From Gemmatimonadales bacterium (GTDB lineage: Bacteria; Gemmatimonadota; Gemmatimonadetes; Gemmatimonadales; GWC2-71-9): a stretch of 64,000 bases of DNA. The stretch lies in the NCBI GenBank assembly GCA_036394755.1, contig DASWEL010000002.1, positions 73,166 through 137,165 on the forward strand. Direction: 5' to 3'. Position numbers and translations under genes: made by a program. The notes beneath the pieces were generated by a model. That model did no database searches and was not told where the DNA came from. It was given only the letters and a program-made list of their open reading frames with translations. Each line of letters begins with the position of its first letter. Position 1 is the first letter of the stretch. Positions 1-64,000 of this stretch are shown here, piece by piece.

Positions 1-87
1 CGGTCCCGCGGGGTTGCCGCTCCCCGGTGTCCCGTTTAGGTTTAGGCCTCTTTGCGGCGCCCTTAGAACTCATTGTCGGATCGAACT

Positions 88-279
88 ATGGCTCGAGTGT
101 GTGAGATTTGTGGCAAGCGTCCCATCACGGGACACAACATCAGCCACGCGAACAACAAGACGCCCCGGCGCTGGTATCCAAACCTCCAGCGCGTGCGGGT
201 CGTCGTAAACGGCGTCGTGCGCCGGATTCGCGTCTGCGCGCAGTGTATCAAATCGAATAGAGTCGCCAAGGCGTCCTAG
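88..279 (+). CDS. rpmB: 50S ribosomal protein L28
   Basis: [42 protein letters not shown]... is the L28 signature; ATG at 88 preferred over the TTG at 73 used by the ORF track. Confidence 0.9.
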
Positions 280-295
280 GGGCGCGCTGCTCAAG

Positions 296-323
296 AAAAA
301 AGGGACCCTTCCGGGTCCCTTTT
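296..323. terminator. Bidirectional intrinsic terminator between convergent rpmB and rplQ
   Basis: Perfect 7-bp stem GGGACCC (302-308) / GGGTCCC (313-319), loop TTCC, flanked by A6 (296-301) and T4 (320-323). Confidence 0.65.
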
Positions 324-344
324 GCATTTCCACTCGCAGCCCGG

Positions 345-701
345 TCACTCAGCCAACAACTCGATGCGGGCGACGTCGGCGCCGTCGCCGACGCGATGGC
401 CGAGCTTCACGATCCGCGTGTAGCCGCCCGGCCGCGCCGCAAACCGCTTGCCAATCTCGGCGAACAGCTTGGTCGTGACCGCCTTGTCCTTGATCCGGCG
501 CTCCACCAGACGGCGCGCGTGTAGATCGCCGCGGCGCGCGAGCGTAATGAGCCGCTCCGCAAAGGGGCGCAGCTCCTTCGCCTTCGCCTCGGTGGTCTGA
601 ATGCCGCCGTGCTGAAAGAGGCTGGTCGCCATGTTATTCAGCGTCGCCTTCTTGTGGCTCGAGGTGCGCGAAAGCTGGCGGCCCTTGGCGCGGTGACGCA
701 T
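345..701 (-). CDS. rplQ: 50S ribosomal protein L17
   Basis: MRHRAKGRQLSRTSSHKKATLNNMATSLFQHGGIQTTEAKAKELRPFAERLIT... canonical L17; start overlaps rpoA stop by 1 nt (TAATG). Confidence 0.95.
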   Translation of the reverse strand: MRHRAKGRQLSRTSSHKKATLNNMATSLFQHGGIQTTEAKAKELRPFAERLITLARRGDLHARRLVERRIKDKAVTTKLFAEIGKRFAARPGGYTRIVKLGHRVGDGADVARIELLAE

Positions 702-1768
702 TACTCTTCCTCGGTCCCCGTGAGCTGCGCCTGCGGCGCGCTGCCCGGATCTACGATGCGAATCTCGCCGCCCGGCATCTCCTCGAGCTGCATCCCGAAG
801 TTCAAGCCCTCACGACGCAGCAATTCCGCGATTTCACCGAGTGCCTTCTCGCCGACGTTCTTGACCTTCAGGAGATCGTCTTCCTTGTAGCGGACGAGAT
901 CGCCCAGCGTCCGGATGTTCGAGTTCTTGAGCGAGTTCACCGACCGCACCGACAAACCGGCGTCGTCGATGGCGCGGCTCAGCACGTCACGCAGCCGCCC
1001 GCCTTCGGATCCACCGTTGCCCGCCCCGCCCGGTTCCCCCGGGACGATCGGCACCTTGCCGAAGTCGACGAAGAACCGGAAGTGCTCCTGCGCGAGCGCC
1101 GCGGCATACGCCACCGCGTCCTCGGGCGAAATCGTACCGTTGGTCTCGACGGTGAGCGTGAGCCGGTCGTAGTCCGTGCGCTGGCCGACGCGCGTCTCCG
1201 CCACGGTGAAATTCGCCCGGCGCACGGGGTTGTAGATCGAGTCCACGCGCACAACGTCGACCGCGAGTGTCCGGTCCACCGGATGCTGCTCGGCCTCGAC
1301 GTAGCCGCGGCCCTTGTTCACGTACAGCTCGCCCGCGATGTCGCGGTCGTCCTGAACGGTAAAGAGCAGCTGCTCGGGGTTCTGAATCGTCACCGCGCCG
1401 TGCGCCTCGAGATCGCGCGCATAGACCGGACCGGCCTTCTCCACTTTGAAGCGGAGGACCGCCTCATCCACGTCCGGCGCGAGCACCAGCGTCAGCTGCT
1501 TGAGGCGCTGAATGATCTGATGGACGTCTTCGACGACACCGGGGATGGTCTGGTGCTCGTGCACCACGCCGTCGATGCGGAACGCCCAGACCGCTGCGCC
1601 GCGTAGCGACGAGAGCAGGAGGCGGCGGAGCGAATTGCCCAATGTGTAGCCGTAGCCCCGCTCCAACGGCTGGAGCCGGAACTCGGCGGAATTCGGGTTG
1701 TCCTCGCGCTTGGTCATCTCGACCAGATGCGGCCGGACCAACCCCGTCAAATCAAGAGTCGTAATCAC
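701..1768 (-). CDS. rpoA: DNA-directed RNA polymerase subunit alpha
   Basis: 355 aa; NTD motif ...LERGYGYTLGNSLRRLLLSSL... and CTD ...LSVRSVNSLKNSNIRTLGDLV...VKNVGEKALGEI; GTG start overlaps rpsD stop (GTGA). Confidence 0.95.
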   Translation of the reverse strand: MITTLDLTGLVRPHLVEMTKREDNPNSAEFRLQPLERGYGYTLGNSLRRLLLSSLRGAAVWAFRIDGVVHEHQTIPGVVEDVHQIIQRLKQLTLVLAPDVDEAVLRFKVEKAGPVYARDLEAHGAVTIQNPEQLLFTVQDDRDIAGELYVNKGRGYVEAEQHPVDRTLAVDVVRVDSIYNPVRRANFTVAETRVGQRTDYDRLTLTVETNGTISPEDAVAYAAALAQEHFRFFVDFGKVPIVPGEPGGAGNGGSEGGRLRDVLSRAIDDAGLSVRSVNSLKNSNIRTLGDLVRYKEDDLLKVKNVGEKALGEIAELLRREGLNFGMQLEEMPGGEIRIVDPGSAPQAQLTGTEEE

Positions 1769-2400
1769 TTGGAATAGAGCTCGACGATTAACTGTTCTTG
1801 TGCCGCGAGCGGGATGGCGTCGCGGGTTGGCCGCTCGGTCATCTTGCCCAGCACTTTGTCAGTGTCCACCTGGATCCACGAAACCGGTTGCCCACGCCCG
1901 AACTGCTCGAGCGCGACCTTCACCTGCACGAGCTCGCGGCTCGCATCGGCGACCCGCACCTCTTCGCCGAGACGCACGCGATAGGACGGAATGTCCAGCA
2001 CGCGTCCGTTGACGAGGATATGCCGATGCCGCACCAGCTGGCGGGCCTGCTTGCGCGACGTCGCGAAACCCATCCGATACACGAGATTGTCGAGCCGGCT
2101 CTCGAGGGCCACGAGCAGGGCTTCGCCCGTCACACCCGGCTCCTTGATCGCCCGCTCGAAAAGGTTGCGGAATTGGCGTTCCGACAGGCCATAAATCCGC
2201 TTCACTTTCTGTTTTTCGCGCAGCTGCTTCGCGTACTCCGACGCCTTGCGGCGCCGTCCGGTCGACTGACCGTGTTGCCCGGGCGCGTAGGCACGGCGCT
2301 CGACGGCGCATTTCTCCGTCAGACACCGCGTGCCCTTCAGAAAAAGCTTGGTGCCTTCGCGCCGGCACAATCTGCAAACGGGTCCCGTATAACGCGCCAT
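1765..2400 (-). CDS. rpsD: 30S ribosomal protein S4
   Basis: MARYTGPVCRLCRREGTKLFLKGTRC... plus S4 RNA-binding domain; position between rpsK and rpoA. Confidence 0.95.
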   Translation of the reverse strand: MARYTGPVCRLCRREGTKLFLKGTRCLTEKCAVERRAYAPGQHGQSTGRRRKASEYAKQLREKQKVKRIYGLSERQFRNLFERAIKEPGVTGEALLVALESRLDNLVYRMGFATSRKQARQLVRHRHILVNGRVLDIPSYRVRLGEEVRVADASRELVQVKVALEQFGRGQPVSWIQVDTDKVLGKMTERPTRDAIPLAAQEQLIVELYSK

Positions 2401-2401
2401 G

Positions 2402-2860
2402 TTAGACCCGCCGCTTCTTGGGCGGCCGGCACCCGTTGTGCGGAATCGGCGTCACGTCGCGGATCGAGCGGATCTGCAGTCCGGCACTCGCGAGCGCCTG
2501 AATGGCCGACTCGCGGCCGGAGCCGGGACCCTGCACGCGGACGTGCACGCGCTTCACGCCCAGGTTCAACGCCTCACGCGCCGCCTGCTCGGCCGCGACG
2601 GTGGCGGCGAAGGGCGTCGACTTCTTGGAGCCCTTGAACCCGGCCTTGCCGGACGAGCCCCAGGTGATCGCGTTGCCCTGCAGATCCGTGATCGTGATGA
2701 GCGTGTTGTTGAACGTCGCGGTCACGTGCGCGATGCCCTCGGCCTCGACGATCTTCTTGGTGCGCTTGGCGCCACCGGCCACACGCGCTGCTGCGGGTTT
2801 GGCGTCCGGCTTTGCCTCCGGCTTTGCTTCCGGCTTCGCGTCTGGTTTTGCGTCGGCCAT
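2402..2860 (-). CDS. rpsK: 30S ribosomal protein S11 with N-terminal AKP(D/E) repeat extension
   Basis: C-terminal ~120 aa canonical S11 (...[30 protein letters not shown]...[20 protein letters not shown]...); first ~25 aa [22 protein letters not shown]. Confidence 0.95.
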
Positions 2861-2866
2861 GTGCCT

Positions 2867-3250
2867 CTACTTTTTCAGCACGGGCTTCTTCTTGCCCGCG
2901 ATGGCGCGCCGTGGTCCCTTCTTGGTGCGCGCGTTGGTGTGCGTGCGCTGGCCGCGCACCGGCAGATTCTTGCGATGACGACCGCCCCGGTACGTGCCGA
3001 TGTCCATCAAGCGCTTGATGTTCATCGCGATTTCCGTCCGGAGCGCGCCTTCGACCTTGTAATCCCGTTCGATCACCTGGCGCAGCCGTGCGACTTCGGC
3101 GTCCCGCAAATCGCGCACGCGCGCGTCCGGGCTGATGCCCGTCTCCGCGAGGATGCGAACCGAGTTGCTGGGACCGATACCGAAGATGTACGGAAGTGCG
3201 TACTGGATTTTTTTATCGCGCGGCAAATCCACGCCTGCAATACGAGCCAT
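2867..3250 (-). CDS. rpsM: 30S ribosomal protein S13
   Basis: [30 protein letters not shown]... canonical S13. Confidence 0.95.
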
Positions 3251-3258
3251 GCCTCTCC

Positions 3259-3375
3259 TTAACCCTGCCGCTGTTTATGCTTGGGGTTGCGCTTGCAGAT
3301 CACGCGAATCACGCCCCGCCGCGTCACGACTTTGCAGTGCTCGCAGATGGGGCGCACGCTCGAACGTACCTTCAA
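3259..3375 (-). CDS. rpmJ: 50S ribosomal protein L36
   Basis: 38 aa (L)[37 protein letters not shown] with the C-x2-C...C-x4-H zinc motif; TTG start 3373-3375 with GGAG 7 nt upstream; ORF-track start at 3447 is an upstream extension. Confidence 0.85.
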
Positions 3376-3418
3376 CAGGCTGCTCCGGAAAAGTGAAAAT
3401 GTTCTGGCTGAGCCGTGA

Positions 3419-3447
3419 AGAATAGACGGGGTGTGGATTTCACGCAA
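3419..3447 (-). promoter_or_regulatory. Putative sigma70-type promoter of the rpmJ-rplQ operon
   Basis: Minus strand TTGCGT (3442-3447) - 17 nt - TATTCT (3419-3424), about 45 nt upstream of the rpmJ start. Confidence 0.3.
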
Positions 3448-3466
3448 GGGGCCATGCTACAATCGA

Positions 3467-3886
3467 TTACGGGGCGCTGCGTAGCTCCACGAGACGCCAC
3501 TCGCGGTCCAATAACCGATACCCGAGAAACAGGGTCTCATGACGCAATTCCGTCGTTCCGGCGACCACATAGCGGCGGGTTAACTCCACAAAGCCCTTCC
3601 CCGGCTCCACCTCGCGGATCGCCGTCACGTCGAGCCCTCGCTCCTCGGCGGGCCGAAAGTACCGGCGCAACAGCTCGATCGCCTGCGGCCGCCCCAGCGG
3701 GGACGACGGATCTGCGCCTGGAATCTGCAGGATCAGCGTCGAGCTTCGCCCCACCAGGCCCTGTGCGTCATGGGCGGACCATGCGGCTTTGGCCCGGGCC
3801 GCCGCATCGGACAGCGTTGCCTGAGCGGCGACCTGAACCGGCAGCGCGACCATGCAGAGCGACAGCCATAGCCGTGAAGTGTGCAT
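3467..3886 (-). CDS. Secreted hypothetical protein, NTF2/SnoaL-like by eye
   Basis: Signal peptide MHTSRLWLSLCMVALPVQVAAQA followed by ~115 aa; alternative TTG start at 3907 overlapping pyrF stop; family call tentative. Confidence 0.55.
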   Translation of the reverse strand: MHTSRLWLSLCMVALPVQVAAQATLSDAAARAKAAWSAHDAQGLVGRSSTLILQIPGADPSSPLGRPQAIELLRRYFRPAEERGLDVTAIREVEPGKGFVELTRRYVVAGTTELRHETLFLGYRLLDREWRLVELRSAP

Positions 3887-3903
3887 AGGGCTGGGTGATA
3901 CCC

Positions 3904-4584
3904 TCAATCGAGCGCTTCGACCAAACGGCGGTAGGCGGCGACCGGATCGCGCGCCGCCGTAATCGGCCGTCCGACCACGAGATGGGTCGCGCCGCGGTGC
4001 ACGGCTTCTGCCGGTTCGATCGTGCGCACCTGATCGCCGGCGGGGTCGCCGGGCGCGCGAACGCCCGGGACCACGATCACTGGCTCGGGGCCGAGTGCTT
4101 CCCGCAACAGGCCAAGCTCCCGGCCCGATGCGACGACGCCGCGCAATCCCGCCTGTAGCGCCGCGCGCGCCAGACGCTCCGCTTCAAATCCGACATCGGG
4201 AACGCCGCGTCCCAAAATGCCCTCGAGCTCGGCGCCATCATGCGAGGTCAGCACCGTCACACCAACGACCGCGAGGTCCTGCCCGGCCGCCGTGGCGGCA
4301 GCCGTCAGCATGGCGCGACCCCCGAGACAGTGGACCGTGGTCATCGACACGCCAAGCTCGCGCGCCGCACTCACGGCACTCGCCACAATGTGGGGAATGT
4401 CGTGCCACTTGAGATCGAGAAACACGCGAATGCCGCGCGCCGTGAATTCTCTGACGAGCGATGGCCCTTCGCGGTTGAACAGCACCGGGCCGACTTTGGC
4501 CCATCGCAGACCCGGCAGCCGCGCGGCGAGCGCCAGCGCCTCGCTCCCGCTCGGCAAATCGAAGGCGACGATCAGCTCAGCCAC
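3904..4584 (-). CDS. pyrF: Orotidine 5'-phosphate decarboxylase
   Basis: ...LIVAFDLP...WAKVGPVLF...RVFLDLKWHDIPHIVA... OMP decarboxylase motifs, 226 aa. Confidence 0.9.
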   Translation of the reverse strand: MAELIVAFDLPSGSEALALAARLPGLRWAKVGPVLFNREGPSLVREFTARGIRVFLDLKWHDIPHIVASAVSAARELGVSMTTVHCLGGRAMLTAAATAAGQDLAVVGVTVLTSHDGAELEGILGRGVPDVGFEAERLARAALQAGLRGVVASGRELGLLREALGPEPVIVVPGVRAPGDPAGDQVRTIEPAEAVHRGATHLVVGRPITAARDPVAAYRRLVEALD

Positions 4585-5416
4585 GGTTCAGCTCGCGGGC
4601 GATGCGCACGGGTACGCGCGGATCAGCGAGCGCGGCGGTGCCGATGGCCACGAGCGCTGCGCCCGCGGCCAAATACTCGCGCGCATCGGCGACATTGCGG
4701 ACACCGCCCACGCCGATGACGGGCATGTCGACGCGCTCGCGTACGCGGCGCGTGGCGAGCACACCGATGGGCAGCAACGCGGGACCGCTCAGCCCGCCGC
4801 TGCCGTTGCCGAGTCGCTTGTCCAGTAATCCCGGCATCGTGTTCACGAGGCTGACCGCCTCCGCACCTTCATCGCGCGCGACGCGCGCCATTGCCGGGAT
4901 GTCGGGCAGCACCGGTGACAATTTAACCGTGAGCGGCCGCGTTGAAACGCGCCGGCAGGCGCGCACCAGCTCGGCCAGGCTGCCGGGCTCCGCGCCGAAC
5001 TCGAGGCCGCCCGCCTTCGTGTTGGGACAGGAGGCGTTGACCTCGAAGGCGGTGATCGCCTCGAGCGGGGTAAGCCGTTCGATCACCCGGACGTAGTCGG
5101 TGACCGTCGCGCCGGCCACGTTGACGATGATCCGCGCGCGCCGCAGCCGCTGCGACAGCCAGGGCAGCTCGTGTTCGGCGACGCGCTCCACACCCGGATT
5201 CGCAAGCCCCACGGCGTTCAGCATGCCGCCGCGAAACTCGGCGACCCGCAGCGCCGGGTGGCCCTGGCGAGGCTCTGGCGTCACCGCCTTCGTGACGATA
5301 CCGCCGAGCAGATCGAGGTCGATGACATCATCGAGCTCGCGGCCAAAGCCGGCAGTGCCGGCGGCAAGGAGAATCGGATTTTGGAAGCTGGTCCCGAAGA
5401 GGTCGATGGCGCTCAC
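4577..5416 (-). CDS. pyrD: Dihydroorotate dehydrogenase (class 1-like catalytic subunit)
   Basis: ...FQNPILLAAGTAGFG...LNAVGLANPGVE...NASCPNTK...VKLSP...GGLSGPAL...IGVGGV... Confidence 0.85.
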   Translation of the reverse strand: MSAIDLFGTSFQNPILLAAGTAGFGRELDDVIDLDLLGGIVTKAVTPEPRQGHPALRVAEFRGGMLNAVGLANPGVERVAEHELPWLSQRLRRARIIVNVAGATVTDYVRVIERLTPLEAITAFEVNASCPNTKAGGLEFGAEPGSLAELVRACRRVSTRPLTVKLSPVLPDIPAMARVARDEGAEAVSLVNTMPGLLDKRLGNGSGGLSGPALLPIGVLATRRVRERVDMPVIGVGGVRNVADAREYLAAGAALVAIGTAALADPRVPVRIARELNRG

Positions 5417-6477
5417 TTGGGCCTGTCGAGGCGCGGACCGCGTGGGCCCGGTACTGGAGCATCGAACCGTACGCCGGCGGAGACGGGGTTGCCCCGCGTG
5501 CCACCTCCCTGCACGCCCAGCTCGCGCGCCAGCGAATCCTCCGCCGCTGCGTACGCGACGCTCGGTTCGCCGTGGAATGCACGCGTATAGGGCGATCCCG
5601 CATAGCGCGAGTCGAGGACGGCAACGAGCGAATCGCGGCGTTCGGGCAGCACATCGAAGGCGGCGATCAGCGCTTTGGGGGCGTAGAGCGACGTCGAGTC
5701 AGCCGCCACCGCATCCAGAAAGAGCTGACCGGCGAGCGCTGGCGCCTGCAACGAGTCGCGCGCGATCTCGGCGGCGCGGAAGCGCGCGGCGGGTGTCCCC
5801 GCGGCACCCATCACAACTGTGAGCAGATCGAGTACGCGACTGGCTTCCTCGGTGCCACTCACGGTGCGCGGCAGTCGCTCGAGCGCACTCGCGATCGGCG
5901 TCAGATCGGCGCGCTGCGTGGCTCGCGCCACCCGCAGCTGCTGCTCGCTCACCAGTGCCCGTCCTGCAGCGCCCAGTTCGCGCGAGCTCTGGAAGTGTGT
6001 GGTGGCCGCGCGGTGGTCCAACCGCAAGGCGGCCGCCCGGCCGGCGATGAATTGAGCACGCGAGCGCCGGTCGGGATCTTTCGAGGTGAGCGGCGCGGCC
6101 AGCACGGCCTCCGCATGGACCGGGTCACCCCCGGCCAGCGCGCATTCTGCGTCGGCCAGATCGATCCGTTCGCGCCGCGTCGCATCCTGCACAGTGGCGC
6201 GCGCTTGTGCGATCGGGTCGGCCGCGTCCCGGCACGCGCCCGAATAGGCGAGCCCTTCCGCGCGCAGCACGACGGCATCGTCGGTCCGCCATGACTTGGT
6301 CTTCGCGGCCGCCTGTGCCCATTGTGCCCGTGCCTCGGATGGCTGGCCATGCTGTTCGAGCTGCCGGGCGTCACTGGCATGACGCTTGGCGCTCCACATG
6401 GCGTTGTTGTACGTGCATCCGCTGGCCACGACCCCGGCGAGCTGGGTGAGCGCGATCCAGCGCAGCCGCGGCGTCAT
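5413..6477 (-). CDS. Hypothetical lipoprotein, Ala/Arg-rich helical
   Basis: Lipobox LAGVVASGC near N-terminus; high third-position GC; no catalytic motif recognised. Confidence 0.6.
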   Translation of the reverse strand: MTPRLRWIALTQLAGVVASGCTYNNAMWSAKRHASDARQLEQHGQPSEARAQWAQAAAKTKSWRTDDAVVLRAEGLAYSGACRDAADPIAQARATVQDATRRERIDLADAECALAGGDPVHAEAVLAAPLTSKDPDRRSRAQFIAGRAAALRLDHRAATTHFQSSRELGAAGRALVSEQQLRVARATQRADLTPIASALERLPRTVSGTEEASRVLDLLTVVMGAAGTPAARFRAAEIARDSLQAPALAGQLFLDAVAADSTSLYAPKALIAAFDVLPERRDSLVAVLDSRYAGSPYTRAFHGEPSVAYAAAEDSLARELGVQGGGTRGNPVSAGVRFDAPVPGPRGPRLDRPK

Positions 6478-7646
6478 CGTGCCTGGCCGCTCCCCCCGCC
6501 TCCCGTGCCGGCGATCTTTCGCTCGAACTCGAGCAGGTAGGCGACGATCCCGTCCGCGATTGCCAGGGCGATCTTGCGTTGGCCCTGCGCCGACCCGAGG
6601 AACGTGCCGTCCTTCTGGTTTGTAGCGAATCCCGTTTCGACCAGGATCGACGGTCGGCGGGCCGCCGCGAGGACGAGGAACGGACCCTGCTGCACGCCGC
6701 GGTCCTCGCCGGGATGGACCGCCGCCACCTTCCCCTGCACCAGCTCAGCGAGTCGCGCCGACTCCCGGAGGTATTCGTTGAGCTGCAAGTCGTTCAAGAT
6801 GAATCCCACTGGTCCCCCGCTGCCGGCGGAAGACGTCTCGAACCGGAGCGCATCGTTTTCCATCTGTGCCACGCGCTTCTGATCTTCGGTCTTCGCATCA
6901 GACACGAAGTAGGTCTCCACACCATTCACTTGTTTCTGCCGCCGGCCCGCGGGCATGGCATTCACGTGTATGCTCACGAAGAGGTCGCAGTCGGCCCGGC
7001 AGAACAAGGGGCGGCTCGCCAGATCGATGAGTGTGTCGGTGGCACGCGTGAGCACGACATTCAAGCCGCGTCGCACCAGCTCGGCGCGCAGCAGTTGGCC
7101 GATGCCGAGAGTGATGTCCTTCTCCGTGATGCCGTGCGGCAGCGTGAGGCCGGGGTTCCCGGGATCCACACCGCCATGACCGGGGTCGACGACGATCGTA
7201 TGGGGAAGCCGCAGTCCGGTGGTCGAATTCGGCGCGGCCGCAATGATAACCGGAACGGGCGGCACCGGTCGCTCATCAAGTCGGGCCAGCCTCGGATCCC
7301 AGCGATACCGGCTCGCCAACAGGCGCGGCACGTAGTCGGCCAGCCAGTGCAACGGCAGGAACAGCGTGTCGCGCGCAACGTACGGCGCACCAACCATCGG
7401 ATAGGCCGCACCGTCGTACCGAACGAACGGCGATCCGACATCAAAATCGAATGTGCTCCCGCCCAGCGAGACATGCGCCGCCGAGCCGTCGAGCGACACG
7501 GTGAGTCCGAGCGGCTGCGCGAGCAGCACGGCCGCCACCGCCGCGGTACCGGACTCGTTGGTGACCGGGATGCTGGCCTGACCGCGCGACGTCGCGATCA
7601 GGACCTGCTGCGGAATCAAGGCGGCCAGGAGCAGAAAGAAGATCAT
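6474..7646 (-). CDS. N-acetylmuramoyl-L-alanine amidase (Amidase_3 / AmiC-like)
   Basis: ...VVDPGHGGVDPGNPG...DLFVSIHVNA...ETGFATN... zinc-ligand motifs; N-terminal ~150-aa accessory domain after a signal anchor. Confidence 0.85.
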   Translation of the reverse strand: MIFFLLLAALIPQQVLIATSRGQASIPVTNESGTAAVAAVLLAQPLGLTVSLDGSAAHVSLGGSTFDFDVGSPFVRYDGAAYPMVGAPYVARDTLFLPLHWLADYVPRLLASRYRWDPRLARLDERPVPPVPVIIAAAPNSTTGLRLPHTIVVDPGHGGVDPGNPGLTLPHGITEKDITLGIGQLLRAELVRRGLNVVLTRATDTLIDLASRPLFCRADCDLFVSIHVNAMPAGRRQKQVNGVETYFVSDAKTEDQKRVAQMENDALRFETSSAGSGGPVGFILNDLQLNEYLRESARLAELVQGKVAAVHPGEDRGVQQGPFLVLAAARRPSILVETGFATNQKDGTFLGSAQGQRKIALAIADGIVAYLLEFERKIAGTGGGGSGQAR

Positions 7647-8098
7647 GACCGTCTGCCCTTCACAACGCGTGCCATCTCGCGCTCGGCGACCCGGCGCTTC
7701 AGGTCCTCGCGCTTGTCATGCGCTTTCTTCGCTTTCGCCAGCGCGATCGCGACCTTGGCCAGACCGTCCTTGAAGTAGATCTCGAGCGGGACGACCGTGA
7801 GACCCTTCTGCGTCGTGGCGCCGAGGAGTTTGCGGATTTCGCGCTTGTGGAGAAGCAGTTTGCGGGAACGAGCCGGGGGCGGATTGTTGTAGCTGCCGGG
7901 TCCGTAGTGCGAAATCGTCATCCCTTCCAGCCAGACTTCGCCGTTGCGAACGTGCGCGTACGCTTCGTTCAAGCTCGCTTTGCGATCGCGCAGCGACTTT
8001 ACCTCGGTCCCTGTAAGCACGAGTCCCGCCTCCCACGTCTCCAGGAGATGGTAATCGTGCCGGGCTTTAGGGTTCCTGGCGATGGAAATTTTTTCCAC
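7643..8098 (-). CDS. smpB: SsrA-binding protein
   Basis: ...ARHDYHLLETWEAGLVLTGTEVKSLR...AYAHVRNGEVWL...RKLLLHKREI... Confidence 0.95.
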   Translation of the reverse strand: MEKISIARNPKARHDYHLLETWEAGLVLTGTEVKSLRDRKASLNEAYAHVRNGEVWLEGMTISHYGPGSYNNPPPARSRKLLLHKREIRKLLGATTQKGLTVVPLEIYFKDGLAKVAIALAKAKKAHDKREDLKRRVAEREMARVVKGRRS

Positions 8099-8120
8099 GC
8101 TGTCGTCGGCAAGATACGCA

Positions 8121-8150
8121 TTGACTTGGGGTTATACAACGATCTAGATT
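8121..8150 (+). promoter_or_regulatory. Putative promoter of tRNA-Leu
   Basis: TTGACT (8121-8126) - 18 nt - TAGATT (8145-8150), about 22 nt before the tRNA 5' end. Confidence 0.35.
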
Positions 8151-8172
8151 GCCGTTCCTCAAAAAAAGCCTC

Positions 8173-8256
8173 GCCGAAGTGGTGGAACTGGTAGACGCGC
8201 TGGCTTCAGGAGCCAGTGGGCGCAAGCCCGTGGGGGTTCGAGTCCCCCCTTCGGCA
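8173..8256 (+). tRNA. tRNA-Leu (anticodon CAG)
   Basis: Acceptor GCCGAAG/CTTCGGC, anticodon stem CTGGC/GCCAG with loop TTCAGGA, long variable arm, T arm GGGGG-TTCGAGT-CCCCC, discriminator A; CCA not encoded. Confidence 0.85.
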
Positions 8257-8257
8257 C

Positions 8258-9394
8258 TTAATACCTCGGAACTGTGTCGTCTACCTCTCGAGACCAAGCG
8301 TCGATCCCGCCAGCTAAGCTGCGCACACTCGAGAATCCCGCTCCTTTGAGAATCTCGCGCGCCTTGAGCGAGCGCGGACCGTGATGACACAGCGTGACGA
8401 TATCACCATGGCCGGAGAGCTCAGCCAAACGCCCCGGCAATTCTCGCAACGGAATCAGACGCGCGCCCGCGATGTGCGCGATCTCCGCTTCACGCGGCTC
8501 ACGCACGTCCACGAGAACGAGATCAGGCCTCCGCGCACGCTCGCGCTCCAGCTCCAGGGCAGTGATCTCGTCCCCAGCCCCCAATCCCGAGCCCCCAGCC
8601 CCACAAAACGCCTCGTAATCGATCAACTCCGTCACTGTGGGATGCTCACCGCACACCGGGCAGTCGGGATCTTTTTGCAGCGCGAGCTCGCGGAACTGCA
8701 TGCGCCGGCCGTCGAACAACACGAGGCGGCCGATCAACGACTCGCCAAACCCGACGATCAGCTTGATCGCTTCCAGTGCCTGCAGCGACCCGATGATTCC
8801 CGGCAGCACGCCAAGCACGCCGCCATCGGCGCACGAGGGCACGAGATCGGGTGGCGGTGGTTCCGCGTAAAGACACCGGTAGCAGGGTCCCTCTTTCGCG
8901 TAAAACACCGAGACCTGTCCGTCGAACCGGAAAACCGAACCGTACACGTCGGGTTTGCCGAGCAAGACACACGCGTCATTGACGAGATAGCGAGTGGGAA
9001 AATTGTCGGAGCCGTCGACGACGATGTCGAACTCCCGGAGGATCTGGAGGGCGTTGCCGGACGTCAGCCTCTCGCCGAATGTTTCGACCTGCACGTGCGG
9101 ATTGACGTCGCGCAGACGCGCGCGCGCGGAGTCGATCTTGGGCGTGCCGATCGCGGCGGTCCCGTGGAGGATTTGGCGCTGCAGGTTGCTACGATCGACG
9201 AGATCGAAATCGACGAGCCCGAGCGTCCCGACACCGGCGGCGGCGAGGTACAACGCCGCCGGAGATCCCAGTCCCCCCGCGCCGATGAGCGCGACACGCG
9301 CACCCTGGAGTTTCGCCTGGCCATCGAGACCTACATCAGGAAGCGTGAGGTGCCGGGAGTACCGCAGCAGCTCCTCATGCGACAGCGGCGTCAA
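8258..9394 (-). CDS. moeZ: ThiF/MoeB-type adenylyltransferase fused to rhodanese (MoeZ/MoeBR-like sulfurtransferase)
   Basis: ...RYSRHLTLPDVGLDGQAKLQGARVALIGAGGLGSPAALYLAAAGVG...DRSNLQRQ..., CxxC pairs, C-terminal rhodanese with ...LCHHGPRS... Confidence 0.85.
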   Translation of the reverse strand: MTPLSHEELLRYSRHLTLPDVGLDGQAKLQGARVALIGAGGLGSPAALYLAAAGVGTLGLVDFDLVDRSNLQRQILHGTAAIGTPKIDSARARLRDVNPHVQVETFGERLTSGNALQILREFDIVVDGSDNFPTRYLVNDACVLLGKPDVYGSVFRFDGQVSVFYAKEGPCYRCLYAEPPPPDLVPSCADGGVLGVLPGIIGSLQALEAIKLIVGFGESLIGRLVLFDGRRMQFRELALQKDPDCPVCGEHPTVTELIDYEAFCGAGGSGLGAGDEITALELERERARRPDLVLVDVREPREAEIAHIAGARLIPLRELPGRLAELSGHGDIVTLCHHGPRSLKAREILKGAGFSSVRSLAGGIDAWSREVDDTVPRY

Positions 9395-9843
9395 TTTCCG
9401 GCCGCTACCCCGGCGATTTGATAGACCTGTGGCTCGGCATGCAGCAGATCGGCGAGGTTGACGCCGGCGAGCACTTCGTCGATGCGCCGCTGGAGGAGGC
9501 GCCAGACGGGACGAATGCTGCAGGCGGTCGCCGGATCGCAGCGCTCTTCGTCCACTCGGTGCACGTCGCAGTTCACCTCGAACGTCACGTGTTCGGATGC
9601 CTCGATGACGTCCTTCACACTCACGGCCCGAGGCTCGCGCGCCAGCATGTAGCCGCCGCGGGCGCCTCGGACTGACTCGACCAGGCCGGCCCGGCGGAGC
9701 CGCAGCAGGATCTGTTCGACGTAGTCGTGGGGGAGACGTTCCTGTTCGGACAGCTCGCGGGCGGCGACAGGACCCTCGCCCGCATGCCTGGCCAGATGGA
9801 TCGAAACGATTAAACCGTATTCCGCCCAGGTCGTAACGCGCAT
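9391..9843 (-). CDS. Rrf2-family transcriptional regulator
   Basis: wHTH ...VAARELSEQERLPHDYVEQILLRLRRAGLVESVRGARGGYMLAR...; three C-terminal Cys that could hold an Fe-S cluster. Confidence 0.85.
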   Translation of the reverse strand: MRVTTWAEYGLIVSIHLARHAGEGPVAARELSEQERLPHDYVEQILLRLRRAGLVESVRGARGGYMLAREPRAVSVKDVIEASEHVTFEVNCDVHRVDEERCDPATACSIRPVWRLLQRRIDEVLAGVNLADLLHAEPQVYQIAGVAAGN

Positions 9844-9874
9844 GGGGGGAATATGCGACAGACGTTATCGGGAT

Positions 9875-10921
9875 TCAATGGCTCGCTTGATGCTCGAGCC
9901 GGGGGCTCAGACTGGCAGCCACCTGTACGATGAACGCATTGCGGTTGTTCGGATTATTACGCTGCATCCACAGGACACGCGCGTTGACGTTCGTCATCAG
10001 GGTCCGGCCACTGAAGATGTCGGCGCCGAGCCCGCCGTGTGCACCCTGGGCGACGCCGCGATCATTTCCGATCTGCGGGAAGCCCGCGAGCAAGACCCCG
10101 AGCTCGGCGTAAAAGCGTCCCCAAGCGGGATGCAGCGAAGGCTCATATCCCGGGGCGAACAGGATCGCGTACGGAGCACAATTCCCCGTGCAGCCCGTCT
10201 TCACGCGCAACGGCGCGTAATCGATCTGCAGACCCAGCGACCCACCCTTCTTTTGCTCGCGGCGGAAGCGGACGCCAAAGGTCGGGCCCCGCCCCTCCAG
10301 CGCTCCACTGAGCGGTGCCAGCACGCCGACTGCCGGTCCGAGCGTGCCGTTCAGCAACTGCGTCTTCTTGTTCGGGCTCCCGAACGCGAACGACACGTTG
10401 GCGCGCCCTTCGAGCGCTTTGATGGCGCTGTTCGGAACCTGAAAGAATCGTCCCTCGACGAGGGCCGTGGCCTGCCTGCCGAGATCTACGCGCACGCCGA
10501 GACCAAAGCCCAATCCCAGCTCATTGGTCGTCTGGGCGGACATGTTGCAGCCCCCCAACAATGGGAACTGGAGCAGCGGATCCTGGTCGAGCACCCGCGC
10601 CAACCCAACGGCGCTCGACGCGAATGGCGCGATGCCTTTCGCACCGATGGGATAGTAGTTCGACTCGAACCCGACAAACGTCAGCTGACGAACGCAGTTG
10701 CTGCTCGAGAGATTGCCGTAGCGGGAGATCCCGGCGCCGATCTCGCCGTCGTCGCCGGAGAGAAAGGCGAGAGTGCCGCCGAACGACGTGAAGGATTGGC
10801 TGCCGCCGGCACCGTCTTCGATCGAGATGGATGAGACCGTGGGACCGATGCGGGCGCGGCGCTGCGCCGCGGCGTTGCCGGCAACTGCGAGCGCGATGAC
10901 GACCATCGTCAGGGTACGCAT
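9875..10921 (-). CDS. Hypothetical outer-membrane beta-barrel-like protein
   Basis: Signal peptide MRTLTMVVIALAVAGNAAAQ; Gly/aromatic alternating beta-strand pattern. Confidence 0.6.
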   Translation of the reverse strand: MRTLTMVVIALAVAGNAAAQRRARIGPTVSSISIEDGAGGSQSFTSFGGTLAFLSGDDGEIGAGISRYGNLSSSNCVRQLTFVGFESNYYPIGAKGIAPFASSAVGLARVLDQDPLLQFPLLGGCNMSAQTTNELGLGFGLGVRVDLGRQATALVEGRFFQVPNSAIKALEGRANVSFAFGSPNKKTQLLNGTLGPAVGVLAPLSGALEGRGPTFGVRFRREQKKGGSLGLQIDYAPLRVKTGCTGNCAPYAILFAPGYEPSLHPAWGRFYAELGVLLAGFPQIGNDRGVAQGAHGGLGADIFSGRTLMTNVNARVLWMQRNNPNNRNAFIVQVAASLSPRLEHQASH

Positions 10922-10967
10922 GAAGGAAATTTCTACCCATTCGCGCTCGCGGGTGCCGTGACTACGG

Positions 10968-11384
10968 TCACTTCATGAGTAGACCGACCACGATGCCGGC
11001 TGCATTCATGCGAATCAGCCAGGCCCAGCAGGTCGCCATCTGTAACGACTTCGCTTTGACGTACCAGACGCTGCTGCCGAGCATGGCGAGACAAATCGGA
11101 AGCCACAGCACCGTCGCGAATTCCATTCCCGCGAAGACGCCTCCGCCCTGAACCCACAGCGCGCCGCGAAAGCGGGCGTAGAGCCAGGCGAGCAGCACGC
11201 CGAACACCAGCGCCAGTATCGCCGACTTCGCCATCGCGGGACCCATGAAGCGCTTCATCTCCTCGGGCGTCATCTGCTGAGCGAACGCTTCCATCCCGGT
11301 GGTGAACACCTTGCTCCACAGGACCCAGTCGACCAGGTACGCGACGACGCCCGCGATCAGACCGGCAACGATCCAGCTGTTCAT
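10968..11384 (-). CDS. Small integral membrane protein (DUF1761-like by eye)
   Basis: 138 aa, 4 hydrophobic segments, MNSWIVAGLIAGVVAYLVDWVLWSKVF... Confidence 0.55.
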   Translation of the reverse strand: MNSWIVAGLIAGVVAYLVDWVLWSKVFTTGMEAFAQQMTPEEMKRFMGPAMAKSAILALVFGVLLAWLYARFRGALWVQGGGVFAGMEFATVLWLPICLAMLGSSVWYVKAKSLQMATCWAWLIRMNAAGIVVGLLMK

Positions 11385-11406
11385 AGGTGCGTCTCCGATA
11401 TGAGAG

Positions 11407-12864
11407 TTATTTGCGCTCGCCCGGCACGCCCAGCTCCGTCATCGCCCGCAAATCCAGGACCTCGTCGAGCTCCTTTCCTTTCAGGATTCCTTTCTCCATC
11501 ACCAGCTGCCGTACGGTGACGTTCTTCGCGACAGCTTCCTTCGCCAGTTTCGCGGCCTCCGCATACCCGATCTTGGGCGCGAGGGCGGTGACGAGCGCCG
11601 GACTGCGCTCGAGCCAATGCGCCGCCTGGGTCGGGTCGGCTTCGATCCCCTCGACGCAGCGCTCCGACAGCACGCGCGTCGCGTTGGTGAGAATGGTCAT
11701 CGAGAACAACAGATTGTGTGCGATGACCGGCATCATCACGTTGAGCTCGAGCTGTCCCGCCTCCGCGGCCGCGGTCACGGTCACGTCGTTCCCGATCACC
11801 TGGAAGCAGACCTGATTCACCATTTCGGGGATGGACGGATTCACTTTCCCGGGCATGATGCTGGAGCCCGGCTGCACCGCCGGCAGGACGATCTCGGCGA
11901 GACCGGTGCGCGGTCCGGACGCCAACAGCCGCAGGTCGCTCGAGATCTTGCCGAGATCGGCGGCGTAGGTGCGCACGGCACCGGAGAAGGCCGTCGCGTC
12001 GCCCATCGACTGCATCAGCTGCACGCGATCCTTCCCCTCGCGCAGCTCGAGTCTCGTCATTGCGCGCAGGTGCTTGATCATCAACGCCGGATATTGCGGC
12101 TCGGCGTTGAGTCCGGTGCCCACGGCCGTTCCGCCGATCCCCAGGTCGCGCAGGTCGTCCGCCGTGCGCGCGATTCGGTCGCGGTTGCGCTCAACCGTGT
12201 GTCCGTACGCCGCAAATTCCTGGCCGAGCCGGATCGGCGTGGCATCCTGCAAGTGCGTGCGCCCCGACTTCACGATCCCGTCGAATGCCTTGCCCTTGCC
12301 CGCGAACGCGCGCGCGAGGCGTGTGAGCGACTCGATCAACGCGGCCAGTTGCATCAAGGCGCCGAGGCGGATCGCCGTGGGGATCACGTCGTTCGTCGAT
12401 TGCGCCATGTTGACGTGATCGTTCGGATGCACCGGCTTGTATTCGCCGCGCTTCCCGCCCAGCAGCTCGTTGGCGCGATTCGCGAGCACCTCGTTGCAAT
12501 TCATGTTGTGTGAGGTGCCGGCCCCCGCCTGGTACGGATCGACGACGAACTGCTCGCGATGCCCGCCGGCGAGCACCTCGTCCGCGGCCTTGACGATGGC
12601 GTCCGCGAGTTTGGCGTCCAGGCGGCCAGTTTCCTTGTGCGTCAGGGCGGCGGCTTTCTTGATCAGGATGACGGCGTCGACGAAGGCGGTGAGGGGTCGG
12701 AGGTTGGAGATCGGGAAGTTCTGCCGCGCGCGTTCAGTCTGGATGCCCCACAGCGCCTCCGCGGGCACGGGCATCTCGCCCAGCGGATCACGCTCGATGC
12801 GCGTCTGATTCATTTGATTCACCGCCGTCACCATCCCGTTAGTCTCGAGCCAAGAATCGCCCAT
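11407..12864 (-). CDS. aspA: Aspartate ammonia-lyase
   Basis: ...GSSIMPGKVNPSIPEMVNQVCFQVIGNDVTVTAAAEAGQLELNVMMPVI... matches the AspA rather than the FumC variant of the lyase-1 signature; ATG at 12864 chosen (clears upstream stop at 12879); later ATGs at 12834 and 12813 possible. Confidence 0.85.
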   Translation of the reverse strand: MGDSWLETNGMVTAVNQMNQTRIERDPLGEMPVPAEALWGIQTERARQNFPISNLRPLTAFVDAVILIKKAAALTHKETGRLDAKLADAIVKAADEVLAGGHREQFVVDPYQAGAGTSHNMNCNEVLANRANELLGGKRGEYKPVHPNDHVNMAQSTNDVIPTAIRLGALMQLAALIESLTRLARAFAGKGKAFDGIVKSGRTHLQDATPIRLGQEFAAYGHTVERNRDRIARTADDLRDLGIGGTAVGTGLNAEPQYPALMIKHLRAMTRLELREGKDRVQLMQSMGDATAFSGAVRTYAADLGKISSDLRLLASGPRTGLAEIVLPAVQPGSSIMPGKVNPSIPEMVNQVCFQVIGNDVTVTAAAEAGQLELNVMMPVIAHNLLFSMTILTNATRVLSERCVEGIEADPTQAAHWLERSPALVTALAPKIGYAEAAKLAKEAVAKNVTVRQLVMEKGILKGKELDEVLDLRAMTELGVPGERK

Positions 12865-12878
12865 GGAATCGGTCCTCG

Positions 12879-13745
12879 CTAGCGCCGCCGGAACCAACCG
12901 ACGGTAAACAGCTCTTTCGCCGCCCTCGCCCCGTGCGTCCGCACCAGCAGGTACATGCCCAGAACCGTCAGCACGATCGTCGTGTAGAACCGCCACTCCA
13001 ACAGCATCATCACTTGATGCCCCGGGCCGAAATCGCCGGCGAACCCCGAGAGAAACGCGACCTCGATGCCGCCACCGCCCGACGGCAACGGCACGACGAG
13101 CGGCGCATGCAGGAGAGCGAGCGAGCCAAAGAACATCACGCTGAACGGTGGTGCGCCCGGGTGACCCCAGCCGAGCGCCGGCAATATCAGCGCGCGCGCG
13201 GCAAGACTAATGACCGTGAGCAGCGCGCCCACGAACAACACCCACCACGGCGCCCGCCGGACGTGCGCCAACGCGACGCGCCATTGCCGCCGCACCCGAT
13301 GCCGGATCGCACCAGGCCGCACCAGCCGCTGTAGCGCCCAGATGACGATCAGCACCACGAGGACGATGAGCTCGATGCCCAGCAGGTCGCGGGCCAGACT
13401 GTGAGACAGGAACCGGTCCGCCGCCTGACTCCAGTCGGGGACGTAGTAGGCGGCGAGCGCGAGCGCGACGATGCCGAACACCGGCCACTCGGCCGCGACT
13501 TCCACGCCGAGCGCCACGAGCGCGGTGACCACGCGCAGCCCGGACCACGTCATGCCGAGGAAGCGCGCGGGCTCTCCGCCCAGTCGGTTCGGAGTGAAGG
13601 TCGACGCGGCCTCGCCGTACAGGTTCAAGCGCAGCGCATCACGAAACTCGAGTCGGCCACCTGCTGCCCAACTGGCGAGCTGAATGCGCCACGCCCGCGC
13701 GACGCAGTCTACGGCCAGCAGCAGAATGGCGAGAGCGTGATTCAA
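12879..13745 (-). CDS. Lysylphosphatidylglycerol-synthase-TM-region-like (UPF0104) membrane protein
   Basis: Multi-TM; ...YGEAASTFTPNRLGGEPARFLGM...; start moved to the TTG at 13743-13745 because the first 33 codons of the track ORF have low GC3 (19/33, hand count). Confidence 0.65.
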   Translation of the reverse strand: MNHALAILLLAVDCVARAWRIQLASWAAGGRLEFRDALRLNLYGEAASTFTPNRLGGEPARFLGMTWSGLRVVTALVALGVEVAAEWPVFGIVALALAAYYVPDWSQAADRFLSHSLARDLLGIELIVLVVLIVIWALQRLVRPGAIRHRVRRQWRVALAHVRRAPWWVLFVGALLTVISLAARALILPALGWGHPGAPPFSVMFFGSLALLHAPLVVPLPSGGGGIEVAFLSGFAGDFGPGHQVMMLLEWRFYTTIVLTVLGMYLLVRTHGARAAKELFTVGWFRRR

Positions 13746-13930
13746 TCGGAGCAATCGCCGAGCGGATAGAGGAACCCGCAATTCCCACACGGGTTCTTGC
13801 AGCCCCAGGGCTTCGGCTGAACCTCGGCGCCGCACCGCAGGCACCGCGGCCGCGGCTTAGCCGATCCGGGAGACGCGGGTGAGGAAGGGATTGGTTTGGC
13901 GCTCCCGTCCGATGGTCGTTTCGGGTCCAT
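13742..13930 (-). CDS. Cysteine-rich micro-protein (zinc-ribbon-like), 62 aa
   Basis: ...RCLRCGAEVQPKPWGCKNPCGNCGFLYPLGDCSD; GC3 31/37 in the C-terminal part (hand count); its TGA overlaps the TTG start of the downstream membrane gene (TTGA); start uncertain (ATG 13930 or 13954, both inside the MBL gene). Confidence 0.45.
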   Translation of the reverse strand: MDPKRPSDGSAKPIPSSPASPGSAKPRPRCLRCGAEVQPKPWGCKNPCGNCGFLYPLGDCSD

Positions 13931-14498
13931 GTCCACTGTAGAGGATGGTATCATCGGGGAGCGGGAGCAACTCGCGCTCGATACTCGCGATTAGGGTCTC
14001 GAAATCAGCACCGGGCAGGTCGGTCCGGCCAATCGATCCGGCGAACAGGACGTCACCGCTGAACGCGACTCCCGGCCCGACCAGGCATACGCTTCCCGGC
14101 GAGTGACCGGGCGCATGCCGGACCTCGAAGCTCAAACCACCGGCCGTCACCCGCGTGCCGTGCGCCAAGTTCTGATCGGGGGCAGGCAGCGGTTCCGGCG
14201 GCTCGAGCCCAAACCACGCGGCCTGGTCCGGCACCGCGTCATAAAGAGGCCGGTCGGCGGGATGGAGCCAAACGGGAGCGCCCGTCTCCGCCGCGATCCT
14301 CGCCACGCCGAGGACATGGTCGATGTGCGCATGCGTCAGCCAAATGGCGACCGGCTTCGCGCCCGTTTCCTCGACCTTGTGCAGGATCAACCCGGCCTCT
14401 TCGCCGGGATCCACGATGGCGCACTCGTCGGCCCGTTCATCGACGACGAGATAGCAGTTCTCGGCGAACATGCCGTTGGGAATCGGAACGATCTTCAC
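13857..14498 (-). CDS. MBL-fold metallo-hydrolase (hydroxyacylglutathione hydrolase-like)
   Basis: ...WLTHAHIDHV... HxHxDH motif plus downstream His/Asp ligands, 213 aa. Confidence 0.85.
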   Translation of the reverse strand: MKIVPIPNGMFAENCYLVVDERADECAIVDPGEEAGLILHKVEETGAKPVAIWLTHAHIDHVLGVARIAAETGAPVWLHPADRPLYDAVPDQAAWFGLEPPEPLPAPDQNLAHGTRVTAGGLSFEVRHAPGHSPGSVCLVGPGVAFSGDVLFAGSIGRTDLPGADFETLIASIERELLPLPDDTILYSGHGPETTIGRERQTNPFLTRVSRIG

Positions 14499-15466
14499 TT
14501 CGTGCCTTTGCCGTCGCCCTGCTGCTCGCGCAGCGCCGTGAGGTACTTCTCGACCGCGATCGCCGCGGTCGTCGCGTCGCCCACCGCCGTCGTGATCTGC
14601 CGGGTGACCTGGCTGCGCACGTCGCCCGCGGCGAACAGTCCTGCCATCGACGTCATCATGCGATTGTCGGTGATGAGATAGCCGCCGGCATCGTGGTCCA
14701 CGTGGCCTTCGACCAGCTGGGTATTGGGCTTGAACCCTGCGAAGATGAACACTCCGCCGACGTCCAGATTCGAGCGTGCACCAGTCGCGTTGTCCTCGAG
14801 CACCGCATGGGTGACGCCCTTCACGTTCCCGACGATCTCGGGCACGACGGTGTTGCGAATGACCTCGATCTTGGCGTTCGCAAAAGCGCGCTCCTGCAGC
14901 AGCTTGGAGGCGCGGAATTCGTCGCGGCGGTGTACCAGGTGCACCTTGCTCGCGTAGCGCGTGAGGTAGTCGGCTTCCTCGACCGCGGCGTCGCCGCCCC
15001 CGACGACGGCGAGGCGCTCACCCTTGAAGAACGCGCCGTCGCACACCGCGCAATACGAGACGCCCTTTCCCGCATACTCTCGTTCGCCCGGCACGCCGAG
15101 CTTGATGGGTGTTCCGCCGGCGGTGAGGATCACCGCCTGGCTGCGGTAGGTGTCGCCTCGGGCGGTCTGCACGTCGAACCAGCCGTCGGCGTCCCTGCCG
15201 ATCCGCTCGACCGTATCGGTCACGATCTCGGCCCCGAACTTCTTGGCGTGCTCGGTCATCTTCTGCGCCAGCTCCCAGCCCTTGATGCTCTCGAAGCCGA
15301 TGTAGTCTTCGATGAGATCGGTATTGAGCAGCTCTCCACCCGGCGCGCCGCGCTCGATCGTGACCGCGTTCAGCATACCGCGGTGCGCGTACAGCGCGGC
15401 ACACAGCCCCGCCGGGCCTGCGCCCACGATGACCACGTCGTAGATGAGTGCGGTACGGTTCGTCAT
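14495..15466 (-). CDS. trxB: Thioredoxin-disulfide reductase
   Basis: ...VIVGAGPAGL..., redox CAVCDG, ...VVGGGDAAVEEA..., ...GLFAAGD... Confidence 0.9.
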   Translation of the reverse strand: MTNRTALIYDVVIVGAGPAGLCAALYAHRGMLNAVTIERGAPGGELLNTDLIEDYIGFESIKGWELAQKMTEHAKKFGAEIVTDTVERIGRDADGWFDVQTARGDTYRSQAVILTAGGTPIKLGVPGEREYAGKGVSYCAVCDGAFFKGERLAVVGGGDAAVEEADYLTRYASKVHLVHRRDEFRASKLLQERAFANAKIEVIRNTVVPEIVGNVKGVTHAVLEDNATGARSNLDVGGVFIFAGFKPNTQLVEGHVDHDAGGYLITDNRMMTSMAGLFAAGDVRSQVTRQITTAVGDATTAAIAVEKYLTALREQQGDGKGTK

Positions 15467-15807
15467 GCGTCCCGGAATTCCAGTCGCGGGGGGTCACCCT
15501 CCCCCGAAAGGGCGCGCGCCAGATGCGCACGAAACGTTACGGTTTCGAATTCAATGTCGGATCGCTGCGGCCCGGCCAGTTTCTCCAGCGCCGCCGCTCC
15601 AACGACGACGGTGCCGTGACGGTTCCCGCGGGCCTGATGCAGCAGCGCTGCGGCGGCTTGAATGAGACCCTGCCACACGCGTGCCTCCTCTTCCTTAATA
15701 ATAGAACGCCAGACTGTTTCCAACGCTTCGTGAGCCAACCAATACTCCCCAGAATTGAATAGCTCACGGGCGTGCTCTAGGTACCGGCGGCGGTCCTCTG
15801 GATTCAC
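15463..15807 (-). CDS. DUF309 domain protein
   Basis: ...YLEHARELFNSGEYWLAHEALETVWR...WQGLIQAAAALLHQARGN...; GTG at 15805-15807 overlaps upstream stop (GTGA); track start at 15870 is probably an extension. Confidence 0.7.
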   Translation of the reverse strand: MNPEDRRRYLEHARELFNSGEYWLAHEALETVWRSIIKEEEARVWQGLIQAAAALLHQARGNRHGTVVVGAAALEKLAGPQRSDIEFETVTFRAHLARALSGEGDPPRLEFRDA

Positions 15808-16544
15808 GTGCGTCGTGCGTCGTGCGTGGTGCGTGGACCCAGTTGCAGCAGGTTCAGCGCCCCATGACAACTGGATATCGTCCCGATAAGAATCTCGGCC
15901 GGGGCGCTGTCCGCACCCGCTTCCTCGACCAATCTGTCACCGGCGCGCACGGCATCTGCGGCGAACATGCCGACGCCAAAAACCTGATGCTTGCATACGA
16001 ACAATGCCGGCCCGGTCAGCGGCCGGCCCGAGGCACGCAACCGCGCCGCCAGCTCGCGCACCGAATCCGCCATCTCCCAAGTGCGCGGGGCGCCGATGGC
16101 CGGACACAACGCCGGCTCGATGCAATGCGTTGGACAGATCCAGTCCGCCCAGGAGACGTAGCGGGTGTGATCCGCTCTGCTCGGTCGGTCGTACGGCGTC
16201 GGGAAGTCTCCGGGGACCGGTTCGACCGAAACGGCGCGGTTCGGCCAGCGAGTGCGCGCGCGCCGCAGAACCCATTCGAACATCAGGTGCGGCATGTGGG
16301 GGGAGGGGACAATCTGATCGTCGGTCGGACGGTCGGACGGTCGGACGGTCAAAAACCCTTCAAAGAAATCCGCCCAATCTGAGACCACAAACGTGCGATC
16401 AGGAGCCGCTCCAAGCTCGCGTCTCGCCTGGCACTCCGGATTCCGATCCACCACCAGCACGGTGCGATAGTCAGTCTTCCCGCGCGCCTTGGCCTTCGCG
16501 AGCTGGGACGCGTAAAAGGTGCCATAGCATCCCCCGCCGACCAC
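15804..16544 (-). CDS. Uncharacterised protein with dinucleotide-binding-like N-terminus and Cys cluster
   Basis: (V)VGGGCYGTFYASQLAKA...; WICPTHCIEPALCP cluster; GTG 16542-16544 with GAGGG 8 nt upstream; the upstream 272 codons of the 518-aa track ORF overlap the SDR gene. Confidence 0.6.
   Translation of the reverse strand: MVGGGCYGTFYASQLAKAKARGKTDYRTVLVVDRNPECQARRELGAAPDRTFVVSDWADFFEGFLTVRPSDRPTDDQIVPSPHMPHLMFEWVLRRARTRWPNRAVSVEPVPGDFPTPYDRPSRADHTRYVSWADWICPTHCIEPALCPAIGAPRTWEMADSVRELAARLRASGRPLTGPALFVCKHQVFGVGMFAADAVRAGDRLVEEAGADSAPAEILIGTISSCHGALNLLQLGPRTTHDARRT
15807..15836. repeat. Tandem heptamer CGT(C/G)GTG, about 4 copies
   Basis: cgtg cgtcgtg cgtcgtg cgtggtg cgtgg at the junction of the 246-aa gene and the DUF309 gene. 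Confidence 0.9.
16323..16350. repeat. Tandem octamer GGTCGGAC x3.5
   Basis: ggtcggac ggtcggac ggtcggac ggtc inside the 246-aa gene. Confidence 0.9.
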
Positions 16545-16555
16545 GACGACGTCCC

Positions 16556-17287
16556 TCAGCGGATGAGTCTCCCTCCGTCGACGACCAGCACGGTACCCGT
16601 GACATAGTCGGTGCCGGCCAGGAGGAACCGCACCGCGGCGACGACATCGTCCGGGGACCCCAGACGCTCCAGCGGTGTCGTGGTGCGAATATGCTCTCGC
16701 GCCTTCTCGTCCCAGTCCTCCGGCAGGAGCACCGCGCCCGGTGCGACGCCATTGACGGCGACGTCCGGAGCCAGCGCCCGAGCCAGCGCTTTGGTCAGCA
16801 TGATGACGCCGGCTTTGCTGACGCAGTGCGGGACATAGGCCGGCCACGGCTCCATTCCCGCGATGTCGGCGATGTTCACGATCTTCCCCTTGGCGCGTCG
16901 CAGATGCGGGACGGCACCCTGCGAGACGAAAAACATCGCGCGCAGGTTGAGGTCGAGCGTCGCATCCCAGCTCCCGGGGGTCACGGTCTCCACCGGTTCG
17001 CGCACCATGATCGCGGCCGAGTTGATCACGACGTCGAGGCGTTTCAGGGCGCGGGCGGCCTGATCCGCGAGCCCGCGCGCGGCGGCGGCGTCGGTGAGAT
17101 CGGCCTGCAACAGCTCGGCGCGGCGACGCGCGCTCCGCACGGCTCGCGCGGTCTCCTCCGCACCCTTCGCCGAGCCGTGGTAGTGGATCGCCACGTCGCA
17201 GCCGGACTGTGCCAATCCGATCGCGATCGCCTGCCCGATCCGCGACCCGGCTCCAGTGACCAGCGCGGCTGCGCCCTCGAGCTGCAC
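16556..17287 (-). CDS. Short-chain dehydrogenase/reductase
   Basis: ...ALVTGAGSRIGQAIA... Rossmann motif, ...VVINSAA...; 243 aa. Confidence 0.85.
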   Translation of the reverse strand: MQLEGAAALVTGAGSRIGQAIAIGLAQSGCDVAIHYHGSAKGAEETARAVRSARRRAELLQADLTDAAAARGLADQAARALKRLDVVINSAAIMVREPVETVTPGSWDATLDLNLRAMFFVSQGAVPHLRRAKGKIVNIADIAGMEPWPAYVPHCVSKAGVIMLTKALARALAPDVAVNGVAPGAVLLPEDWDEKAREHIRTTTPLERLGSPDDVVAAVRFLLAGTDYVTGTVLVVDGGRLIR

Positions 17288-18012
17288 TAGTACGCTTTTC
17301 CGGTGATGGGGACGATCTGCCCGGTGATCGCGCTGGCTTCGTTGCTGGCGAGGAAGGCAACGGTGTTCACCACGTCGTCCAGCTCAACGAACGGTGTTTT
17401 GGAGTCCCCCATCTGCGCGACATTGTCCGCCGTCCGGACGGTCGCAGGCGCAACGGCGTTGACGCGGATGTCGGCGTCGCGATACTCGCGCGCCAGCTCG
17501 CGGGTGAGCCCGGCGACCGCCGATTTCGCCGCACTGTAGGCCGACATGTGCATGACGGGCCGGACCACCGCGATCGATGCGAAGTTGACGATGGATCCGC
17601 CACCTCGCGCGAGCAGCAACGGCACGGCTGCCTGGCACATGTAGAACGCAGTCTTGAAATTGACAGCCAGCTCGCGGTCGAGGATCTCGGCCTTCACTTC
17701 GGTGAACGGCCCGTAGCTGAAGAATCCCCCCGCCACGTTCACGAGGATATCGAGGCCTCCGTACTGCGCCTGCGCCGCGGCCGCCGCCGCGCGCCCGGCC
17801 TCGGGTTGGGTCAAGTCGCCGGCGGACGCTTTGGCGGTAATCCCTTCCGCCGCGAACTCCTTGATGCGGTCCGCGAGCCCTACGGCGTTGACGTCGGCGA
17901 GCAACAACTTGGCACCGGCGCGCCCCAAGCCGCGCGCCACCGCGTGGCCGATTTGCCCGACGCGGCCCACGCCCGTGACGAGCGCGACTTTCCCGCGCAG
18001 GTCAGGGGGCAC
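17287..18012 (-). CDS. Short-chain dehydrogenase/reductase (FabG-like)
   Basis: ...ALVTGVGRVGQIGHAVA..., ...LVNVAGG..., catalytic YSAAK. Confidence 0.85.
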   Translation of the reverse strand: MPPDLRGKVALVTGVGRVGQIGHAVARGLGRAGAKLLLADVNAVGLADRIKEFAAEGITAKASAGDLTQPEAGRAAAAAAQAQYGGLDILVNVAGGFFSYGPFTEVKAEILDRELAVNFKTAFYMCQAAVPLLLARGGGSIVNFASIAVVRPVMHMSAYSAAKSAVAGLTRELAREYRDADIRVNAVAPATVRTADNVAQMGDSKTPFVELDDVVNTVAFLASNEASAITGQIVPITGKAY

Positions 18013-18439
18013 GGACGATGTCGTCGACTGGCGGTGCGCCGCGCTGCGCGAAGCGCACCGTGCCGTCGCGGCCGATCACATAGACGGTACGCTGAATCCG
18101 CGCGCCGTCCTCCTTGAGCGCGTTGTACGCCCCGGCGATCGTGCGCTCCGGATCGGAGAGCAGGGGAAAGTTGAACTGCATCTTCTCGACGTAGCCGCGA
18201 TGGCTCTCGACGCTCGCGGGGTTTACGCCGAACGGCTGCATCTTTGCGGACTGGAACTTCTTGATCTCGTCGCGCACGGCGGAGAGTTGGCGGTTTCAGC
18301 CGGGGGTATTGTTGCCCGGATAGAACACCAGCGCGACCGGCCCGTCCTTCAACAGATCGCCGAGGACGTAGGTGCGGCCGTCCGACGCCTGGGCCTTGAA
18401 CGCGGGGGCTTTACTGCCGATCGGAAGCGGCTCGCTCAT
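18002..18439 (-). CDS. bcp: Bcp/PrxQ peroxiredoxin with in-frame TGA (18296-18298) at the peroxidatic Cys position; candidate selenoprotein
   Basis: Track ORFs 18296..18511 and 18002..18277 share one frame; joined product MSEPLPIGSKAPAF...VALVFYPGNNTPG[TGA]NRQLSAVRDEIKKF...FNFPLLSDP...TVYVIGRDGTV aligns with E. coli Bcp ...FYPKAMTPGCTVQACGLRD... Confidence 0.7.
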
Positions 18440-19373
18440 CCCGTTTCCTCGTTGTGAGCTCGAGGCGACGCTCGAGCGGTTCCAGCCAGGTATCGGGCAC
18501 GCGCATACCACCGAGTGGCGCGTGCGACTCCCCGTACTCGCTCTCGCCGTGCCAGTCCGACCCTCCCGTGATGCCGAGTCCCAGCCGCTCGGCGATGCGC
18601 ATCAACCGCTGCTCCACGGCGGGTGCGTGACTGGGGTGGCGGACCTCGACGCAGTCGAGTCCCTGGTCCTGAAAGATGCGGAGTTGGGCCTCGGTGCCGC
18701 GATCGCCCAGATGCGCCGCGACGGTGAGCCCACCCACGTCGTGCACGAGCGCGGTGACCTCGCCAAGCTTGGGCAGCGGCTTCTCGACGTACGCCGCCCG
18801 GCCGCGGCCCAGGTAACGGCGGAATGCGTCGCTGATGTTGTCGCACGCGCCGCAGTCGACGAGCGCTCGCGCCACGTGCGGCCGGCCCAGCGCCCCGCCG
18901 TCGCCGCCCAGGAGCTGCGCCTGGACGTCTTCCAGCTCGATCGCGACGCCGAGGTCTTGGAGCTTGGCCACGATCTGCTCGCCTCGCAGTCGGCGCGCGG
19001 CGCGCGTGTCGCGGAGAAAGGTCTGGAGACCCTCGTGCACATACGGCAGAAACAGCGCGAGGACGTGGAGCTCGCCCCACGGCGCACGCACGCTGAATTC
19101 GCAGCCCGGAATGATGCGCACGCCCAGCTTTGCGCCTTCTTGCGCGGCTTCCGCGACCCCGTCCGTCGTGTCGTGATCGGTGAGCGCGATCGCCGCCAGG
19201 TCAACCGCGCGGGCGCGGCGCGCCACCTCCTGCGGCTCGCACTCGCCGTCCGAGGCCGTCGAATGACAATGCAGGTCAATGTGCGGCGTAATCGACCTCG
19301 GGGGCGGTCCACGCCGGCTGCGATTGGCGGAACAGCTCCAGCAGCTCGCGGTCGGAGAGCTCCAGGAAGGCAC
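18411..19373 (-). CDS. PHP-domain metal-dependent phosphoesterase (TrpH/YciV-like)
   Basis: ...HIDLHCHSTASDGE...ALTDHDT... PHP ligands; true start uncertain (no canonical start codon between 19373 and the first His motif; the 5' 98 nt overlap the upstream ORF). Confidence 0.75.
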   Translation of the reverse strand: MPSWSSPTASCWSCSANRSRRGPPPRSITPHIDLHCHSTASDGECEPQEVARRARAVDLAAIALTDHDTTDGVAEAAQEGAKLGVRIIPGCEFSVRAPWGELHVLALFLPYVHEGLQTFLRDTRAARRLRGEQIVAKLQDLGVAIELEDVQAQLLGGDGGALGRPHVARALVDCGACDNISDAFRRYLGRGRAAYVEKPLPKLGEVTALVHDVGGLTVAAHLGDRGTEAQLRIFQDQGLDCVEVRHPSHAPAVEQRLMRIAERLGLGITGGSDWHGESEYGESHAPLGGMRVPDTWLEPLERRLELTTRKRDERAASDRQ

Positions 19374-19545
19374 GGTCCGGCGAGCGGGCGCCGAGCGGCG
19401 CGAAGTGCGTAACCCGACGGCGGCGCTGGGGGCCGGTGCCGTACTCGAAGATCAGGCCGAACTGATCGCGGCCGTAGACGGTCACCCGGCCCGAGGGGTA
19501 CACCTCCCAGCGCTCGCCGTCCACCTCGATGGTGCGTCGGGCCAT
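19276..19545 (-). CDS. Hypothetical protein, 89 aa
   Basis: High GC3 through the ORF including the part overlapped by the PHP track ORF; no family recognised. Confidence 0.5.
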   Translation of the reverse strand: MARRTIEVDGERWEVYPSGRVTVYGRDQFGLIFEYGTGPQRRRRVTHFAPLGARSPDRAFLELSDRELLELFRQSQPAWTAPEVDYAAH

Positions 19546-19548
19546 GGA

Positions 19549-19869
19549 TTATGCCTGCGACGTGGTGGCGACGGGAACCTCGCTCCACAACTCCCACGCG
19601 TCGGGCGCGTAGGTCGCCAGCGCCTGGAGGCGCTTCTCGAGCTTGATCTCTTCCGGTAGCCGCGAGGCCTGAGCGCGGTGCGACATCTCGGTCGGGCTCT
19701 CGGAGAACTCGATGAACAGCCGCGGATCCTTCGCGTTCCGGTACAACCAGATCCGCTGGCCGCGCGCTTCGGCGAACTGACTCAGCTCGCGCAGCGTGTT
19801 GACGTACTCCGTCTCGTTCTGGCTAGGCACGCGCACACGCGCGGCGGTCAGCACTTTCGGCATCTTCAC
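19549..19869 (-). CDS. Hypothetical protein, 106 aa
   Basis: GTG start overlaps E2 stop (GTGA); no family recognised. Confidence 0.55.
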   Translation of the reverse strand: MKMPKVLTAARVRVPSQNETEYVNTLRELSQFAEARGQRIWLYRNAKDPRLFIEFSESPTEMSHRAQASRLPEEIKLEKRLQALATYAPDAWELWSEVPVATTSQA

Positions 19870-21197
19870 ACCGCTCCCTCGGGAAACTCCTGCAACAGTT
19901 TCTTGACGTCGGCCAAGAACTTGTCGGCGTCCGCGCCGTCCACAACGCGATGATCGTAGGACATCGTGAGCATCCCCATCGTGCGGATCGCGATGGAATC
20001 CGTGCCGTCGGCGGCGGTCACGACCTTCGGGCGTTTCTCGATCGCGCCGACGCCGAGAATCGCCACCTGCGGCTGGTTGATGATGGGAATGCCGGCGAAC
20101 GGCCCGAAACCGCCGGGATTGGTGATCGTGAACGTGCCGCGCTGAATGTCGTCGGGCAACAGCTTCTTGGTGCGGGCGCGCTCCCCGAGATCATTGATGG
20201 CGCGCGCGATGCCGATCAGCGACAGCTCGTCGGCGTGCTTGATCACCGGCACGATGAGACCCCAGTCGAGCGCCACCGCGATCCCGACGTTGACGTCCGC
20301 ACGATAGATCGTGCTGTCGCCGGACACGGCGGCATTGACGATGGGATGCTTTCGCAGATTCTCGGCACACGCCTTCGCGATGAACGCGAGGAACGTGAGG
20401 GTCACGCCCCGCTCGGCATAGGACTGCTTCGCTTTGGCGCGGAACTGTGCGACGCGCGTGAAATCGACCTCGAAGAAGCTTGCGACGTGCGCGGACACGC
20501 GCTTCGACATCACCATGTGGTCGGCGGTGATCTTGCGGATCTTGGACCACGGCTCGACGCGGTCGCCCGGCCAGGGCTCGACGGTCGGATGCTCGACGGC
20601 GCCGGCAGGGCTTGGGGCTTGGGGCCTCGGGGTTGGGGCGGTCGGTGCACGTTCGATGTAGCCCAAAATGTCCTGCTTCGTCACACGACCGGCGTACCCA
20701 CTGCCGGGGATGCGTGAGATGTCGACGCTATGCTCGGCGGCGATTTTCCGGACCAGTGGCGTGGACTTCGTGCGGAGGCGTTGCTCGGCCGTCTGCACGT
20801 CACCACCATCACCGTCGGCCGGACGGCCCGACGGCCGGACGGCCGGCGCGGCAGCGGCCTTCGCCGGCTCAGCCTTGGGAGCCGGAGGCGCCGAAGGCGG
20901 CGGTGCCGCGGCCTTCGGTGGCTCCGGTTTCGCGGGCGCCGGGACCGCCGCCCCGGCTTCCGTTTCCAAGACCCCGACGACCGTCTGCACGGGTACGGTT
21001 TGCCCTTGCTGCACTTTGATCTCCGCGAGGACGCCGGCGGCCGGTGCCGGGATTTCGGCATCGACCTTGTCGGTCGAGATCTCGAACAGCGGCTCGTCCC
21101 GCTTGACGGGGTCGCCGACCTTCTTGAGCCATTTGCTCAACGTGCCTTCGGCGATGGACTCGCCCATCTGGGGCATGAGTACGTCTACGCGTGCCAT
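19866..21197 (-). CDS. 2-oxo-acid dehydrogenase E2 (dihydrolipoamide acyltransferase)
   Basis: Lipoyl domain ...LFEISTDKVDAEIPAP..., Ala/Pro linker, E3-binding segment, catalytic ...MSYDHRVVDGA... Confidence 0.9.
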   Translation of the reverse strand: MARVDVLMPQMGESIAEGTLSKWLKKVGDPVKRDEPLFEISTDKVDAEIPAPAAGVLAEIKVQQGQTVPVQTVVGVLETEAGAAVPAPAKPEPPKAAAPPPSAPPAPKAEPAKAAAAPAVRPSGRPADGDGGDVQTAEQRLRTKSTPLVRKIAAEHSVDISRIPGSGYAGRVTKQDILGYIERAPTAPTPRPQAPSPAGAVEHPTVEPWPGDRVEPWSKIRKITADHMVMSKRVSAHVASFFEVDFTRVAQFRAKAKQSYAERGVTLTFLAFIAKACAENLRKHPIVNAAVSGDSTIYRADVNVGIAVALDWGLIVPVIKHADELSLIGIARAINDLGERARTKKLLPDDIQRGTFTITNPGGFGPFAGIPIINQPQVAILGVGAIEKRPKVVTAADGTDSIAIRTMGMLTMSYDHRVVDGADADKFLADVKKLLQEFPEGAV

Positions 21198-21207
21198 TGG
21201 ATCTCCG

Positions 21208-22191
21208 TCAGTACGCCGCCAACCAGCGGGCGGCTTTCACGATGTCTTCCGTCTGCGGCAACACGAAGTCCTCGAGCGTCGGCGCATACGGCAGCGGCAC
21301 GTCGTGCGCGGTGACGCGCATGATCGGGCCGTCGAGCCATTCGAACGCCTGCTCGTTGATCCGCGCCGCGATCTCCCCCGCGATCCCACCGGTCCGCGTG
21401 TCTTCGTGCACGATGAGGACCTTGTTCGTCTTCTTCACGGTCGCGACGATCGCGGCGTCGTCCATCGGCAGCAGGGTCCGGAGGTCCAGCACTTCGACCG
21501 ACACGCCGTCCACCTTCTCGAGCTGCTCGGCCGCCTCGAGCGATTTCCAGAGCGTGGCCCCGTAGCTAATGATGGAAAGATGCTTCCCTTCGCGCGCCGT
21601 GCGCGCCCGCCCGATCGGCGTGAGAATCTCCTCACCCTCCGGCAGCTGCTCCTTGATGCGCCGGTACAGCCATTTGTGCTCGAGATAGAGCACCGGATCC
21701 TCGTCGCGAATCGACGCTTTGATGAGACCTTTCGCGTCCCGCGCGGTTGCCGGATAGACGATCTTCAGACCGGGCGTGTGAAGGAATGCCGCTTCGGGAT
21801 TCTGTGAATGGAACGGCCCGCCGCGAACGTAACCGCCGCAGGGGCCGCGCACCACCATCGGCGTCGACAGCCCGGCACGGTAACGCGCCGTGGCCACGTA
21901 GTTGGTGAGCATATCGTACGCGCACGAAATGAAGTCGATGAACTGCATCTCGGCGACCGGCCGCAGCCCCATGTGCGCCGCCCCCGCGGCCGCTCCCACG
22001 ATCGCGGCCTCGGAGATCGGCGTGTCGATCACGCGGGACGCGCCGAAACGCTTGCTGAAGCCGTCGGTCACCTTGAACGCGCCGCCGTACAACCCGACAT
22101 CCTCGCCGAGGATGAAGACGCGCTCGTCACGCTCCATCTCTTCCCAGAGACCCTGGCGCAACGCTTCGAGAAAAGTGACTTCGGCCATCAC
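21208..22191 (-). CDS. 2-oxo-acid dehydrogenase E1 beta subunit
   Basis: 327 aa; ...VFILGEDVGLYGGAFKVT...VIDTPISEAAIVGAA... transketolase-like pyrimidine-binding domain. Confidence 0.9.
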   Translation of the reverse strand: MMAEVTFLEALRQGLWEEMERDERVFILGEDVGLYGGAFKVTDGFSKRFGASRVIDTPISEAAIVGAAAGAAHMGLRPVAEMQFIDFISCAYDMLTNYVATARYRAGLSTPMVVRGPCGGYVRGGPFHSQNPEAAFLHTPGLKIVYPATARDAKGLIKASIRDEDPVLYLEHKWLYRRIKEQLPEGEEILTPIGRARTAREGKHLSIISYGATLWKSLEAAEQLEKVDGVSVEVLDLRTLLPMDDAAIVATVKKTNKVLIVHEDTRTGGIAGEIAARINEQAFEWLDGPIMRVTAHDVPLPYAPTLEDFVLPQTEDIVKAARWLAAY

Positions 22192-23243
22192 AACCCTTTG
22201 AACCAGAGCTTGTCAGCAGCCGGCGGATCGACGTAGACGCCGGGCAACGCGCTCTCGGCCAGCGGCAACGGCTCATCCACACACGCGTCCGTCGCCTGAT
22301 CCACTTCGACGCGCACGCGATCGTCGATGTCCTTCAGATCCGTCTCGGCGACCATGTCAGCGGCGAGCAGACGCTGCACGTAGCGATCGACGGGATCGTT
22401 CGCCTTCGCCCACTGCTCCAGCTCACCCTGCGGCACGTAGTGCTGATCGTCGTGCTCGGCGTGACCCTTGCGGCGATAGGTCTTCACCTCGACGAAGTGC
22501 ACCCCTTTGCCGCGGCGGGCACGCTCCACCGCAACCCGCGTCGCTTCGTAGACCGCGAACACGTCGTTGCCGTCCACCATCACCGACGGGACGCCATATC
22601 CCTTGGCCTTCTCAGCGAGGTCCTTCACGGCGAACTGCTTCGCGGGCGGCGTGGAGTACGCCCAATGGTTGTACTCGCCGATCACGACGAGCGGGAGCCG
22701 CTGGACGGCGGCGAGGTTCAGGCCCTCATGAAAGGTGCCGGTCGACGTGCCGCCGTCGCCGATGTACACGAGCCCGACGCGCGGCTCGGCGCGCAGCTTG
22801 AAGCTCAGCGCGATCCCCGCCATCACCGGGATCATGTCGCCCAGGTGCGAGATCTGGCCGAGGTAGCCCTTCTCGAGGTCGTTGAAATGGACGTTCAGCT
22901 CGCGGCCGCGGGTGGGGCTGTCGGCCTTGGCCATGTACTGCCGCAAGATCTCGACCGGCCGGGCTCCCATCACGAGCAGCGACCCGAGGTTGCGGATGAG
23001 CGGCGACAGTACGTCCTTGTGCCGGCCGCGCTCCAGCGCATACGCCGAGGCGACAGATTCCCCCTCTTGCCCCAGCGAACGGAACAGCCCGCCGATGACC
23101 TTGGTCTGGCGGTACAGCGCCACCAGGCGCTCTTCCAGCGTCCGGGTCAGCCGAAGATAGTAGTAGATCTCGAGAAGCTGGTCCGACGAGAGCACCGCCC
23201 CGGCGGGGATGGCGCCAGTCGGGCGCGTCGCAGGAAGAGCCAT
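22188..23243 (-). CDS. 2-oxo-acid dehydrogenase E1 alpha subunit (TPP-dependent)
   Basis: 351 aa; TPP motif ...YIGDGGTSTGTFHEGLNLAA...IGEYNHWAYSTP... Confidence 0.9.
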   Translation of the reverse strand: MALPATRPTGAIPAGAVLSSDQLLEIYYYLRLTRTLEERLVALYRQTKVIGGLFRSLGQEGESVASAYALERGRHKDVLSPLIRNLGSLLVMGARPVEILRQYMAKADSPTRGRELNVHFNDLEKGYLGQISHLGDMIPVMAGIALSFKLRAEPRVGLVYIGDGGTSTGTFHEGLNLAAVQRLPLVVIGEYNHWAYSTPPAKQFAVKDLAEKAKGYGVPSVMVDGNDVFAVYEATRVAVERARRGKGVHFVEVKTYRRKGHAEHDDQHYVPQGELEQWAKANDPVDRYVQRLLAADMVAETDLKDIDDRVRVEVDQATDACVDEPLPLAESALPGVYVDPPAADKLWFKGL

Positions 23244-23251
23244 GGCCCTAA

Positions 23252-23257
23252 ATTATA
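23252..23257 (-). promoter_or_regulatory. Perfect TATAAT -10 box 8 nt upstream of the E1-alpha ATG (possible leaderless transcript)
   Basis: Forward ATTATA (23252-23257) is TATAAT on the minus strand; spacer ttagggcc; ATG at 23243; no usable SD; overlaps TATAGT (23254-23259) facing copZ. Confidence 0.35.
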
Positions 23258-23274
23258 GTTGGGAGGGAAGAGCC

Positions 23275-23490
23275 ATGGCGAACGTGAAGCTGCGCGTGAC
23301 GGGAATGACCTGCGGCCACTGTCAGGCCAAGGTCGAGAAAGCGCTGAAGGGGGTGGTCGGTGTCTATAGCGCCGTCATCGACCTGCCCGACGGAGAAGCG
23401 GAAGTGGATTTCGATGATGACTCGGTGACGACGGATCAGCTCGTGGCGGCCGTCACGAAAGCCGGCTACGGCGCGAAGGTCGCGGGCTAG
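23275..23490 (+). CDS. copZ: Copper chaperone, HMA domain
   Basis: MANVKLRVTGMTCGHCQAKVEKAL...; GGGAGGG SD upstream of ATG 23275. Confidence 0.85.
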   Translation: MANVKLRVTGMTCGHCQAKVEKALKGVVGVYSAVIDLPDGEAEVDFDDDSVTTDQLVAAVTKAGYGAKVAG

Positions 23491-23777
23491 TACGCGCCCC
23501 GCATGACGTGCGTCGGCTCGACGAGCCGGTGCACCTCCGCAAGAAACCGCTTGGCGAGCTTGTCGAGCTCCGACTCTCCCACCTGATCAGTCGCCACCTC
23601 GACGAAGGTGTAATGCCCACCCTCGGGCCGAGCGCTGATCGTGATGCGGCCCAGCGTCCCCTGGTAGGCCCGGCGGCGCGGCGATTCCTCCGCCGGCGCG
23701 AGCCGCCCGCCGAAAAAGCTCTTGGCGACGTCGAGCACCGCTTCGGGGCTCGCGCTAGTTCTGTGGAAGTATCGCAT
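23487..23777 (-). CDS. Hypothetical protein, 96 aa, last gene of the copA unit
   Basis: Start overlaps the copA 3' end by 23 nt; stop overlaps the copZ stop (CTAG); no metal motif seen. Confidence 0.5.
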
Positions 23778-26376
23778 GCGTTGCCGCTCCCGGCGTTTTG
23801 AACGCCCGCAAGGTGAGGCTGTTGAGCACCACCGACAGACTCGACCACGCCATCGCGGCGCTCGCGAGCACCGGTGAGAGCAGCCATCCTGTCACGGGAT
23901 AGAGTATACCAGCGGCGACCGGAATCAGCAGCACGTTGTAACCAAATGCCCAGATCAGGTTCCAGCGAATCGTCCGCATCGTCCGGCGCGCGAGCTCGAT
24001 CGCCGTAAACACGGCGCGTAAGTCGCCGCGGATCAGCGTCACGTCGGACGCCTCCATCGCGATGTCGGTTCCCGTGCCGATCGCGATGCCGACATTCGCC
24101 TGGGCCAGCGCCGGCGCGTCGTTGATGCCGTCGCCCACCATGACGATGTGACCGCCCCCCGCCTTGCTCGCCTGGCGCTGCAACTTCTTCACGAGGTCCG
24201 CCTTCTGCGAGGGCAACACCTCGGCGAGAACGTCCTCGATCCCCACCTCCGCCGCAACTGCTTCGGCACCTTTGCGCGAATCGCCCGAGACCATGACGAC
24301 GGGAATCCCGCGTCGCTTCAACAGCTCGATCGCCGTCTTGGAGGTGGGCTTGATCGGATCGGAAATCGCGATGACGGCGTAGACCGTGTTGTTCACGACA
24401 CAAATCACCGGCGAGCGGCCCTGGGCTGCCAGGCGATCGGCGTCCGCGCCCAACGAGCCAAGCTCGAGGCTGCGCTCGCGCGCGTGCCGCAGCGAGATCA
24501 CTTCGATGATCCGCCGATCGACTGTGCCGCGCACACCGCGTCCTTCCATGGCGGCGAATTTCTCCACGGGCAGGAGCGAGACCTGTTTGTCCTGCGCGGC
24601 CTTGAGCACGGCGAGGGCGAGCGGATGCTCCGAGCGCTGCTCGACGGACGCCGCCCATTTGAGGACATCGGCAGGGCTGATCGGCGTGCCGTCCGGCTTT
24701 TTCGCGGTCACGATGTGGGTCACGGTCGGTTTGCCTTCCGTGATCGTACCGGTCTTGTCGAGCAGCACGGTACGCGCGTTGGCGAGCCGTTCCAGCGCCT
24801 CGCCGCTCTTGATGAGGATTCCGTACTCGGCCGCCTTGCCGGTACCCACCAGAATCGCCGTCGGCGTGGCGAGGCCCAGGGCGCAGGGACAGGCGATGAT
24901 CAGCACCGAGACGAACGCCACGGTCGCGAAGACCAGGGCTCGGGCTTGGGGACTCGGGCCTAGATCAAACCACGCCACGAAGGCAACGATCGCGAGCGCG
25001 ATCACGATCGGCACAAACACCCCCGCGACGCGGTCGGCGAGTTTCTGAATCGGGGCTTTGGTGGCCTGCGCGTCTTCGACGAGCTGCACGATCTGACCCA
25101 GCGCGGTCTCCTTGCCGACGCGCGTCGCCCGAAACGTGATGCTGCCGGTCGTGTTCAGCGTGCCGCCCATGACTTCGTCGCCCGGCTTCTTACCGACGGG
25201 CATCGGTTCGCCGGTGAGCATCGCTTCGTTCACGGCCGAGCCGCCTTCGGTCACGATCCCGTCGACCGGCACCTTTTCGCCCGGCTTGACGATGACCAGG
25301 TCTCCAACCACGACCGCTTCGACTGGAACGTCGGTTTCCTGGCGATCACGGATGACGTGCGCCGATTTCGCGCGCAAGGTGGCGAGACGGCGAATCGCTT
25401 CGGACGTGCGGCCTTTGGCACGCGCTTCGAGTAGCCGGCCCAGCAGCACCAGCGCGATGATCGCGGCCACCGCCTCGTAGTAGACGTCGGCCGGAAGCCC
25501 GGCCCGCAGAAAGAGCGTGGGCGCCGCGGTCGCCACCAGCGAGTAGAGGTAGGCCGCTCCAGTTCCGACACCGATGAGCGTGTTCATATCCGCGGTGCGA
25601 TGCCGCAGCCCGCTCCAGGTGCCTCTGTAGAATTGCTGGCCCGACCAGGCGACGACGGGCAGCGTGACGATGGCGAGTCCCCATTTGACCCAGTCGAGAT
25701 CGAGCACCCACCCCTGCCCCGCGATCCAGTCGCGCAGGCGGATCGCCAACGGCATGAGCAGACGACCCAGCAGGTCCACCTGCTTCATCGTGCCGTTGTC
25801 GCCCATGGGCCGATCGGCCATCAGCAGCATCGAACCGATCATCGCGACGATCGTCGTCGCCGCCGCCGCGACGAACTTCCAGGTGAGCGTCCGGATCTCG
25901 CGCCTGCGCGCGATGCGCTCGCGCTCGAGCGGATCCTCGGCCGCGATCGGCGCGGTCACCTGCAGGCCTGCCGCGACCACCGCCTTCTCGAGATCTTCCG
26001 CACTCACGACGCCGGGGATGTAGTCGACGGTCGCCGTCTCGGTCGCCTGATTGGCCACGGCCCGGATGACGCCGTTGACCCTGGACAGCGACTGCTCGAG
26101 CGACGCGACGCTGGGTACGTAGTGCAGGTCGACGATTCCGAAGGAGACGGTGGCCTTGCCGCAGTTGTAGCCCGCGTCGCGCACCGTCTTGATGAGCTGC
26201 CCGACGTTCGTCTGCGCGGCGTCGTATTCGATCGCCGCCTTGTTCGTGGCATAGTTGACGCCGGCGGAGGTGACGCCGGTCGCGCCCGCCAGCGCCTCCT
26301 GGACCGTGGCGGCGCAGCTGGCGCAGGTCATTCCTTCGATCGGCAAGATGATCCGGCTCTTACTCATGGCGGGCAT
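23755..26376 (-). CDS. copA: Copper-translocating P1B-type ATPase
   Basis: [11 protein letters not shown] plus a second, degenerate HMA-like domain; ACPCALG (CPC), [15 protein letters not shown]. Confidence 0.95.
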
Positions 26377-26797
26377 CGTGGAATTTGTGCGGCGATGAGG
26401 CCGCGCGGCGCTCGCCGGACGGCTCCACCACGAGCAGCCCTTTGAGCATGTTCATGCCGCAGCGAAACGGATATTCGCCGGGCTGCTCGGGGGTGAATTC
26501 GACCGTCGTCGTCTGAAATGCCGGCAGCTGCTGATCGATCCCGAAGCGCTCGAACACCACGCGCTCGGAACAGTCGGCCGTCTCGTCCCGGTAGAATTGG
26601 AGCCGGACCGGCTTTCCGGCCTGGACGACGATCGTGTCGGGCGTGTAGCCGCCTTTTACGGTGACGTGGACTTCCTGCACGCCGCTCGCGCCGGCGGTCG
26701 CGGCCACCGGTGTGCCGCGCGAAAAGAGGAAGTACCACAGCACCCAGCCGATGGCGACGGCGCCGAGCGCCGTGACGGCGATCTGGGTGGACGTCAC
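26360..26797 (-). CDS. Membrane-anchored cupredoxin-like protein
   Basis: N-terminal TM helix, then a beta domain ending ...[14 protein letters not shown]; GTG start. Confidence 0.75.
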
Positions 26798-26807
26798 GGA
26801 TCCCTCG

Positions 26808-29300
<2,493 letters not shown>

Positions 29301-29345
29301 CTGTCTCCTGGGTCTGGCTGGTCGTGAGGCAGGGGAGCGCGAGTC

Positions 29346-30707
29346 CTACTTCTCCGCGTATTCGTAGTACTCGATGCCGAGGTGCGTGATCTGCTCCTCA
29401 CCCATCAGCCAACGCAGCGTGTTCTTGAGCTTGGTCTGCTGGATGAAGAGATCGTGCTCGGCGTAGAGGCCGGCGGCGAATTGCGGGCTCTTGAAATAGA
29501 ATGAGAGCCATTCCTGAATGCCCGAGAGTCCCGCACGGCCGGCGAGGTCGAAGAACAGCGCGAGGTCGAGCACGATCGGCGCGGCGAGGATCGAGTCGCG
29601 GCACAGGAAGTCGACCTTGATCTGCATCGGATAGCCGAGCCATCCGAAGATGTCGATGTTGTCCCACCCTTCCTTATTATCACCGCGGGGTGGGTAGTAG
29701 TTGATCCGTACCTTGTGATAGACCTTGCCGTAGAGCTCGGGATAGAGGTCGGGCTGGAGAATGTGCTCGAGCAATCCGAGCTTGGACTCCTCCTTGGTCT
29801 TGAACGACTCCGGGTCATCCAGCACTTCGCCGTCACGATTGCCGAGAATGTTGGTGGAATACCATCCCGACAGGCCGAGCATGCGCGCCTTGAACGCCGG
29901 CGCGAGGACGCTCTTCATCATGGTCTGACCGGTCTTGAAGTCCTTGCCGCCGATCGGCACGTGGCGCTCTTCCGCCAGCCGCTCCATCACGGGGAGGTCG
30001 ACGGTCAGATTGGGCGCGCCGTTCGCGAACGGCACATTCTCCAACAGCGCGGCATACGCGTAGAGCATGGACGGGGCGATCGACTGGTCATTCTGCTCCA
30101 TCGCCTTCTCGAAGGCGGCCAGCGACTGATGCGCCGGGCCGGGCGTGAGAAACACCTCCGTCGAGGCACACCACACCACGACGAGGCGATCGAGTCCCGC
30201 GCTGTTCTTGAAGTTCCGCATGTCCTCCCGCAGCTGCTCCGCGAGCTCCCGCTTGTTCTTGCCGCGCTTGACGTTCGTCCCGTGCAGCCGCTTGACGTAG
30301 TACTGATCGAAGACGGCAGGCATCGGTTTGATGTTCTGCAGGAAGTCCTTGATCGGCTCGAGGTGCTCGTGCTTGTCGAGCACGCCGGCTTTCACCGCCG
30401 CGGTGTACGCGTCATCGGGAATGGGGTCCCAGGCCGCGAACACGAGATCCTTCAGATCGGCGAGCGGCACGAACTCCTTGATCTTCGGCGCGCGCTTCTC
30501 GGTCCGCTTGCCGAGCCGGATGGTCGCCATCTGGCTGAGCGAGCCGATCGGGAGGGCTCGACCCCGCCGCACGTTTTCGACGCCGGCGATGAACGTGGTG
30601 GAGACGGCGCCAAGGCCGACCAGCATCACGCCCAGTTTCCCCTTCGCGGGCGCGATCTCCCGTGCGCCTCCCGTGACGACCGCCGTCCCCGTTTGCTCCC
30701 GTGCCAT
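29346..30707 (-). CDS. ino1: myo-inositol-1-phosphate (inositol-3-phosphate) synthase
   Basis: ...LGVMLVGLGAVSTTFIAG...NILGNRDGEVLDDPESFKTKEESK...WDNIDIFGWLGYPMQIKVDFLCRDSILAAP...; ATG 30705-30707 overlaps upstream stop (TGATG). Confidence 0.9.
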   Translation of the reverse strand: MAREQTGTAVVTGGAREIAPAKGKLGVMLVGLGAVSTTFIAGVENVRRGRALPIGSLSQMATIRLGKRTEKRAPKIKEFVPLADLKDLVFAAWDPIPDDAYTAAVKAGVLDKHEHLEPIKDFLQNIKPMPAVFDQYYVKRLHGTNVKRGKNKRELAEQLREDMRNFKNSAGLDRLVVVWCASTEVFLTPGPAHQSLAAFEKAMEQNDQSIAPSMLYAYAALLENVPFANGAPNLTVDLPVMERLAEERHVPIGGKDFKTGQTMMKSVLAPAFKARMLGLSGWYSTNILGNRDGEVLDDPESFKTKEESKLGLLEHILQPDLYPELYGKVYHKVRINYYPPRGDNKEGWDNIDIFGWLGYPMQIKVDFLCRDSILAAPIVLDLALFFDLAGRAGLSGIQEWLSFYFKSPQFAAGLYAEHDLFIQQTKLKNTLRWLMGEEQITHLGIEYYEYAEK

Positions 30708-31405
30708 CAATGTCCTTTGCGGCGTGCCGCCGCGACTCCAGGCAACGTCTCACGTTTGTGAATCGGCGACGGCGGCGGCGCGCCGCGGGCCACGCGCGCG
30801 ACATGCACCACCCGTTGGATCACCGTGATCGCGGAGACGAGCGCGAGCACCGCCACAATCCAGAACAGCAGGACACCGGGGCGCCCCGGTCCTGCGCCAA
30901 ACGCCAGCGACGGCAGACCGAGCAGCAGAATTCGCTCGGCCCGCGAGGCAATCCCGACTTTGCATTCCACGCCGAGCGCTTCAGCCCGCGCCCGCGTGTA
31001 CGACACCAAGAGTGACGCGACCAGCGCGACCAACCCCGCGGCAATGGCCAGCGATTTCAGCTGGGTCGGTAACGGGCCGGTCAAAAAATAGAAGATCAGC
31101 CCGGTAAAAACCGCCGCCTCGCCGACCCGATCGAGAGTCGAATCGTAGAAGGCGCCGAACGTCGTCATCTTGCCGCCCTGGCGTGCCACCTGCCCATCGA
31201 GGATGTCGAGGGTCCCGCTCAAGAGCAACAGGAGGCCGCCGAGCCGGATCGCGCCGACGCCGAACGCCACGCCGGAGCCGATCACGACCAGGGTGCCCAG
31301 CGTGGTAATCGCATTCGGGTGCACGCCGCCCTGTATCAGGGCACGCGCCAGCGGTCCGGTCAACCTGACAAAACCGTCTTTGACGCGCTGGGGAATGACA
31401 TTCAT
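30707..31405 (-). CDS. CDP-alcohol phosphatidyltransferase (PIP-synthase-like)
   Basis: LDILDGQVARQGGKMTTFGAFYDSTLDRVGE matches D-x2-D-G-x2-A-R-x8-G-x3-D-x3-D; about 6 TM. Confidence 0.85.
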   Translation of the reverse strand: MNVIPQRVKDGFVRLTGPLARALIQGGVHPNAITTLGTLVVIGSGVAFGVGAIRLGGLLLLLSGTLDILDGQVARQGGKMTTFGAFYDSTLDRVGEAAVFTGLIFYFLTGPLPTQLKSLAIAAGLVALVASLLVSYTRARAEALGVECKVGIASRAERILLLGLPSLAFGAGPGRPGVLLFWIVAVLALVSAITVIQRVVHVARVARGAPPPSPIHKRETLPGVAAARRKGH

Positions 31406-31463
31406 TGCCGGGGGGAAGCTAATCTGCGGCGAAAATGACGGGTAGGGCTAACGTCCCTCGAAC

Positions 31464-31586
31464 TCAATCACTCTTCGACGGGCCCGAGAACAGCTTGTAG
31501 ACGACAAAACCGCCCACCTCCCCTTTGGTGCGGGCGTTGTCGACGTCCTTCCTGGTGTAGAGATCGGGAAGATCGGTCTTCGCCAT
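31464..31586 (-). CDS. Micro-ORF, 40 aa, unknown function
   Basis: MAKTDLPDLYTRKDVDNARTKGEVGGFVVYKLFSGPSKSD; high GC3; ATG overlaps VOC stop (TGATG). Confidence 0.4.
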   Translation of the reverse strand: MAKTDLPDLYTRKDVDNARTKGEVGGFVVYKLFSGPSKSD

Positions 31587-31969
31587 CAGGCTGCCGCGAA
31601 GTGCGGGTTCTCGATGAGCCCTATCAGATTCCCAAACGGATCGGCCACCGTCGCTACGCGAATCCCCTCCCCCACATCCTGAATGGGAGACTTGAGCGTG
31701 GCCCCCGCGCGAATAAACTGCTCGACCCCTTTCTCGACGTTCGCGACACCCCAATATGCCACCGAGCCTCCGGGGCCCGGCTTGACGCTCTTGGGATCGG
31801 GATCGAGCCCGAGCTCGTAGCCTCCGATGTTGAAGCCCACGTAGAACGGCTCATCGAAGTACGGTTTGACGCCGAAGGCAGAGCTGTACCACTCCTTGGC
31901 GCGTTTGAGATCGGCAACGTGATAGATCACCGTGCGTAAGCCGAGAACCGTCATCTCACCCTTCTTCAT
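31586..31969 (-). CDS. VOC/glyoxalase-family protein
   Basis: 127 aa; ...LRTVIYHVADLKRAKEWY...GYELGL...VATVADPFGNLIGL... paired beta-alpha-beta-beta-beta pattern. Confidence 0.8.
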   Translation of the reverse strand: MKKGEMTVLGLRTVIYHVADLKRAKEWYSSAFGVKPYFDEPFYVGFNIGGYELGLDPDPKSVKPGPGGSVAYWGVANVEKGVEQFIRAGATLKSPIQDVGEGIRVATVADPFGNLIGLIENPHFAAA

Positions 31970-32275
31970 TTAGCGCGGTCTGATCGTTCCAGTCACCTCG
32001 GCGAGGACGCGGTAGCCCTCCAGACGAGCGGGAATTCTCCTTTTCGTATCGGCGCCCGAGTCGGCGAGAAACACTTTGATGCACCGTTCTCCGTCGCACA
32101 ACCCGATCGCGGTCCCCACGACGCCGGGGAGAGCCATGAGGGAATCGGTATGCGCGGCGAGAACCTCATCGATGCTCCTCGCAGTCACCGTGGCTGTCCC
32201 TCCCCCGCGCTGAGCACCGGAGCACGCGAGTGCCCCGGCCAGCAGTACCAACGCCAACGTGCGTGCTACCATCAC
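31970..32275 (-). CDS. Stand-alone protease-propeptide-like lipoprotein, 101 aa
   Basis: Lipobox LLAGALAC; HTDSLMALPGVVGTAIG...PARLEGYRVLAEVTGTI parallels residues ~85-140 of the upstream protease (HTDALLSIPGVVGTAVT...PGMLEGIPVTQRVTGRL); GTG overlaps protease stop (GTGA). Confidence 0.65.
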   Translation of the reverse strand: MMVARTLALVLLAGALACSGAQRGGGTATVTARSIDEVLAAHTDSLMALPGVVGTAIGLCDGERCIKVFLADSGADTKRRIPARLEGYRVLAEVTGTIRPR

Positions 32276-35200
32276 TGACGCTTCACCGTAACCGAGAAGC
32301 CGTTGCTGCTGCCATCCGGATCATGATTGAGAGCTGACTTGTACACGTACCCCGACAGGGTGAGTGCGGTCACCCCGAACGAGACCATCTTGGTTGAGTT
32401 CGGAAGGTTCGACAGGACGACGCTACACGTTCCCGTCGGACCGGTTACGCACCCCACCTCCGGATTGGATCCGTTCCAGAGGCCGCGCACGCTCGCGCCG
32501 TTCACGAGATTATGCCGGGAATCATGCACGGTAATCTTCACCGTCGCCGACCAGTTGTTCCCGTTGCTCGTGGCAACACCATCGAGATTGCCCACGTGGA
32601 GGTTCGGCGGGTTCACGGTGATGGCGATGGCGCGCGCGTCGTTGCTCGAATTGTTGTCCGCCAGCTTCTGCGTCGCCGTCAGGATGTGACCGTTCGTCGC
32701 GACCCCGGCGGTGTTCCAGTTGATAGTGCGTGTCACGCTCGCACCCGCGCCAATCCCGGTGATCGTCTGCGTTCCAACGGTGATGCCTCCCGCTGTGCCG
32801 TCGGTCAACACAACGTCGAAGCTGGTGCTCACATCCACCCCGCCCAGGTTCTGCACCGTGACCACAACCGGCGCCGTATCGCCCTGCGTCACCTGGGCGG
32901 GCCCCGTGATGGCGGTCAACGCGAGATCGACCGGCTGCGGATTCACGGTGACCGTCGTCGAGCGCTGGTTGTTGGCGCTGTTGTCATCCGTAAAGGTCTG
33001 GGTCGCCACGACCGTGTGACCGCCCAGCGCCGCGCCCGTGGTGCTCCAGCTGAATGAGGGCGTAGCTGTCGCACCGATAGCCAACCCGGTGATGGTTTGC
33101 GTGCCAATCGTCACGCCTGCGGTGGCGTCGGTGAGCACGACGTTGAAACTGCTCGTGACGTTCTGGCCGCCCACGTTCTGAACCGTGACTTGGGCCGTGG
33201 CCGAATTGCCTTGAATCACCGAGCTCGGCGCGCTCACGTCGGTCACGGCGACGTCGATGACCGGGGCGTTCACGGTGACCGTCGCTCCGCCCTGATTGTT
33301 GGCGGCGTTGGCGTCGCTCAAACTGTGGGTCGCCACGAGCCGGTGACCACCCAATGCGGCGCCCGTCGTATTCCAGTTGAACGTGCGAGTCGCGGTGGCG
33401 CCGACGGCGAGCCCAGCCACCGTCTGTGTACCGAGCGTTACGCCTGCCGTCGAGTCGGTCAGGACAACATCAAAGCTGCTGCTGACGTTCAAGCCACCCA
33501 CGTTTTGGACCGTAACCCCAATGGAAGCGGTACTGCCCTGGGTCACCGCGCTCGGCGCAACGACGCTGCTCACGGCGACATCGGTGATTGGCGGGGCCTC
33601 CACAATCACACTGATGCCGACGGTGTTGTTCGCAGGATCGCTATCGGCGAGCCTCACCGACGCGAACAGCGTGTGCCCGGTGACAGCGGCGCCGGCGGTG
33701 TTCCAATCGAACGTACGCGTCACGCTCGCACCCACGGCGAGCCCGGCGATCGTCTGCGTGCCCAGGATCGGACCGCTGAATCCGTCGGTCAACACCACGT
33801 CGAAGTTGGTCGTAACGTCCTGCCCACCGACGTTCTTTACCGTGACCACGATATGTGCGGTATCGCCCTGGTTCACGCGCGCGGGGCCGGTGATGCCCGT
33901 AATGGCGACGTCGGTCCCCGGAGGCGGCGGCGGGGGCGGGGGCGGCGGACCCGGTGGCCCCGGGGCCGTCACGTTGATCGCGATCCCGATGCTGTTGTTC
34001 GAGGAGTTGTCGTCCGGCAGCTTGTTGTTCGCGAAGAGGGTGTGCCCGGTGACAGTCGCTCCGGCGGTGTTCCACAGCATCTCTACCGTGGTCGTCGCCC
34101 CGGCGGCGAGGCTGGGAACTGTCGCCGTCGCGACTACCGGGACGGCCCACCCGTCGCTCAGCTCGATGGTGAAGGGTGAAGTGACATCCACCTCACCCAC
34201 GTTCTGGACCGTGACCACCACGTGCGCCGTATCGCCCTGGGCCACGGAGCGCGGCCCGGTAATACCGGTCACCGCGATATCGAGCGGCTTGGGCGTGATC
34301 GTGACGACGGTGGTGCGCCGATTGTTGGCGGCGTTGTCGTCGGCCAGGGCGTGCGTGGCGACGAGCGTGTGCCCGCCCAGCGCCGCGCCGGTCGTGTTCC
34401 AGCTGAAGACGAGCGTCGTGCTGGTACCTGCGGCGAGCCCGTGGATTGTCTGCGTGCCCAGTGTGACACCGGCGGTCGAGTCCTGCAGGGTGACAGGGAT
34501 GTCACCCGTGACGTTCTGATTGCCGACGTTCGTGACAGTCACGCCGACATTTACGTTGTGCCCGACGATTACCGAGCCGGCTCCACTGAAACTCGTTACC
34601 GCGACGTCGGTGACCGGCGGGTTGACCGTGATCGTCACGAAACGCTGGTCGTTCGTGGCTCTGTCATCGGACCGCGTCTGACGTGCCACCAGGTCGTGAT
34701 CGCCCGTCGTGCCCGGCGTCCAGGAGAATGTCACGGTGGTGCTGGCGCCCGCGACGAGCCCGGAGACGCTCTGCGTGCCGACCGTCACGTGCTCCGTCGT
34801 GTCCTGCAATGTGACGTCGAAGGCGGAGACGTCCTGGTTGCCGACGTTTTTCACGGAGACCGTGACGCTCGACGTACCGCCCTGCACCGCTGAGCTGGGA
34901 CCACTGACGCTCGTCACGGCCAGGTCGGTCAGCGGTCCCGGCGGCGGCGGCGCAAAGCCGTCGATCACGACGCCGAAGCGTTGGAGCACGAGATCGATCC
35001 GGTTGGCGATCGTGACGCTCGCATTGCCGGCGAACAGCAACGCGACGGGGTTGAGATTCGCGTCGTCGGTCACGATGAGCGAGCCCGAGTCTCCGCCGTT
35101 GCTGAACCCGCCCGGCGAGATGATCAACTGGTCCACATAGCGGGCGGTCTTCGTGCACGTGAATCCCGAAACCGCATAGCAGATCGTGACCGTCGCGTTG

Positions 35201-36027
35201 ATGCCCGTGATCTGGCCGTGTGTCAGCCGCGTAGTGCGGCCGTACTTCTGGACGTTCAGGCTGAGCAGCGCGTTGCGGTCATCGAACAATCCGTCACCGT
35301 TCGCGTCGCCGAAGATCGTCGAGTTCGGCGTGCTGTAGCCGTCGTCGGCGGGCGTCGCGTTGTCCAGCACGGCGGTCGTGGAGAGGGCGATGGCGGCATC
35401 GATGGTGTTGGTGCCGTTGGCGGCGAACGAAATAACCTGAAAGTCACTGAGGGTCGCGATCTGATCGGCGGCGGTACCCCCATCAAATGGACCCGGCTGG
35501 TACTCGGGATCGCCGATGCTGGCACCATTCGAGTTGGCGAGGACGTGATTGTTCGAGAGGATGTACACCCGTCCCAGCGCGTCACGCACGCGCGCGCCGA
35601 TCGTACCGGCGGTGATCGCCGGATGTCCCACCGAGAAACCCATGGGCGCGGGGCGCTGGCGCTGCGTGGGATCGCTGAGGGCCATGAGCCGGCCGGTGAC
35701 CCGTTGCGTCACGGGGATCCCCTCGAGCATGCCGGGGAGGCCGGCTATGCCGGCGCGCTCCAGCAGGAGCAGCAGGCCCGGATGTCCGTCGGGATCCACG
35801 GTCACCGCAGTTCCGACGACCCCGGGGATCGAAAGCAACGCGTCGGTGTGATGCCGTTGTGCCGTGATCGCCGCGCGGAGATCGGGAATGAGACGCGTGA
35901 CTGGGAGCGCGGGACCCGCGGGAGAATTCGAAGCGCTGTCGGAGCACGCGTACCAGACGGCGGGCGCGGCAGCAATCAGGACGACGATGGCACCGCGAAC
36001 GAACGCGCGGACGGAGGGTGCAGCCAT
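32272..36027 (-). CDS. Secreted S1 (chymotrypsin-fold) serine protease with pro-domain, seven CARDB-like repeats and a C-terminal beta domain
   Basis: Lipoprotein signal ...AAPAVWYAC; triad contexts YILSNNHVLA, NTIDAAIA, NGGDSGSLIV; 7 x ~108-aa repeats; poly-Pro linker; ATG 36027 has GGGAG 5 nt upstream (track start 36105 is less likely). Confidence 0.85.
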   Translation of the reverse strand: MAAPSVRAFVRGAIVVLIAAAPAVWYACSDSASNSPAGPALPVTRLIPDLRAAITAQRHHTDALLSIPGVVGTAVTVDPDGHPGLLLLLERAGIAGLPGMLEGIPVTQRVTGRLMALSDPTQRQRPAPMGFSVGHPAITAGTIGARVRDALGRVYILSNNHVLANSNGASIGDPEYQPGPFDGGTAADQIATLSDFQVISFAANGTNTIDAAIALSTTAVLDNATPADDGYSTPNSTIFGDANGDGLFDDRNALLSLNVQKYGRTTRLTHGQITGINATVTICYAVSGFTCTKTARYVDQLIISPGGFSNGGDSGSLIVTDDANLNPVALLFAGNASVTIANRIDLVLQRFGVVIDGFAPPPPGPLTDLAVTSVSGPSSAVQGGTSSVTVSVKNVGNQDVSAFDVTLQDTTEHVTVGTQSVSGLVAGASTTVTFSWTPGTTGDHDLVARQTRSDDRATNDQRFVTITVNPPVTDVAVTSFSGAGSVIVGHNVNVGVTVTNVGNQNVTGDIPVTLQDSTAGVTLGTQTIHGLAAGTSTTLVFSWNTTGAALGGHTLVATHALADDNAANNRRTTVVTITPKPLDIAVTGITGPRSVAQGDTAHVVVTVQNVGEVDVTSPFTIELSDGWAVPVVATATVPSLAAGATTTVEMLWNTAGATVTGHTLFANNKLPDDNSSNNSIGIAINVTAPGPPGPPPPPPPPPPGTDVAITGITGPARVNQGDTAHIVVTVKNVGGQDVTTNFDVVLTDGFSGPILGTQTIAGLAVGASVTRTFDWNTAGAAVTGHTLFASVRLADSDPANNTVGISVIVEAPPITDVAVSSVVAPSAVTQGSTASIGVTVQNVGGLNVSSSFDVVLTDSTAGVTLGTQTVAGLAVGATATRTFNWNTTGAALGGHRLVATHSLSDANAANNQGGATVTVNAPVIDVAVTDVSAPSSVIQGNSATAQVTVQNVGGQNVTSSFNVVLTDATAGVTIGTQTITGLAIGATATPSFSWSTTGAALGGHTVVATQTFTDDNSANNQRSTTVTVNPQPVDLALTAITGPAQVTQGDTAPVVVTVQNLGGVDVSTSFDVVLTDGTAGGITVGTQTITGIGAGASVTRTINWNTAGVATNGHILTATQKLADNNSSNDARAIAITVNPPNLHVGNLDGVATSNGNNWSATVKITVHDSRHNLVNGASVRGLWNGSNPEVGCVTGPTGTCSVVLSNLPNSTKMVSFGVTALTLSGYVYKSALNHDPDGSSNGFSVTVKRQ
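32605..34932 (-). repeat. Seven tandem ~324-bp coding repeats (CARDB-like Ig domains) inside the protease gene
   Basis: Each unit reads ...TDVAVTxxxxPxxVxQGxxxxxxVTVxNVGxxxV...LTDxTAGVTLGTQTxxGLAxGAxxTxxFxWNTxGAxxGxHxLxA...; interrupted by PGPPGPPPPPPPPPPG encoded near 33915-33965. Confidence 0.8.
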
Positions 36028-36121
36028 AGCGACTCCCGGTTGAATCCCAAGGGCGCGGGCGCGGGCACCAACAATGGAGGCGCCCGACCGACTCGGCAAG
36101 CTCAACCTGAGACGCGCAGCT

Positions 36122-36799
36122 CTAAGTCTCCTTGTTCGAGGATGTTATCCGTGCGGCAAGAGCTTCCATTTGCCGCTCCCGCAACCGCGCCCAGCGCGGC
36201 AGCCGGAGTGCGCCGCTCGCAATCATTCCGGCACCTGCTGCAGCCATCAGCGCGATGCCAGGAATCGCTTCGCCCAACGTACCCCAGACGGCACCCGAAA
36301 TGACCAGGACGGCGGTGATGCCGAGGACGGCGATTCCCGCACCGATCGAGGCGCGCGCGCCGCCATGCAGGGTCCCGAAGCGCAAGCGGTGACCAGTTTC
36401 GGTTGGCTCGAGCAGCACCTGCAGGTTTCCGTTCGTCCACTGCCGCAGCGAGCCCTCGGAACGCGTGCGGCCGCGCGCGTTGAAAACTTCACGCAATTGG
36501 ACGACGAGACGCTCCCACTCCTCATCGGTGAGCCGTCGGTTGAGATTGACGGTCCGGGCCACGCCGATGGGCAGTCCCAGGAACGTCCGCGACGCCGCGC
36601 CGAAACGCACATCGACGGCTCGAGCAGCTTGGGCGACCGCATCGGAAGGAATGCCGACCTCGCTGCCGATCGCCTGGAGCTCGGCGAGCGTCAACCCTTC
36701 GTCGCGCGCGACCTCGCGCTGCGGACTCTGAGGCCCTTCTTCCGCGGCCGCGCGAAAGATCGCCGCGATCTCTTTGTCGTTGTAGCGTCGCTCGGCCAT
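36122..36799 (-). CDS. Hypothetical membrane protein, 225 aa
   Basis: Soluble N-terminal ~150 aa, then two Gly/Ala-rich TM helices; no family recognised. Confidence 0.6.
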   Translation of the reverse strand: MAERRYNDKEIAAIFRAAAEEGPQSPQREVARDEGLTLAELQAIGSEVGIPSDAVAQAARAVDVRFGAASRTFLGLPIGVARTVNLNRRLTDEEWERLVVQLREVFNARGRTRSEGSLRQWTNGNLQVLLEPTETGHRLRFGTLHGGARASIGAGIAVLGITAVLVISGAVWGTLGEAIPGIALMAAAGAGMIASGALRLPRWARLRERQMEALAARITSSNKET

Positions 36800-36808
36800 G
36801 GCTCTAAT

Positions 36809-38041
36809 CTAGTAAATCAGGTGTTTTGTACGAGTCTCGCGAAATCGCTCCAGGTCACCATCCCACGAATTCCAGATTTCCCGCGCCTGCCGGCCCGCCT
36901 CGAGCGCCATGCGGAGCTCCGGCCCGGCTGCCAGCCGATCGAAGCTCTGCGCGCGAAACTGAAACTCGTCGGGATGCGCCGCCCGAATCGCGACGAGCAG
37001 GGCGACCGCGAGTTTCGTGGGGTCGTAGACCTGACGATCGCGGACCCGCAGCTCGATTCCCTTCAACGCCACGCCGGCGTACTTGCCATCGGTCGGCGCG
37101 ATTGGAGTGAAGCGCGTCGCTCGCACCTCCACTCCGTGAAGCGCCGAGCTGTCGAGACGCGCGATCACACGGTCCGGATCGAGCCACGGCGCACCCAGCA
37201 CGCGAAACGCCGTCGCCGTACCGCGACCAACCGACACATTCGTCCCTTCGAACAAACAGGTACCGGGATAGAGCAACGCGCTCTCGATGTCGGGCATGTT
37301 GGGCGACGGTTTCACCCACGGGAGACCCGTCTGATCGTAGAACAGCGTGCGATTCCACCCCAGCGCGGGCACGACGACAAGATCGGTGCCGATGGCTAAG
37401 GCATCGTTGGCCAAGCGCGCCAGCTCGCCGAGTGTCATGCCATAGCGCATCGCGACAGGCATGAAACCGGAGAAGAGGGAATCGGGATCGCCGGCGCGCC
37501 CGCGCACGTTGCCCTGCACCGCGGTCCCGCCGACGGGATCGGGGCGGTCGAGGACGACGACCCGTTTTCCCGCACGCGTTGCATCGCGCATGAACTGCAC
37601 GGTGGTGGCGATGTAGGTGTAGTAGCGCGCGCCAATGTCCTGCAGGTCGATGAGGAGCACGTCGACCGAATCGACCGCGGCGCGCGCGGCGGTACGCGAT
37701 CCGCCATAGAGACTGTAGATTGGGAGACCGCTGGCGGAGTCCCTGCCGTCCGGAAGTCCCGAGCGATCTTCCGTGCCGCGAAAGCCGTGCTCGGGACTGA
37801 ATAAGACGGTAAGTCGTGCGTCGTGCGTCGTGCGTAACAGATCGACGTCGCGGCGGCCGAGATGATCGACGCCGGTGTTGTTCGTCAGCAGACCGAGTCG
37901 CTTGCCGGCGATGAGGTGTGCCGAATCCGAGAGCAGGACCTCGATGCCGGGCCGAACCTGGGCCGCGAGGGGTGATGGGACGCGTGTTCCGCTGGAACAG
38001 CCAATCCCCAACCCGATCCAAACGAGACGATGCGCGCGCAT
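36809..38041 (-). CDS. namZ: DUF1343 / NamZ-like exo-beta-N-acetylmuramidase lipoprotein
   Basis: MRAHRLVWIGLGIGCSS lipobox; ...GIEVLL...GKRLGLLTNNTGVD...LFSPEHGFRGT... DUF1343 hallmarks; the upstream 289 codons of the 699-aa track ORF are antisense to the GH3 gene. Confidence 0.8.
   Translation of the reverse strand: MRAHRLVWIGLGIGCSSGTRVPSPLAAQVRPGIEVLLSDSAHLIAGKRLGLLTNNTGVDHLGRRDVDLLRTTHDARLTVLFSPEHGFRGTEDRSGLPDGRDSASGLPIYSLYGGSRTAARAAVDSVDVLLIDLQDIGARYYTYIATTVQFMRDATRAGKRVVVLDRPDPVGGTAVQGNVRGRAGDPDSLFSGFMPVAMRYGMTLGELARLANDALAIGTDLVVVPALGWNRTLFYDQTGLPWVKPSPNMPDIESALLYPGTCLFEGTNVSVGRGTATAFRVLGAPWLDPDRVIARLDSSALHGVEVRATRFTPIAPTDGKYAGVALKGIELRVRDRQVYDPTKLAVALLVAIRAAHPDEFQFRAQSFDRLAAGPELRMALEAGRQAREIWNSWDGDLERFRETRTKHLIY
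37813..37835. repeat. Tandem heptamer GTCGTGC x3 (same unit as at 15807)
   Basis: gtcgtgc gtcgtgc gtcgtgc gt inside namZ. Confidence 0.9.
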
Positions 38042-39781
38042 AGACTCCTGATCGTTGCGATGCTGGCCGCCTGTGGCGGACCACGGGTTGTTGGACCGAC
38101 GCCGCAGCCGGCCGTCGATGCCGTCCTCAGCAAACTGACCCAGCGCCAGAAGGTCGCGCAACTCGTGGTGCCGTGGCTGGGCGGAAACTACATGGCGCTG
38201 GACGATTCCGCCTTCCAGATCGCGACGCGCTGGGTCGATTCGCTCGAGGTCGGCGGCATCATCATCTCCGTCGGCTCGCCCTACGACATCGCCGCGAAGC
38301 TCAACACGCTGCAGCGCCGTTCCAAACTGCCGCTCCTCGTTTCCGCGGATCTCGAGTGGGGCGCCGCGATGCGCGTGATCGGCGCCACCGCATTTCCCTA
38401 CATCATGGCCGCCGGCGCGACCGGTGACCAGCGCGACGCGTACACGATCGGCCGGGTCGCCGCGCGCGAGGGACGCGCCGTCGGCATCCACGTGAATTTC
38501 GCGCCCGATGCGGACGTCAACAACAACCCGCTCAATCCCATCATCAACACCCGCTCGTTCGGCGAGGACCCGCGCGCCGTGGCGCGGCTGGTGCGCGGCT
38601 ACGTGCGCGGCCTGCAGGACAACGGCATGCTCGCCACGCTGAAACACTTCCCGGGCCATGGCGACACGGATGCGGACTCGCACATCGGTCTGCCCGCGAT
38701 CCGCGTCGACTATGCCCGGCTCGACTCCGTCGAACTCGTGCCGTTCCGCGCCGGCATCGACGCCGGTGCGCAGGTCGTCATGAGCGCCCACATCGCCTTC
38801 CCCGCATTCACGGGTGAGACACCCGCGACGCTGTCCGCGGCGATGCTGACCGGTGTGCTGCGCGATTCGCTCAAGTTCAAAGGGCTGGTCGTGACCGACG
38901 CGCTCCAAATGGGCGCCATCGTCGCCAGGTACGGCGCCGGCGAGGCGGCGGTGCGTGCGTTCGAGGCGGGGTCGGACCTGTTGCTCATGCCGGCCGATCC
39001 CGATTCGGCGATCGGGTCGATGCTGGTCGCCTTGCGGACAGGACGCCTCACGACCGCGCGACTGGACGCCTCCGTGCGGCGCGTGCTCGAGATCAAGCGC
39101 GGGCTCGGCCTCTTCGAGCGCCGCACCGTGCCGCTCGACTCGATCGCGCGCATCGTCGGCTCGAAGTCATTCCAGGATGCCGCGGACGACATCGCGCAAC
39201 GGTCCCTGACACTCGTCCGGGATACGACCGGCATCGTCGCGTGGCTGCGCGGCGCGCGCAGCCGGATGGCCATCATCGCGTACGGCGACGAGCTGAACAG
39301 CTATGTCGGGCAGCGCATGCTCGAGCTCATGCGCGCCGGCGGTGACACGGTTGGCTTCTTCCGGCTCTGGCCGATGTCGGGGACCGCGTCGTACGACTCG
39401 GCGCGCGTCGTGATCGGGCGGGCGCCCACGGTGATCTTTGCGATGAACGTGCGACCGATCGCGGCGAAGGGCAGCATCGCACTGCCTGATTCCCTCGCGC
39501 GGCTGATCACGATGACCGACTCGGTGAAGCCGACCGTCCTCGTCTCGTTGGGCAGCCCCTATCTGCTGAACCAGACGCCGACTGTGAAGTCGTATCTGAT
39601 CGCCTGGAGCGGCGTGCGCACGGCGGAGAAGGCCGCCGCGCGCGCGCTGCTCGGCTGGTCGCCCGTGCGCGGCAAGCTGCCGATTCGGATTCCCCCCTCC
39701 TACCCCATCGGCTACGGGCTCACGGTGTCCGACTCGACGCTGCCGCCGGTGAGACCGCCGGCGCACGTCATCATGCCGTGA
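38030..39781 (+). CDS. nagZ: GH3 beta-N-acetylhexosaminidase lipoprotein (NagZ/YbbD-like, two-domain)
   Basis: MRAHRLLIVAMLAAC lipobox; ...KHFPGHGDTDADSH...; 583 aa. Confidence 0.85.
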   Translation: MRAHRLLIVAMLAACGGPRVVGPTPQPAVDAVLSKLTQRQKVAQLVVPWLGGNYMALDDSAFQIATRWVDSLEVGGIIISVGSPYDIAAKLNTLQRRSKLPLLVSADLEWGAAMRVIGATAFPYIMAAGATGDQRDAYTIGRVAAREGRAVGIHVNFAPDADVNNNPLNPIINTRSFGEDPRAVARLVRGYVRGLQDNGMLATLKHFPGHGDTDADSHIGLPAIRVDYARLDSVELVPFRAGIDAGAQVVMSAHIAFPAFTGETPATLSAAMLTGVLRDSLKFKGLVVTDALQMGAIVARYGAGEAAVRAFEAGSDLLLMPADPDSAIGSMLVALRTGRLTTARLDASVRRVLEIKRGLGLFERRTVPLDSIARIVGSKSFQDAADDIAQRSLTLVRDTTGIVAWLRGARSRMAIIAYGDELNSYVGQRMLELMRAGGDTVGFFRLWPMSGTASYDSARVVIGRAPTVIFAMNVRPIAAKGSIALPDSLARLITMTDSVKPTVLVSLGSPYLLNQTPTVKSYLIAWSGVRTAEKAAARALLGWSPVRGKLPIRIPPSYPIGYGLTVSDSTLPPVRPPAHVIMP

Positions 39782-40917
39782 TGCGTCGGCTGCTTTGGCT
39801 CAGCGGCGCGCTGCTGCCGTTGGGTTGCACACATCCGCAGCCAGTACCGACGATCACGACGCAGCAGTCGTACGGTCGCTTCGAGCCGGTCGTCGCGTAT
39901 TTGCGGTCGCAGGTGGATAGCGCGTTTCCGGGAGCCACAATTGCCGTGGGCTATGGCGACAGCGTCGTCCTGCTCGCGGCGGTTGGTCACTACGGCGCGG
40001 ATGATCCCCGGCCCGTTACACCGGAAACGATCTACGATCTTGCCTCACTCACGAAAGTCATCGGGCTCACCACCGCAGCGATGATGCTCGTCGACCAGGG
40101 CAAACTCGACCTCGACGCCCCGGTGCAACGCTACGTCCCAGCCTTTCAGGGAACCAACAAAGAACGCGTCACGATCAAACACCTGCTCACGCACTCCTCC
40201 GGCATGCCGGCGTGGCGACCGCTGTACGCCGAAGCGAAGACGCGCGAGGAAGCGCTCGCGCTGGTCGATACGACAGCGCTGCTGAAACAACCCGGCGACA
40301 CGTTTGTCTACTCCGACCTGGGCGCGATCACGTTGACGCAGGCCGTGGAAGCGATCACTGGACAGCGCCTCAATGACTTTCTGGACGCGCGGCTATTCGG
40401 GCCGCTCGGAATGACATCGACCGGATTCCTGCCCCCCCAGAGTTGGTGGGACCGCATCGCACCGACCGAGAATGACACGGTTTTCCGACATCGATTGTTG
40501 CGGGGCGAGGTGCATGACGAGAATGCCGGACGCCTAGGGGGTGTCTCCGGCCATGCGGGGCTGTTCAGCACGGCACCCGATTTGGCTGTGTTTGCAGAGT
40601 GGCTACTGCGCTTGAGAAGAATCGATTCGCTGCACGTACGGGACTTCAGCCACAGGCAAGGCATTCCTGCCGGCTCTTCCCGCGCCCTCGGCTGGGACAC
40701 CCCCTCCGAACTCTCGAGCGCCGGAACGAAGATGGGGCCGAACGCATTCGGGCATACCGGCTTCACCGGGACGTCCATCTGGTTCGACCCCGACCGCAAC
40801 CTCTTCATTATTCTGCTGACGAACCGCGTGAACCCGACCCGCGCCAACACGAAGATCCTTCAGGTGCGCCGGCGCGTCGCCGATCTCGTCAACGACGCGC
40901 TCACTCCACCACAGTAG
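39778..40917 (+). CDS. Beta-lactamase-fold serine hydrolase lipoprotein (AmiE/YbbE-like candidate MurNAc-L-Ala amidase)
   Basis: Lipobox LPLGC; S-x-x-K motif DLASLTKVIG; start overlaps nagZ stop. Confidence 0.7.
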   Translation: MMRRLLWLSGALLPLGCTHPQPVPTITTQQSYGRFEPVVAYLRSQVDSAFPGATIAVGYGDSVVLLAAVGHYGADDPRPVTPETIYDLASLTKVIGLTTAAMMLVDQGKLDLDAPVQRYVPAFQGTNKERVTIKHLLTHSSGMPAWRPLYAEAKTREEALALVDTTALLKQPGDTFVYSDLGAITLTQAVEAITGQRLNDFLDARLFGPLGMTSTGFLPPQSWWDRIAPTENDTVFRHRLLRGEVHDENAGRLGGVSGHAGLFSTAPDLAVFAEWLLRLRRIDSLHVRDFSHRQGIPAGSSRALGWDTPSELSSAGTKMGPNAFGHTGFTGTSIWFDPDRNLFIILLTNRVNPTRANTKILQVRRRVADLVNDALTPPQ

Positions 40918-42655
40918 CCCAGCCCCGCCGCGACAAATCGCGGTAGATCACGAAACCGCCGGCGAGACCCAAGGCGAGCAGCACCAGGCCCGTGCCGGTC
41001 TCGTGCAGCAGCAGTTTCCCGACGCCGAACAGCACGCCGTAGATCAACACGCATCCCGCGATCCAGTCGAGCAGATTCGACAAGCCACTGCTCGTGACCT
41101 TCACCTCAGGGGCAAGGGCGGCAATCGGCGCCCATCCAGTGCGCGAGGGCCGTGTGCGACGGTAGAAGGCCGTCAGGGTCTCTTGGGACTCCGGCTTCGT
41201 GAGGAACGTCGTCGCCAACCATACGACGGTCGTGATGGCCACGGTAATGATCATGATCCAGGCGAACTGTTTCGGCTGGTCGGTGTTCAGGCCGAATCCA
41301 AGCTGCAGCAGGACAGACACCACAAAGGCGGATATCATCGCGGAGACTTCGCTCCACGCATTGATGCGCCACCAATACCAGCGGAGCAACAGCACCGCCC
41401 CGGTGCCGGCCCCGGTCACGATCAGGATCTTCCACGCGCCGCCGATGGATCCCATGTAAAACGTCACGACCGCCGATACCACGGTGAGAAGCAAGGTCGC
41501 AAGCTTCGACGCCGTTACGTAGTACCGCTCGTCCGCGTCACGCCGCACGAACCGGCGCCAAAAGTCGTTGACGAGGTAGCTCGCGCCCCAGTTGAGCTGA
41601 GTGGCGATCGTAGACATGTATGCCGCCGCGAACGCCGCGACCATGAGCCCGCGCAGCGCCGCGGGCAGGTGGTCGATCATGACCCGGATGTAGCCAGTCT
41701 CCGGATCGGCGAGGCCGGGATAGAGGATCAGCGACGCCATGGCGACCAGGATCCAGGGCCAGGGCCGGATCGCGTAGTGTGCGATGTTGAACCAGAGCGT
41801 CGCGAGCAGTGAATGGCGCTCGTCTTTGGCGCTGAACATGCGCTGCGCGACGTACCCCCCACCCCCCGGCTCTGCGCCGGGATACCACGTGGCCCACCAA
41901 TTGAGTGAGATATAGACGAGGAAGGTGATCATCGGCATCCACGCCGAATTCATGTCGGGGATGAAGTTCAAGACGTCGCTGCGGCCGCCGGCAATGAGCT
42001 TCGTCTTCATCGCTTCCATTCCACCCACCGCCCGCACGGCAAACACGGCCAGGATGATCACCATGCTCATCTTGACCACGAACTGGAAGACGTCCGTGAC
42101 CAGCACGCCCCACAGCCCCGACAGCGTCGAGATCGCCGACGTGAGGAAGATCATCCCGAGCACGATCACCAGCGCTTCGAACTTCCCGATCCCGAAGATC
42201 AGCTGCAGGATCTTCACCATGGCCAGGTTGACCCAGCCGAGGATGATGCAATTGATCAGGATACCCAGATACAGCGCGCGGAACCCGCGGAGGAACGCGG
42301 CCGGCTTGCCAGCGTAGCGGATCTCGGCGAACTCGACGTCGGTCATGACACCGGCGCGGCGCCAGAGCCGTGCGTAGAAGAACACCGTCAGCATGCCGCT
42401 CGCCACGAAGCACCACCACAACCAGTTGCCGGCGATCCCGTTGCGCGCCACGAAGCCCGTCACGACGAGGGGCGTGTCCGCGGCGAACGTGGTTGCGACC
42501 ATCGATGTGCCCGCGAGCCACCAGGGGACGTTGCGGCCGGAGAGGAAGAACTCCGTCGTGCTCTTGCCGGCGCGGGCTTTGTAGTAGAACCCGATACCGA
42601 TGTTGAATGCGAAGTACAGCCCGATGATGAGCCAGTCGATGATGGTCAGTCGCAT
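40901..42655 (-). CDS. Sodium:solute symporter family transporter
   Basis: 584 aa, 13-15 TM; ...EFFLSGRNVPWWLAGTSMVATTFAADTPL... Confidence 0.85.
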   Translation of the reverse strand: MRLTIIDWLIIGLYFAFNIGIGFYYKARAGKSTTEFFLSGRNVPWWLAGTSMVATTFAADTPLVVTGFVARNGIAGNWLWWCFVASGMLTVFFYARLWRRAGVMTDVEFAEIRYAGKPAAFLRGFRALYLGILINCIILGWVNLAMVKILQLIFGIGKFEALVIVLGMIFLTSAISTLSGLWGVLVTDVFQFVVKMSMVIILAVFAVRAVGGMEAMKTKLIAGGRSDVLNFIPDMNSAWMPMITFLVYISLNWWATWYPGAEPGGGGYVAQRMFSAKDERHSLLATLWFNIAHYAIRPWPWILVAMASLILYPGLADPETGYIRVMIDHLPAALRGLMVAAFAAAYMSTIATQLNWGASYLVNDFWRRFVRRDADERYYVTASKLATLLLTVVSAVVTFYMGSIGGAWKILIVTGAGTGAVLLLRWYWWRINAWSEVSAMISAFVVSVLLQLGFGLNTDQPKQFAWIMIITVAITTVVWLATTFLTKPESQETLTAFYRRTRPSRTGWAPIAALAPEVKVTSSGLSNLLDWIAGCVLIYGVLFGVGKLLLHETGTGLVLLALGLAGGFVIYRDLSRRGWATVVE

Positions 42656-42706
42656 GGGCCTCCAATTGGGGGCGCGATTTGTAGTTAGGCAAGCGTCCCT
42701 TCCCCG

Positions 42707-42735
42707 TTGACAGGCTCGCAGTCACCTTCTAAGTT
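42707..42735 (+). promoter_or_regulatory. Putative sigma70 promoter of iscA/erpA
   Basis: TTGACA (42707-42712) - 17 nt - TAAGTT (42730-42735); GGAGG SD before ATG 42757. Confidence 0.5.
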
Positions 42736-42756
42736 GCTGCCAGACTGGAGGATAAG

Positions 42757-43110
42757 ATGGGGACTACCCAGAAATCGGTTACTCTGACGCTCACCGAGCG
42801 GGCGGGCGAAGAGGTCAAGAAATTCCTGGCCGAAGAGAAAGCCTCGCCGGAGTCGGCTGGGCTGCGGGTCGCCGTGCTGCCCGGCGGTTGTTCGGGTTTC
42901 CGCTACAGCTTGAACGTCGAGGAGCAACCAGCGGCCGATGACGTCGTCATCGAGAGCGCGGGCGTGCGGCTGTTTGTCGACGAATTCAGCTCGCAGTATC
43001 TGAACGGCACGGTGATCGATTACAAGAGCAATTTCCAGGAATCCGGCTTTGCGTTCGAGAATCCGAACGCCTCCGGCGGCTGTGGCTGCGGGTCGTCGTT
43101 CACGGTCTGA
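42757..43110 (+). CDS. erpA: Fe-S cluster insertion protein (HesB/IscA/ErpA family)
   Basis: ...GLRVAVLPGGCSGFRYSL... and C-terminal ...NPNASGGCGCGSSF. Confidence 0.9.
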   Translation: MGTTQKSVTLTLTERAGEEVKKFLAEEKASPESAGLRVAVLPGGCSGFRYSLNVEEQPAADDVVIESAGVRLFVDEFSSQYLNGTVIDYKSNFQESGFAFENPNASGGCGCGSSFTV

Positions 43111-43138
43111 GCGTTGATCCTTCCTGATTCCGTAAGCA

Positions 43139-43169
43139 GGGCCCGCGTACACCGCGGGCCCTTTCTTTT
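43139..43169 (+). terminator. Intrinsic terminator after erpA
   Basis: GGGCCCGCG (43139-43147) loop TACAC CGCGGGCCC (43153-43161) followed by TTTCTTTT. Confidence 0.7.
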
Positions 43170-43175
43170 CTAGGC

Positions 43176-44666
43176 ATGCGATCACTCGACGTCGCGGTCA
43201 TCGTTGTCTATTTTGCCGCGGTCATTGTGTTCGGGCTGCTCCTCGCGGGACGGCAGCGGGATGCCACGGACTATTTCCTTGGACACCGCGGGCTTCCTTG
43301 GTGGGCGTTGATGCTGTCGGTCGTCGCCACGGAAACATCGGCCGTCACCGTGATCTCGGTCCCTGGTCTCGCAGCACGCGGGAATCTTACGTTCCTGCAA
43401 ATCGCTTTTGGTTATCTGGTCGGTCGCATCGGCGTCGCTAAGCTTCTCCTCCCTGGCTACTTCGAAGGCACACAGGACACCGCGTACCAGCGTCTGGAGC
43501 GACGCTTCGGTATCGCGGCTCGGCGCACGGCTTCCGGCATTTTCCTCCTGACGCGTGCACTCGCCGATTGCGTGCGGATCTTCGCGACCGCGATTCCGCT
43601 CGCCATCATCGTGTATGGACACCCCACCGACAACGCCCTCGCGGTGGGGATCCTGGCGATCGGCATCGTGACACTCCTCTACACCTGGTTCGGCGGCCTC
43701 CGCGCCGTCGTGTGGGTGGACGTCATCCAACTCGGCGTGTATCTGCTCGGCGGCATCGCGACGTTGATCGTCGCCACGCACAACGCCGGCGGTATCCAGG
43801 CATTCGGGCGCGCGTGGGACGCAGGAAAACTGGTCGTGCTGGATTTTCGGCCTTCCTTCAAAGTCCTCTACACGTTCTGGGGTGGGCTGGTGGGTGGGGC
43901 GCTTCTCGCCGCCGCATCGCACGGCACCGATCACCTGATCGTCCAACGGCTGCTGGCCGCACGGGGACTGCGAGACGCGCAGCGGGCACTTATTGGCTCC
44001 GGCGTGTTCATCATCGCGCAGTTCGCCCTTTTCCTTCTCGTCGGCACGAGTCTGTGGCTTGCGGGCGCGGATGATGGCGTAATGCGAAGCGACGCGATTT
44101 ATCCAACGTTCGTGATCACACACCTTCCAACCGGACTCGCCGGTCTCGTGGTCGCGGGAATCCTGGCCGCTGCTATGAGCAGCCACGCGTCGGCCGTCAA
44201 CTCGCTCGCCTCCGCTTCCACGCATGATTTCTATGCTCCCCTCACCGGCCGGCACGACCTGGAACACCTCTTGTGGGTGGGACGCTGGCTCACGCTGTTC
44301 TGGACTGCGGTGCTCGTGATAGGCGCGATCGCCTTCATCGGCGATCGAGATACACCCGTGGTCCAGCTGGCACTGAGCATCGCGTCCCTCACCTACGGCA
44401 GCCTGCTTGGGACGTACATCCTCGGTGGGGCCTGGTCGCGAACCCGCCAGATCGACGTGATCCTCGCGATCGGTGTAAGCGTCATCCTCATGTCGCCCGT
44501 GGTGCTAGGGGCCGTCATCCCGCACTTCCCGCTGCATTGGCTAGCCGGCCTCTCCTGGTGGTGGTATGTGCCGCTGGGGACTGCCGTCACGGTGCTCGTG
44601 GGGATGCTTTCTTCACTCGTCGGATCGGCGGATCGCCGGATCGCCGGATCGGAGAACGTACCCTGA
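43176..44666 (+). CDS. Sodium:solute symporter family transporter
   Basis: 496 aa; ...DYFLGHRGLPWWALMLSVVATETSAVTVISVPG... Confidence 0.85.
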   Translation: MRSLDVAVIVVYFAAVIVFGLLLAGRQRDATDYFLGHRGLPWWALMLSVVATETSAVTVISVPGLAARGNLTFLQIAFGYLVGRIGVAKLLLPGYFEGTQDTAYQRLERRFGIAARRTASGIFLLTRALADCVRIFATAIPLAIIVYGHPTDNALAVGILAIGIVTLLYTWFGGLRAVVWVDVIQLGVYLLGGIATLIVATHNAGGIQAFGRAWDAGKLVVLDFRPSFKVLYTFWGGLVGGALLAAASHGTDHLIVQRLLAARGLRDAQRALIGSGVFIIAQFALFLLVGTSLWLAGADDGVMRSDAIYPTFVITHLPTGLAGLVVAGILAAAMSSHASAVNSLASASTHDFYAPLTGRHDLEHLLWVGRWLTLFWTAVLVIGAIAFIGDRDTPVVQLALSIASLTYGSLLGTYILGGAWSRTRQIDVILAIGVSVILMSPVVLGAVIPHFPLHWLAGLSWWWYVPLGTAVTVLVGMLSSLVGSADRRIAGSENVP

Positions 44667-44696
44667 GCAACCCATCCGCCGATCCGCCGATCCGCC
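44622..44696. repeat. Inverted arrays of the octamer GGATCG(G/C)C flanking a gene junction
   Basis: ggatcggc ggatcgcc ggatcgcc ggatcgg (44622-44652) and catccgcc gatccgcc gatccgcc (44673-44696); 15-nt perfect complementarity between 44621-44635 and 44680-44694. Confidence 0.9.
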
Positions 44697-44704
44697 CAGC
44701 GCTT

Positions 44705-45613
44705 TTGCTCGGAGTCGACAGCGGCGGCTCCCATACCGCCGTCGCCGTTGGCGATCGCCATGGTCGAGTTCTCAGCCGCGCCGAAGGCCCTGGCTCCGCG
44801 ATGCGCCCCGGCGGAGCCGAGCGCTCGGCGGCGGTCATCCTCGACGTCGCGCGGCGGGCGGCCACACAGGCCAACGTCACGCTGCCGGCCACCCTCGCGC
44901 TCGTCGGCGCGGCCGGAGCGGGTCGTCCCCCGGAGCAAGAAGCGCTCGCGGACGCGATTAAGGCCGCGGGCGTTGCCGACCGGGTCGGCGTGCGCGGTGA
45001 TACCGAGATCGCGTTGGCGGCAGCGTTCGGGGACGGGCCCGGAATCCTGATCAATGCCGGCACGGGCTCGATCGCCCATGCCCGCGGCGCGGACGGCCAA
45101 TTGCATCGCGCCGGCGGTCACGGCTGGCAGCTCGGCGACGAGGGCGGCGGCTATTGGCTGGGGCGCCGGGCGCTCGCTGCCGCGTCACGCGCGCAGGACG
45201 GCCTCCAGGAGTCGTCAACGCTTTTGGGGCGATTGCTCGTGGCGCTGGGCCTGGAGACGTTCGATGACCTGATCCGCTGGACCGCCACAGCGACCCCGGC
45301 CCAGATCGCGGCGCTCGCGCCGCACGTCCTCAACGCCGCGCGCGAAGGCGAGACGGTTGCCCAGCAGATCGTCGAGGAGGCGGCGGCGGAGCTCTCCCGG
45401 CTCGTGCGGGTGCTCATGCGCCATTTCCCGGAGGGCACGGGGATCAAGATGGCCACCGCCGGCGGGCTCCTCCGGCCGGGCTCTCCGTTGCTGATCGCGT
45501 TGCGCGCGAACCTCGCGACTGATTTACCGCGCGCGCGCATTTCGGAAGGCGGCGGTCAGGTCGATGCGCCGGCGGGTGCGCTGCGCCTGGCGGCGCGACT
45601 GCTCGCGGGCTAA
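44705..45613 (+). CDS. BadF/BadG/BcrA/BcrD-type sugar kinase (GlcNAc/MurNAc kinase-like)
   Basis: ...LLGVDSGGSHTAVAV...NAGTGSIA...GGHGWQLGDEGGGYWLG...; no ATG or GTG available, start either TTG 44705 or CTG 44663 (overlapping the symporter stop, GGAG 8 nt upstream). Confidence 0.7.
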   Translation: MLGVDSGGSHTAVAVGDRHGRVLSRAEGPGSAMRPGGAERSAAVILDVARRAATQANVTLPATLALVGAAGAGRPPEQEALADAIKAAGVADRVGVRGDTEIALAAAFGDGPGILINAGTGSIAHARGADGQLHRAGGHGWQLGDEGGGYWLGRRALAAASRAQDGLQESSTLLGRLLVALGLETFDDLIRWTATATPAQIAALAPHVLNAAREGETVAQQIVEEAAAELSRLVRVLMRHFPEGTGIKMATAGGLLRPGSPLLIALRANLATDLPRARISEGGGQVDAPAGALRLAARLLAG

Positions 45614-47118
45614 GCCAGCCCGCTTCCCGACCCTCGCTGCCGGATCTTACTGTGTTTGAATCCGTACGCGACGTAGAGCGCCAGCCCGATTGCCAGCCAA
45701 ACGGCGAAGCGAATCCACGTTTCACCCGGCAGCCCGAACATCACGTAGACGCAGAGCAACACTGAGAGCGGCGCGACAACCCATACCCAGGCGACCCGGA
45801 ACGGCCGAGGGCGGCTCGGTTCGGTATAGCGCAGGACCAGCACACCCGCCGAGACCAGCGCGAACGCGAACAGCGTTCCAATGTTCGTGAGATTGTAGGT
45901 CTCGTTCGCATCTCCGATCAATGCCCACAGCGCCACGAACGCTCCGGTAATGATGGTCGTGATGTACGGGACTCGGCGGTTGGCGGAGATCTTTGCTGCC
46001 CACGGCGGCAGCAAGCCGTCGCGCGCCATGGCGAAGAAAATCCGCGGCTGCCCGTACTGAAAGACGAGCAGCACCGCCGACATCGAGACGATCGCGCCCA
46101 ATGCGACGATCCACCCGACCGTCCGGAAGCCCGCGACCTCCAGCGCCTTCGCGAGCGGGTCGGCGACGCCGAGGTCCGTGTACTTGACCATGCCGGTCAG
46201 CACGGCCCCAACGATCACATAGATCAGCGTACAGATCGCAAGCCCACCGAGGATCCCGATGGGGAGGTTCCGTTGCGGGTTCTTCGTCTCCTCCGCGGCT
46301 GTGGAGATCGCGTCGAATCCGATGTACGCGAAGAACACGATGGCGGCGCCCTGATGGATGCCGCGCCAACCGTTCGGCGCGAACGGATGGTAGTTCGTAG
46401 GCTCGATGTGTGTGAGTCCCGCGACGATGAACAGACCGAGCACGAGGAGCTTGATCACGACGAGGACGTTGTTCGTCCGCGCGCTCTCGCGAACACCCAG
46501 CAAGAGGAGCCAGGTGATCAGACCGACCACGAGAAACGCCGGCACATTGACGAGGATCGGAATACCGGCGATGTGTGGCGCACTATCGAGGAGACCGTGG
46601 ATTTTGGGATCGGGACTGAGTAACGCGGTGCGATAGCCGGTCGTCAGCCAGTCAGGAGGGTGGACGCCGAAGTAGCCGATGAACGACTTGAAGTAGTCAC
46701 CCCACGAAATCGCCACCGCCACGTTGCCGACGGCGTACTCGAGAATCAAATCCCATCCGATGATCCAGGCGACCACTTCGCCGAGCGTCGCGTAGGAATA
46801 GGCGTACGCGCTGCCCGCCTGCGGAATCATCGAGGCGAGCTCGGCATAGCATAGACCGGCGAGGGCGCAGCAGACACCCAGCAAGAGGAAGGAGAAGACG
46901 AGCGCAGGTCCTGCGCCCGCTCGCACCATGTTGCCCGCCGCGTCGTACTGGCCCGCGGCTGCCGTGCCGATCGCGCCGAAGATCCCGGCGCCGATGACGG
47001 CGCCGATCGCCAGCATGATGAGATCGCCGGCTCCGAGAACGCGCCGGAGCGACTGCGGCGTCTCGAGCTCGCTGACCAGGAGCTCCGCGATCGGCTTGCG
47101 CTTGAAGAGCTGGCGCAC
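45610..47118 (-). CDS. APC-family amino-acid permease
   Basis: 502 aa; ...LGAGDLIMLAIGAVIGAGIF..., 12-14 TM. Confidence 0.9.
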   Translation of the reverse strand: MRQLFKRKPIAELLVSELETPQSLRRVLGAGDLIMLAIGAVIGAGIFGAIGTAAAGQYDAAGNMVRAGAGPALVFSFLLLGVCCALAGLCYAELASMIPQAGSAYAYSYATLGEVVAWIIGWDLILEYAVGNVAVAISWGDYFKSFIGYFGVHPPDWLTTGYRTALLSPDPKIHGLLDSAPHIAGIPILVNVPAFLVVGLITWLLLLGVRESARTNNVLVVIKLLVLGLFIVAGLTHIEPTNYHPFAPNGWRGIHQGAAIVFFAYIGFDAISTAAEETKNPQRNLPIGILGGLAICTLIYVIVGAVLTGMVKYTDLGVADPLAKALEVAGFRTVGWIVALGAIVSMSAVLLVFQYGQPRIFFAMARDGLLPPWAAKISANRRVPYITTIITGAFVALWALIGDANETYNLTNIGTLFAFALVSAGVLVLRYTEPSRPRPFRVAWVWVVAPLSVLLCVYVMFGLPGETWIRFAVWLAIGLALYVAYGFKHSKIRQRGSGSGLA

Positions 47119-47151
47119 GCGTCCCCCTGCTGCCGGTTTTACGACGTGATG

Positions 47152-47904
47152 CTACGGATAGACGACGATGCCGTACACGTAATCGATCGGGCGCCCGTCC
47201 CGAGTCTTCGCCGGACTAAACACAAAATTCCACATGGTTTCCATGAATACGCGACGGTAGCCCGAATCCCTGATCGGAGGACTCACCTCAATCCTTGTCA
47301 CGCGCCCGTCGGCCCGAATCCAGAACCGGACCTCGTGCTTCTTCCTTTCCTCGGGAGGCGCCCCCGCGGGGATAGTTGGTACCAAGCGCGGCGTGGGCCC
47401 GAAAATATCACTCGCGCTGTCACCTGAGCCAGGACCGGCATCCGCGCCGGTCCCGGTCCCGCTCCCCGTCCCGGTCCCCCCGGCCGACCCCGGTCCCTGT
47501 CCCGGGCCACCCGTCGTTCCATCGCCCGTCCCCACAACCGCCGGGGGCGGGGGCGGGGGCGGGGGCGGGGGCGGGCGCTTCAGAACGAGGCTGGGGGCGG
47601 GCATGTCGATCTTCACCGGTGCCGTGACTCGGGCAACAGTCGGAACCGTGACGGCTGCTGGCGGCGGGACGTTTTCCGCTCGCGCCGGCGGTACTGAGAG
47701 CGGGAGGGCGAACCAGCTGACCGCCGGCCGGCCGCCGCCGCCACCACCACCGCGCGGACCGCTACCGCCGCCACCTCCGTTTGCGAACAGAGCCGCACCG
47801 CGCCACAGCACGAGAATGGCGATGGCCACATGCGCGAGGACCGAGAGAGCAGCCGCCGGCCCTCCCCGCCGCTGGGGCAGTGGGAGCGCATAGCTGTCGA
47901 ACAT
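47152..47904 (-). CDS. TonB-like energy transducer paralogue 1 (Gly/Pro-rich)
   Basis: MFDSYALPL... N-terminal TM, G-rich and P11 tracts, C-terminal TonB_C-like ...VRFWIRADGRVTRIEV...FVFSPAKTRDGRPIDYVY. Confidence 0.65.
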   Translation of the reverse strand: MFDSYALPLPQRRGGPAAALSVLAHVAIAILVLWRGAALFANGGGGGSGPRGGGGGGGRPAVSWFALPLSVPPARAENVPPPAAVTVPTVARVTAPVKIDMPAPSLVLKRPPPPPPPPPPPAVVGTGDGTTGGPGQGPGSAGGTGTGSGTGTGADAGPGSGDSASDIFGPTPRLVPTIPAGAPPEERKKHEVRFWIRADGRVTRIEVSPPIRDSGYRRVFMETMWNFVFSPAKTRDGRPIDYVYGIVVYP

Positions 47905-47944
47905 TGGGCGTGAAGTGGGAGGCACGGTTTATAGATACACTAGA

Positions 47945-47981
47945 AAGAAAAACGGGGCACGGTTTCAAGCTCCGCGCCCCG
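47945..47981 (-). terminator. Intrinsic terminator after the second exbD
   Basis: Minus-strand RNA GGGGCGCGG - 9-nt loop - CCGUGCCCC (one G-U pair) followed by GUUUUUCUUUCU. Confidence 0.65.
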
Positions 47982-48001
47982 CGATTCACACGCAGATGGC
48001 C

Positions 48002-48427
48002 TCAGTGCGCCGCGGCTGCCGCCTCGGCCGGTGTAAATGCGATCACCTGGACCCCCGCTCCGCGCGCCACGTCCATCGCCCGCACGATCTCGCCGTATTT
48101 CCGGTTGGGCGCCGCCTTGATGAACATCAGCTTGACCGGCCGCTGGTCGTAGAGCTCGTGGAGCTTGGCGTCCAGCTGCTCGACCGGGACCGGCTGGGTG
48201 TTGATCGCGTACGAGCCGTCCGTCTTGAGCTCGAGCACAATCTGGTCACTCGATTGCTGCTTCTGCTTGGGCTGCGGCTTTTGTTCAGCCGGGACTTGGA
48301 CGTCGAACTCCCGCCGCGACAGCGGCAGAGTGATCATGAAGATGATGAGGAGCACGAGCAGCACGTCGATCATCGGCGTGACGTTGATGTCCGAGCTGAG
48401 CCCGCCGCCAGATCCACCGCTTTGCAT
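48002..48427 (-). CDS. exbD: ExbD/TolR family protein
   Basis: ...DINVTPMIDVLLVLLIIFMIT... and a C-terminal periplasmic domain. Confidence 0.85.
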   Translation of the reverse strand: MQSGGSGGGLSSDINVTPMIDVLLVLLIIFMITLPLSRREFDVQVPAEQKPQPKQKQQSSDQIVLELKTDGSYAINTQPVPVEQLDAKLHELYDQRPVKLMFIKAAPNRKYGEIVRAMDVARGAGVQVIAFTPAEAAAAAH

Positions 48428-48430
48428 CGG

Positions 48431-48904
48431 TTAATGCCTTTCCGGATGCGCCGAGCGTTCCTGCTCGGCGATGGCGCCCACGACCCGCACTCCGGCCTTG
48501 CGGGCGATCTCGAGCGCCGCCTGCACGCGCGAGAATTCGATCCCCTCGTCGGCCCGGAGATACAGGATCTTGTCGACAGTCCGGTTGGCGTACAGGTTCG
48601 TCAGCTGCGCTGGCAAATCTGCGTCGCTGACGGAGCGCGGGCCGGTGTACTTCCCCGTTCTCGGATCGGTGATGTCCAGGTAGAACTTCCCATCCTTGTC
48701 GATACCCAGGCGGATCTCGCCTTCGCCCTCTTCCTTCGAGTCGGGATTCTTGGCGCGCGGAATCGACGCCTGGAATCCGGCGGTGATCGCCGGCGTCACG
48801 ATCATGAAGATGATCAGCAGCACCAGCATCACGTCGATCATCGGCGTGACGTTGATGTTCGCCGCGACCGCGCCTTCCGTCTTTTTCCCGCCACCCATCG
48901 CCAT
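48431..48904 (-). CDS. exbD: ExbD/TolR family protein
   Basis: ...NINVTPMIDVMLVLLIIFMIV... Confidence 0.85.
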   Translation of the reverse strand: MAMGGGKKTEGAVAANINVTPMIDVMLVLLIIFMIVTPAITAGFQASIPRAKNPDSKEEGEGEIRLGIDKDGKFYLDITDPRTGKYTGPRSVSDADLPAQLTNLYANRTVDKILYLRADEGIEFSRVQAALEIARKAGVRVVGAIAEQERSAHPERH

Positions 48905-48910
48905 GGTGCG

Positions 48911-49654
48911 TTATCCCTTGATGGGGCCGCTGGTCTGCGACGCCTTCTGAGTCTGGAACTCTTTGGTGAAGATCGACCGGCCGAACTCGCTGCCGACACT
49001 CTTGATGAGGTAGTCGATCAGCTCCTTCGACGTGTACGTCATCTCCACCGTGAGGAAGTCGATCTTCGTGGCGAAGTAGTTGTAGAGCCACACCGCCGGA
49101 ATTGCGACGAGCAGACCGAACGCGGTCGTGATGAGCGCTTCCGCGACGCCGCCCGTGATCGCGGCGAGCGAGCCGGATCCGCCCGACGCCGACATGCCTT
49201 GGAACGCTGTCACGATACCCATCGTCGTCCCGAGCAGGCCGACGAACGGCGCGGTCGCGCCCGTCGTCGCCAGAATGCCCAGGCCGCGCTTCAGCTCGGC
49301 GGTGATGATGAGCATCTGCCGCTCGACCGCACGCTCGGCGGAGTTGATGTCCGCGGCCGTGATGGTCGCCCGATCGCGCAGCAGCGGTTTCACCTCGGCG
49401 AGCGCCTCACCCAGTACGCGCGCGACGTGGCTCTTCTTGTTCTTCTCGGCGAGCGCGATGGCGCCGTCGAGCTGCTCCTCTTGCAGGTAGCGCGAGAATT
49501 CAGGCGCGAACTTCCGCGTCTCCTTCTGCGATTTCCTGAGGTAGATCTGCTTGGAGATGCTGACCGCCCATGACCAGGCCGACATGATGAACATCACGAC
49601 GACAATCCCTTTGGCGAACGGCCCCATCGATGACCATAGCTCAGCGTAACTCAT
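48911..49654 (-). CDS. exbB: MotA/TolQ/ExbB proton channel
   Basis: 247 aa; ...ATAPFVGLLGTTMGIVTAFQ...AEALITTAFGLLVAIPA... Confidence 0.9.
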   Translation of the reverse strand: MSYAELWSSMGPFAKGIVVVMFIMSAWSWAVSISKQIYLRKSQKETRKFAPEFSRYLQEEQLDGAIALAEKNKKSHVARVLGEALAEVKPLLRDRATITAADINSAERAVERQMLIITAELKRGLGILATTGATAPFVGLLGTTMGIVTAFQGMSASGGSGSLAAITGGVAEALITTAFGLLVAIPAVWLYNYFATKIDFLTVEMTYTSKELIDYLIKSVGSEFGRSIFTKEFQTQKASQTSGPIKG

Positions 49655-49664
49655 TGTCTCTCCC

Positions 49665-50342
49665 CTATCTCTTGATCTTGAAGTCGATCGGCAGGTTCAC
49701 CAGCACACGCACCGCCCGCCCATGCACGCGCGCGGGACGGAACAGCGCCCGCAAAACGTAAGTCTTGGCCGGTTGGTCGAAGCCTGGATTGGGACTTTGA
49801 ATGACTTTCACCGACGGCGGCTCGGCGCGGCCCGACGTATCGATGATCGCTTGCACCAGCACGCGTCCCTGCACGCCCGCCTGGCGCAGCAGGTCCGGGT
49901 AGTTCAGCGCCGGCCCCGACAGCACCTCGGGCCGCTCCTCGACGACCGACTCCATGAACACCTGATCGGACGACGGCACGATGCCCGTGCCGATACCGCC
50001 TTCGACGCCCGTCCCCGTGTAGTCCTTGGGATCGAAGTGCTCTTGCAGATTGATCGGCGGAATATTCGTCGGGATGTCGGTCGGGGCGACAACAGTTTGG
50101 AAGCCCTTCAACTGCGGCACATCCACGACGGGGGGCTGCTCTTCCGGCTTCTTCTGTTCTTCCTGGTTGAGGAATACCAGTGTGGTGTCCGGGGGACCTT
50201 CGTCCTTCTTCTCTCCGGCGGTCAGCGTCGCGACGACCGCCGCAAGCACGATCACGCTGTGCCCCACGAGCGATACGAAGCCGAGGCCAAAGGCACCCTT
50301 CTTGTTCGTCTTGCGACTGGATTCGATGAGATGGTCAAACAC
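49665..50342 (-). CDS. tonB: TonB paralogue 2
   Basis: (V)MFDHLIESS..., TM, Pro/Glu/Lys spacer, ...YPDLLRQAGVQGRVLVQAIIDTSGR...; GTG with GGAGGA 7 nt upstream. Confidence 0.8.
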   Translation of the reverse strand: MFDHLIESSRKTNKKGAFGLGFVSLVGHSVIVLAAVVATLTAGEKKDEGPPDTTLVFLNQEEQKKPEEQPPVVDVPQLKGFQTVVAPTDIPTNIPPINLQEHFDPKDYTGTGVEGGIGTGIVPSSDQVFMESVVEERPEVLSGPALNYPDLLRQAGVQGRVLVQAIIDTSGRAEPPSVKVIQSPNPGFDQPAKTYVLRALFRPARVHGRAVRVLVNLPIDFKIKR

Positions 50343-50419
50343 CGCCGTCTCCTCCGGGCTGGTGGACTAGTTCGCTTAGTAATAGTACCCGGCCCAACAT
50401 GCCCGCTAGTAGGGCAAAG

Positions 50420-50444
50420 ATTACAAAACGATGACAGCCGGATG
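50420..50444 (-). promoter_or_regulatory. Conserved 25-nt motif, copy A, upstream of the tonB2-exbB-exbD-exbD operon
   Basis: Minus strand CATCCGGCTGTCATCGTTTTGTAAT, 78-102 nt upstream of the start; 21/25 identical to copy B. Confidence 0.35.
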
Positions 50445-50461
50445 AGCCCACGGCTGGGCGC

Positions 50462-51085
50462 TTATCGCGCATGTCCGGCGCCGTTCCGGATGGCGAATTC
50501 GTACGGGATGCGCACCCGCATCCGGACTGCCGTTCCGCCGACCATTGCCGGGCGAAACAAGGTCGCCAGCAGCGCATGTCGCACCGGCGCGACGAAACCG
50601 GGATTGGTGGCCGAGACGATCGCGATCGATTGCGCGAGCACGCGCCCCGTGGTGTCGACGACCGCCTCGAGCACGACCCTTCCCTGGACTCCAGCCTGGC
50701 GCAACAGGTCTGGGTAGACGGGGAGCGGGCCGCTCAGCACCTCGGCGTGTTCCTCGGTGAACAGCGTCCCCATGCCGCCCGGCAGACCCGTGGTCGGCGT
50801 GCTCACGGCGCCGGCGTAGACCGGCGAGAACGATGGCATCAGCGCCCCAGTTTGGGGCAGCGGCGTCGCTATCGAGATGCTACCAATGTCGGGCTGCACC
50901 ACGGTGATCGGACCTGGGAGCGAGACTCCCCCACTCTTCTCGACCGGAGAGGCCGGCTGAAAGACGATCGGGCGTTCGATCGGCGGAGTCGGATCTGACC
51001 GTCCCGCCTTGGCGGTACCGAATAGCACCGCGGCGCCCAGGCCGACATGCAAAGTAATAGAAGCAACTGAGCTGAAGGTGCGCAT
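50462..51085 (-). CDS. TonB paralogue 3
   Basis: MRTFSSVASITLHVGLGAAVLF..., ...YPDLLRQAGVQGRVVLEAVVDTTGR...; ATG 51085 chosen because it clears the upstream stop at 51090. Confidence 0.7.
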   Translation of the reverse strand: MRTFSSVASITLHVGLGAAVLFGTAKAGRSDPTPPIERPIVFQPASPVEKSGGVSLPGPITVVQPDIGSISIATPLPQTGALMPSFSPVYAGAVSTPTTGLPGGMGTLFTEEHAEVLSGPLPVYPDLLRQAGVQGRVVLEAVVDTTGRVLAQSIAIVSATNPGFVAPVRHALLATLFRPAMVGGTAVRMRVRIPYEFAIRNGAGHAR

Positions 51086-51089
51086 CGTA

Positions 51090-51590
51090 TCACTCCTGAG
51101 GGAGTTTGAAATCGACCGCGATCGTAATCCACGCCTCGATTCGTGCACCAGCGAATTTGGCCGGTCGGAATCGAGCGGCACTCAAAGCCAGAATCGCAGG
51201 CGTCGAGAATTCCGCGTCTGTGGTGCGCAGCACCAGCATTGACGACGGCACAACACGACCATGTGTGTTCACAAGAGCTTTCAAGACGACGCGACCTTCG
51301 ATTCCTGCTCGCCGCATCGCTTCCGGATATACCGGTTGAGACATGCTGACCAGCGTGGGAAAGACATCGGGGATTGGTCCGGGCCACGGCACGAAGGGAC
51401 AACACGGCATCGGCTCGACGAGATTCTCGATTCCGGAGCAGACAAACGCGTAGGTCGGTTCTTGGGGAGAGGCAGGAACCGCGGGCGACCAATGCAGCGC
51501 GGCGGTCACGAGCACGGTGGGGATCAACGCGTGCACGACGAACCGCTCGAGCGGAGGGAGATTCTGAGTTCGCGCCAGGTCATCGTACAT
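51090..51590 (-). CDS. TonB paralogue 4 (short)
   Basis: ...YPEAMRRAGIEGRVVLKALVNTHGR... TonB_C domain, single TM. Confidence 0.7.
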   Translation of the reverse strand: MYDDLARTQNLPPLERFVVHALIPTVLVTAALHWSPAVPASPQEPTYAFVCSGIENLVEPMPCCPFVPWPGPIPDVFPTLVSMSQPVYPEAMRRAGIEGRVVLKALVNTHGRVVPSSMLVLRTTDAEFSTPAILALSAARFRPAKFAGARIEAWITIAVDFKLPQE

Positions 51591-51659
51591 GGTCGGCTCT
51601 CAGCTGTGTGTGTCCATCTGAGAGATACCGACGTCCGGTGACCCGGTACTTGCACGTCA

Positions 51660-51684
51660 ATTACGCAATGATGACAACCGGATG
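51660..51684 (-). promoter_or_regulatory. Conserved 25-nt motif, copy B, upstream of the tonB4-tonB3 unit
   Basis: Minus strand CATCCGGTTGTCATCATTGCGTAAT, 70-94 nt upstream of ATG 51590. Confidence 0.35.
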
Positions 51685-51689
51685 TGGAT

Positions 51690-53135
51690 CTACCCGCGCG
51701 GTAACTCCACCGTGAACGTCGTCCCGCGCCCCGGGCGGCTCTGCACATCGATTGTGCCGCCGTGCGCCTCGGCGATCCACTTGCTGATCGCGAGGCCGAG
51801 GCCGGTGCCGGCGCGCTCGCTCGTCCGGGTGCGCGCGGCGTCGGCGCGCCAGAAGCGGTCGAAGACGTGCGGCAAGTCGCCGGGTGCGATCCCGATACCG
51901 GTGTCCGCCACCGTGAACACGGCCCGCCCGTCGTTGCCGCTAAGCTCCACCGAGACCTGCCCGCCGCGCGGGGTGTATTTCACCGCGTTCTCGATGAGGT
52001 TGAGTGCGAGCTGACGGATGCGACTCCGGTCGACGGGGAACACCAGCGGCTCGGGCGGGAGCCGGATTTCGATCCCCACACCGGCGTGCTCGGCGAGCAG
52101 CTCCCCGGTCTCTCCCGCTTCCGCGATGATGTCGCGCAGATCCACCGATTCGCGGTGCAGATCGGCACGGCCCTCATCGGCGCGCGCCAGGGTCAGCAAC
52201 GACTCCAGCAGCTCCGTCATGCGGTTCACTTCCTGGAGCGTCTCTTCCAGGGCCGCGAGCGTCTCCGGCGGCATATCCGGACGCGTGATGGCGCGCTCGA
52301 CGCCGGCGCGCACAACCGTGAGCGGGGTCTTCAGCTCGTGGCTCGCGTCCGCGGTGAAACGCCGCAACGCCGCAAAGCTGCGTTCCAGGCGCGTCATCAT
52401 CTGATTCAGCGTCTCGGCGAGCCGGCCGAGCTCGTCGCGCTCCATCGGAACGGCGAGGCGCCGGTGCAGGCTCCGGCCGTCGGTGATCTCCCGAACCTCC
52501 GTGATCATCCGGTCCACCGGTTCGAGAGCGCGGCCCGCGATCCAGCCGCCGACCAGAATCGCGGGCACCACGCCGACGAAGAATGCGATCATGATCGTCA
52601 GCAGCAGCTGTTCGAGGCGTAGCTCCGCGGAGCGCGTATTGGCGCCCGCGAAGATGGCGCCGAACTGATCGCCCGCGTCGGGAACCGCGCGCACGATGTA
52701 GTGCATTGTTGGACCGTTCGGCTCGATCCGAAAGCGACCCGGCAGGTGCGACGCTCCCGCCGCCGGCGCGCGCGTGATCGCATTCAGCTGCTCGAACTCG
52801 GCGAAGGTGAGCGCGCGCGCATCGGGGGACGCGAACAGCAGCCGCCCGTCGCGGCTCGTCACGAGCAGGAAGTCGGGGACGACCTCGAGCACCGCCGCGA
52901 CCTCCGGCGTCAGCACCGGCCGCCCGGCGGTGTCCTTCTCCACCAGCACCCCGCGGGCGTGATAACTCTCGGCCAGAATCCCCGCCGTCAGATCGGCTTC
53001 CGACTGGATGCGGCGATCGAGATCCTGATAGGTGGCGCTGCGGCGCCCGAAATAAAGGACAATCGCGAAGACGGCGATGCTGAGGATCAGCGCGGTCGCG
53101 TACCAGACGGTCATCCGCGCGCGAATACTCTGCAC
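51690..53135 (-). CDS. Membrane sensor histidine kinase (HAMP-HisKA-HATPase)
   Basis: Two TM helices flanking a ~150-aa periplasmic domain; ...RFTADASHELKTPL...; ...DTGIGI...GTGLGLAI... Confidence 0.85.
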   Translation of the reverse strand: MQSIRARMTVWYATALILSIAVFAIVLYFGRRSATYQDLDRRIQSEADLTAGILAESYHARGVLVEKDTAGRPVLTPEVAAVLEVVPDFLLVTSRDGRLLFASPDARALTFAEFEQLNAITRAPAAGASHLPGRFRIEPNGPTMHYIVRAVPDAGDQFGAIFAGANTRSAELRLEQLLLTIMIAFFVGVVPAILVGGWIAGRALEPVDRMITEVREITDGRSLHRRLAVPMERDELGRLAETLNQMMTRLERSFAALRRFTADASHELKTPLTVVRAGVERAITRPDMPPETLAALEETLQEVNRMTELLESLLTLARADEGRADLHRESVDLRDIIAEAGETGELLAEHAGVGIEIRLPPEPLVFPVDRSRIRQLALNLIENAVKYTPRGGQVSVELSGNDGRAVFTVADTGIGIAPGDLPHVFDRFWRADAARTRTSERAGTGLGLAISKWIAEAHGGTIDVQSRPGRGTTFTVELPRG

Positions 53136-53137
53136 GA

Positions 53138-53812
53138 TTACGCCCGCACCACGTATCCCACGCCGCGCACCGTGTGGATCAGCTTCGGCTCCTTCGCGTG
53201 ATCGATTTTCTTGCGCAGCCGCGTGATGACCACGTCGACGATGTTGGTCCCGGGATCGAAGTGATAATCCCAGGCGTATTCGGTGATCAGCGTGCGCGAC
53301 ATCACCCGGCCCTGATGCCGCATCAGGTACTCGAGCACCGCGTATTCTTTCGGCGTGAGCTCGATGCGCTTGCCGTCCCGCGTGACCTCACGGCTGCCGG
53401 TGTCGAGCAGGAGACCATTCACCTTCAGCGTCGGCGGCGCGATCGCCTTCGGCCGGCGCCCCAGCGCCTCTACGCGCGCCAGCAGCTCTTCGAACGCGAA
53501 CGGCTTCGTGACGTAATCATCCGCGCCCATGCGCAACGCCTGGACCTTGAAGTCCACCGAGTCCTGCGCCGTCAGCACGAGCACCGGCAAGCCCACACCG
53601 CGGTCGCGCAGCGTTCTCAAGACATCGATGCCGGATACTTTCGGCAGGCGCAGGTCGAGGACCATGATGTCGTAGTTCGCGCCCCGCCCGCTGGCGCGCC
53701 GCAGCCCCTCGTCGCCGTCCCCCACGAGCTCGACGTGGTACCCCGCTTCATCGAGACCGCGGCGCACATAGTCTCCAACCGTCTTGTCGTCCTCGACGAC
53801 GAGGATTTTCAT
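53138..53812 (-). CDS. OmpR/PhoB-family response regulator
   Basis: MKILVVEDDK...DIMVLDLRLP...; winged-helix ...IHTVRGVGYVV; ATG overlaps upstream kinase stop (ATGA); the 351-aa track ORF is an extension. Confidence 0.9.
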   Translation of the reverse strand: MKILVVEDDKTVGDYVRRGLDEAGYHVELVGDGDEGLRRASGRGANYDIMVLDLRLPKVSGIDVLRTLRDRGVGLPVLVLTAQDSVDFKVQALRMGADDYVTKPFAFEELLARVEALGRRPKAIAPPTLKVNGLLLDTGSREVTRDGKRIELTPKEYAVLEYLMRHQGRVMSRTLITEYAWDYHFDPGTNIVDVVITRLRKKIDHAKEPKLIHTVRGVGYVVRA

Positions 53813-55371
53813 CCGACTGGAAGGAACACCTTGAAGTTTGTTCCCACGCCCATCTGCGATTCTACCTCGATGCGGCCGCGATGCTCTTCGACGATGCCGT
53901 ATGCGACCGACAGGCCGAGACCCGTACCCCTGCCCTGCGGCTTGGTCGTGAAGAACGGCTCGAAAATCTTGGGCAAGTCTTCCTGCCGGATGCCCGTACC
54001 CGTGTCGATGAACTCCGCCAGGATTTCGTCGCTGCGCTGCGGGTTGCGCCGCGTCCGGACCGTGAGCACGCCCCGCGAGTTCATCGCGTCCATCGCGTTC
54101 AGCATCAGCGCCATGAAACACTGCACCAGCCGCTCGGCGTCGGCCGGGAACGGCGGCAGCCCGGCCTCGAGCTCCCGTTCGATCGTGAGCCACTTGAACC
54201 GCTCGTGATGCTTGAGGAGAAACAGCGTCTGCTCGATGATCGCGTTGATGTCCGCGGGCGCCTTGTGGCCGCTTTGCTTGTTAGGCCGCGAGAAGTCGAG
54301 CAACCCTTCGACGATGCGCCGGCAGCGCAGTACTTCGGTATCGACGATGCGGAGATACTCCTCCTGGCCCTGGCGCTCCTGCTCCGGCAGGTCTGCAACG
54401 CGCAGGCTCAGCGCTTCGCTGCACGCGAGGATCGTGGCGAGCGGATTGTTGATCTCGTGCATCACCCCGGCGGCCAGCTGGCCGACGGCGGCGAGCTTCT
54501 CGCTCTGCGCCAGGCGCTGTTGGGCCTGGCGCCAGGCGGTGACATCCTCGCCGATCGTGATGACATGCGAAATATCTTCGCCGTCCGTCCGCATCGGGAT
54601 TTTCGTGATGCGGTAGTGGCGCGCTTCACCGGTCGCCTGGGAGTCCATCTCGACGGTCTGGATCTCGCCGGTCTGGAACACGCGGTCGAACTCGCGCTTG
54701 AGCAGCTCGCGCGGCTGGCGGTCCAGCACCTCGAACACCTCGCGGCCCAGCGCGTCCTCGCGGGATACACCCTGCGTCCCCGCCTCGCGCTTGCGATTCC
54801 AGGCGCGGATGCGATAGGCCCGATCGATCACGTACAAGCCGACCGGCATCGAGTCGATGATGCGGGCGGCGAAGTTGCGCTGTGTTTCGAGCTCTCGGGT
54901 GCGGAGGGCGACCTCCGAGGCGAGGTCCTGGGACAACTCGTTCGCCGCGAGCACGGGCGCGAGCATCTGGGCCACGACGACCAGCACGTCGTGCGCCATC
55001 CGCTCGTAGCGTCCCTCCGGAATGATGACCTCGAAGCACCCGAGGGCCTCGTCTTCGTGGACCAGAGGGAGGCGGAGCAGCGTGCCGCCGGCGACCGATT
55101 CGCGGTGCGGTCCCTCAGCTACCCAGCCGGCGACGGCGGGATCGTAGCCGGGAAGCTGCGCTTCATCTTCGGGGCTGTTGATGGGGACAAAGCGTGAGCC
55201 GTCCGGGGAGCGCAGCCAGAGGCGGCAGCGGCGCAACGCGAGTCCGCGGCGCAGCACGCCGACGACCCCTGCCAGCCCTTCTTCGGCAGGCCGGCCCGCT
55301 GCCAGCACTTTAGCGACTTCGGCGAGGACCTCGAGACCGGGATGATCCGAGGTCAGCGTCGGCGCGACCAT
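53809..55371 (-). CDS. Cytoplasmic GAF-PAS histidine kinase
   Basis: No TM; GAF-like N-terminus, PAS (...GLYVIDRAYRIRAWN...), H-box ...GVMHEINNPL..., HATPase ...DTGTGI...GTGLGLSV... Confidence 0.85.
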   Translation of the reverse strand: MVAPTLTSDHPGLEVLAEVAKVLAAGRPAEEGLAGVVGVLRRGLALRRCRLWLRSPDGSRFVPINSPEDEAQLPGYDPAVAGWVAEGPHRESVAGGTLLRLPLVHEDEALGCFEVIIPEGRYERMAHDVLVVVAQMLAPVLAANELSQDLASEVALRTRELETQRNFAARIIDSMPVGLYVIDRAYRIRAWNRKREAGTQGVSREDALGREVFEVLDRQPRELLKREFDRVFQTGEIQTVEMDSQATGEARHYRITKIPMRTDGEDISHVITIGEDVTAWRQAQQRLAQSEKLAAVGQLAAGVMHEINNPLATILACSEALSLRVADLPEQERQGQEEYLRIVDTEVLRCRRIVEGLLDFSRPNKQSGHKAPADINAIIEQTLFLLKHHERFKWLTIERELEAGLPPFPADAERLVQCFMALMLNAMDAMNSRGVLTVRTRRNPQRSDEILAEFIDTGTGIRQEDLPKIFEPFFTTKPQGRGTGLGLSVAYGIVEEHRGRIEVESQMGVGTNFKVFLPVG

Positions 55372-55383
55372 AAGGTCGCTAAC

Positions 55384-55995
55384 CTAGGGATGCCGCTCCC
55401 CGCGCGCCAGCGGCGCCTCCCCACGGAACGCGAGCAGACCACGCATGACCGGCCTCCCGCCGCTGAGGAAGGCGGTGGGACCGATCACTATGGCGAAGTG
55501 CGGGGCGTTGCCGCTGCCCACGCTGAACGCCGGGAGCACCGAGACCCCCACCCATCGGGATCCCAGCGACATCGGCGAGCCGGCAGCAGTGTAGCCGCTG
55601 AGCTCGAAGGTCAGGTCGAACCCAATCCCGGTGCCGTGCTCATCGGCTCCGAACTGCGCGATGGACTTCATGCGTGTCCGGGCGGACAGTGTCGCCGCGA
55701 ACACAGCGCCCTTCTGACCACCCAGCACGGCGCTCTCGTTCATGAATGTGCCCACGCGAGCAGCGAGCCCCAGCGCGGCGAAGCCACGCGAGGGCCGGCG
55801 CACGTAACCGATCTCGGCTGATTCGATCTGCCAGTATGCACCGAGCGTCGCTACGAACCCGAAGCTAATGGCGTGCCGGCGCACTTTGGTCGATTGCGCG
55901 CTATCCGATTGCGGGGTATTCGATTGCGCGGCGAGCGTCGTAGACAAAGCTGCCAGGGCAACCAACATTGATACGATGGACCGTCGCACGTTCAT
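55384..55995 (-). CDS. Hypothetical secreted beta-rich (small OMP-like) protein
   Basis: Signal peptide MNVRRSIVSMLVALAALSTTLAAQ; the upstream 120 codons of the track ORF are antisense to the neighbouring gene. Confidence 0.55.
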   Translation of the reverse strand: MNVRRSIVSMLVALAALSTTLAAQSNTPQSDSAQSTKVRRHAISFGFVATLGAYWQIESAEIGYVRRPSRGFAALGLAARVGTFMNESAVLGGQKGAVFAATLSARTRMKSIAQFGADEHGTGIGFDLTFELSGYTAAGSPMSLGSRWVGVSVLPAFSVGSGNAPHFAIVIGPTAFLSGGRPVMRGLLAFRGEAPLARGERHP

Positions 55996-58705
55996 GCTCC
56001 TGACTGGTGCGGCCGCTGTACTGCCCGTCGGGCGCCCTCGCCCGCTGCGAGCGCTCGGCAACCTGCGCTTCGATCTCGACGACCAGCGTCGCCTGTCGCT
56101 GTGGTACAACGGTCCCGATCGGTCCGTCCCGTTGCTGCGAAACGCAGCACTGGGCGTTTGGATCGGCGATACACTCGCCACCCTGGCTGACTTGGAAGAC
56201 GTCAGCGTGGGGAACCGCCGCCCACCCGGCGGCGAGTCCCTTGTGATCCGGGGACGAACCCCGGCTCCGGCAGGTGCCGCATCCGGCAGCGTTTGGATCG
56301 AGGCAGAGTTCTTTGCTCTGGACTCTGTTGCTCGCGGCGCGATCACCGTCAGCATCTATCCCGATCGCGTGCTTGCTACGATCCGCGGTATACGGTTCTT
56401 CGCAACTTCCGAGCCAGACTTCCTTCCCGGTCTTCCGGGTGACGGACCTCTCATTGCCCTCGTGAGCGGCTACCAGTCGTGGAGCGCGTGCCACGTAGCT
56501 TCGCTGCCTGCAGACGCGACTGGCTTTGGCGCGATCGGCGTAACTCGTGCAGGACGCGGCTTCGCCGCTGTGTGGGACCCCGGTGAGGCTGGGGAAGGCA
56601 AAGTGAGGCTTGCCGCTGATGGGAAGCTGGAGGCAGTCAGCGAATGGTCGCCCGCCCGTCCTGTGCGACCGGACGGCGACGTCGCGACGTTGCGGCTTGC
56701 CTACATGCCTGCGGGCGACGGCCTGGGGGCGCTGACCGCCGCCGCAACACCTCCGTCGTCCGTGGACCGCGAACGTGTCGCGGCGCTGTCGGTTCCCACC
56801 GGGTGGTCTTCGTGGTACGAACTCGGTGCCGATGTGACCGAAGGCGATATGCTGGCGAATATCGGCTTCTGCGGCGTGCACTTCGACCGCCGCTTCTTTC
56901 GCTACATCCTGCTCGACGACGGCTATCAGCGCGCCGCGGGCGATTGGGATACGAACAGCAAGTTTCCCCATGGCCACCGGTGGCTGACCGATCGCGTGCA
57001 TGCCGCGGGCTTTCAGGCAGGCCTGTGGGTGGCGCCCTTCGCGGTCGCCGAGCAATCGGACATCGCGAGAGCGAATCCATCCTGGCTCCTCAAGGGGCCC
57101 CTCCCGGCGCCCGACGGGACTCCCCTTGTCGTGGATACGCGCGAGCGTTGGGGCGGCCGGATTGTCGCCCTCGATGGCGCGCACCCCGGCGTCCAGCAAT
57201 GGCTGTACGATCTCGCACGCCGCGTCGTGCGCGACTGGGGCTACGACTATCTCAAGATCGATTTTCTCGAATGGGCGACAGGCGGCGTGACCCACTACGG
57301 CGGCCTGACCCGCGCCGAAGCCTACCGCGGCGGACTCACTGCGCTGCGCGCAGGACTTGGCACGGAGGCCTTTCTGCTCGGGTGTGGGGCGCCATTGCAG
57401 CATGCGGCCGGCCTGGTGGACGGAATGCGGATCGGCGACGACGTGGACGCGAGCTGGAACGGCATTCAATCACCGGCGCGGGCTACGGCGCTGCGCAGCT
57501 TCTATCACCGATCCGTCTGGCTCAACGACCCCGATTGCCTTGTCGTGCGGCCGCCCCTCACTCTCGAGGAAGCGCGCGTGTGGGCCTCCGTGGTCGCGAT
57601 GTCTGGAGGGATGAGCATCTTCTCGGACAATCTTCCCAAGCTGCCGGCTGAGCGGTTGCCAATTTTGCAGAAGACAATTCCCGTCGCCGCCCAGACGACG
57701 ACTCCGGCGCGTCCCGCTGGAACGCAGAGTGACGAGCCCGAGATTGCCCCGGCGATCACCGCCGGCAAGACGATCGTCCGTCTGCGTGGGCCGTGGCGTC
57801 TTCGTACGGGCGACGACGTACGATACGGGTCACGCGACTACGATGACGAAACGTGGGAGATGATCGCTGTCCCGCTGACCTGGGAGCAATCCGGTCATCC
57901 CGACTACGATGGCTCGGCCTGGTATCGCACACACTTCACCGTGCCGTCCGCCCCCACCCCTCCCGACGAGGTGCGGCTCGATCTCGGCAAGGTGGATGAT
58001 GTCGACGAGACATTCATCAACGGCATCAAGGTCGGGGGCACCAGCGGCTGGCGCAGCTACCGCCAATACGCCGTCCCGGCGGCCGCGCTCAACTGGGGCG
58101 GGGACAATGTTCTTGCCGTGCACGTCACCGATACCGGTGGTCCCGGAGGGCTGTGGAGCGTCACACGCGACCGGCCGGCATCCACATGGATTGTCGAAGG
58201 CGCTCCCCGCTGGTGGACGCTCGCGCTGGTGAATTGGGAGGAAGAGCCGCGCACCGTTGTGCAGAGCCTGGCGGCGTTGGGGATTGCCGGTACCCGCTTT
58301 GTCGTCTACGACGTCTGGGCAGAGCGGCCGATGACTGATGTCTCACAGACACTCGGCGCCACGATAGCGCCACACTCCGCCCTGGTCGTGGCATTGCGGC
58401 CAAGTGTCACGCGGCCGCAGATCATCGGCTCGACGCGGCACGTCGTGCAGGGCACGATCGACATTCGCGAGGACCGGTGGGACGTCAGGACGCGCACGCT
58501 CTACGCGAAGTCGGTGAATCTCGACGGCCGCCCATACGCCGTCACCATCGCGGTCCCTCGCGGAATGCGCGTCAGAGCGTGCAAGTCAGACGTCGCATGC
58601 ACGGTGAAGCGGCTCGCCAGCGGACACGGCGTGGTGGAATGGCCGGCCGGGACTGGGGCGGATGTCGAGTGGTCCGTGACCTTCAGATCGAGCGCGAGGC
58701 GCTAG
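55976..58705 (+). CDS. Tat-secreted alpha-galactosidase-like glycoside hydrolase (clan GH-D) with C-terminal GH2-type sugar-binding jelly-roll
   Basis: MDRRTFMLLTGAAAV twin-arginine signal; ...ILLDDGYQRAAGDWD...YDYLKIDFLE...RIGDDV...WLNDPDCLVV...; C-terminal ...WEMIAVPLTWEQSGHPDYDGSAWYRTHF... Confidence 0.75.
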   Translation: MDRRTFMLLTGAAAVLPVGRPRPLRALGNLRFDLDDQRRLSLWYNGPDRSVPLLRNAALGVWIGDTLATLADLEDVSVGNRRPPGGESLVIRGRTPAPAGAASGSVWIEAEFFALDSVARGAITVSIYPDRVLATIRGIRFFATSEPDFLPGLPGDGPLIALVSGYQSWSACHVASLPADATGFGAIGVTRAGRGFAAVWDPGEAGEGKVRLAADGKLEAVSEWSPARPVRPDGDVATLRLAYMPAGDGLGALTAAATPPSSVDRERVAALSVPTGWSSWYELGADVTEGDMLANIGFCGVHFDRRFFRYILLDDGYQRAAGDWDTNSKFPHGHRWLTDRVHAAGFQAGLWVAPFAVAEQSDIARANPSWLLKGPLPAPDGTPLVVDTRERWGGRIVALDGAHPGVQQWLYDLARRVVRDWGYDYLKIDFLEWATGGVTHYGGLTRAEAYRGGLTALRAGLGTEAFLLGCGAPLQHAAGLVDGMRIGDDVDASWNGIQSPARATALRSFYHRSVWLNDPDCLVVRPPLTLEEARVWASVVAMSGGMSIFSDNLPKLPAERLPILQKTIPVAAQTTTPARPAGTQSDEPEIAPAITAGKTIVRLRGPWRLRTGDDVRYGSRDYDDETWEMIAVPLTWEQSGHPDYDGSAWYRTHFTVPSAPTPPDEVRLDLGKVDDVDETFINGIKVGGTSGWRSYRQYAVPAAALNWGGDNVLAVHVTDTGGPGGLWSVTRDRPASTWIVEGAPRWWTLALVNWEEEPRTVVQSLAALGIAGTRFVVYDVWAERPMTDVSQTLGATIAPHSALVVALRPSVTRPQIIGSTRHVVQGTIDIREDRWDVRTRTLYAKSVNLDGRPYAVTIAVPRGMRVRACKSDVACTVKRLASGHGVVEWPAGTGADVEWSVTFRSSARR

Positions 58706-59505
58706 AGACGCACCTGCGCACCGCTGAAACGCGCTCCTTGTGTCACGTAACGCTGCGCCAAGAGGCACACCACAAGGACAGGCAACGTCACCAGGACCGC
58801 GGCCGCCATCTGATACGGCCAATTGGCGGCGTACGCGGTGTGAAAGTGCGTCAGCGCCACCTCCGCGACTTCCATTCTGGCGGTACGCGTGACGACCAGC
58901 GGCCACAGGAAGTTGCGCCACTGGTCCGTAAACGCGAGCACCGCCACAGCGGCCACCGCCGGTCTCGCGAGCGGCAGCGCGACGCGCCAGAAGAGGGTCC
59001 ACTCCCCCGCTCCGTCCAACCGGGCGGCATCCTCCACGTCACGGGGCAGCATGATGAACGTTTGCCGCATCAGGAAGATGCCCCACACCGACACCAGCTC
59101 CGTCGAGATCAAGCCGGGATAGGTGTCGACCCAGCCCAGAGCGTCGATCATCAGATAGCGAGGAATCAGGAGCAAGATCGCCGGGATGGCCAACATCGCG
59201 AGCAACGTGGTCCAGATCCCGTCGCGACCTGGGAAGCGCAGCCGCGCGAGCGCATATCCCGCCGTCGCGCTCGTGAGCACTTGGCCGATCATGACACAGC
59301 CGGCGAGGATTGCCGTGTTCACAAGGACCCGAGTGTAGGGCAACGCCTCGAGTGCCGCGGCGTAGTTACCAGTCGTAGGCGACGCGGGAAGCAATGGCGG
59401 TGGCCAGCGCAGGAGCTCACCCTCGCCCATGAACGAGACCGAGATCATATAGAGGAAGGGAGCGACCATGAGGACACCCACCGCGGCAAGCAGGAGCCTA
59501 CGCAT
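58702..59505 (-). CDS. Carbohydrate ABC transporter permease (MalG-like)
   Basis: 267 aa, 6 TM, EAA loop ...DVEDAARLDGAGEWTLFWRVALPLA... Confidence 0.85.
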   Translation of the reverse strand: MRRLLLAAVGVLMVAPFLYMISVSFMGEGELLRWPPPLLPASPTTGNYAAALEALPYTRVLVNTAILAGCVMIGQVLTSATAGYALARLRFPGRDGIWTTLLAMLAIPAILLLIPRYLMIDALGWVDTYPGLISTELVSVWGIFLMRQTFIMLPRDVEDAARLDGAGEWTLFWRVALPLARPAVAAVAVLAFTDQWRNFLWPLVVTRTARMEVAEVALTHFHTAYAANWPYQMAAAVLVTLPVLVVCLLAQRYVTQGARFSGAQVRL

Positions 59506-61357
59506 GTCGCGCCTGCCTCCGCAGCAGCGCGAGCTGCGGCCATCTGAAGACCAAAAGGACCACAGCGAGCATCAGAGCCAGCGCGCTCGCCATGCCAAAC
59601 GCCTGCGGTCCAAATGCGGTCCGGTAGATGCGATGGACCACGACGTCGGTCGCGTGCAACGGCGATGGGCCGCCCTGGGTGAGCACGAACACGAGCGTGA
59701 ACATTTGCAGCGCGCTGATCACGCCGGTCAGAAACACAAACCAGGTCACGGGTCGGAGCAACGGGAGTGTGACGCGCCGAAAGCGGCGCCACGCCCCCGC
59801 GCCGTCGACCAGCGCCGCATCGAAGTACGCTTGCGGGATCACGTCGAGGCCGGCGAGGAACACCAGCATCTGACCGCCCACGTGCACCCAGATGGACACC
59901 AGCATCAATGCGAGGAGCGCCGTGTTCGGATTGCTCAGCCAGTCTGCACGCCCCAGCCCCAGCGAACCGGCGCCATAGATCGCCTGCCACAGCAAGGCGG
60001 CGGCGACGACCGAGGAGACATACGGCAGCAGGAACGCCGCGCGGTAGAGGCGGCTCCCCTTCCGCTTGTACCGGTGCACTGCCAGGGCCGCGCCGAGCGC
60101 GAGCGCAACCGATATCGGCACGTACAAGGTGTAGGCCCCGCTCGTGACAAACGAATTCCAGGTCAACGGATCGCGCAGCAGCGCGCGGAAGTCTGCCAGG
60201 GTCGCCAGATAGATCGCGTAGATCGCGGGACCAATCGTGAAGATCATCAGGTGCAACGCGGCGGGTGCGAGAAACCCCCACGCAAGCGCAGTTTCACGCC
60301 GGTTGCGCGCCGGCGTGCGCTCGGCCCAGCGCAGCGCCCCGATCGCCATCGGCCCCAGCAAGGCACAAGGCACCAGCAGGATCAGCCATGTGGACGCTTC
60401 GGCCTCGGCGGGCACCGAGCGCAGCTCGATCCAGCGGCCCGACCCGATCAACACCGCCACGACGGCACGCAGCTCACCGTCGATCCGCACGCGGCGCGGC
60501 GCGGACTCCCCCGGCTCGCCGGCGACGATTTCTCCACCGCGGACCATGGACGCCAGATCAGTGATCGCGACGCGCGTGCGCGGTGGCGGCAGTCGCGTCG
60601 CCGCCTCTTGCAGCAGGCGGCGCGTGTCGACCAGCCAACGGTCTGTGCTCTGGCGCGCCGCCGCGCGCACGTCGAGATAGCCCGCGAGCGCGAGCAGCAG
60701 CGCTGCGCCGACATAGCCGCCACGTCGCAGCGAGTGCTCTCGGAACGCGATCGTGGCGGCCGCGCCAACGGCAAGGATCGCGGCGGGGAAAACGAATCCG
60801 AAGCCGCCGGGGAGCGGACCGTGCGGTGCGGGTCGCGGCTGTACGGCAACGGCGCCCACGACCTCCTGTCCGTCGCGGTCCTTCACCGGGACAAGCGCGA
60901 CGCCGTTGCGCCAGCGTCCACCGGCAGCAAGGTGCTGCAGATCGTCAGGAGAAAGCGGCGGTGCGGTCGCATCCACGAGCGGCGCAGTCCCGAAGTACAC
61001 CTCCACATCTGAGGACCAGCCGGGCAGCGTGCTCAGCGCGCGGGCCTGCGTCAGCAACGACGGCAAGTCATAGCTGCGGGCAGCGGACGAGAGAGAGGAA
61101 GGCGCCGGTGGAGGTTGCGGTGGCGGAGTCTGGCGGCGGCCGCGGAGTCCCGCTCGTCGACGTGGCGGCGGCGGTGGGGGCGCGGGCGGGGGCGGGGGAG
61201 GCGTGACCGCGGCGATGTAGGCCGCTGTCGTCCCGGCCATGCGAAACGCGAACGCCCGCTCGTAGCGCCGTTGCGCCGTCGTGACCACGATGAGGACCAG
61301 AGCGGCGGCGACGGTCGCGGCGGCCGACGCACCAACGGCCCAGACCCGCGAATTCAC
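59498..61357 (-). CDS. Carbohydrate ABC transporter permease (MalF-like) with ~330-aa N-terminal extension
   Basis: C-terminal ~290 aa canonical (...YFDAALVDGAGAWRRFRRVTLPLL...); the N-terminus adds TM helices, a Pro-rich tract and two soluble segments; high GC3 throughout; GTG overlaps ATPase stop (GTGA). Confidence 0.75.
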   Translation of the reverse strand: MNSRVWAVGASAAATVAAALVLIVVTTAQRRYERAFAFRMAGTTAAYIAAVTPPPPPPAPPPPPPRRRAGLRGRRQTPPPQPPPAPSSLSSAARSYDLPSLLTQARALSTLPGWSSDVEVYFGTAPLVDATAPPLSPDDLQHLAAGGRWRNGVALVPVKDRDGQEVVGAVAVQPRPAPHGPLPGGFGFVFPAAILAVGAAATIAFREHSLRRGGYVGAALLLALAGYLDVRAAARQSTDRWLVDTRRLLQEAATRLPPPRTRVAITDLASMVRGGEIVAGEPGESAPRRVRIDGELRAVVAVLIGSGRWIELRSVPAEAEASTWLILLVPCALLGPMAIGALRWAERTPARNRRETALAWGFLAPAALHLMIFTIGPAIYAIYLATLADFRALLRDPLTWNSFVTSGAYTLYVPISVALALGAALAVHRYKRKGSRLYRAAFLLPYVSSVVAAALLWQAIYGAGSLGLGRADWLSNPNTALLALMLVSIWVHVGGQMLVFLAGLDVIPQAYFDAALVDGAGAWRRFRRVTLPLLRPVTWFVFLTGVISALQMFTLVFVLTQGGPSPLHATDVVVHRIYRTAFGPQAFGMASALALMLAVVLLVFRWPQLALLRRQARHA

Positions 61358-62421
61358 GCGAGCGGCGCTCCCGCGGCATCGAAGAGATACAGTCGGCGTC
61401 GATCCACTTTGACGCCCACACGGGTCCCGACGCGTACGTCGGCGAAGCCGGGCAGGCGCGCGACCAGGGGTTGGCCACCCGTATTCAGGTGCACCAGCGT
61501 TTCGCTCCCGAGCGGCTCGACGACCAGGACGTCTGCGTTACCGACGCCTTTGTCGACCGCGCAGAGATCCACGAACTCGGGACGAATGCCGACCTGGAGT
61601 TCCCCCTCGTAGCTCGACAGCTCGATCGGAATCGACAGGCTACCCGCTTCGATGACCCGTTCCCCTTCCCCCGTCCCCCTTCCCCGTCCGTGGAGCACAT
61701 TCATCCCCGGCGTGCCGACGAAACGCGCGACGTGCACGTCGGCGGGACGCTGGTAGACCTCTTCCGGCGTTCCGACTTGGCGCAGCCGCCCTTCATGCAG
61801 CACCGCGATGCGCTGACCCATGGTCATCGCCTCGGTCTGATCGTGCGTCACATAGATCATCGTGGCGCCGAGGGCACGATGCAGCGCCAGCAGCTCGCCA
61901 CGCAGCTCGATCCGGAGTGTCGCGTCCAGCCGCGACAGCGGCTCGTCAAAGAGAAATGCCTGCGGACCGCGCACGATGGCGCGGCCCAGCGCCGCGCGCT
62001 GGCGTTCCCCCTCCGACAGCTTCTCCGGCGCGCGGTCGAGCACCGCTTGGAGTCCCAGACGCGCTACCGCCTCGAGCACGCGACGGGCGATCTGCGCATC
62101 CGACACGCCGCGCATCTCGAGCGGGAAGGCGATGTTTTCCCGGACCGTGAGATGGGGATACAGCGCGGGGCTTTGAAACACCATCGCGACGTCGCGGTCC
62201 GCGGGCGGGGCGTGCGTCACGATGCGCTCGCCGATCACGACGTCACCGGTAGTGGGCTCTTCTAACCCGGCGATGCAGCGGAGCACGGTCGTCTTGCCGG
62301 ATCCGGACGGGCCGAGGAGCACGAGCAGCTCCCCGTCCCGCACGTCGAGATCGAGGGGGTGCAACGCCTGGACGCCGCCGTCGAAGACCTTGCTCAGCCG
62401 GCGGAGCGTGACCGACGCCAT
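61354..62421 (-). CDS. ABC transporter ATP-binding protein (MalK/UgpC-like)
   Basis: Walker A GPSGSGKTT, LSEGERQRAAL, Walker B FLFDEPLS, C-terminal TOBE-like domain. Confidence 0.9.
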   Translation of the reverse strand: MASVTLRRLSKVFDGGVQALHPLDLDVRDGELLVLLGPSGSGKTTVLRCIAGLEEPTTGDVVIGERIVTHAPPADRDVAMVFQSPALYPHLTVRENIAFPLEMRGVSDAQIARRVLEAVARLGLQAVLDRAPEKLSEGERQRAALGRAIVRGPQAFLFDEPLSRLDATLRIELRGELLALHRALGATMIYVTHDQTEAMTMGQRIAVLHEGRLRQVGTPEEVYQRPADVHVARFVGTPGMNVLHGRGRGTGEGERVIEAGSLSIPIELSSYEGELQVGIRPEFVDLCAVDKGVGNADVLVVEPLGSETLVHLNTGGQPLVARLPGFADVRVGTRVGVKVDRRRLYLFDAAGAPLA

Positions 62422-62432
62422 CCGTTATGCCG

Positions 62433-63125
62433 TCAGGGCGATAGGAACGCCCGCGCGAGCCCGTACACGACGGCCCACACGACGAAGCCCGTCACGATCA
62501 CACCGGGGATCTTCTCGATCGGTTTCGTGGTCGCTCCGGTGGTCGCCGTCAGGGAGTTGATCTCGAGGAGCGCTGCCACGACAAGGACGCTCGCCCAATA
62601 CGCGGCGTGATTGCCGCCTCCCGGCAGCGTGAAGTGTGACGCCGCGCCCATGTAGAACAGCATCGGGATCGAGAAGACGACGTTGGTGCGCGACGCGAGG
62701 AATGCGCGCCGCGCCGCCACCGGCGCCGCTGCGTTCGCCTGGCCACCCGACGCGGCCGCCTTCGCCGAAGCGATCACGATCTGCTGTTTGGGCCAGATGA
62801 CGAGAACGACGTTCAAGAACATCAGCGTGCCGAAGAGCGCACCGGTGAGAATCGTGATGGCCCACGGCGTCGACCAGCCGGCGGCGCCGAGCGGCGATTC
62901 GCCGATGCGCTTCCCGATGATCGCGATACCGGTGAGGAACGTCAGGATCGCACCGCCGCGAAACCAGCGCAGAGCACGCGGCAGCAACTTTTGCGTCGCG
63001 GTGCTTTTTGCACCGGGGTCCGCCTCGGCCATAAACGGCCCCTGCACGAAATTGAAGTAGTACAGGAGGCCGATCCACGTAATGCCGCCCAGATAATGCA
63101 GCCAGCGCAGCAGAAACTCCGCCAC
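62433..63125 (-). CDS. Integral membrane protein, COG3748/PuuD-N-terminal-like by eye
   Basis: (V)[27 protein letters not shown]...; GTG 63123-63125 with GGAGG 5 nt upstream; the track ORF extends a further 98 codons. Confidence 0.55.
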
Positions 63126-63236
63126 GAGCGCCTCCGGTTGAGGGAGAGGACAGACGTCCGCGGACGCCAAGATATGGAGGGAACCGTGCCGCGCAATGCG
63201 GGGTTTGAGACCCACACTCCTGAAGGATTGGACGCG

Positions 63237-63899
63237 ATGCCACCAGTCACAGAGCAGAATGCCGGCAGGGCGAGTACCGAAACGCGACATACGCTTCCCC
63301 CGCTGCCATACGACTTCGCGGCGCTCGAGCCGTATATCGACGCGCAGACGATGCAGATCCATCATGACAAGCATCATCAAGCCTATATCACAAACCTCAA
63401 CAACGCGCTGAACAAGCATCCCGAGCTGTTCGACAAGACCCTCGAGGAGCTGCTGCGCGGCATCAATTCAATCCCCGAAGACATCCGCACGACCGTTCGC
63501 AACAATGGCGGCGGACATCACAACCACTCGCTGTTCTGGACGATCATGGCACCCGCGGGCAACGGCGGTGGCGGCGAACCGAGCGGCACGCTCGCCGACG
63601 CCATCAAGCGGACGTTCGGCGAGTTCGCGAAACTCAAGGAGCAGCTCTCCAACGCCGCGACGACCCACTTCGGCAGCGGCTGGGGGTGGCTCACGGTCGC
63701 GAACGGTAAGCTCGAGATCGGCAGCCGGCCGAATCAGGACAGCCCCGTCATGGACGGCAAGGTCCCGATCCTCGGCGTCGATGTGTGGGAGCACGCCTAC
63801 TACCTCAAATACCAGAACCGCCGGCCGGACTACGTGACGGCCTGGTGGAACGTGGTGAACTGGGAGGAAGTGGCGCGCCGGTACGCAGCGGCCCTATAG
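63237..63899 (+). CDS. Fe/Mn superoxide dismutase
   Basis: ...[31 protein letters not shown]...[20 protein letters not shown]... Confidence 0.9.
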
Positions 63900-64000
63900 G
63901 CGGTCCGCGAAAATTCGGTTCACCGTAGTGAGCAGCATCTCGAGGTCGACGGGCTTCGACAGCACATCTTCGACCTCGAGCTGAGCTCCAGACCACTCGC
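63894..64000 (-). CDS. C-terminal fragment of a receiver-domain protein (5' end outside the window)
   Basis: Frame gives ...[34 protein letters not shown], typical of receiver alpha4-beta5-alpha5 (K-P); its stop overlaps the SOD stop in CTATAG. Confidence 0.45.

Follow-up and report, generated by a model that had tools for sequence, protein, structure and literature searches.

The minus-strand gene at 18002..18439 of the window (the whole 64-kb stretch of DNA that was analysed) is best explained as one 145-codon gene for a Bcp/PrxQ-type peroxiredoxin whose peroxidatic residue would be selenocysteine, U48, encoded by an in-frame UGA; we place the probability of this reading at roughly 0.88. 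The codon, its conservation, the pairing of Cys and Sec forms, the constraint on synonymous sites and the family membership are direct observations. The locus had been put forward in the initial annotation as a candidate selenoprotein gene, and that reading gains support from the conservation of the TGA, from the Cys/Sec pairing and from a 32-nt block specific to TGA forms.

Gene structure and encoded protein

The gene was assigned by translation, by matches to PF00578 and to Bcp/PrxQ structures, and by the conservation of full-length orthologues in one frame. It starts with ATG at 18439-18437, terminates with TGA at 18004-18002 and contains a single in-frame TGA, codon 48 (18296..18298, minus strand), at the peroxidatic residue of the PxxxTxxC motif. 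The two minus-strand ORFs from which the gene had been assembled initially, 18296..18511 and 18002..18277, were both present and shared a common frame. The TGA at 18298-18296 is followed by six sense codons (AAC CGC CAA CTC TCC GCC) and then by GTG at 18277, and reading from the ATG at 18439 past the TGA gave the expected 145 codons, with the product MSEPLPIG...YPGNNTPG-[TGA]-NRQLSAVRDE.... In-frame TGAs were screened across the whole 64-kb window with a composition filter; the peroxiredoxin was the sole protein-like candidate, and no second protein-like gene with an in-frame TGA was found in that scan.

Residues 7-130 of the 145 matched PF00578 (AhpC-TSA; 1.2e-32, 112.9 bits versus a cut-off of 26), and the top PDB matches were 5enu, 3drn, 5epf and 2cx3 (8e-16 to 1e-11) together with Rv2238c. 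No NCBIfam cut-off was reached: the best match, to the Bcp model NF006960, scored 63.4 bits (below the cut-off of 140), NF053650 scored 48 bits versus a cut-off of 260, and the PrxU model NF040737 scored 38.2 bits versus a cut-off of 270, short of an equivalog score. As judged from these profiles, the predicted protein is a member of the AhpC/TSA family and no equivalog of a named Bcp/PrxQ model.

The active-site motif reads P41-x3-T45-x2-[UGA]48, with the UGA codon in the Cys position. The earlier statement that the stop falls on the catalytic Cys was borne out, since all full-length homologues had their TPGC Cys aligned to the TGA; the TGA also aligned with the TPGC Cys in the chains of the Bcp/PrxQ structures 5enu, 3drn and 5epf, and this is the codon proposed to encode U48. 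R117 was invariant in the homologue alignment and matched the Arg of IERS in 5enu. The resolving Cys of E. coli Bcp lies five residues past the peroxidatic residue. At the corresponding position, Ser as first reported, Ser53 was found in all 164 TGA forms, and the number of Cys residues elsewhere in the encoded 145-residue protein is zero, which suggests a 1-Cys-type mechanism and implies that an external thiol must regenerate the enzyme. Thr45 and Arg117 would hold a selenenic-acid intermediate through which peroxides are reduced, and the likeliest reductant would be thioredoxin, fed by a thioredoxin reductase encoded 2.5 kb away.

The thioredoxin-disulfide reductase gene (14495..15466, minus strand) encodes a CAVC motif and matched TIGR01292 (358.6 bits versus a cut-off of 343.45). 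The redox neighbourhood described initially was recovered in full, with the thioredoxin reductase, a DUF309 protein and two SDRs all found. Directly upstream of the peroxiredoxin gene lies a gene for a PHP-domain phosphoesterase (18411..19226, minus strand; PF02811, 26.6 bits versus a cut-off of 26.4), the last 29 nt of which are shared with the start of the peroxiredoxin gene, an arrangement consistent with one operon. The downstream gene (17287..18012, minus strand) encodes an SDR oxidoreductase, as assigned from PF00106 and PF13561 matches and conserved gene order, and it begins, with a GTG, inside the end of the peroxiredoxin gene, so that the two share 11 nt. The layout of the PHP gene was kept in the related loci L081-L086 and beside the Cys forms.

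Conservation of the TGA codon in related loci

Orthologues were aligned at the TGA codon, as had been proposed in the initial annotation, and most carried TGA (163/173 related loci); TGC was found in the other ten, at this one position. Of the 163 TGA loci, 80 were from genomes of different Gemmatimonadales species, 77 from soil-metagenome contigs and 6 from other contigs; short-read and long-read assemblies were both represented. All 80 species-representative genomes that were fetched had TGA (69-97% amino-acid identity), as did 77 of the 80 soil-metagenome contigs. With the window included there were 164 TGA forms, of which 157 differed from one another over 210 nt. Mean entropies at codon positions 1/2/3 were 0.47/0.38/1.20 upstream of the TGA and 0.41/0.31/1.12 downstream, which indicates that the sequence on either side of the codon evolves as a coding region, in a shared frame.

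The Cys comparison set (n = 10) consisted of three metagenome matches and seven exact-protein look-ups. All ten TGC orthologues share the PHP-Prx-SDR operon context; the Cys orthologues L087 and L088 carry Cys at +5. On this alignment, the distribution of TGA and TGC is the classic signature of a Cys/Sec pair. A neighbour-joining tree used for polarising the Sec/Cys changes, with arbitrary rooting and no bootstrap, was only suggestive.

The region downstream of the UGA

Directly 3' of the UGA lies a 32-nt block (AACCGNCAACUCUCCGCCGUGCGCGAYGAGAU; 18264..18295, minus strand), the proposed SECIS region, which was near-invariant in all 164 TGA forms, synonymous sites included. Third-codon-position entropy was 0.12 bits over codons +1 to +10 versus 1.12-1.20 elsewhere in the gene, and the constraint persisted when only codons for unvarying amino acids were compared (Mann-Whitney p = 5e-4). 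The ten Cys forms varied in the block at synonymous and non-synonymous sites, with changes such as CAG for CAA, UCG, GUC/GUA/GCG, and GAU/GAC for GAG.

Folding with RNAalifold and RNAfold gave the core hairpin CUC-UC-CGC-[CGUGC]-GCG-AY-GAG (18266..18286, minus strand). The hairpin that had been noted after the TGA is thus present, as the core of the invariant block, but in the register 18286-18266 and not 18285-18265; its stem, called weak at the time, is indeed so (-6.2 kcal/mol, z -0.4 in the window). The 21 nt were identical in 164/164 TGA forms save one unpaired Y (18269). The loop (18278-18274) starts 17 nt past the UGA and has 5 nt (CGUGC), or 3 nt (CGU) in an alternative fold, with G-U at positions 2-3. 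In bacterial SECIS elements the apical loop comprises 3-9 nt, has G among its first two nucleotides and starts 16-37 nt 3' of the UGA (PMC13188914), and the criterion for stability is a minimum free energy (MFE) of -7.5 kcal/mol or lower. The loop and the spacing of the hairpin lie within this geometry; the window's hairpin misses the energy threshold, and 76% of the orthologues pass it at 39 nt, via a variable lower stem.

When the first 39 nt were folded, the outer CUC/GAG stem formed in the minimum-energy structure of 164/164 sequences. A lower stem, GCCA/UGGC, extends the hairpin in many orthologues and is lacking in the window. It formed in about 55-60% of distinct sequences, no better than in shuffled controls, and one of its pairs had three compensatory cells, also not above shuffled controls. 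All six core pairs are invariant, so that covariation speaks neither for nor against the core fold. Folding 81 nt of the window alone did not single out the hairpin at minimum energy (z -0.97).

The block could be a signal of another kind, for example a small-RNA target, a protein-binding site or an antisense element, with the Sec signal located elsewhere. The core hairpin shows no covariation and only modest stability, and an Rfam search of 18150-18400 at E <= 10 returned no match, all of which would suit such a signal. We nevertheless regard it as unlikely: the block begins at the UGA and stops where the hairpin stops on its 3' side, it varies at just two sites, one in the spacer and the other an unpaired base, it is conserved only together with TGA and drifts in the TGC orthologues, and no other conserved structure was found by RNAalifold from -60 to +120 around the UGA.

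With the hairpin taken as the SECIS core, it is conceivable, if doubtful, that Gemmatimonadales use a distinct, sequence-specific mini-SECIS of 21 nt. Genes with as little as about 66% protein identity retain the hairpin (164 in all). SelB would then read base identity along the whole element and not a generic stem-loop, as is implied by a hairpin that is identical in sequence in 164 genes and below the stability threshold in many of them, the window included.

Proposed decoding of the in-frame UGA

In the proposed mechanism, SelB would bind the in-CDS SECIS just downstream of the UGA, with the hairpin CUCUCCGCCGUGCGCGAYGAG as its putative core, and would deliver Sec-tRNA(Sec), by which the UGA at 18298-18296 would be decoded. 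The TGA at the end of the gene, without a SECIS element, would terminate translation.

Public gene calls split the gene into 47-aa and 91-aa pieces at 6/6 places examined, and many 91-aa clusters were also returned by the protein search. Taken at face value, these calls describe two small genes or a truncated gene, with a 47-residue peptide ending at the TGA and a 91-residue protein starting from GTG 18277; moreover, the six codons between TGA and GTG are invariant at the nucleotide level, so amino-acid conservation there is no independent proof of translation. Such an arrangement is very unlikely, however, since the catalytic residue would be in neither piece, the frame is common across the TGA in 164/164 loci with the stop exactly at the Cys codon of the orthologues, and the Cys orthologues in the same PHP-Prx-SDR operon are single proteins of 147-152 residues. 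The start used by the gene callers for the spurious 91-aa ORF, listed among the ORFs, is a GUG within the hairpin loop (18275..18277, minus strand), and the preceding 18 nt (AACCGCCAACUCUCCGCC) contain no GGAGG-like ribosome-binding site.

In the 64-kb window, ARAGORN and Rfam detected only tRNA-Leu and no tRNA-Sec; neither sel genes nor tRNA-Sec turned up when ARAGORN and SelA, SelB and SelD motif scans were run over the window and 80 loci (1.27 Mb). An AhpD-like gene with a CxxU-TGA was found in 12 related loci and, by tblastn, was absent from the window. Its SECIS, capped by a GGC loop, has 13 pairs, of which three show compensatory double changes (MFE -20.2, z -3.8). From this TGA gene and its covarying SECIS in 12 loci, relatives in the clade appear to decode Sec.

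The UGA might also be read through without Sec, by a near-cognate or suppressor tRNA inserting Trp, Cys or Gly, or through reassignment of UGA. This would agree with the lack of Sec machinery in the window and the fetched loci and with a window hairpin below the usual SECIS energy threshold, but has little to recommend it. TGA is the terminal stop in 153/163 of the same TGA-form genes, and therefore the code is not reassigned and recoding is context-dependent; homologues have a redox-active Cys at the position; constraint on the 3' block is peculiar to the TGA forms; and in related genomes the second gene has its TGA at a CxxC-type Cys, followed by a canonical, covarying SECIS. An error of sequencing or assembly, or a pseudogene in decay, either of which the initial annotation had named as grounds for rejection and for which nothing more speaks than a bare stop codon within a conserved domain, is ruled out by the relatives' loci, because short-read and long-read assemblies alike show the TGA, in 163 independent loci, purifying selection acts at the amino-acid level on either side of it with no frameshifts or extra stops, and Cys orthologues occur in the same operon.

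Relation to known systems

Sec-peroxiredoxins are an already known class, as was remarked at the outset (PMC1088965, PMC13188914), and the TxxU family (PF00578/COG1225) is known from genomes and marine metagenomes through the Zhang and Gladyshev groups (PMC1088965, PMC5029168, PMC13188914). The present protein resembles that family in its AhpC/TSA fold, in Sec (here predicted) at the peroxidatic position of PxxxTxxU, in its widespread Cys homologues and in having, just past the UGA, a SECIS-like hairpin whose small apical loop contains a G. It differs in its clade, soil Gemmatimonadales, in an unusually short and sequence-invariant hairpin, and in falling below every NCBIfam cut-off. PrxU of Eubacterium acidaminophilum, shown by experiment to be thioredoxin-dependent with Sec as the peroxidatic residue (Sohling et al. 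2001, as cited in PMC13188914), belongs to a different peroxiredoxin subfamily (NF040737, a 233-position profile). With the Cys-containing Bcp/PrxQ proteins (E. coli Bcp; 5enu, 3drn, 5epf, 2cx3) the present protein shares the position of the TPGC motif, the conserved Arg and a length of about 150 residues; unlike them, it has a predicted Sec as peroxidatic residue, with Ser at +5 and no other Cys. Like bacterial SECIS elements (bSECISearch model; E. coli fdhF/fdnG), the candidate hairpin is located in the CDS after the UGA, has G then U in a loop of 3-5 nt and has a 17-nt spacing within the 16-37 nt range, whereas the element of the window, at -6.2 kcal/mol, departs from the consensus value of -7.5.

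The predicted Sec peroxiredoxin is an addition to the long-known TxxU Sec-peroxiredoxins. At the level of sequence, the result indicates that soil Gemmatimonadales probably use selenocysteine, and no paper linking Gemmatimonadota with Sec was found in the literature searched. The in-frame TGA is carried by more than 160 assemblies from an abundant soil phylum, and at nearly all sampled loci Sec rather than Cys is predicted at the peroxiredoxin catalytic site. Use of Sec by Gemmatimonadales would tie a major soil lineage to selenium availability. For annotation, a real, conserved antioxidant enzyme of 145 residues is publicly called as 47-aa and 91-aa fragments. The Cys orthologues with a nearly intact downstream block offer a natural series for the study of Sec-to-Cys conversion and SECIS decay.

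Peroxiredoxin gene and active site

Judged from sequence comparison, the peroxiredoxin gene at 18439-18002 (minus strand) is almost certainly a genuine selenoprotein gene, of an already known type. It runs in one frame from an ATG (18439-18437) through an internal TGA (18298-18296) to a terminal TGA (18004-18002). In the ORF list it appears as two minus-strand pieces in a common frame, 18296..18511 and 18002..18277, with the TGA and six sense codons between them, as initially annotated. Translation of 18439-18002 with read-through gave the 145-residue Bcp that had been proposed, with the internal TGA as codon 48 and a Pfam AhpC-TSA match of 1.2e-32 over residues 7-130. The codon lies in the string Y-P-G-N-N-T-P-G-[TGA]-N-R-Q-L-S and so coincides with the Cys of the peroxiredoxin motif PxxxTxxC. 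Every full-length homologue from the database reads TPGCNRQL here in the alignment, and the TPGC of the nearest solved structures (Bcp/PrxQ; 5enu, 3drn, 5epf and 2cx3) aligns with the TGA site, so that the stop does fall exactly on the catalytic Cys. Arg117 is invariant in the homologue alignment. In Bcp of the E. coli type, the resolving Cys lies at position +5 from the residue that corresponds to U48, the proposed Sec; this position is Ser here, as had been noted, and Cys is absent from the whole 145-residue protein. The initial annotation was correct in every detail checked.

Genomic setting

All genes described here are on the minus strand. The start of the peroxiredoxin gene overlaps a PHP-domain gene (18411-19226) by 29 nt (18411-18439) and its stop overlaps an SDR gene (17287-18012) by 11 nt, and these tight overlaps on both sides suggest translational coupling within one operon. 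Further downstream are a second SDR gene (16556-17287), DUF309 (15463-15870), a thioredoxin reductase gene with a CAVC motif (14495-15466; TIGR01292, 358.6 vs 343.45 bits) and an MBL-fold hydrolase gene (13857-14498), in keeping with the redox block described earlier from the reductase, DUF309 and the two SDRs. Genes for 2-oxoacid dehydrogenase E1-alpha, E1-beta and E2 (19866-23243) lie upstream. In the closest relatives (contig L081, 39-3561), these are preceded by cupredoxin, copper-type P-type ATPase and HMA-domain genes; gene order suggests that the counterpart of this region lies beyond 23243 in the window.

Conservation of the internal TGA

Eighty loci were fetched in a one-genome-per-species scan, all from Gemmatimonadales or Gemmatimonadota MAGs (protein identity 69-97%), and codon 48 was TGA in 80/80. 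In a metagenome scan aimed at Cys forms it was TGA in 77/80 fetched. The proposed orthologue check of this codon (TGC/TGT or TGA) was thereby run, and yielded 164 TGA forms including the window, of which 157 are distinct across 210 nt. Mean column entropies for codon positions 1, 2 and 3 were 0.47, 0.38 and 1.20 bits 5' of the TGA and 0.41, 0.31 and 1.12 bits 3' of it, indicating coding-type evolution of both halves in a single frame. No frameshift or second internal stop was found in any orthologous locus compared, which disposes of the further decay of orthologues that had been considered as a sign of a pseudogene. The recurrent TGA, the coding-type entropies and the lack of frameshifts or extra stops together exclude sequencing error and pseudogene decay. 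Reassignment of UGA throughout the code was rejected, as TGA is the terminal stop in 153/163 of the same genes; decoding of the internal TGA must consequently depend on local context.

Candidate SECIS element

Third-position entropy fell to 0.12 bits in codons +1 to +10 after the UGA, vs about 1.1-1.2 bits across the gene; for codons of invariant amino acids alone the values were 0.11 vs 1.02 bits (Mann-Whitney p = 5e-4). The block directly 3' of the UGA (window 18264-18295) reads UGA-AACCGNCAACUCUCCGCCGUGCGCGAYGAGAU, and its 21-nt stretch CUCUCCGCCGUGCGCGAYGAG was the same in 164/164 TGA forms, Y excepted. Nearly all TGA forms use CAA, a rare codon, for Gln +3, the other Gln codons of the gene being CAG. 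The predicted fold of the 21 nt is CUC-UC-CGC-[CGUGC]-GCG-AY-GAG, the alternative being a stem of 8 pairs, interrupted by two bulges, with CGU as its loop; the sole variable base is unpaired in both. Positions 2-3 of the loop are G-U, and the first loop nucleotide is 17 nt past the UGA. The constraints for bacterial SECIS elements given in PMC13188914 require 3-9 nt in the loop, with G among the first two of these, a distance of 16-37 nt from the UGA and an MFE no higher than -7.5 kcal/mol. The window hairpin agrees in loop size, loop G and spacing, but fails on energy (-6.2 kcal/mol, z -0.4); the initial annotation had likewise described the stem, at the expected site of a bacterial SECIS, as weak. 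In many orthologues (alignment A4), a lower stem, in which spacer GCCA pairs with UGGC of codons +11/+12 (variants GUCA/UGAC and CAA/UUG), lowers the predicted energy to about -14 kcal/mol; at 39 nt, the energy threshold is reached by 76% of the TGA forms. The window has AUC AAG at +11/+12 and hence no lower stem. In a formal pair count, the six core pairs were without any variation and the lower stem formed in about 55-60% of distinct sequences, no better than in shuffled controls; the case for a SECIS therefore comes from position, geometry and synonymous-site invariance, not from covariation. Such an unusually small, sequence-invariant candidate is of modest interest.

Cys orthologues

As a control we used ten TGC forms, of which the metagenome scan supplied three and look-ups of exact proteins seven. 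Those with visible flanks lie in the same operon, with the PHP gene upstream and the SDR gene downstream. Their block varies at both synonymous and non-synonymous sites (CAG for CAA; CUG or CUU; UCG, UGC or GCC; GUC, GUA, GUU, GCG or GCC; GAU, GAC or GCG for GAG), and the hairpin cannot form in most of them, which ties the constraint to the TGA. Among the Cys forms nearest the TGA clade the block is intact in locus L167 (301-759) and has one or two changes in L169 (301-750) and L170 (301-747); in more distant Cys forms it is lost. A rough neighbour-joining tree places L169 within the TGA forms. The near forms suggest recent Sec-to-Cys conversion with a decaying SECIS, which we only infer, the tree being arbitrarily rooted and without support values. 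Two Cys orthologues (L087:1364-1807 and L088:3001-3429) have a second Cys at +5 (CNRQLC), where Ser is found in every Sec form; a Cys pair with this spacing is the atypical 2-Cys PrxQ arrangement.

Evidence on Sec decoding in the lineage

Neither the 64-kb window nor the related loci searched, 1.27 Mb in all, yielded a tRNA-Sec or any SelA, SelB or SelD motif. The sole tRNA in the window, tRNA-Leu(CAG) at 8173-8257, was met again in 25 of the scanned sequences. When all loci were screened for in-frame TGA with a composition filter, a second recurrent candidate emerged, an AhpD/CMD-family gene about 5 kb from the peroxiredoxin gene in 12 loci (L045, L053, L061, L063, L066, L067, L070, L071 and L075-L078; for example L045:14644-15183, L053:14917-15456 and L061:10431-10970; in L067 on the minus strand); it was not found in the window. 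Its product of about 180 residues matches PF02627 (9.3e-12) and TIGR00778 (above cut-off), and the motif C-R-Y-[TGA]-L-N-S-H has TGA in 12/12 loci. The hairpin predicted 3' of this TGA, CUGUCUU-GGC-AAGACAG plus lower stems, has a 7-bp stem, a GGC loop beginning 20 nt past the UGA, 13 pairs of which 3 show compensatory double changes, and an MFE of -20.2 kcal/mol (z -3.8), and is in form a canonical SECIS. Among the known selenoprotein families is that of the AhpD-like CxxU proteins (PMC1088965). Gene and hairpin provide independent, sequence-based evidence that relatives of the window organism insert Sec.

Relation to known selenoproteins and proposed mechanism

The selenoprotein reading is supported by the conserved TGA, the Cys/Sec pairing and the TGA-tied 3' block. 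Knowledge of TxxU Sec-peroxiredoxins dates from 2001, with Eubacterium acidaminophilum PrxU (cited in PMC13188914), and such proteins abound in marine metagenomes under the classification COG1225 (PMC1088965, PMC5029168, PMC13188914); Prx-like selenoproteins are thus a known class, as had been stated. Identity as PrxU was rejected, the window protein scoring 38 bits vs a cut-off of 270, and no NCBIfam equivalog cut-off was reached. The literature searched contained nothing linking Gemmatimonadota with Sec. Specialists will find this useful more than surprising; that the Sec form predominates in this abundant soil lineage is of modest interest.

The sequence data show that the protein belongs to the family and has its active-site motif, that Cys and Sec forms pair at this site, that the 3' element is conserved and that a thioredoxin reductase gene lies nearby; the following scheme is a proposal. 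SelB with Sec-tRNA(Sec) would bind the hairpin, allowing UGA48 to be decoded, and Sec insertion would probably compete with termination at the UGA. The selenolate would attack the peroxide to give a selenenic acid, which, because there is no resolving Cys, would be reduced directly by an external thiol, probably thioredoxin.

Public gene calls

Full-length Cys homologues found in the protein search were at most 74% identical; the search also gave many 91-residue clusters, 83-99% identical, whose start is precisely the GTG that follows the TGA, a GUG within the hairpin loop. The 91-residue pieces make up many JGI, ENA and NCBI protein clusters (P0032-P0120). In other assemblies, too, gene callers break off at this TGA, and 47-residue and 91-residue products were present in 6/6 contigs with gene calls examined (L081-L086; ENA and NCBI records). 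That public gene calls split the peroxiredoxin gene so consistently is a further point of modest interest.

Follow-up and report, generated by a model that had tools for sequence, protein, structure and literature searches.

A NAL1-like protease gene of Gemmatimonadota is paired with a gene for a stand-alone paralogue of the protease N-terminal domain

A gene for a predicted NAL1-like chymotrypsin-fold serine protease and a gene for a small predicted lipoprotein form a conserved, widespread two-gene module. Sequence comparison establishes the small protein as a separately encoded, ancient paralogue of the N-terminal domain (N-domain) that the protease itself carries. By analogy with SpeB-Spi, the small protein may mimic the N-domain in trans, binding the protease and regulating it, a reading to which we give a probability of roughly 45%.

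The two genes are on the minus strand of the window, the whole 64,000-nucleotide stretch of DNA that was analysed. The host is a soil Gemmatimonadota bacterium. The large open reading frame (36105..32272) opens with an alternative TTG start at 36105, and the start used by protease homologues corresponds to the ATG at 36027. Read from this ATG, the protease gene (32272..36027) encodes a 1251-aa probable lipoprotein with a NAL1-like chymotrypsin-fold serine protease domain and seven CARDB repeats. The small lipoprotein gene (31970..32275) encodes 101 aa from GTG or 100 aa from ATG. As originally predicted for a ~1250-aa lipoprotein followed by a 101-aa gene, the two overlap by 4 nt in GTGA (32272..32275), which combines the GTG start at 32275 with the protease stop TGA (32274..32272). 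An ATG (32272-32270) follows as the next codon and shares 1 nt with the protease stop, and the junction reads GTGATG. This ATG is the start in most orthologues of the small gene. Whichever start is used, the junction has a sequence typical of translational coupling. On the 3′ side, a glyoxalase-like gene abuts the small gene via TAAATG. Scans of the locus gave no promoter-like site and a single terminator-like one, which is on the opposite strand.

The genome survey of the small gene covered Gemmatimonadota. In about 48 of 53 informative species loci the protease lay directly upstream of the small gene; five small genes had no adjacent protease. Many of the junctions fell between -4 and +3 nt, and overlapping or abutting genes were common. 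The protease was also upstream in 5 of 5 distant relatives. When compared from the protease side, the small gene was present at 38 of 52 informative metagenome loci and 14 proteases were without a small partner. These 52 loci span 39-96% identity to the window protease, with ORF lengths of ~310-1480 aa. The survey bears out the expectation that the pair is conserved as neighbours. The conserved partner is the protease: relatives that keep the pair have an opposite-strand S9 peptidase in place of the downstream glyoxalase-like gene, and the latter was therefore rejected as a third gene of the module. The upstream 225-aa gene was also rejected, as it is not conserved.

The signal peptide of the protease (35944..36027, minus strand, as are all features below) ends at a conserved Cys, …AAAPAVWYAC|SDS. 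The lipobox is atypical (VWYAC), and Cys-Ser-Asp is conserved in homologues. The N-domain (35677..35889, residues 73-143 of the TTG ORF) is the segment duplicated in the small protein. It consists of a helix, a beta-hairpin and a strand, with the motif HTxxLLxIPGVVGTAV…LP..LEG.PV…VTG. A conserved linker, SDPTQRQRP (35650..35676), joins it to the catalytic domain; model confidence is low here and the linker is a candidate processing region. The catalytic domain (34954..35664) has a predicted chymotrypsin fold, with the catalytic His at 35545-35547, Asp at 35398-35400 and Ser at 35086-35088. The catalytic motifs SNNHVLA, IDAAIA and GGDSGS were correctly picked out by the original prediction, and the triad H187, D236 and S340 (TTG-ORF numbering) is invariant in 52 homologues. 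Motifs and models together assign the protease to the chymotrypsin fold (clan PA) with the triad order His-Asp-Ser. Its description as an S1 protease holds for the type of fold, but assignment to the S1 family is not supported, as Pfam Trypsin PF00089 matched neither the window protease nor any of the 52 homologues. Weak Peptidase_S64 matches were seen in the protease family, and Trypsin_2 matched 2 of the 52 homologues.

The seven CARDB repeats (32608..34935; Pfam PF07705, E 5.6e-57, seven stretches) start near residues 392, 498, 607, 730, 840, 949 and 1058, with a poly-proline spacer (33916-33957) within the region. The C-terminal domain of ~109 aa (32275..32601) gave a weak Big_1-like Ig match and is also present in short paralogues without CARDB repeats. 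The protease had been called giant; at 1251 aa it is, and its size comes from the seven CARDB repeats and the Ig-like C-terminal domain, not from the protease domain. The AF2 model of the protease (pLDDT 73) fits the double beta-barrel of solved members of the fold, with matches at probability 1.00 to NAL1, streptogrisins, alpha-lytic protease and 3C proteases.

The small protein is composed, in order, of a signal with the lipobox LLAGALAC (32222-32275), a Gly-rich tether and one copy of the N-domain (31973-32179). Its lipobox Cys is invariant in 37 orthologues, and a lipobox-like motif is present in 57 of 92 diverse members of the family. A conserved Cys pair, C60 (32096-32098) and C65 (32081-32083), sits at the hairpin tip and probably forms a disulfide. 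The AlphaFold model has a pLDDT of 86. Foldseek of this model against the PDB gave no significant match, NAL1 included, and PDB sequence and fold searches with the small protein returned generic alpha/beta matches only. The small protein matched nothing from Pfam or NCBIfam, and we found no paper on the two-gene module. The family comprises ~1,800 clusters at 50% identity (1,813 at E<=1e-3). Tandem two- and three-copy versions of the domain occur, and in a single case, at one locus, it is fused to a PEBP domain. The PEBP family is listed as serine-protease inhibitors, MEROPS I51 (PMC5361777).

The 101-aa protein had been predicted to repeat the N-terminal segment of the protease, and this was confirmed. 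In a single BLASTP comparison with protease residues 86-138, 23 of 56 positions were identical (41%, E 8e-8). Comparison of the small-family and N-domain-family alignments with hhalign gave a probability of 99.1% (E 6.5e-19). The AlphaFold models of both segments have a helix, a beta-hairpin, a short helix or loop and a beta-strand in the same order, and the expected structural similarity of the two segments is thereby borne out. Gemmatimonadota small proteins stop where the N-domain stops (…VTGTIRPR vs …VTGRLMAL|SDPT). The mean pairwise identity was 0.65 for the small protein, compared with 0.57 for the cis N-domain. Similarity of a small protein to its own partner's N-domain was 0.386, compared with 0.378 to other N-domains. 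Because similarity to the own partner is no higher and the small protein is the more conserved of the two, it is an old, selected paralogue, and its gene is under purifying selection. Recent duplication or gene conversion was rejected on the same similarity values and because the small proteins form a family of their own that can be recognised even in distant lineages.

The cis N-domain was detected in nearly every protease whose N-terminus lies inside the locus, with or without a partner; the protease of locus L145 was the exception. A split architecture, in which the partner supplies a missing N-domain, was rejected for this reason. A second copy is hard to explain for an N-domain mimic, as the proteases already carry their own.

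The predicted locations of the two partners, as read from their signal sequences, do not always match. Both products of the gene pair in the window are predicted lipoproteins with a signal ending in Cys. At L124, L125 and L133 the protease is exported and the small partner is too short at its N-terminus for a signal peptide. Protection from premature activity is consistent with these signal-less partners. At L066 and L067 a protease without a signal peptide is paired with a small lipoprotein, a mismatch that is hard to square with direct contact.

The best structural match of the catalytic domain was rice NAL1 (~370-390 aligned columns, E ~1e-10), followed by streptogrisin and alpha-lytic enzymes. 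NAL1 (PDB 7Y77, 8PMM, 8HAS) and the window protease have the H-D-S triad in common at ~17% sequence identity. Against Pfam Nal1_C the window protease scored 17.4 bits with a cut-off of 26.1, and 47 of the 52 homologues matched at E<=1 (best 5.3e-8). The window protease's own N-domain had no direct match to Pfam NAL1_N, and the link runs through divergent members. The N-domain of the L066 protease matched NAL1_N (PF25608) at 32.6 bits, above the curated cut-off of 27, and the small-family profile matched the same L066 residues. The alignment places the N-domain on NAL1 residues 105-151, part of the ATP-binding domain that immediately precedes the protease domain. These transitive profile matches link the protease N-domain to NAL1_N and the NAL1 ATP-binding domain as its likely counterpart.

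The two proteins differ in other respects. NAL1, from a plant, is cytosolic, ATP-binding and hexameric, whereas the window protease is a predicted bacterial lipoprotein and extracytoplasmic. A signal peptide, CARDB repeats and a free-standing copy of the domain are all part of the window system; NAL1 lacks the first two and is not known to have the third. ATP binding by the window protease is implausible because it would act outside the cytoplasm. That the small protein might bind ATP like the NAL1 domain was set aside, since it is predicted to be exported and probably contains a disulfide.

In NAL1, the ATP-binding domain is retained in the mature enzyme, contacts the protease domain of a neighbour (PDB 8PME) and builds the trimer (PMC12012508). 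This contact in trans is a physical precedent for trans docking. We hold it possible, if only tentatively, that the family of free N-domains consists of dedicated partners of NAL1-like proteases, which would control the enzyme by taking up the docking site through which its own N-domain assembles or gates the protease.

The same precedent fits a structural role, in which the small lipoprotein would cap or complete a NAL1-like oligomer, or would tether the protease after its lipidated N-domain has been clipped off. The NAL1 trimer is built by contacts between the same domain and the protease domain, the architecture of the small protein is that of the lipidated stub expected from such processing, and three tandem copies of the domain, known beside two-copy versions, would suit a trimer. 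Both partners in the window are also lipoproteins. However, the mismatched predicted locations at other loci argue against an obligatory complex, and we consider a structural role unlikely.

Streptogrisins and alpha-lytic protease need their pro-regions to fold. The original prediction took the N-terminal segment for a pro-domain of this kind, in which case the cleaved N-domain would be needed for a kinetically stable protease to fold, with the small protein as an extra chaperone in trans. Its chymotrypsin-fold assignment of the catalytic domain was well founded, and streptogrisins and alpha-lytic protease are the closest relatives after NAL1 by structure and sequence. Their pro-regions also resemble the N-terminal module in size and order of elements. 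The streptogrisin B pro-region is similar in length to the small protein, and both run through helix, hairpin, helix, strand and tail, the strand after the first helix opening with a G-T-A motif in each. The model shows a flexible linker, and the small protein ends where the N-domain ends. However, the window domain has no significant sequence or profile similarity to these pro-regions. PF02983 matched neither the protease nor any of 92 small proteins, and hhalign against 103 genuine streptogrisin B pro-regions fetched for this purpose was not significant (E 0.075 and 0.29, probability <1%). Homology to the alpha-lytic/streptogrisin pro-region is not supported. Its link is to NAL1_N, a domain kept in the mature enzyme, and the cis copy in nearly every protease would make a second foldase redundant. 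To our knowledge, streptogrisin and alpha-lytic pro-regions do not occur as separate genes. The reading as a pro-domain is not supported, and a foldase paralogue is quite unlikely; the broader original suggestion, that the small protein may be a chaperone or an inhibitor acting in trans, is a reasonable hypothesis.

The small protein might also have the same fold and a separate task, such as binding a ligand or serving as a substrate or decoy, and be merely co-regulated with the protease. This is hardly probable: the varied locations (among them an exported small protein paired with a protease predicted to be cytoplasmic), the orphan small genes and the very large family (1,813 clusters at E<=1e-3) would suit it, but same-strand adjacency is kept from 39% to 96% protease identity while all other neighbours change, junctions often overlap, and it is difficult to see why the small protein should be a paralogue of its partner's own domain unless the two have a binding surface in common.

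Extracellular proteases are kept harmless to their producer by cleaved pro-peptides or by separately encoded inhibitors. In Streptococcus pyogenes, Spi is a co-transcribed copy of the N-terminal segment of SpeB and inhibits it; staphostatins and Bacteroides Bfi are inhibitors co-transcribed with a secreted or lipoprotein protease that protect the producer (PMC2873492). The window has the layout of SpeB-Spi, with a small gene directly after the protease gene, on the same strand and homologous to the protease's own N-terminal segment. SpeB differs from the window protease in fold and catalytic class: it is a papain-like cysteine protease whose propeptide is known to be cleaved, and inhibition by Spi is established, while cleavage of the N-domain and inhibition are putative for the window pair. 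The likeness to staphostatins and Bfi lies in the operon logic of a small gene beside a protease gene. Staphostatins have a lipocalin-like fold and resemble no part of the protease they accompany, whereas the small protein of the window copies the N-domain. A separately encoded N-terminal copy is documented for SpeB; for chymotrypsin-fold serine proteases we came across no such report.

For a regulatory N-domain mimic, we propose the following mechanism. The protease would be anchored to the membrane by its lipid, followed by the ~70-aa N-domain, the catalytic domain, seven CARDB repeats and the Ig-like end. The small lipoprotein would be made from the same transcript via the overlapping stop and start, and coupled translation would fix its proportion to the protease. 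The free N-domain copy would then dock in trans on the surface of the protease domain that an N-domain normally takes. Once bound, it would regulate the enzyme, most likely keeping it inactive or unassembled until it reaches its destination.

If the small lipoprotein binds and controls the protease, it would represent a large unannotated family of regulators in soil bacteria. If the docking-site reading is true, this would be a new family of inhibitors or regulators for chymotrypsin-fold proteases. NAL1 is a yield-related protease of rice whose regulation is only starting to be understood. The domain would then be an autonomous protease-binding module with a bearing on the regulation of plant NAL1, and the pair would provide a simple bacterial system for the crosstalk between the domain that precedes the protease domain and the catalytic domain in NAL1.

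The two genes of the pair lie on the minus strand. The protease ORF extends from a TTG at 36105 to 32272; an ATG at 36027, where its homologues begin, gives 1251 aa. The small ORF (32275..31970) encodes 101 aa counted from its GTG. As originally predicted, stop and start overlap: the junction is CGT CAG TGA over GTG ATG GTA, and the GTG lies over the TGA with a 4-nt overlap. The other possible start, the ATG used by most orthologues, leaves 1 nt. Downstream, a glyoxalase/VOC-family gene (31586-31969, minus strand; Pfam E 2e-10) joins the small-gene stop at a TAAATG. It is found in the closest relatives, and elsewhere its place is taken by an opposite-strand S9 peptidase. It is probably co-transcribed with the pair in the window and, because it is replaced in some relatives, probably not part of the module. 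Just upstream of the protease, a 225-aa ORF (36122-36799, minus strand) without a confident family match is present in the closest relatives (locus L001) and absent from L005-L007. The surrounding genes (26808-31405, minus strand, and 36809-39781) are housekeeping genes with conserved synteny in relatives, including H+-pyrophosphatase, inositol-1-phosphate synthase, CDP-alcohol phosphatidyltransferase, NamZ-like and GH3 genes. Among them there is no sign of a mobile element or defence island. The window has a G+C of ~65%, and every close homologue is from a Gemmatimonadota metagenome-assembled genome.

The small protein has the predicted lipobox LLAGALAC, a Gly-rich tether and a single compact domain. 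The claim that it copies the protease's N-terminal segment was well supported. Residues 42-96 align with protease residues 86-138 at 41% identity (BLASTP, E 8e-8), and profiles of 92 diverse small proteins and 52 protease N-termini match with a probability of 99.1% and E 6.5e-19. The small-protein model (pLDDT 86) has a helix (35-47), a hairpin (52-60/63-70), a short helix (75-80) and a strand (88-94), a modelled order the same as that of the protease N-domain. Both share the motifs HTxxL..(I/L)PGVVGTA and (I/L)P..LEG..V…VTG; only the small family has the short second helix and, at the hairpin tip, a pair of Cys residues (C60, C65). Gemmatimonadota small proteins stop at the residue aligned with the N-domain end (…VTGTIRPR vs …VTGRLMAL|SDPT). 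The family comprises 1,813 clusters at 50% identity (E<=1e-3); neither Pfam nor NCBIfam has a model for it, and none of its names is informative. Every one of its best 150 clusters is a short protein, and in some the domain occurs in two or three tandem copies.

Across 50 paired loci, the catalytic domain had a mean pairwise identity of 0.75, compared with 0.65 in the small domain and 0.57 in the cis N-domain. The small protein was as similar to its own partner's N-domain (0.386) as to other N-domains (0.378). By sequence comparison, this equal similarity and better conservation indicate that the small copy is old, has not been refreshed by gene conversion and is under more constraint than the N-domain from which it was copied.

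We favor, with a probability of roughly 45%, the reading that the small lipoprotein is a trans-acting N-domain mimic that binds and regulates the protease. It would imitate the protease's own N-domain in trans, dock on the catalytic domain at the usual N-domain site and most probably keep the enzyme inactive or unassembled, its dose being set by coupled translation. A partner that replaces a missing protease part is ruled out, since nearly every protease retains its own N-domain. A structural subunit or membrane tether is unlikely, though the first of the alternatives. Both partners are predicted to be exported in the window and most loci, and cytoplasmic in L137, L138, L143 and L145. These last four lack the Cys pair, consistent with a disulfide that serves only outside the cytoplasm. 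In L066 and L067, the protease is predicted cytoplasmic and the partner is a lipoprotein; these proteases (L066:4754-5740, L067:4896-5870) lack a signal peptide, with in-frame stops 27-30 nt upstream of the ATG, and the small partners downstream carry clear lipoprotein signals. In L124, L125 and L133, an exported protease is predicted together with a cytoplasmic partner, whose stop-to-stop ORF leaves no room for a signal peptide. This arrangement recalls staphostatins and Spi, for which a role in protecting the producer cell from ectopic or premature activity has been proposed (PMC2873492).

At the protease N-terminus, a signal peptide that terminates in a conserved Cys precedes the ~70-aa N-domain (residues 73-143 of the TTG ORF). 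A conserved linker, SDPTQRQRP, of low confidence in the AlphaFold model, leads to the ~240-aa catalytic domain, in which the predicted catalytic residues are invariant as His187, Asp236 and Ser340. A proline-rich hinge, seven CARDB repeats (Pfam E 5.6e-57) and an Ig-like domain (last ~109 aa) follow; the last also terminates short paralogues without CARDB repeats. The window protease has sub-threshold Pfam matches to Nal1_C and Peptidase_S64, which are matched by 47/52 and 49/52 protease homologues, respectively. Rice NAL1 is the top match of its AlphaFold model (pLDDT 73; E about 1e-10, ~380 columns), followed by streptogrisins, alpha-lytic protease and viral 3C proteases. These matches make the window protein a serine protease with a chymotrypsin fold, probably NAL1-like. 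No Pfam trypsin model matches it; the original label "S1" is right for the fold and unsupported as a family assignment.

The "pro-domain" identity was weakened. In the divergent proteases of L066 and L067, the N-domain is recognized as Pfam NAL1_N (32.6 bits in L066; cut-off 27), and the small-family profile matches the same L066 residues. L066 residues 22-70 align with residues 105-151 of full-length NAL1, within its ATP-binding domain (residues 89-172), which immediately precedes the protease domain. This ATP-binding domain remains part of NAL1, where it comprises four strands and a curved helix and builds the trimer through its interface with the neighboring subunit's protease domain (PMC12012508). 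Against 103 distinct streptogrisin B pro-regions, profile comparison gave E values of 0.29 and 0.075 over only 7-15 columns (VaGTAW / VVGTA). Because element order and length are alike, a distant relationship to the streptogrisin pro-region is possible; a true pro-peptide-like foldase is improbable.

The pair is kept as neighbors, as predicted. Starting from the small gene, 56 genome loci were compared, each from a different Gemmatimonadota species; in 45, the gene immediately upstream on that strand encodes a protease with both N-domain and catalytic domain, three of them with frameshifted ORFs. Another three contigs break off inside the CARDB region of the gene upstream, three loci were uninformative, and the remaining five lacked a protease within 2.5-6 kb. 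Spacings of -4, -1, 0 or +2/+3 nt are frequent at the junctions. Partnered protease ORFs in this survey measure 380 to about 1480 aa; the pair thus persists across differing CARDB loads. For all five distant small proteins, which share 35-43% identity with that of the window, a protease of this type sits immediately upstream. Starting from the protease in metagenomes (39-96% identity to the window), a small-domain gene was immediately downstream in 38 of 52 informative loci. An independent function, merely co-regulated with the protease, is accordingly given a low probability. A subclade of small lipoproteins (…IDAVLAAHNDSL…APCIRVLVTRTSDELRRR…) in L056, L057, L058, L060 and L061 has no protease within 2.5-6 kb upstream; any protease partner would have to lie elsewhere. 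Downstream frames in L060 and L061 resemble methionine-salvage enzymes, judged by eye. In another Gemmatimonadota genome, the paralogous protease P0050 (L004:1708-3225, 505 aa, 68% identical), which has no CARDB array, lacks a small partner and is followed by a convergent gene for an M13 peptidase.

Domain fusions were also found. On metagenome contig Ga0184623_10017967 (L123:1005-1862), one ORF joins the small domain in frame to a PEBP/YbhB domain at its C-terminus (Pfam PBP, E 1.4e-44). PEBP is listed among serine-protease inhibitor families (MEROPS I51; PMC5361777), and this single case, possibly a lost stop codon, is only a hint of an inhibitor link. Two or three tandem copies per lipoprotein occur in L066:6001-6531, L067:6001-6768 and L131:1059-1739, and tandem copies are also present in proteins P0250, P0253, P0290, P0318 and P0322; a match between three copies and a protease trimer is speculative. 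In the hybrid P0297 (250 aa, representative library), a small-family domain directly follows the N-domain and initial ~90 catalytic-domain residues of a protease; this hybrid may be a deletion fusing both genes or an assembly chimera.

The module was not described in the libraries or in a NAL1-centered full-text literature search. The principle of encoding a copy of a protease's N-terminal segment in the next gene is already known from SpeB and Spi, the propeptide-analogue inhibitor of Streptococcus pyogenes. The present module differs from SpeB-Spi in its fold, the domain involved and its breadth.

Follow-up and report, generated by a model that had tools for sequence, protein, structure and literature searches.

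Two divergent genes, namZ and a GH3 (NagZ-like) gene, overlap head-to-head by 12 nt in the window (the whole stretch of 64,000 nucleotides that was analysed), and both start codons lie inside the shared sequence, ATGCGCGCGCAT (Table 1). This 12-mer codes on both strands, for Met1-Arg2-Ala3-His4 in each protein, and the two N-termini read from the window (MRAHRLLIVAMLAAC and MRAHRLVWIGLGIGC) confirmed the preliminary description, in which the starts of a nagZ-like and a namZ-like gene had been said to share 12 nt and both proteins to begin MRAH. The NCBI annotation of the source contig contains both full-length products under consecutive accessions, HEX9346046.1 (410 aa; P0001, 100% identical to NamZ over 410 aa) and HEX9346047.1 (583 aa).

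Table 1. Features of the namZ–GH3 junction and its neighbours, in window coordinates
Feature	Coordinates	Strand	Remarks
225-aa ORF, function not assigned	36122..36799	-	9 nt downstream of namZ, same strand, possibly co-transcribed
namZ (DUF1343, exo-beta-N-acetylmuramidase family), predicted lipoprotein precursor, 410 aa	36809..38041	-	PF07075, PF20732
TAGATT, candidate -10 box for GH3	37716..37721	+	NamZ codons 107-109; predicted TSS ~37728, leader ~300 nt
Predicted two-direction transcription region (mutually antisense mRNA 5' parts)	37728..38178	both	from the two candidate promoters
Predicted NamZ signal peptide ending G-I-G-C, Cys15	37997..38041	-	Cys at ~position 15 conserved in relatives
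GAG at -6..-4 of the GH3 ATG, weak SD-like	38024..38026	+	NamZ Leu6 (CTC); then A at -3 from NamZ Arg5 CGT/His5 CAT
Start-codon overlap ATGCGCGCGCAT	38030..38041	both	ATG and CAT invariant in 46/46, central hexamer variable
Predicted GH3 signal peptide, lipobox L-A-A-C, Cys15	38030..38074	+	first Cys at position 15 in 35/44 relatives
GH3 (NagZ-like) exo-glycosidase gene, predicted lipoprotein precursor, 583 aa	38030..39781	+	PF00933, E 2e-84
AGGAG, Shine-Dalgarno-like, 3 nt upstream of namZ ATG	38045..38049	-	GH3 codons Leu6-Leu7 (CTC CTG)
TAGTTT, candidate -10 box for namZ	38185..38190	-	GH3 codons 52-54; predicted TSS ~38178, leader ~137 nt
AmiE/PBP4B-like serine hydrolase gene	39778..40917	+	Pfam Beta-lactamase, E 2.2e-69; GH3 stop overlapped by 4 nt, same operon

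By its Pfam matches, the namZ product is a member of the NamZ/DUF1343 exo-beta-N-acetylmuramidase family, with the enzyme activity predicted: NamZ_N (PF07075) matched at E 7.7e-66 and 221.8 bits, and NamZ_C (PF20732) at E 2.9e-47 and 161.7 bits, against Pfam cutoffs of 26.9 and 25, respectively. The GH3 protein scored 155 bits with the NagZ model NF003740 (NCBIfam beta-N-acetylhexosaminidase), which is below the cutoff of 207 and still the top-scoring model, and members of its cluster carry the JGI name beta-N-acetylhexosaminidase. Because it is a two-domain GH3 protein of 583 aa, like B. subtilis NagZ, the label NagZ-like is reasonable, with a putative glycoside specificity. Both proteins have thousands of homologues in a homologue search. 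Of the neighbouring genes, the serine hydrolase has PBP4B as its top NCBIfam match (144 bits, under the model cutoff), and the 225-aa ORF had no match in Pfam or NCBIfam profile searches. NagZ, AmiE, and NamZ catalyze sequential steps of one pathway, with AmiE acting between NagZ and NamZ (PMC8054146); together with the AmiE/PBP4B-like gene after GH3, this bears out the earlier assignment of both genes to one pathway.

Start codons, signal peptides, and conservation of the overlap

In the GH3 frame, an in-frame stop ends at 37975 and no start codon lies between there and 38030, and downstream the candidates are limited to CTG 38048 and ATG 38060. The preliminary description had considered the latter (M11) a poor start, and rightly so; it leaves 4 residues before the lipobox Cys, and most relatives have no Met at this position. 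Downstream alternative starts of GH3 in relatives leave at most 11 residues (mostly 0–7) before the Cys. In the NamZ frame, CTG codons are the sole candidate starts upstream, and TTG 38011 would likewise leave 4 residues before the Cys. In several species, upstream stops are found a few codons away from these starts. Lipoprotein character was judged by pattern matching, looking for a positive n-region, a hydrophobic h-region, and a lipobox at about residues 15–25. The GH3 N-terminus (MRAHR-LLIVAM-LAAC) fits the strict lipobox pattern [LVI][ASTVI][GAS]C, whereas that of NamZ (MRAHR-LVWIGL-GIGC), which has Gly at -3, fails the strict pattern and fits the relaxed (PROSITE-type) pattern only; Cys contexts of NamZ in relatives include LGIGC, LGLGC, and GLAC. 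By this test, both proteins carry lipoprotein-type signal peptides, and the earlier reading of MRAH-RL followed by a lipobox in both was upheld, for NamZ in the relaxed form only. Because the two ATGs are invariant, are bounded by upstream stops or a lack of alternatives, and are the sole starts that give a signal peptide before the Cys, we infer that ATG 38030 and the ATG at 38041 are the real start codons of both genes. Sequencing the N-termini of the mature proteins would be uninformative on this point, since processing of a lipoprotein removes everything ahead of the Cys.

Comparison of the junction in relatives that have both genes, a check proposed in the preliminary description, was carried out with 80 fetched Gemmatimonadales loci, 65 of which, counted at species level, have the two genes as divergent neighbours. 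The cultured Gemmatimonadaceae-like loci in the set have no GH3 gene alongside. Overlapping starts were found in 54 of these 65, a count that, like the other counts and Fisher tests given here, overstates independence because the species are related. The overlap measures 12 nt in 45 loci, 15 nt in five, and 9, 6, 18, and 0-or-12 nt in one locus each. It is always a multiple of 3, as any insertion or deletion must keep both reading frames. Among the 46 sequences with the 12-nt geometry (the 45 loci and the window), ATG and CAT do not vary while the signal-peptide codons around them do, and this geometry was found down to 47% identity in NamZ and 41% in GH3. On a NamZ tree, the overlap state spans deep branches. 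The two ORFs behave as real genes that start where annotated (on comparative grounds) and whose overlap is conserved in independent genomes; the preliminary description had named a lack of such conservation as refuting, and this was not observed. The deep conservation is the decisive evidence for a real head-to-head overlap, of ancient origin, between two coding sequences. The carriers of the overlap are dozens of soil Gemmatimonadales species.

On several occasions, a TPR-gene cassette or a gap has taken the place of the junction, with both genes kept; the TPR gene is inserted at L016, L017, L021, and L033. An apparent head-to-head overlap of 15 nt between the TPR gene and namZ in L017 (MESVH versus MNRFH) was set aside as a coincidence, as comparison of the four loci indicated that the TPR gene probably starts further in, leaving gaps of 18–36 nt. 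A second head-to-head overlap in the window (55384–56355 on the minus strand versus 55868/55994–58705 on the plus strand) was also rejected; the minus-strand ORF, which matches no family, is likely to be a shadow ORF of a glycosidase gene.

The earlier suggestion that the palindrome itself is significant was not sustained. Several lineages keep the overlap without it, having centres such as CGCCTG, CGAACG, or CGCCCG, and the RNA hairpin that forms at the start codons is no more stable than those of shuffled controls (z about -0.5). Perfect 12-nt palindromes are ordinary here, with 39 in the window versus ~27 in shuffles; ATGCGCGCGCAT is the sole one in the window that begins with ATG and ends with CAT, and 0.05 occurrences of this exact string are expected. 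A Z-DNA role for the alternating purine–pyrimidine 12-mer was not favored either, as the alternation is not conserved among relatives. The two frames are antiparallel and in phase, with codon position 1 paired with position 3 (phase 123:321), so that the ATG of each partner is read as His4 (CAT) of the other and Arg2 CGC as the partner's Ala3 GCG. Both strands read ATG, CGC, GCG, and CAT because both signal peptides need positive charge at the very N-terminus and CGC is the preferred Arg2 codon. The palindrome is shown in this way to be, at the level of coding, a side effect of an N-terminal Met-Arg being read from each strand. Double coding then locks an existing overlap in, and the unequal rare codons at position 5 may keep the GC-rich palindrome from extending into a long hairpin over both starts.

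Candidate expression signals within the partner gene

Constraint on silent sites is limited to ~8 nt around each ATG, with none past codon 7. Each base of the AGGAG before namZ is conserved in 43–45 of 46 sequences. On the GH3 side, this corresponds to Leu6 being CTC in 35 of 36 sequences (entropy 0.18 versus a baseline of 1.08, a value as low being seen for 1.6% of 257 control codons), and the rare CTA and CTT codons found at Leu7 in relatives leave AGGAG intact. The TCT that follows AGGAG derives from Arg5 of GH3, encoded by AGA, which makes up 1% of Arg codons. In the opposite direction, NamZ Leu6 is CTC in 32/32 sequences (entropy 0.00 versus a baseline of 1.26; none of 134 control codons was that low), and position +15 is T in 42/46, the CGT codon used for NamZ Arg5 making up 7.5% of Arg codons. 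At 3 nt, the AGGAG-to-ATG spacer of namZ is short even by the standards of this genome, and the GAG of GH3 is a very weak Shine-Dalgarno (SD) sequence; short SD spacers elsewhere in the window go down to 3 nt (GGAGG-ccc-ATG at 42655). Statistics of SD and -10 spacing over all ORFs of the 80 loci were dropped because a few homologous genes dominated them, and the window was read gene by gene instead. The deeper lineages with a 15-nt overlap have different strings in this position, AAGGA and GAGGG, which nonetheless resemble an SD, and the cassette lineages are without the AGGAG element, namZ there looking leaderless.

From these frozen silent sites, we infer that the ribosome-binding region of each gene is encoded by the codons with which the partner's signal peptide begins: Arg5-Leu6-Leu7 of GH3 (AGA CTC CTG) would spell AGGAG-TCT before the namZ ATG, and Arg5-Leu6 of NamZ (CGT CTC) would spell GAG-ACG before the GH3 ATG. 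With SD-like strings before both ATGs, both mRNAs appear to be leadered, and their 5' ends would be mutually antisense. Such elements require leaders of at least 8 nt, and leaders of this kind overlap (at minimum 38024–38049 with the coding overlap). A search of the putative leaders for known RNA families gave a single chance-level hit of 18 bits, where the gathering score is 40.

Further inside each gene, a single conserved antisense TAnnTT box was found. TAGTTT is the sole one across the entire GH3 coding sequence. It rests on the GGA codon of Gly52 (34/38), which shows the strongest A/T bias among 249 conserved four-fold codons, and is kept where codon 53 changes among N, S, and T. Each locus has a single box of this type, located at -149 to -185 (-149 in the window). 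It is lost in five of six main-clade lineages without the overlap (Fisher p 0.0013, uncorrected for phylogeny), absent in seven main-clade overlap loci, and kept in the cassette locus L033. Across the entire NamZ coding sequence, TAGATT is the sole conserved antisense TAnnTT (38/38), again with one box per locus, at -290 to -341 (-314 in the window). Pro107 of NamZ is CCA in 38/38 sequences, a codon that accounts for 6.5% of Pro codons, and the next most A/T-biased NamZ codons (110 and 114) are adjacent to the box. CCA is kept at Pro107 across the main clade, cassette lineages included, and is replaced by CCG or CCC outside it.

Nothing convincing was found as a -35 partner of either box when sigma-70, extended -10, ECF-like, sigma-54-like, and Bacteroidetes -33 TTTG elements were considered, and conservation upstream of the boxes is explained by encoded protein motifs. 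A consensus scan of 37500–38500 gave no canonical sigma-70 promoter; this genome does use a TATAAT-type box at another site (23243/23275 pair). We put at about even the odds that each promoter lies inside the partner's coding region at its single TAnnTT box. The two candidate promoters would then fire convergently, and ~450 bp of mutually complementary, antisense RNA is therefore predicted. The preliminary description had argued that the leader and promoter of each gene must lie inside and antisense to the other; the frozen AGGAG and GAG silent sites and the one conserved antisense TAnnTT box per gene (as candidate promoters) lend it support.

Alternative readings and known systems

The reading that we prefer, with a probability of about 0.7 for the whole, is a real double-coding overlap with a by-product palindrome and with ribosome-binding sites and candidate promoters embedded in the partner. 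Besides the short namZ spacer, the weak GH3 SD, the lack of -35 partners, and the exceptions to the GH3-internal box, two points weigh against it: the cassette lineages may owe their codons to recombination rather than to relaxed selection, and the frozen CTC, CCA, and GGA codons could have another nucleotide-level role. It would be unlikely, given the silent sites, for the arrangement to be a neutral frozen accident, in which a deletion or start shift fused the 5' ends, double coding made this hard to undo, and promoters arose as they can anywhere. The in-frame length variants, the unremarkable hairpin, and the repeated swapping of the junction for a TPR cassette or gap without loss of either gene all agree with such an accident. 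The overlap itself may indeed bring no regulatory benefit, and lock-in is shared with the preferred reading. Against it, the CTC codons at both Leu6 positions, the AGA and CGT codons at position 5, and one box deep inside each gene appear to be under purifying selection, which argues that signals embedded in the partner have been recruited by the arrangement, which depends on them. We hold it quite unlikely that the symmetric 24-nt GAGnnnATGCGCGCGCATnnnCTC is the operator of a dimeric repressor that covers both starts and shuts off both genes, with palindrome and flanks conserved for binding. Conservation is symmetric, silent sites at both Leu6 codons included, and genes of one pathway would gain from joint control (PMC8054146). 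Symmetry and spacing are, however, not conserved independently of coding: the central hexamer is asymmetric in many lineages that keep the overlap, half-site spacing shifts (6, 9, 15, and 18 nt) while the purine-rich SD-like strings stay tied to each ATG, and the flanks of the 15-nt lineages differ and are still SD-like (AAGGA, GAGGG). There is also no adjacent regulator gene, the neighbours being a PBP4B-like hydrolase, a symporter, and an unknown membrane-type ORF.

Leaderless transcription of both genes from the A of each ATG, with -10 boxes 6–8 nt upstream in the partner's first codons, is very improbable for the overlap lineages, although starts of this kind exist in this genome (TAATTT-N6-ATG at 23243) and SD use is reported to be low in Gemmatimonadetes (PMC10783764). 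A TAnnnT 6–8 nt upstream without an SD is absent at both ATGs in the window and the overlap lineages, where positions -12 to -7 read GATCAG for namZ and CCAAAC for GH3, and the key T at -7 of namZ is G in 44/46. It was found, for namZ only, in cassette or gap lineages (L016, L017, L021, L023, and L033), as TAGTTT, TAGGTT, TAATTT, TAGCTT, or TACGTT, then N6, then ATG. Neither ATG has a conserved TAnnnT within 100 nt, and the conserved AGGAG would be purposeless on a leaderless mRNA. Hardly credible, finally, is an annotation artefact in which only one ATG is real and the other gene starts downstream. Surveys found all divergent overlaps >60 bp to be start-codon misannotations (PMC2478687), and Prodigal-type pipelines do call shorter forms here (GH3 of 573 aa; NamZ of 375 or 400 aa). 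These short calls stem, however, from Prodigal's ban on 5'-5' overlaps (PMC2848648), and they behead the signal peptides, starting at LGIGC.. or VLTDS..; furthermore, M11 of GH3 is missing in most relatives, both ATGs are conserved in 46/46, and upstream stops lie a few codons off in several species.

Under the preferred double-coding reading, the likely outcome would be coupled or co-limited expression from one compact control region, via promoter occlusion or collision or via processing of RNA duplexes. Such coupling is likelier than an on/off exclusion switch because the two enzymes cooperate. A more far-reaching version, which we offer as tentative and rather doubtful, is a reciprocally interlocked unit, stable since early Gemmatimonadales, with ribosome-binding sites in the partner's signal-peptide codons, promoter boxes held by rare codons, and ~450 bp of mutual antisense transcription that crosses both start codons and couples the output of both enzymes. 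If true, this would be a natural example of co-regulation, rather than exclusion, in which two genes are transcribed antisense to each other through their overlapping coding 5' ends. The enzymes coupled in such a unit must act alternately on the same glycan chain.

Divergent overlapping pairs are rare, accounting for 331 of ~15,000 overlaps in one survey and 1% in a second (Lillo & Krakauer 2007, PMC2174442; Palleja et al. 2008, PMC2478687). The pair described here resembles the catalogued ones in its opposite strands, shared 5' coding ends, short overlap, and phase 123:321. Those are largely unvalidated and often start errors. In the present pair, the requirement for a signal peptide fixes both starts, which are also conserved throughout a clade at order level; length changes have come only in multiples of 3, and the silent sites visibly encode ribosome-binding signals of the partner. 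The closest analogue is S. aureus tagG/tagH (2012, PMC3386247), divergent neighbours of one cell-envelope pathway with promoters beyond each other's start and long complementary 5' leaders, the overlapping 5' UTRs having been proposed to co-regulate the pair. In that system, the coding regions are separate and transcription start sites and cleavage were mapped, whereas here the coding regions overlap by 12 nt and promoters inside the partner ORF are predicted from sequence. The preliminary description had used the term "excludon-like," which proved a poor label. As in an excludon (Wurtzel et al. 2012, PMC3377988), the mRNA of one gene would be antisense to its divergent neighbour; excludons, however, have an unusually long, one-way antisense RNA between neighbours of opposing function, whereas the antisense overlap predicted here is reciprocal and NagZ-like and NamZ enzymes cooperate in sequential exo-lysis of peptidoglycan. 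B. subtilis also clusters the three secreted exo-acting enzymes NagZ, AmiE-like, and NamZ, in murQ-murR-murP-amiE-nagZ-namZ (Mueller et al. 2021, PMC8054146), but as a single co-directional operon; in the window, namZ stands apart from nagZ-amiE and points the opposite way, its start overlapping that of the nagZ-like gene. Codon-embedded promoters (PNAS 2024, PMC11388325) similarly link silent codon choice deep in an ORF to antisense transcription toward a divergent neighbour; those are engineered or incidental effects in E. coli constructs, whereas selection seems to have kept the boxes here as functional promoters of the neighbour.

Within its comparative evidence, the locus is thus a rare, well-supported case of two genes that share their starting ends. 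Among gene overlaps, the head-to-head coding type is the rarest, and examples are usually dismissed as start-codon errors, since the signals for starting transcription and translation are held to be unpackable into another gene. The locus would be a counter-example with strong comparative evidence, the overlap having survived divergence to ~45% protein identity, and its silent sites suggest how the packing may be achieved, the partner's signal-peptide codons containing the ribosome-binding sites and rare codons holding the candidate promoter boxes. Single silent substitutions at the locus could be used to probe how convergent transcription across two starts affects cooperating enzymes. There are also consequences for annotation. 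Most metagenome-assembled genomes are annotated with Prodigal, which forbids 5'-5' overlaps by rule, so one signal peptide is beheaded in every such pair. The truncated proteins would be mis-scored as non-secreted, an annotation blind spot, and public databases hold 375-, 400-, and 573-aa versions of the two proteins described here.

Gene identities and start codons at the junction

The two divergent genes, located in a window of 65.8% GC, were assigned by their Pfam matches to glycoside hydrolase family 3 (GH3, NagZ-like) and to NamZ. The GH3 stop shares 4 nt with a downstream gene encoding a beta-lactamase-fold hydrolase, the top NCBIfam match of which was PBP4B, with a score below the model cutoff. 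Peptidoglycan is degraded from the non-reducing end by NagZ, then AmiE, then NamZ, and in B. subtilis the three are encoded in a single, co-regulated operon (PMC8054146). Because these enzymes act in sequence and an AmiE-fold hydrolase lies beside GH3, the assignment of both genes to one pathway in the preliminary description is sound, with the caveat that the GH3 protein scored 155 bits against the NagZ equivalog model (cutoff 207). On the same strand as namZ, and downstream of both it and an unknown 225-aa ORF, is a gene (32272–36105, −) for a protein of ~1250–1280 aa that contains seven CARDB repeats and a stretch of eleven prolines.

Coordinates of features at the junction and in related Gemmatimonadales loci (L handles; positions within each fetched locus)
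Feature	Position	Strand	Detail
Shared start segment	38030–38041	both	reads ATGCGCGCGCAT
GH3 ORF, 583 aa, glycoside hydrolase family 3	38030–39781	+	PF00933 E 2e-84
NamZ ORF, 410 aa	36809–38041 (5' end at 38041)	−	NamZ_N E 7.7e-66, NamZ_C E 2.9e-47
TAGATT, candidate GH3 −10 box	37716–37721	+	NamZ codons 107–109, 38/38
TAGTTT, candidate namZ −10 box	38190–38185	−	GH3 codons 52–54, 34/38
TPR-repeat gene, ~380 aa, own signal peptide	L016 2048–3201; L017 2855–3995; L021 2818–3986; L033 2830–3998
namZ TA(G/A/C)nTT-N6-ATG	L016 3189–3200; L017 3983–3994; L021 3974–3985; L023 3983–3994; L033 3986–3997

A stop ending at 37975 closes the GH3 frame, and no start codon occurs between it and that at 38030; further downstream, the frame offers only CTG 38048 and ATG 38060. 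The latter (M11), previously named as the only alternative, would leave four residues ahead of the lipobox Cys and is missing in most relatives, and is thus no real alternative. For NamZ, only CTG codons are found in frame upstream of the ATG, and with the next start downstream, TTG 38011, the Cys would again be preceded by four residues. Across 46 sequences of the 12-nt geometry, ATG and CAT were invariant and the adjoining signal-peptide codons varied freely. The first Cys of GH3 was residue 15 in 35 of 44 sequences, with any downstream start leaving 0–11 residues before it. From these comparisons we conclude that both ATGs serve as starts.

On the source contig (150 kb), the NCBI pipeline lists both products at full length under consecutive accessions (HEX9346046.1 and HEX9346047.1). 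Shortened entries were found in public protein collections, namely a GH3 of 573 aa from M11 (P0121) and NamZ of 375 aa (P0047, P0057) and 400 aa (P0027), the NamZ entries beginning VLTDS... and LGIGC...; the signal peptide is lost in both families. Such entries are expected, since Prodigal bars 5'–5' overlaps by rule (PMC2848648). They would be mis-predicted as cytoplasmic, and the locus serves as a warning about annotation.

Conservation and replacement of the overlap

Using NamZ, 80 species-level Gemmatimonadales loci were collected, and GH3 was adjacent and divergent in 65. The exact 12-nt head-to-head overlap seen in the window was present in 45 of these 65, persisting down to 47% NamZ and 41% GH3 identity (L076). 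Other overlaps measured 15 nt (five loci: L018, L041, L049, L052 and L061), 9 nt (L055, ATGGCGCAT), 6 nt (L056, GTGCAC) and 18 nt (L063); in L066 the genes abut as CAT-ATG, or overlap by 12 nt if a GTG start is used. All lengths are multiples of three, as expected given one overlapping ancestor, because an indel within the overlap hits both reading frames. On the NamZ tree, the overlap state is found both in the crown and on the deep branches. With both families matched and the geometry retained in relatives that keep both genes, these genome comparisons confirmed the overlap as real, ancient and maintained.

Several variants were seen. A His codon (CAT) at NamZ position 5 gives GH3 a second in-frame ATG one codon upstream (MMRAH...), as in 15 of 44 12-nt loci (e.g. 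L011 4013–4015, L020 and L043); for these species the overlap may be 15 nt instead of 12. In L047 (~3855–4012) and L054 (~3903–4012) the GH3 frame is broken soon after the ATG, with the junction and namZ start intact, which could reflect a frameshift, an assembly error or a pseudogene. A possible second head-to-head overlap in the window (55384–56355, −) was rejected: this 323-codon ORF, of gene-like GC3 and without a family match, lies antisense to the 5' region of a large glycosidase gene and is probably a shadow ORF.

In four loci (L016, L017, L021 and L033) a TPR-repeat gene co-directional with GH3 lies between GH3 and namZ, and plain gaps separate the two in L023 (103 nt) and L032 (73 nt). 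As these lineages are scattered among 12-nt-overlap lineages on the NamZ tree, the junction and both signal peptides were probably replaced by recombination, and the whole junction seems to have been exchanged as a cassette. The TPR cassette brought new signal peptides for both GH3 and NamZ. Cassette and gap lineages carry a canonical GGAGGAG 10–12 nt before the GH3 ATG. Their namZ (L016, L017, L021, L023 and L033) has no Shine–Dalgarno (SD) sequence, and TAGTTT, TAGGTT, TAATTT, TAGCTT or TACGTT stands exactly 6 nt before its ATG. This arrangement is a sequence signature of leaderless mRNA, and namZ appears to alternate between leadered and leaderless initiation according to junction type.

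The palindrome and proposed embedded ribosome-binding regions

The shared segment is, as first described, a perfect palindrome from which both proteins begin MRAH, but it seems to carry no significance of its own. Codon position 1 of one gene faces position 3 of the other. His4 is present in both proteins because the partner's ATG must read CAT, and Ala3 because the complement of the Arg2 codon CGC reads GCG. Arg2 forms the charged n-region of both signal peptides and CGC is the preferred Arg codon (57%), so Met-Arg at both N termini yields ATG-CGC-GCG-CAT on both strands. Symmetry is lost and overlap kept in lineages with CGCCTG (MRLH/MQAH), CGAACG, CGCCCG, CGCTGG, CGTCCG or ATGGCG. Palindromes of 12 nt are common here, numbering 39 in the window against ~27 in shuffles, and on neither strand was an RNA hairpin at this one more stable than shuffled sequences (z = −0.46 and −0.56). 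These comparisons mark the palindrome as a side product of double coding and not a signal. Purines and pyrimidines alternate along the whole 12-mer, (CG)4 being flanked by AT, and negative supercoiling from divergent transcription could in principle convert it to Z-DNA; this alternation was not conserved among relatives.

For silent-site analysis, codons from 38 full-length pairs were threaded onto the aligned proteins, and third-position entropy was calculated at conserved four-fold codons. Baselines were 1.26 ± 0.34 bits (NamZ) and 1.08 ± 0.34 bits (GH3); control codons below 0.2 bits made up 0 of 134 and 1.6% of 257, respectively. Leu6 was CTC in 32/32 NamZ (0.00 bits) and 35/36 GH3 sequences (0.18 bits), which the partner protein does not explain because the third base falls outside the overlap. 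Codon 5 is AGA, AAA or ACA in GH3 (AGA being 1.0% of Arg codons) and CGT or CAT in NamZ (CGT, 7.5%). Past codon 7, silent sites varied normally.

Read on the opposite strand, these codons give AGGAG-TCT-ATG before namZ, every base conserved in 43–45 of 46, and (A)nGAG-A(C/T)G-ATG before GH3. Codon changes at GH3 Leu7 are to CTA or CTT, which are rare yet preserve AGGAG. The 15-nt lineages have other SD-like strings in the same place (AAGGA before namZ, GAGGG before GH3). The 3-nt spacer is short and recurs at other window genes (GGAGG-ccc-ATG at 42655). Because non-overlap namZ has no SD, AGGAG is tied to the overlap arrangement and not to namZ itself. We infer that the embedded AGGAG and GAG act as SD sequences: the first signal-peptide codons of GH3 very probably double as the namZ ribosome-binding region, and those of NamZ may do so for GH3. 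The leader of each mRNA would then run antisense to the 5' coding end of the partner; the silent sites argue strongly for this earlier proposal for namZ and weakly for GH3. The unequal position-5 codons may keep the palindrome from extending; CGC at both sites would create an 18-nt fully paired GC-rich stem across both starts.

Candidate promoters and comparison with known systems

Both whole coding sequences were scanned for conserved A/T-rich hexamers, and exactly one was found per gene, in both cases a TAnnTT box in antisense orientation; a search of both strands of both genes gave no further conserved pattern in which four A/T positions are fixed. NamZ Pro107 is invariantly CCA (6.5% of Pro codons) and GH3 Gly52 is GGA (11% of Gly codons); they showed the top A/T bias among 142 NamZ and 249 GH3 conserved four-fold codons, respectively. 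The GH3-internal box outlasts codon-53 changes (Asn, Ser, Thr) because all codons there start with A. Each locus has one namZ-direction box at −149 to −185 and one GH3-direction box at −290 to −341, against ~0.25 and ~0.35 expected from base composition. In the main clade, the GH3-internal box was present in 41/48 overlap loci versus 1/6 gap or cassette loci (Fisher p = 0.0013, uncorrected for phylogeny), the latter having a promoter-like sequence of namZ's own. L022 has lost this box and has TATTTT 30 nt away. The NamZ-internal box is also retained in cassette lineages, which fits the ≤36 nt of upstream space of the TPR–GH3 unit. Outside the main clade, NamZ codon 107 is CCG or CCC. NamZ's three most A/T-biased conserved four-fold codons (Pro107 CCA, Ser110 AGT and Gly114 GGA), together with Tyr112 TAT, fall within 24 nt (37700–37723), and codons 107–114 read on the opposite strand as an A/T-enriched patch, TCCGCCATAGAGACTGTAGATTGG, reaching upstream of TAGATT.

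No −35 element was found beside either box, a consensus scan of the junction region gave no canonical promoter, and an Rfam scan of the putative leaders matched no family. The earlier expectation of promoters inside the partner gene gains one conserved antisense box per gene but no canonical promoter, and we put the chance that these boxes are the promoters of the two genes at about 50%. If so, transcription would start at ~38178 (namZ) and ~37728 (GH3), and the transcripts would be complementary over ~450 nt. Any regulatory consequence of the overlap is likewise something we infer. Elsewhere in the genome, a TATAAT-type box is in use at a gene pair 31 nt apart (23241–23277), which encodes an E1 dehydrogenase (−, ATG at 23243) and an HMA-domain protein (+, ATG at 23275) and has AACTATAATTT/AAATTATAGTT in common. 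This symmetric stretch looks like a bidirectional −10 region, with which the E1 dehydrogenase mRNA would be near-leaderless; the HMA-domain gene is preceded by GGGAGGG.

The rarity of divergent overlaps is usually ascribed to initiation signals being unable to share space with coding sequence, and this locus shows one way in which they can. It represents a kind of case already known but poorly documented, is of moderate interest in its own right and offers a clean system for testing. Divergent overlaps account for 331 of ~15,000 overlaps in 58 genomes, a strong under-representation (PMC2174442), and a second survey placed them at 1%, with all those >60 bp misannotated (PMC2478687). The term excludon was introduced to describe long antisense RNAs joining neighbours of opposing function (PMC3377988), so the label "excludon-like" proposed earlier does not suit GH3 and NamZ, which belong to one pathway. 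The closest analogue is S. aureus tagG/tagH, a divergent pair of the same pathway with long overlapping 5' UTRs that are processed by RNase III and proposed to mediate co-regulation (PMC3386247), although their coding regions, unlike those of GH3 and namZ, do not overlap. In E. coli, antisense promoters arising from synonymous codon choice are reported to act on a divergent upstream gene (PMC11388325).
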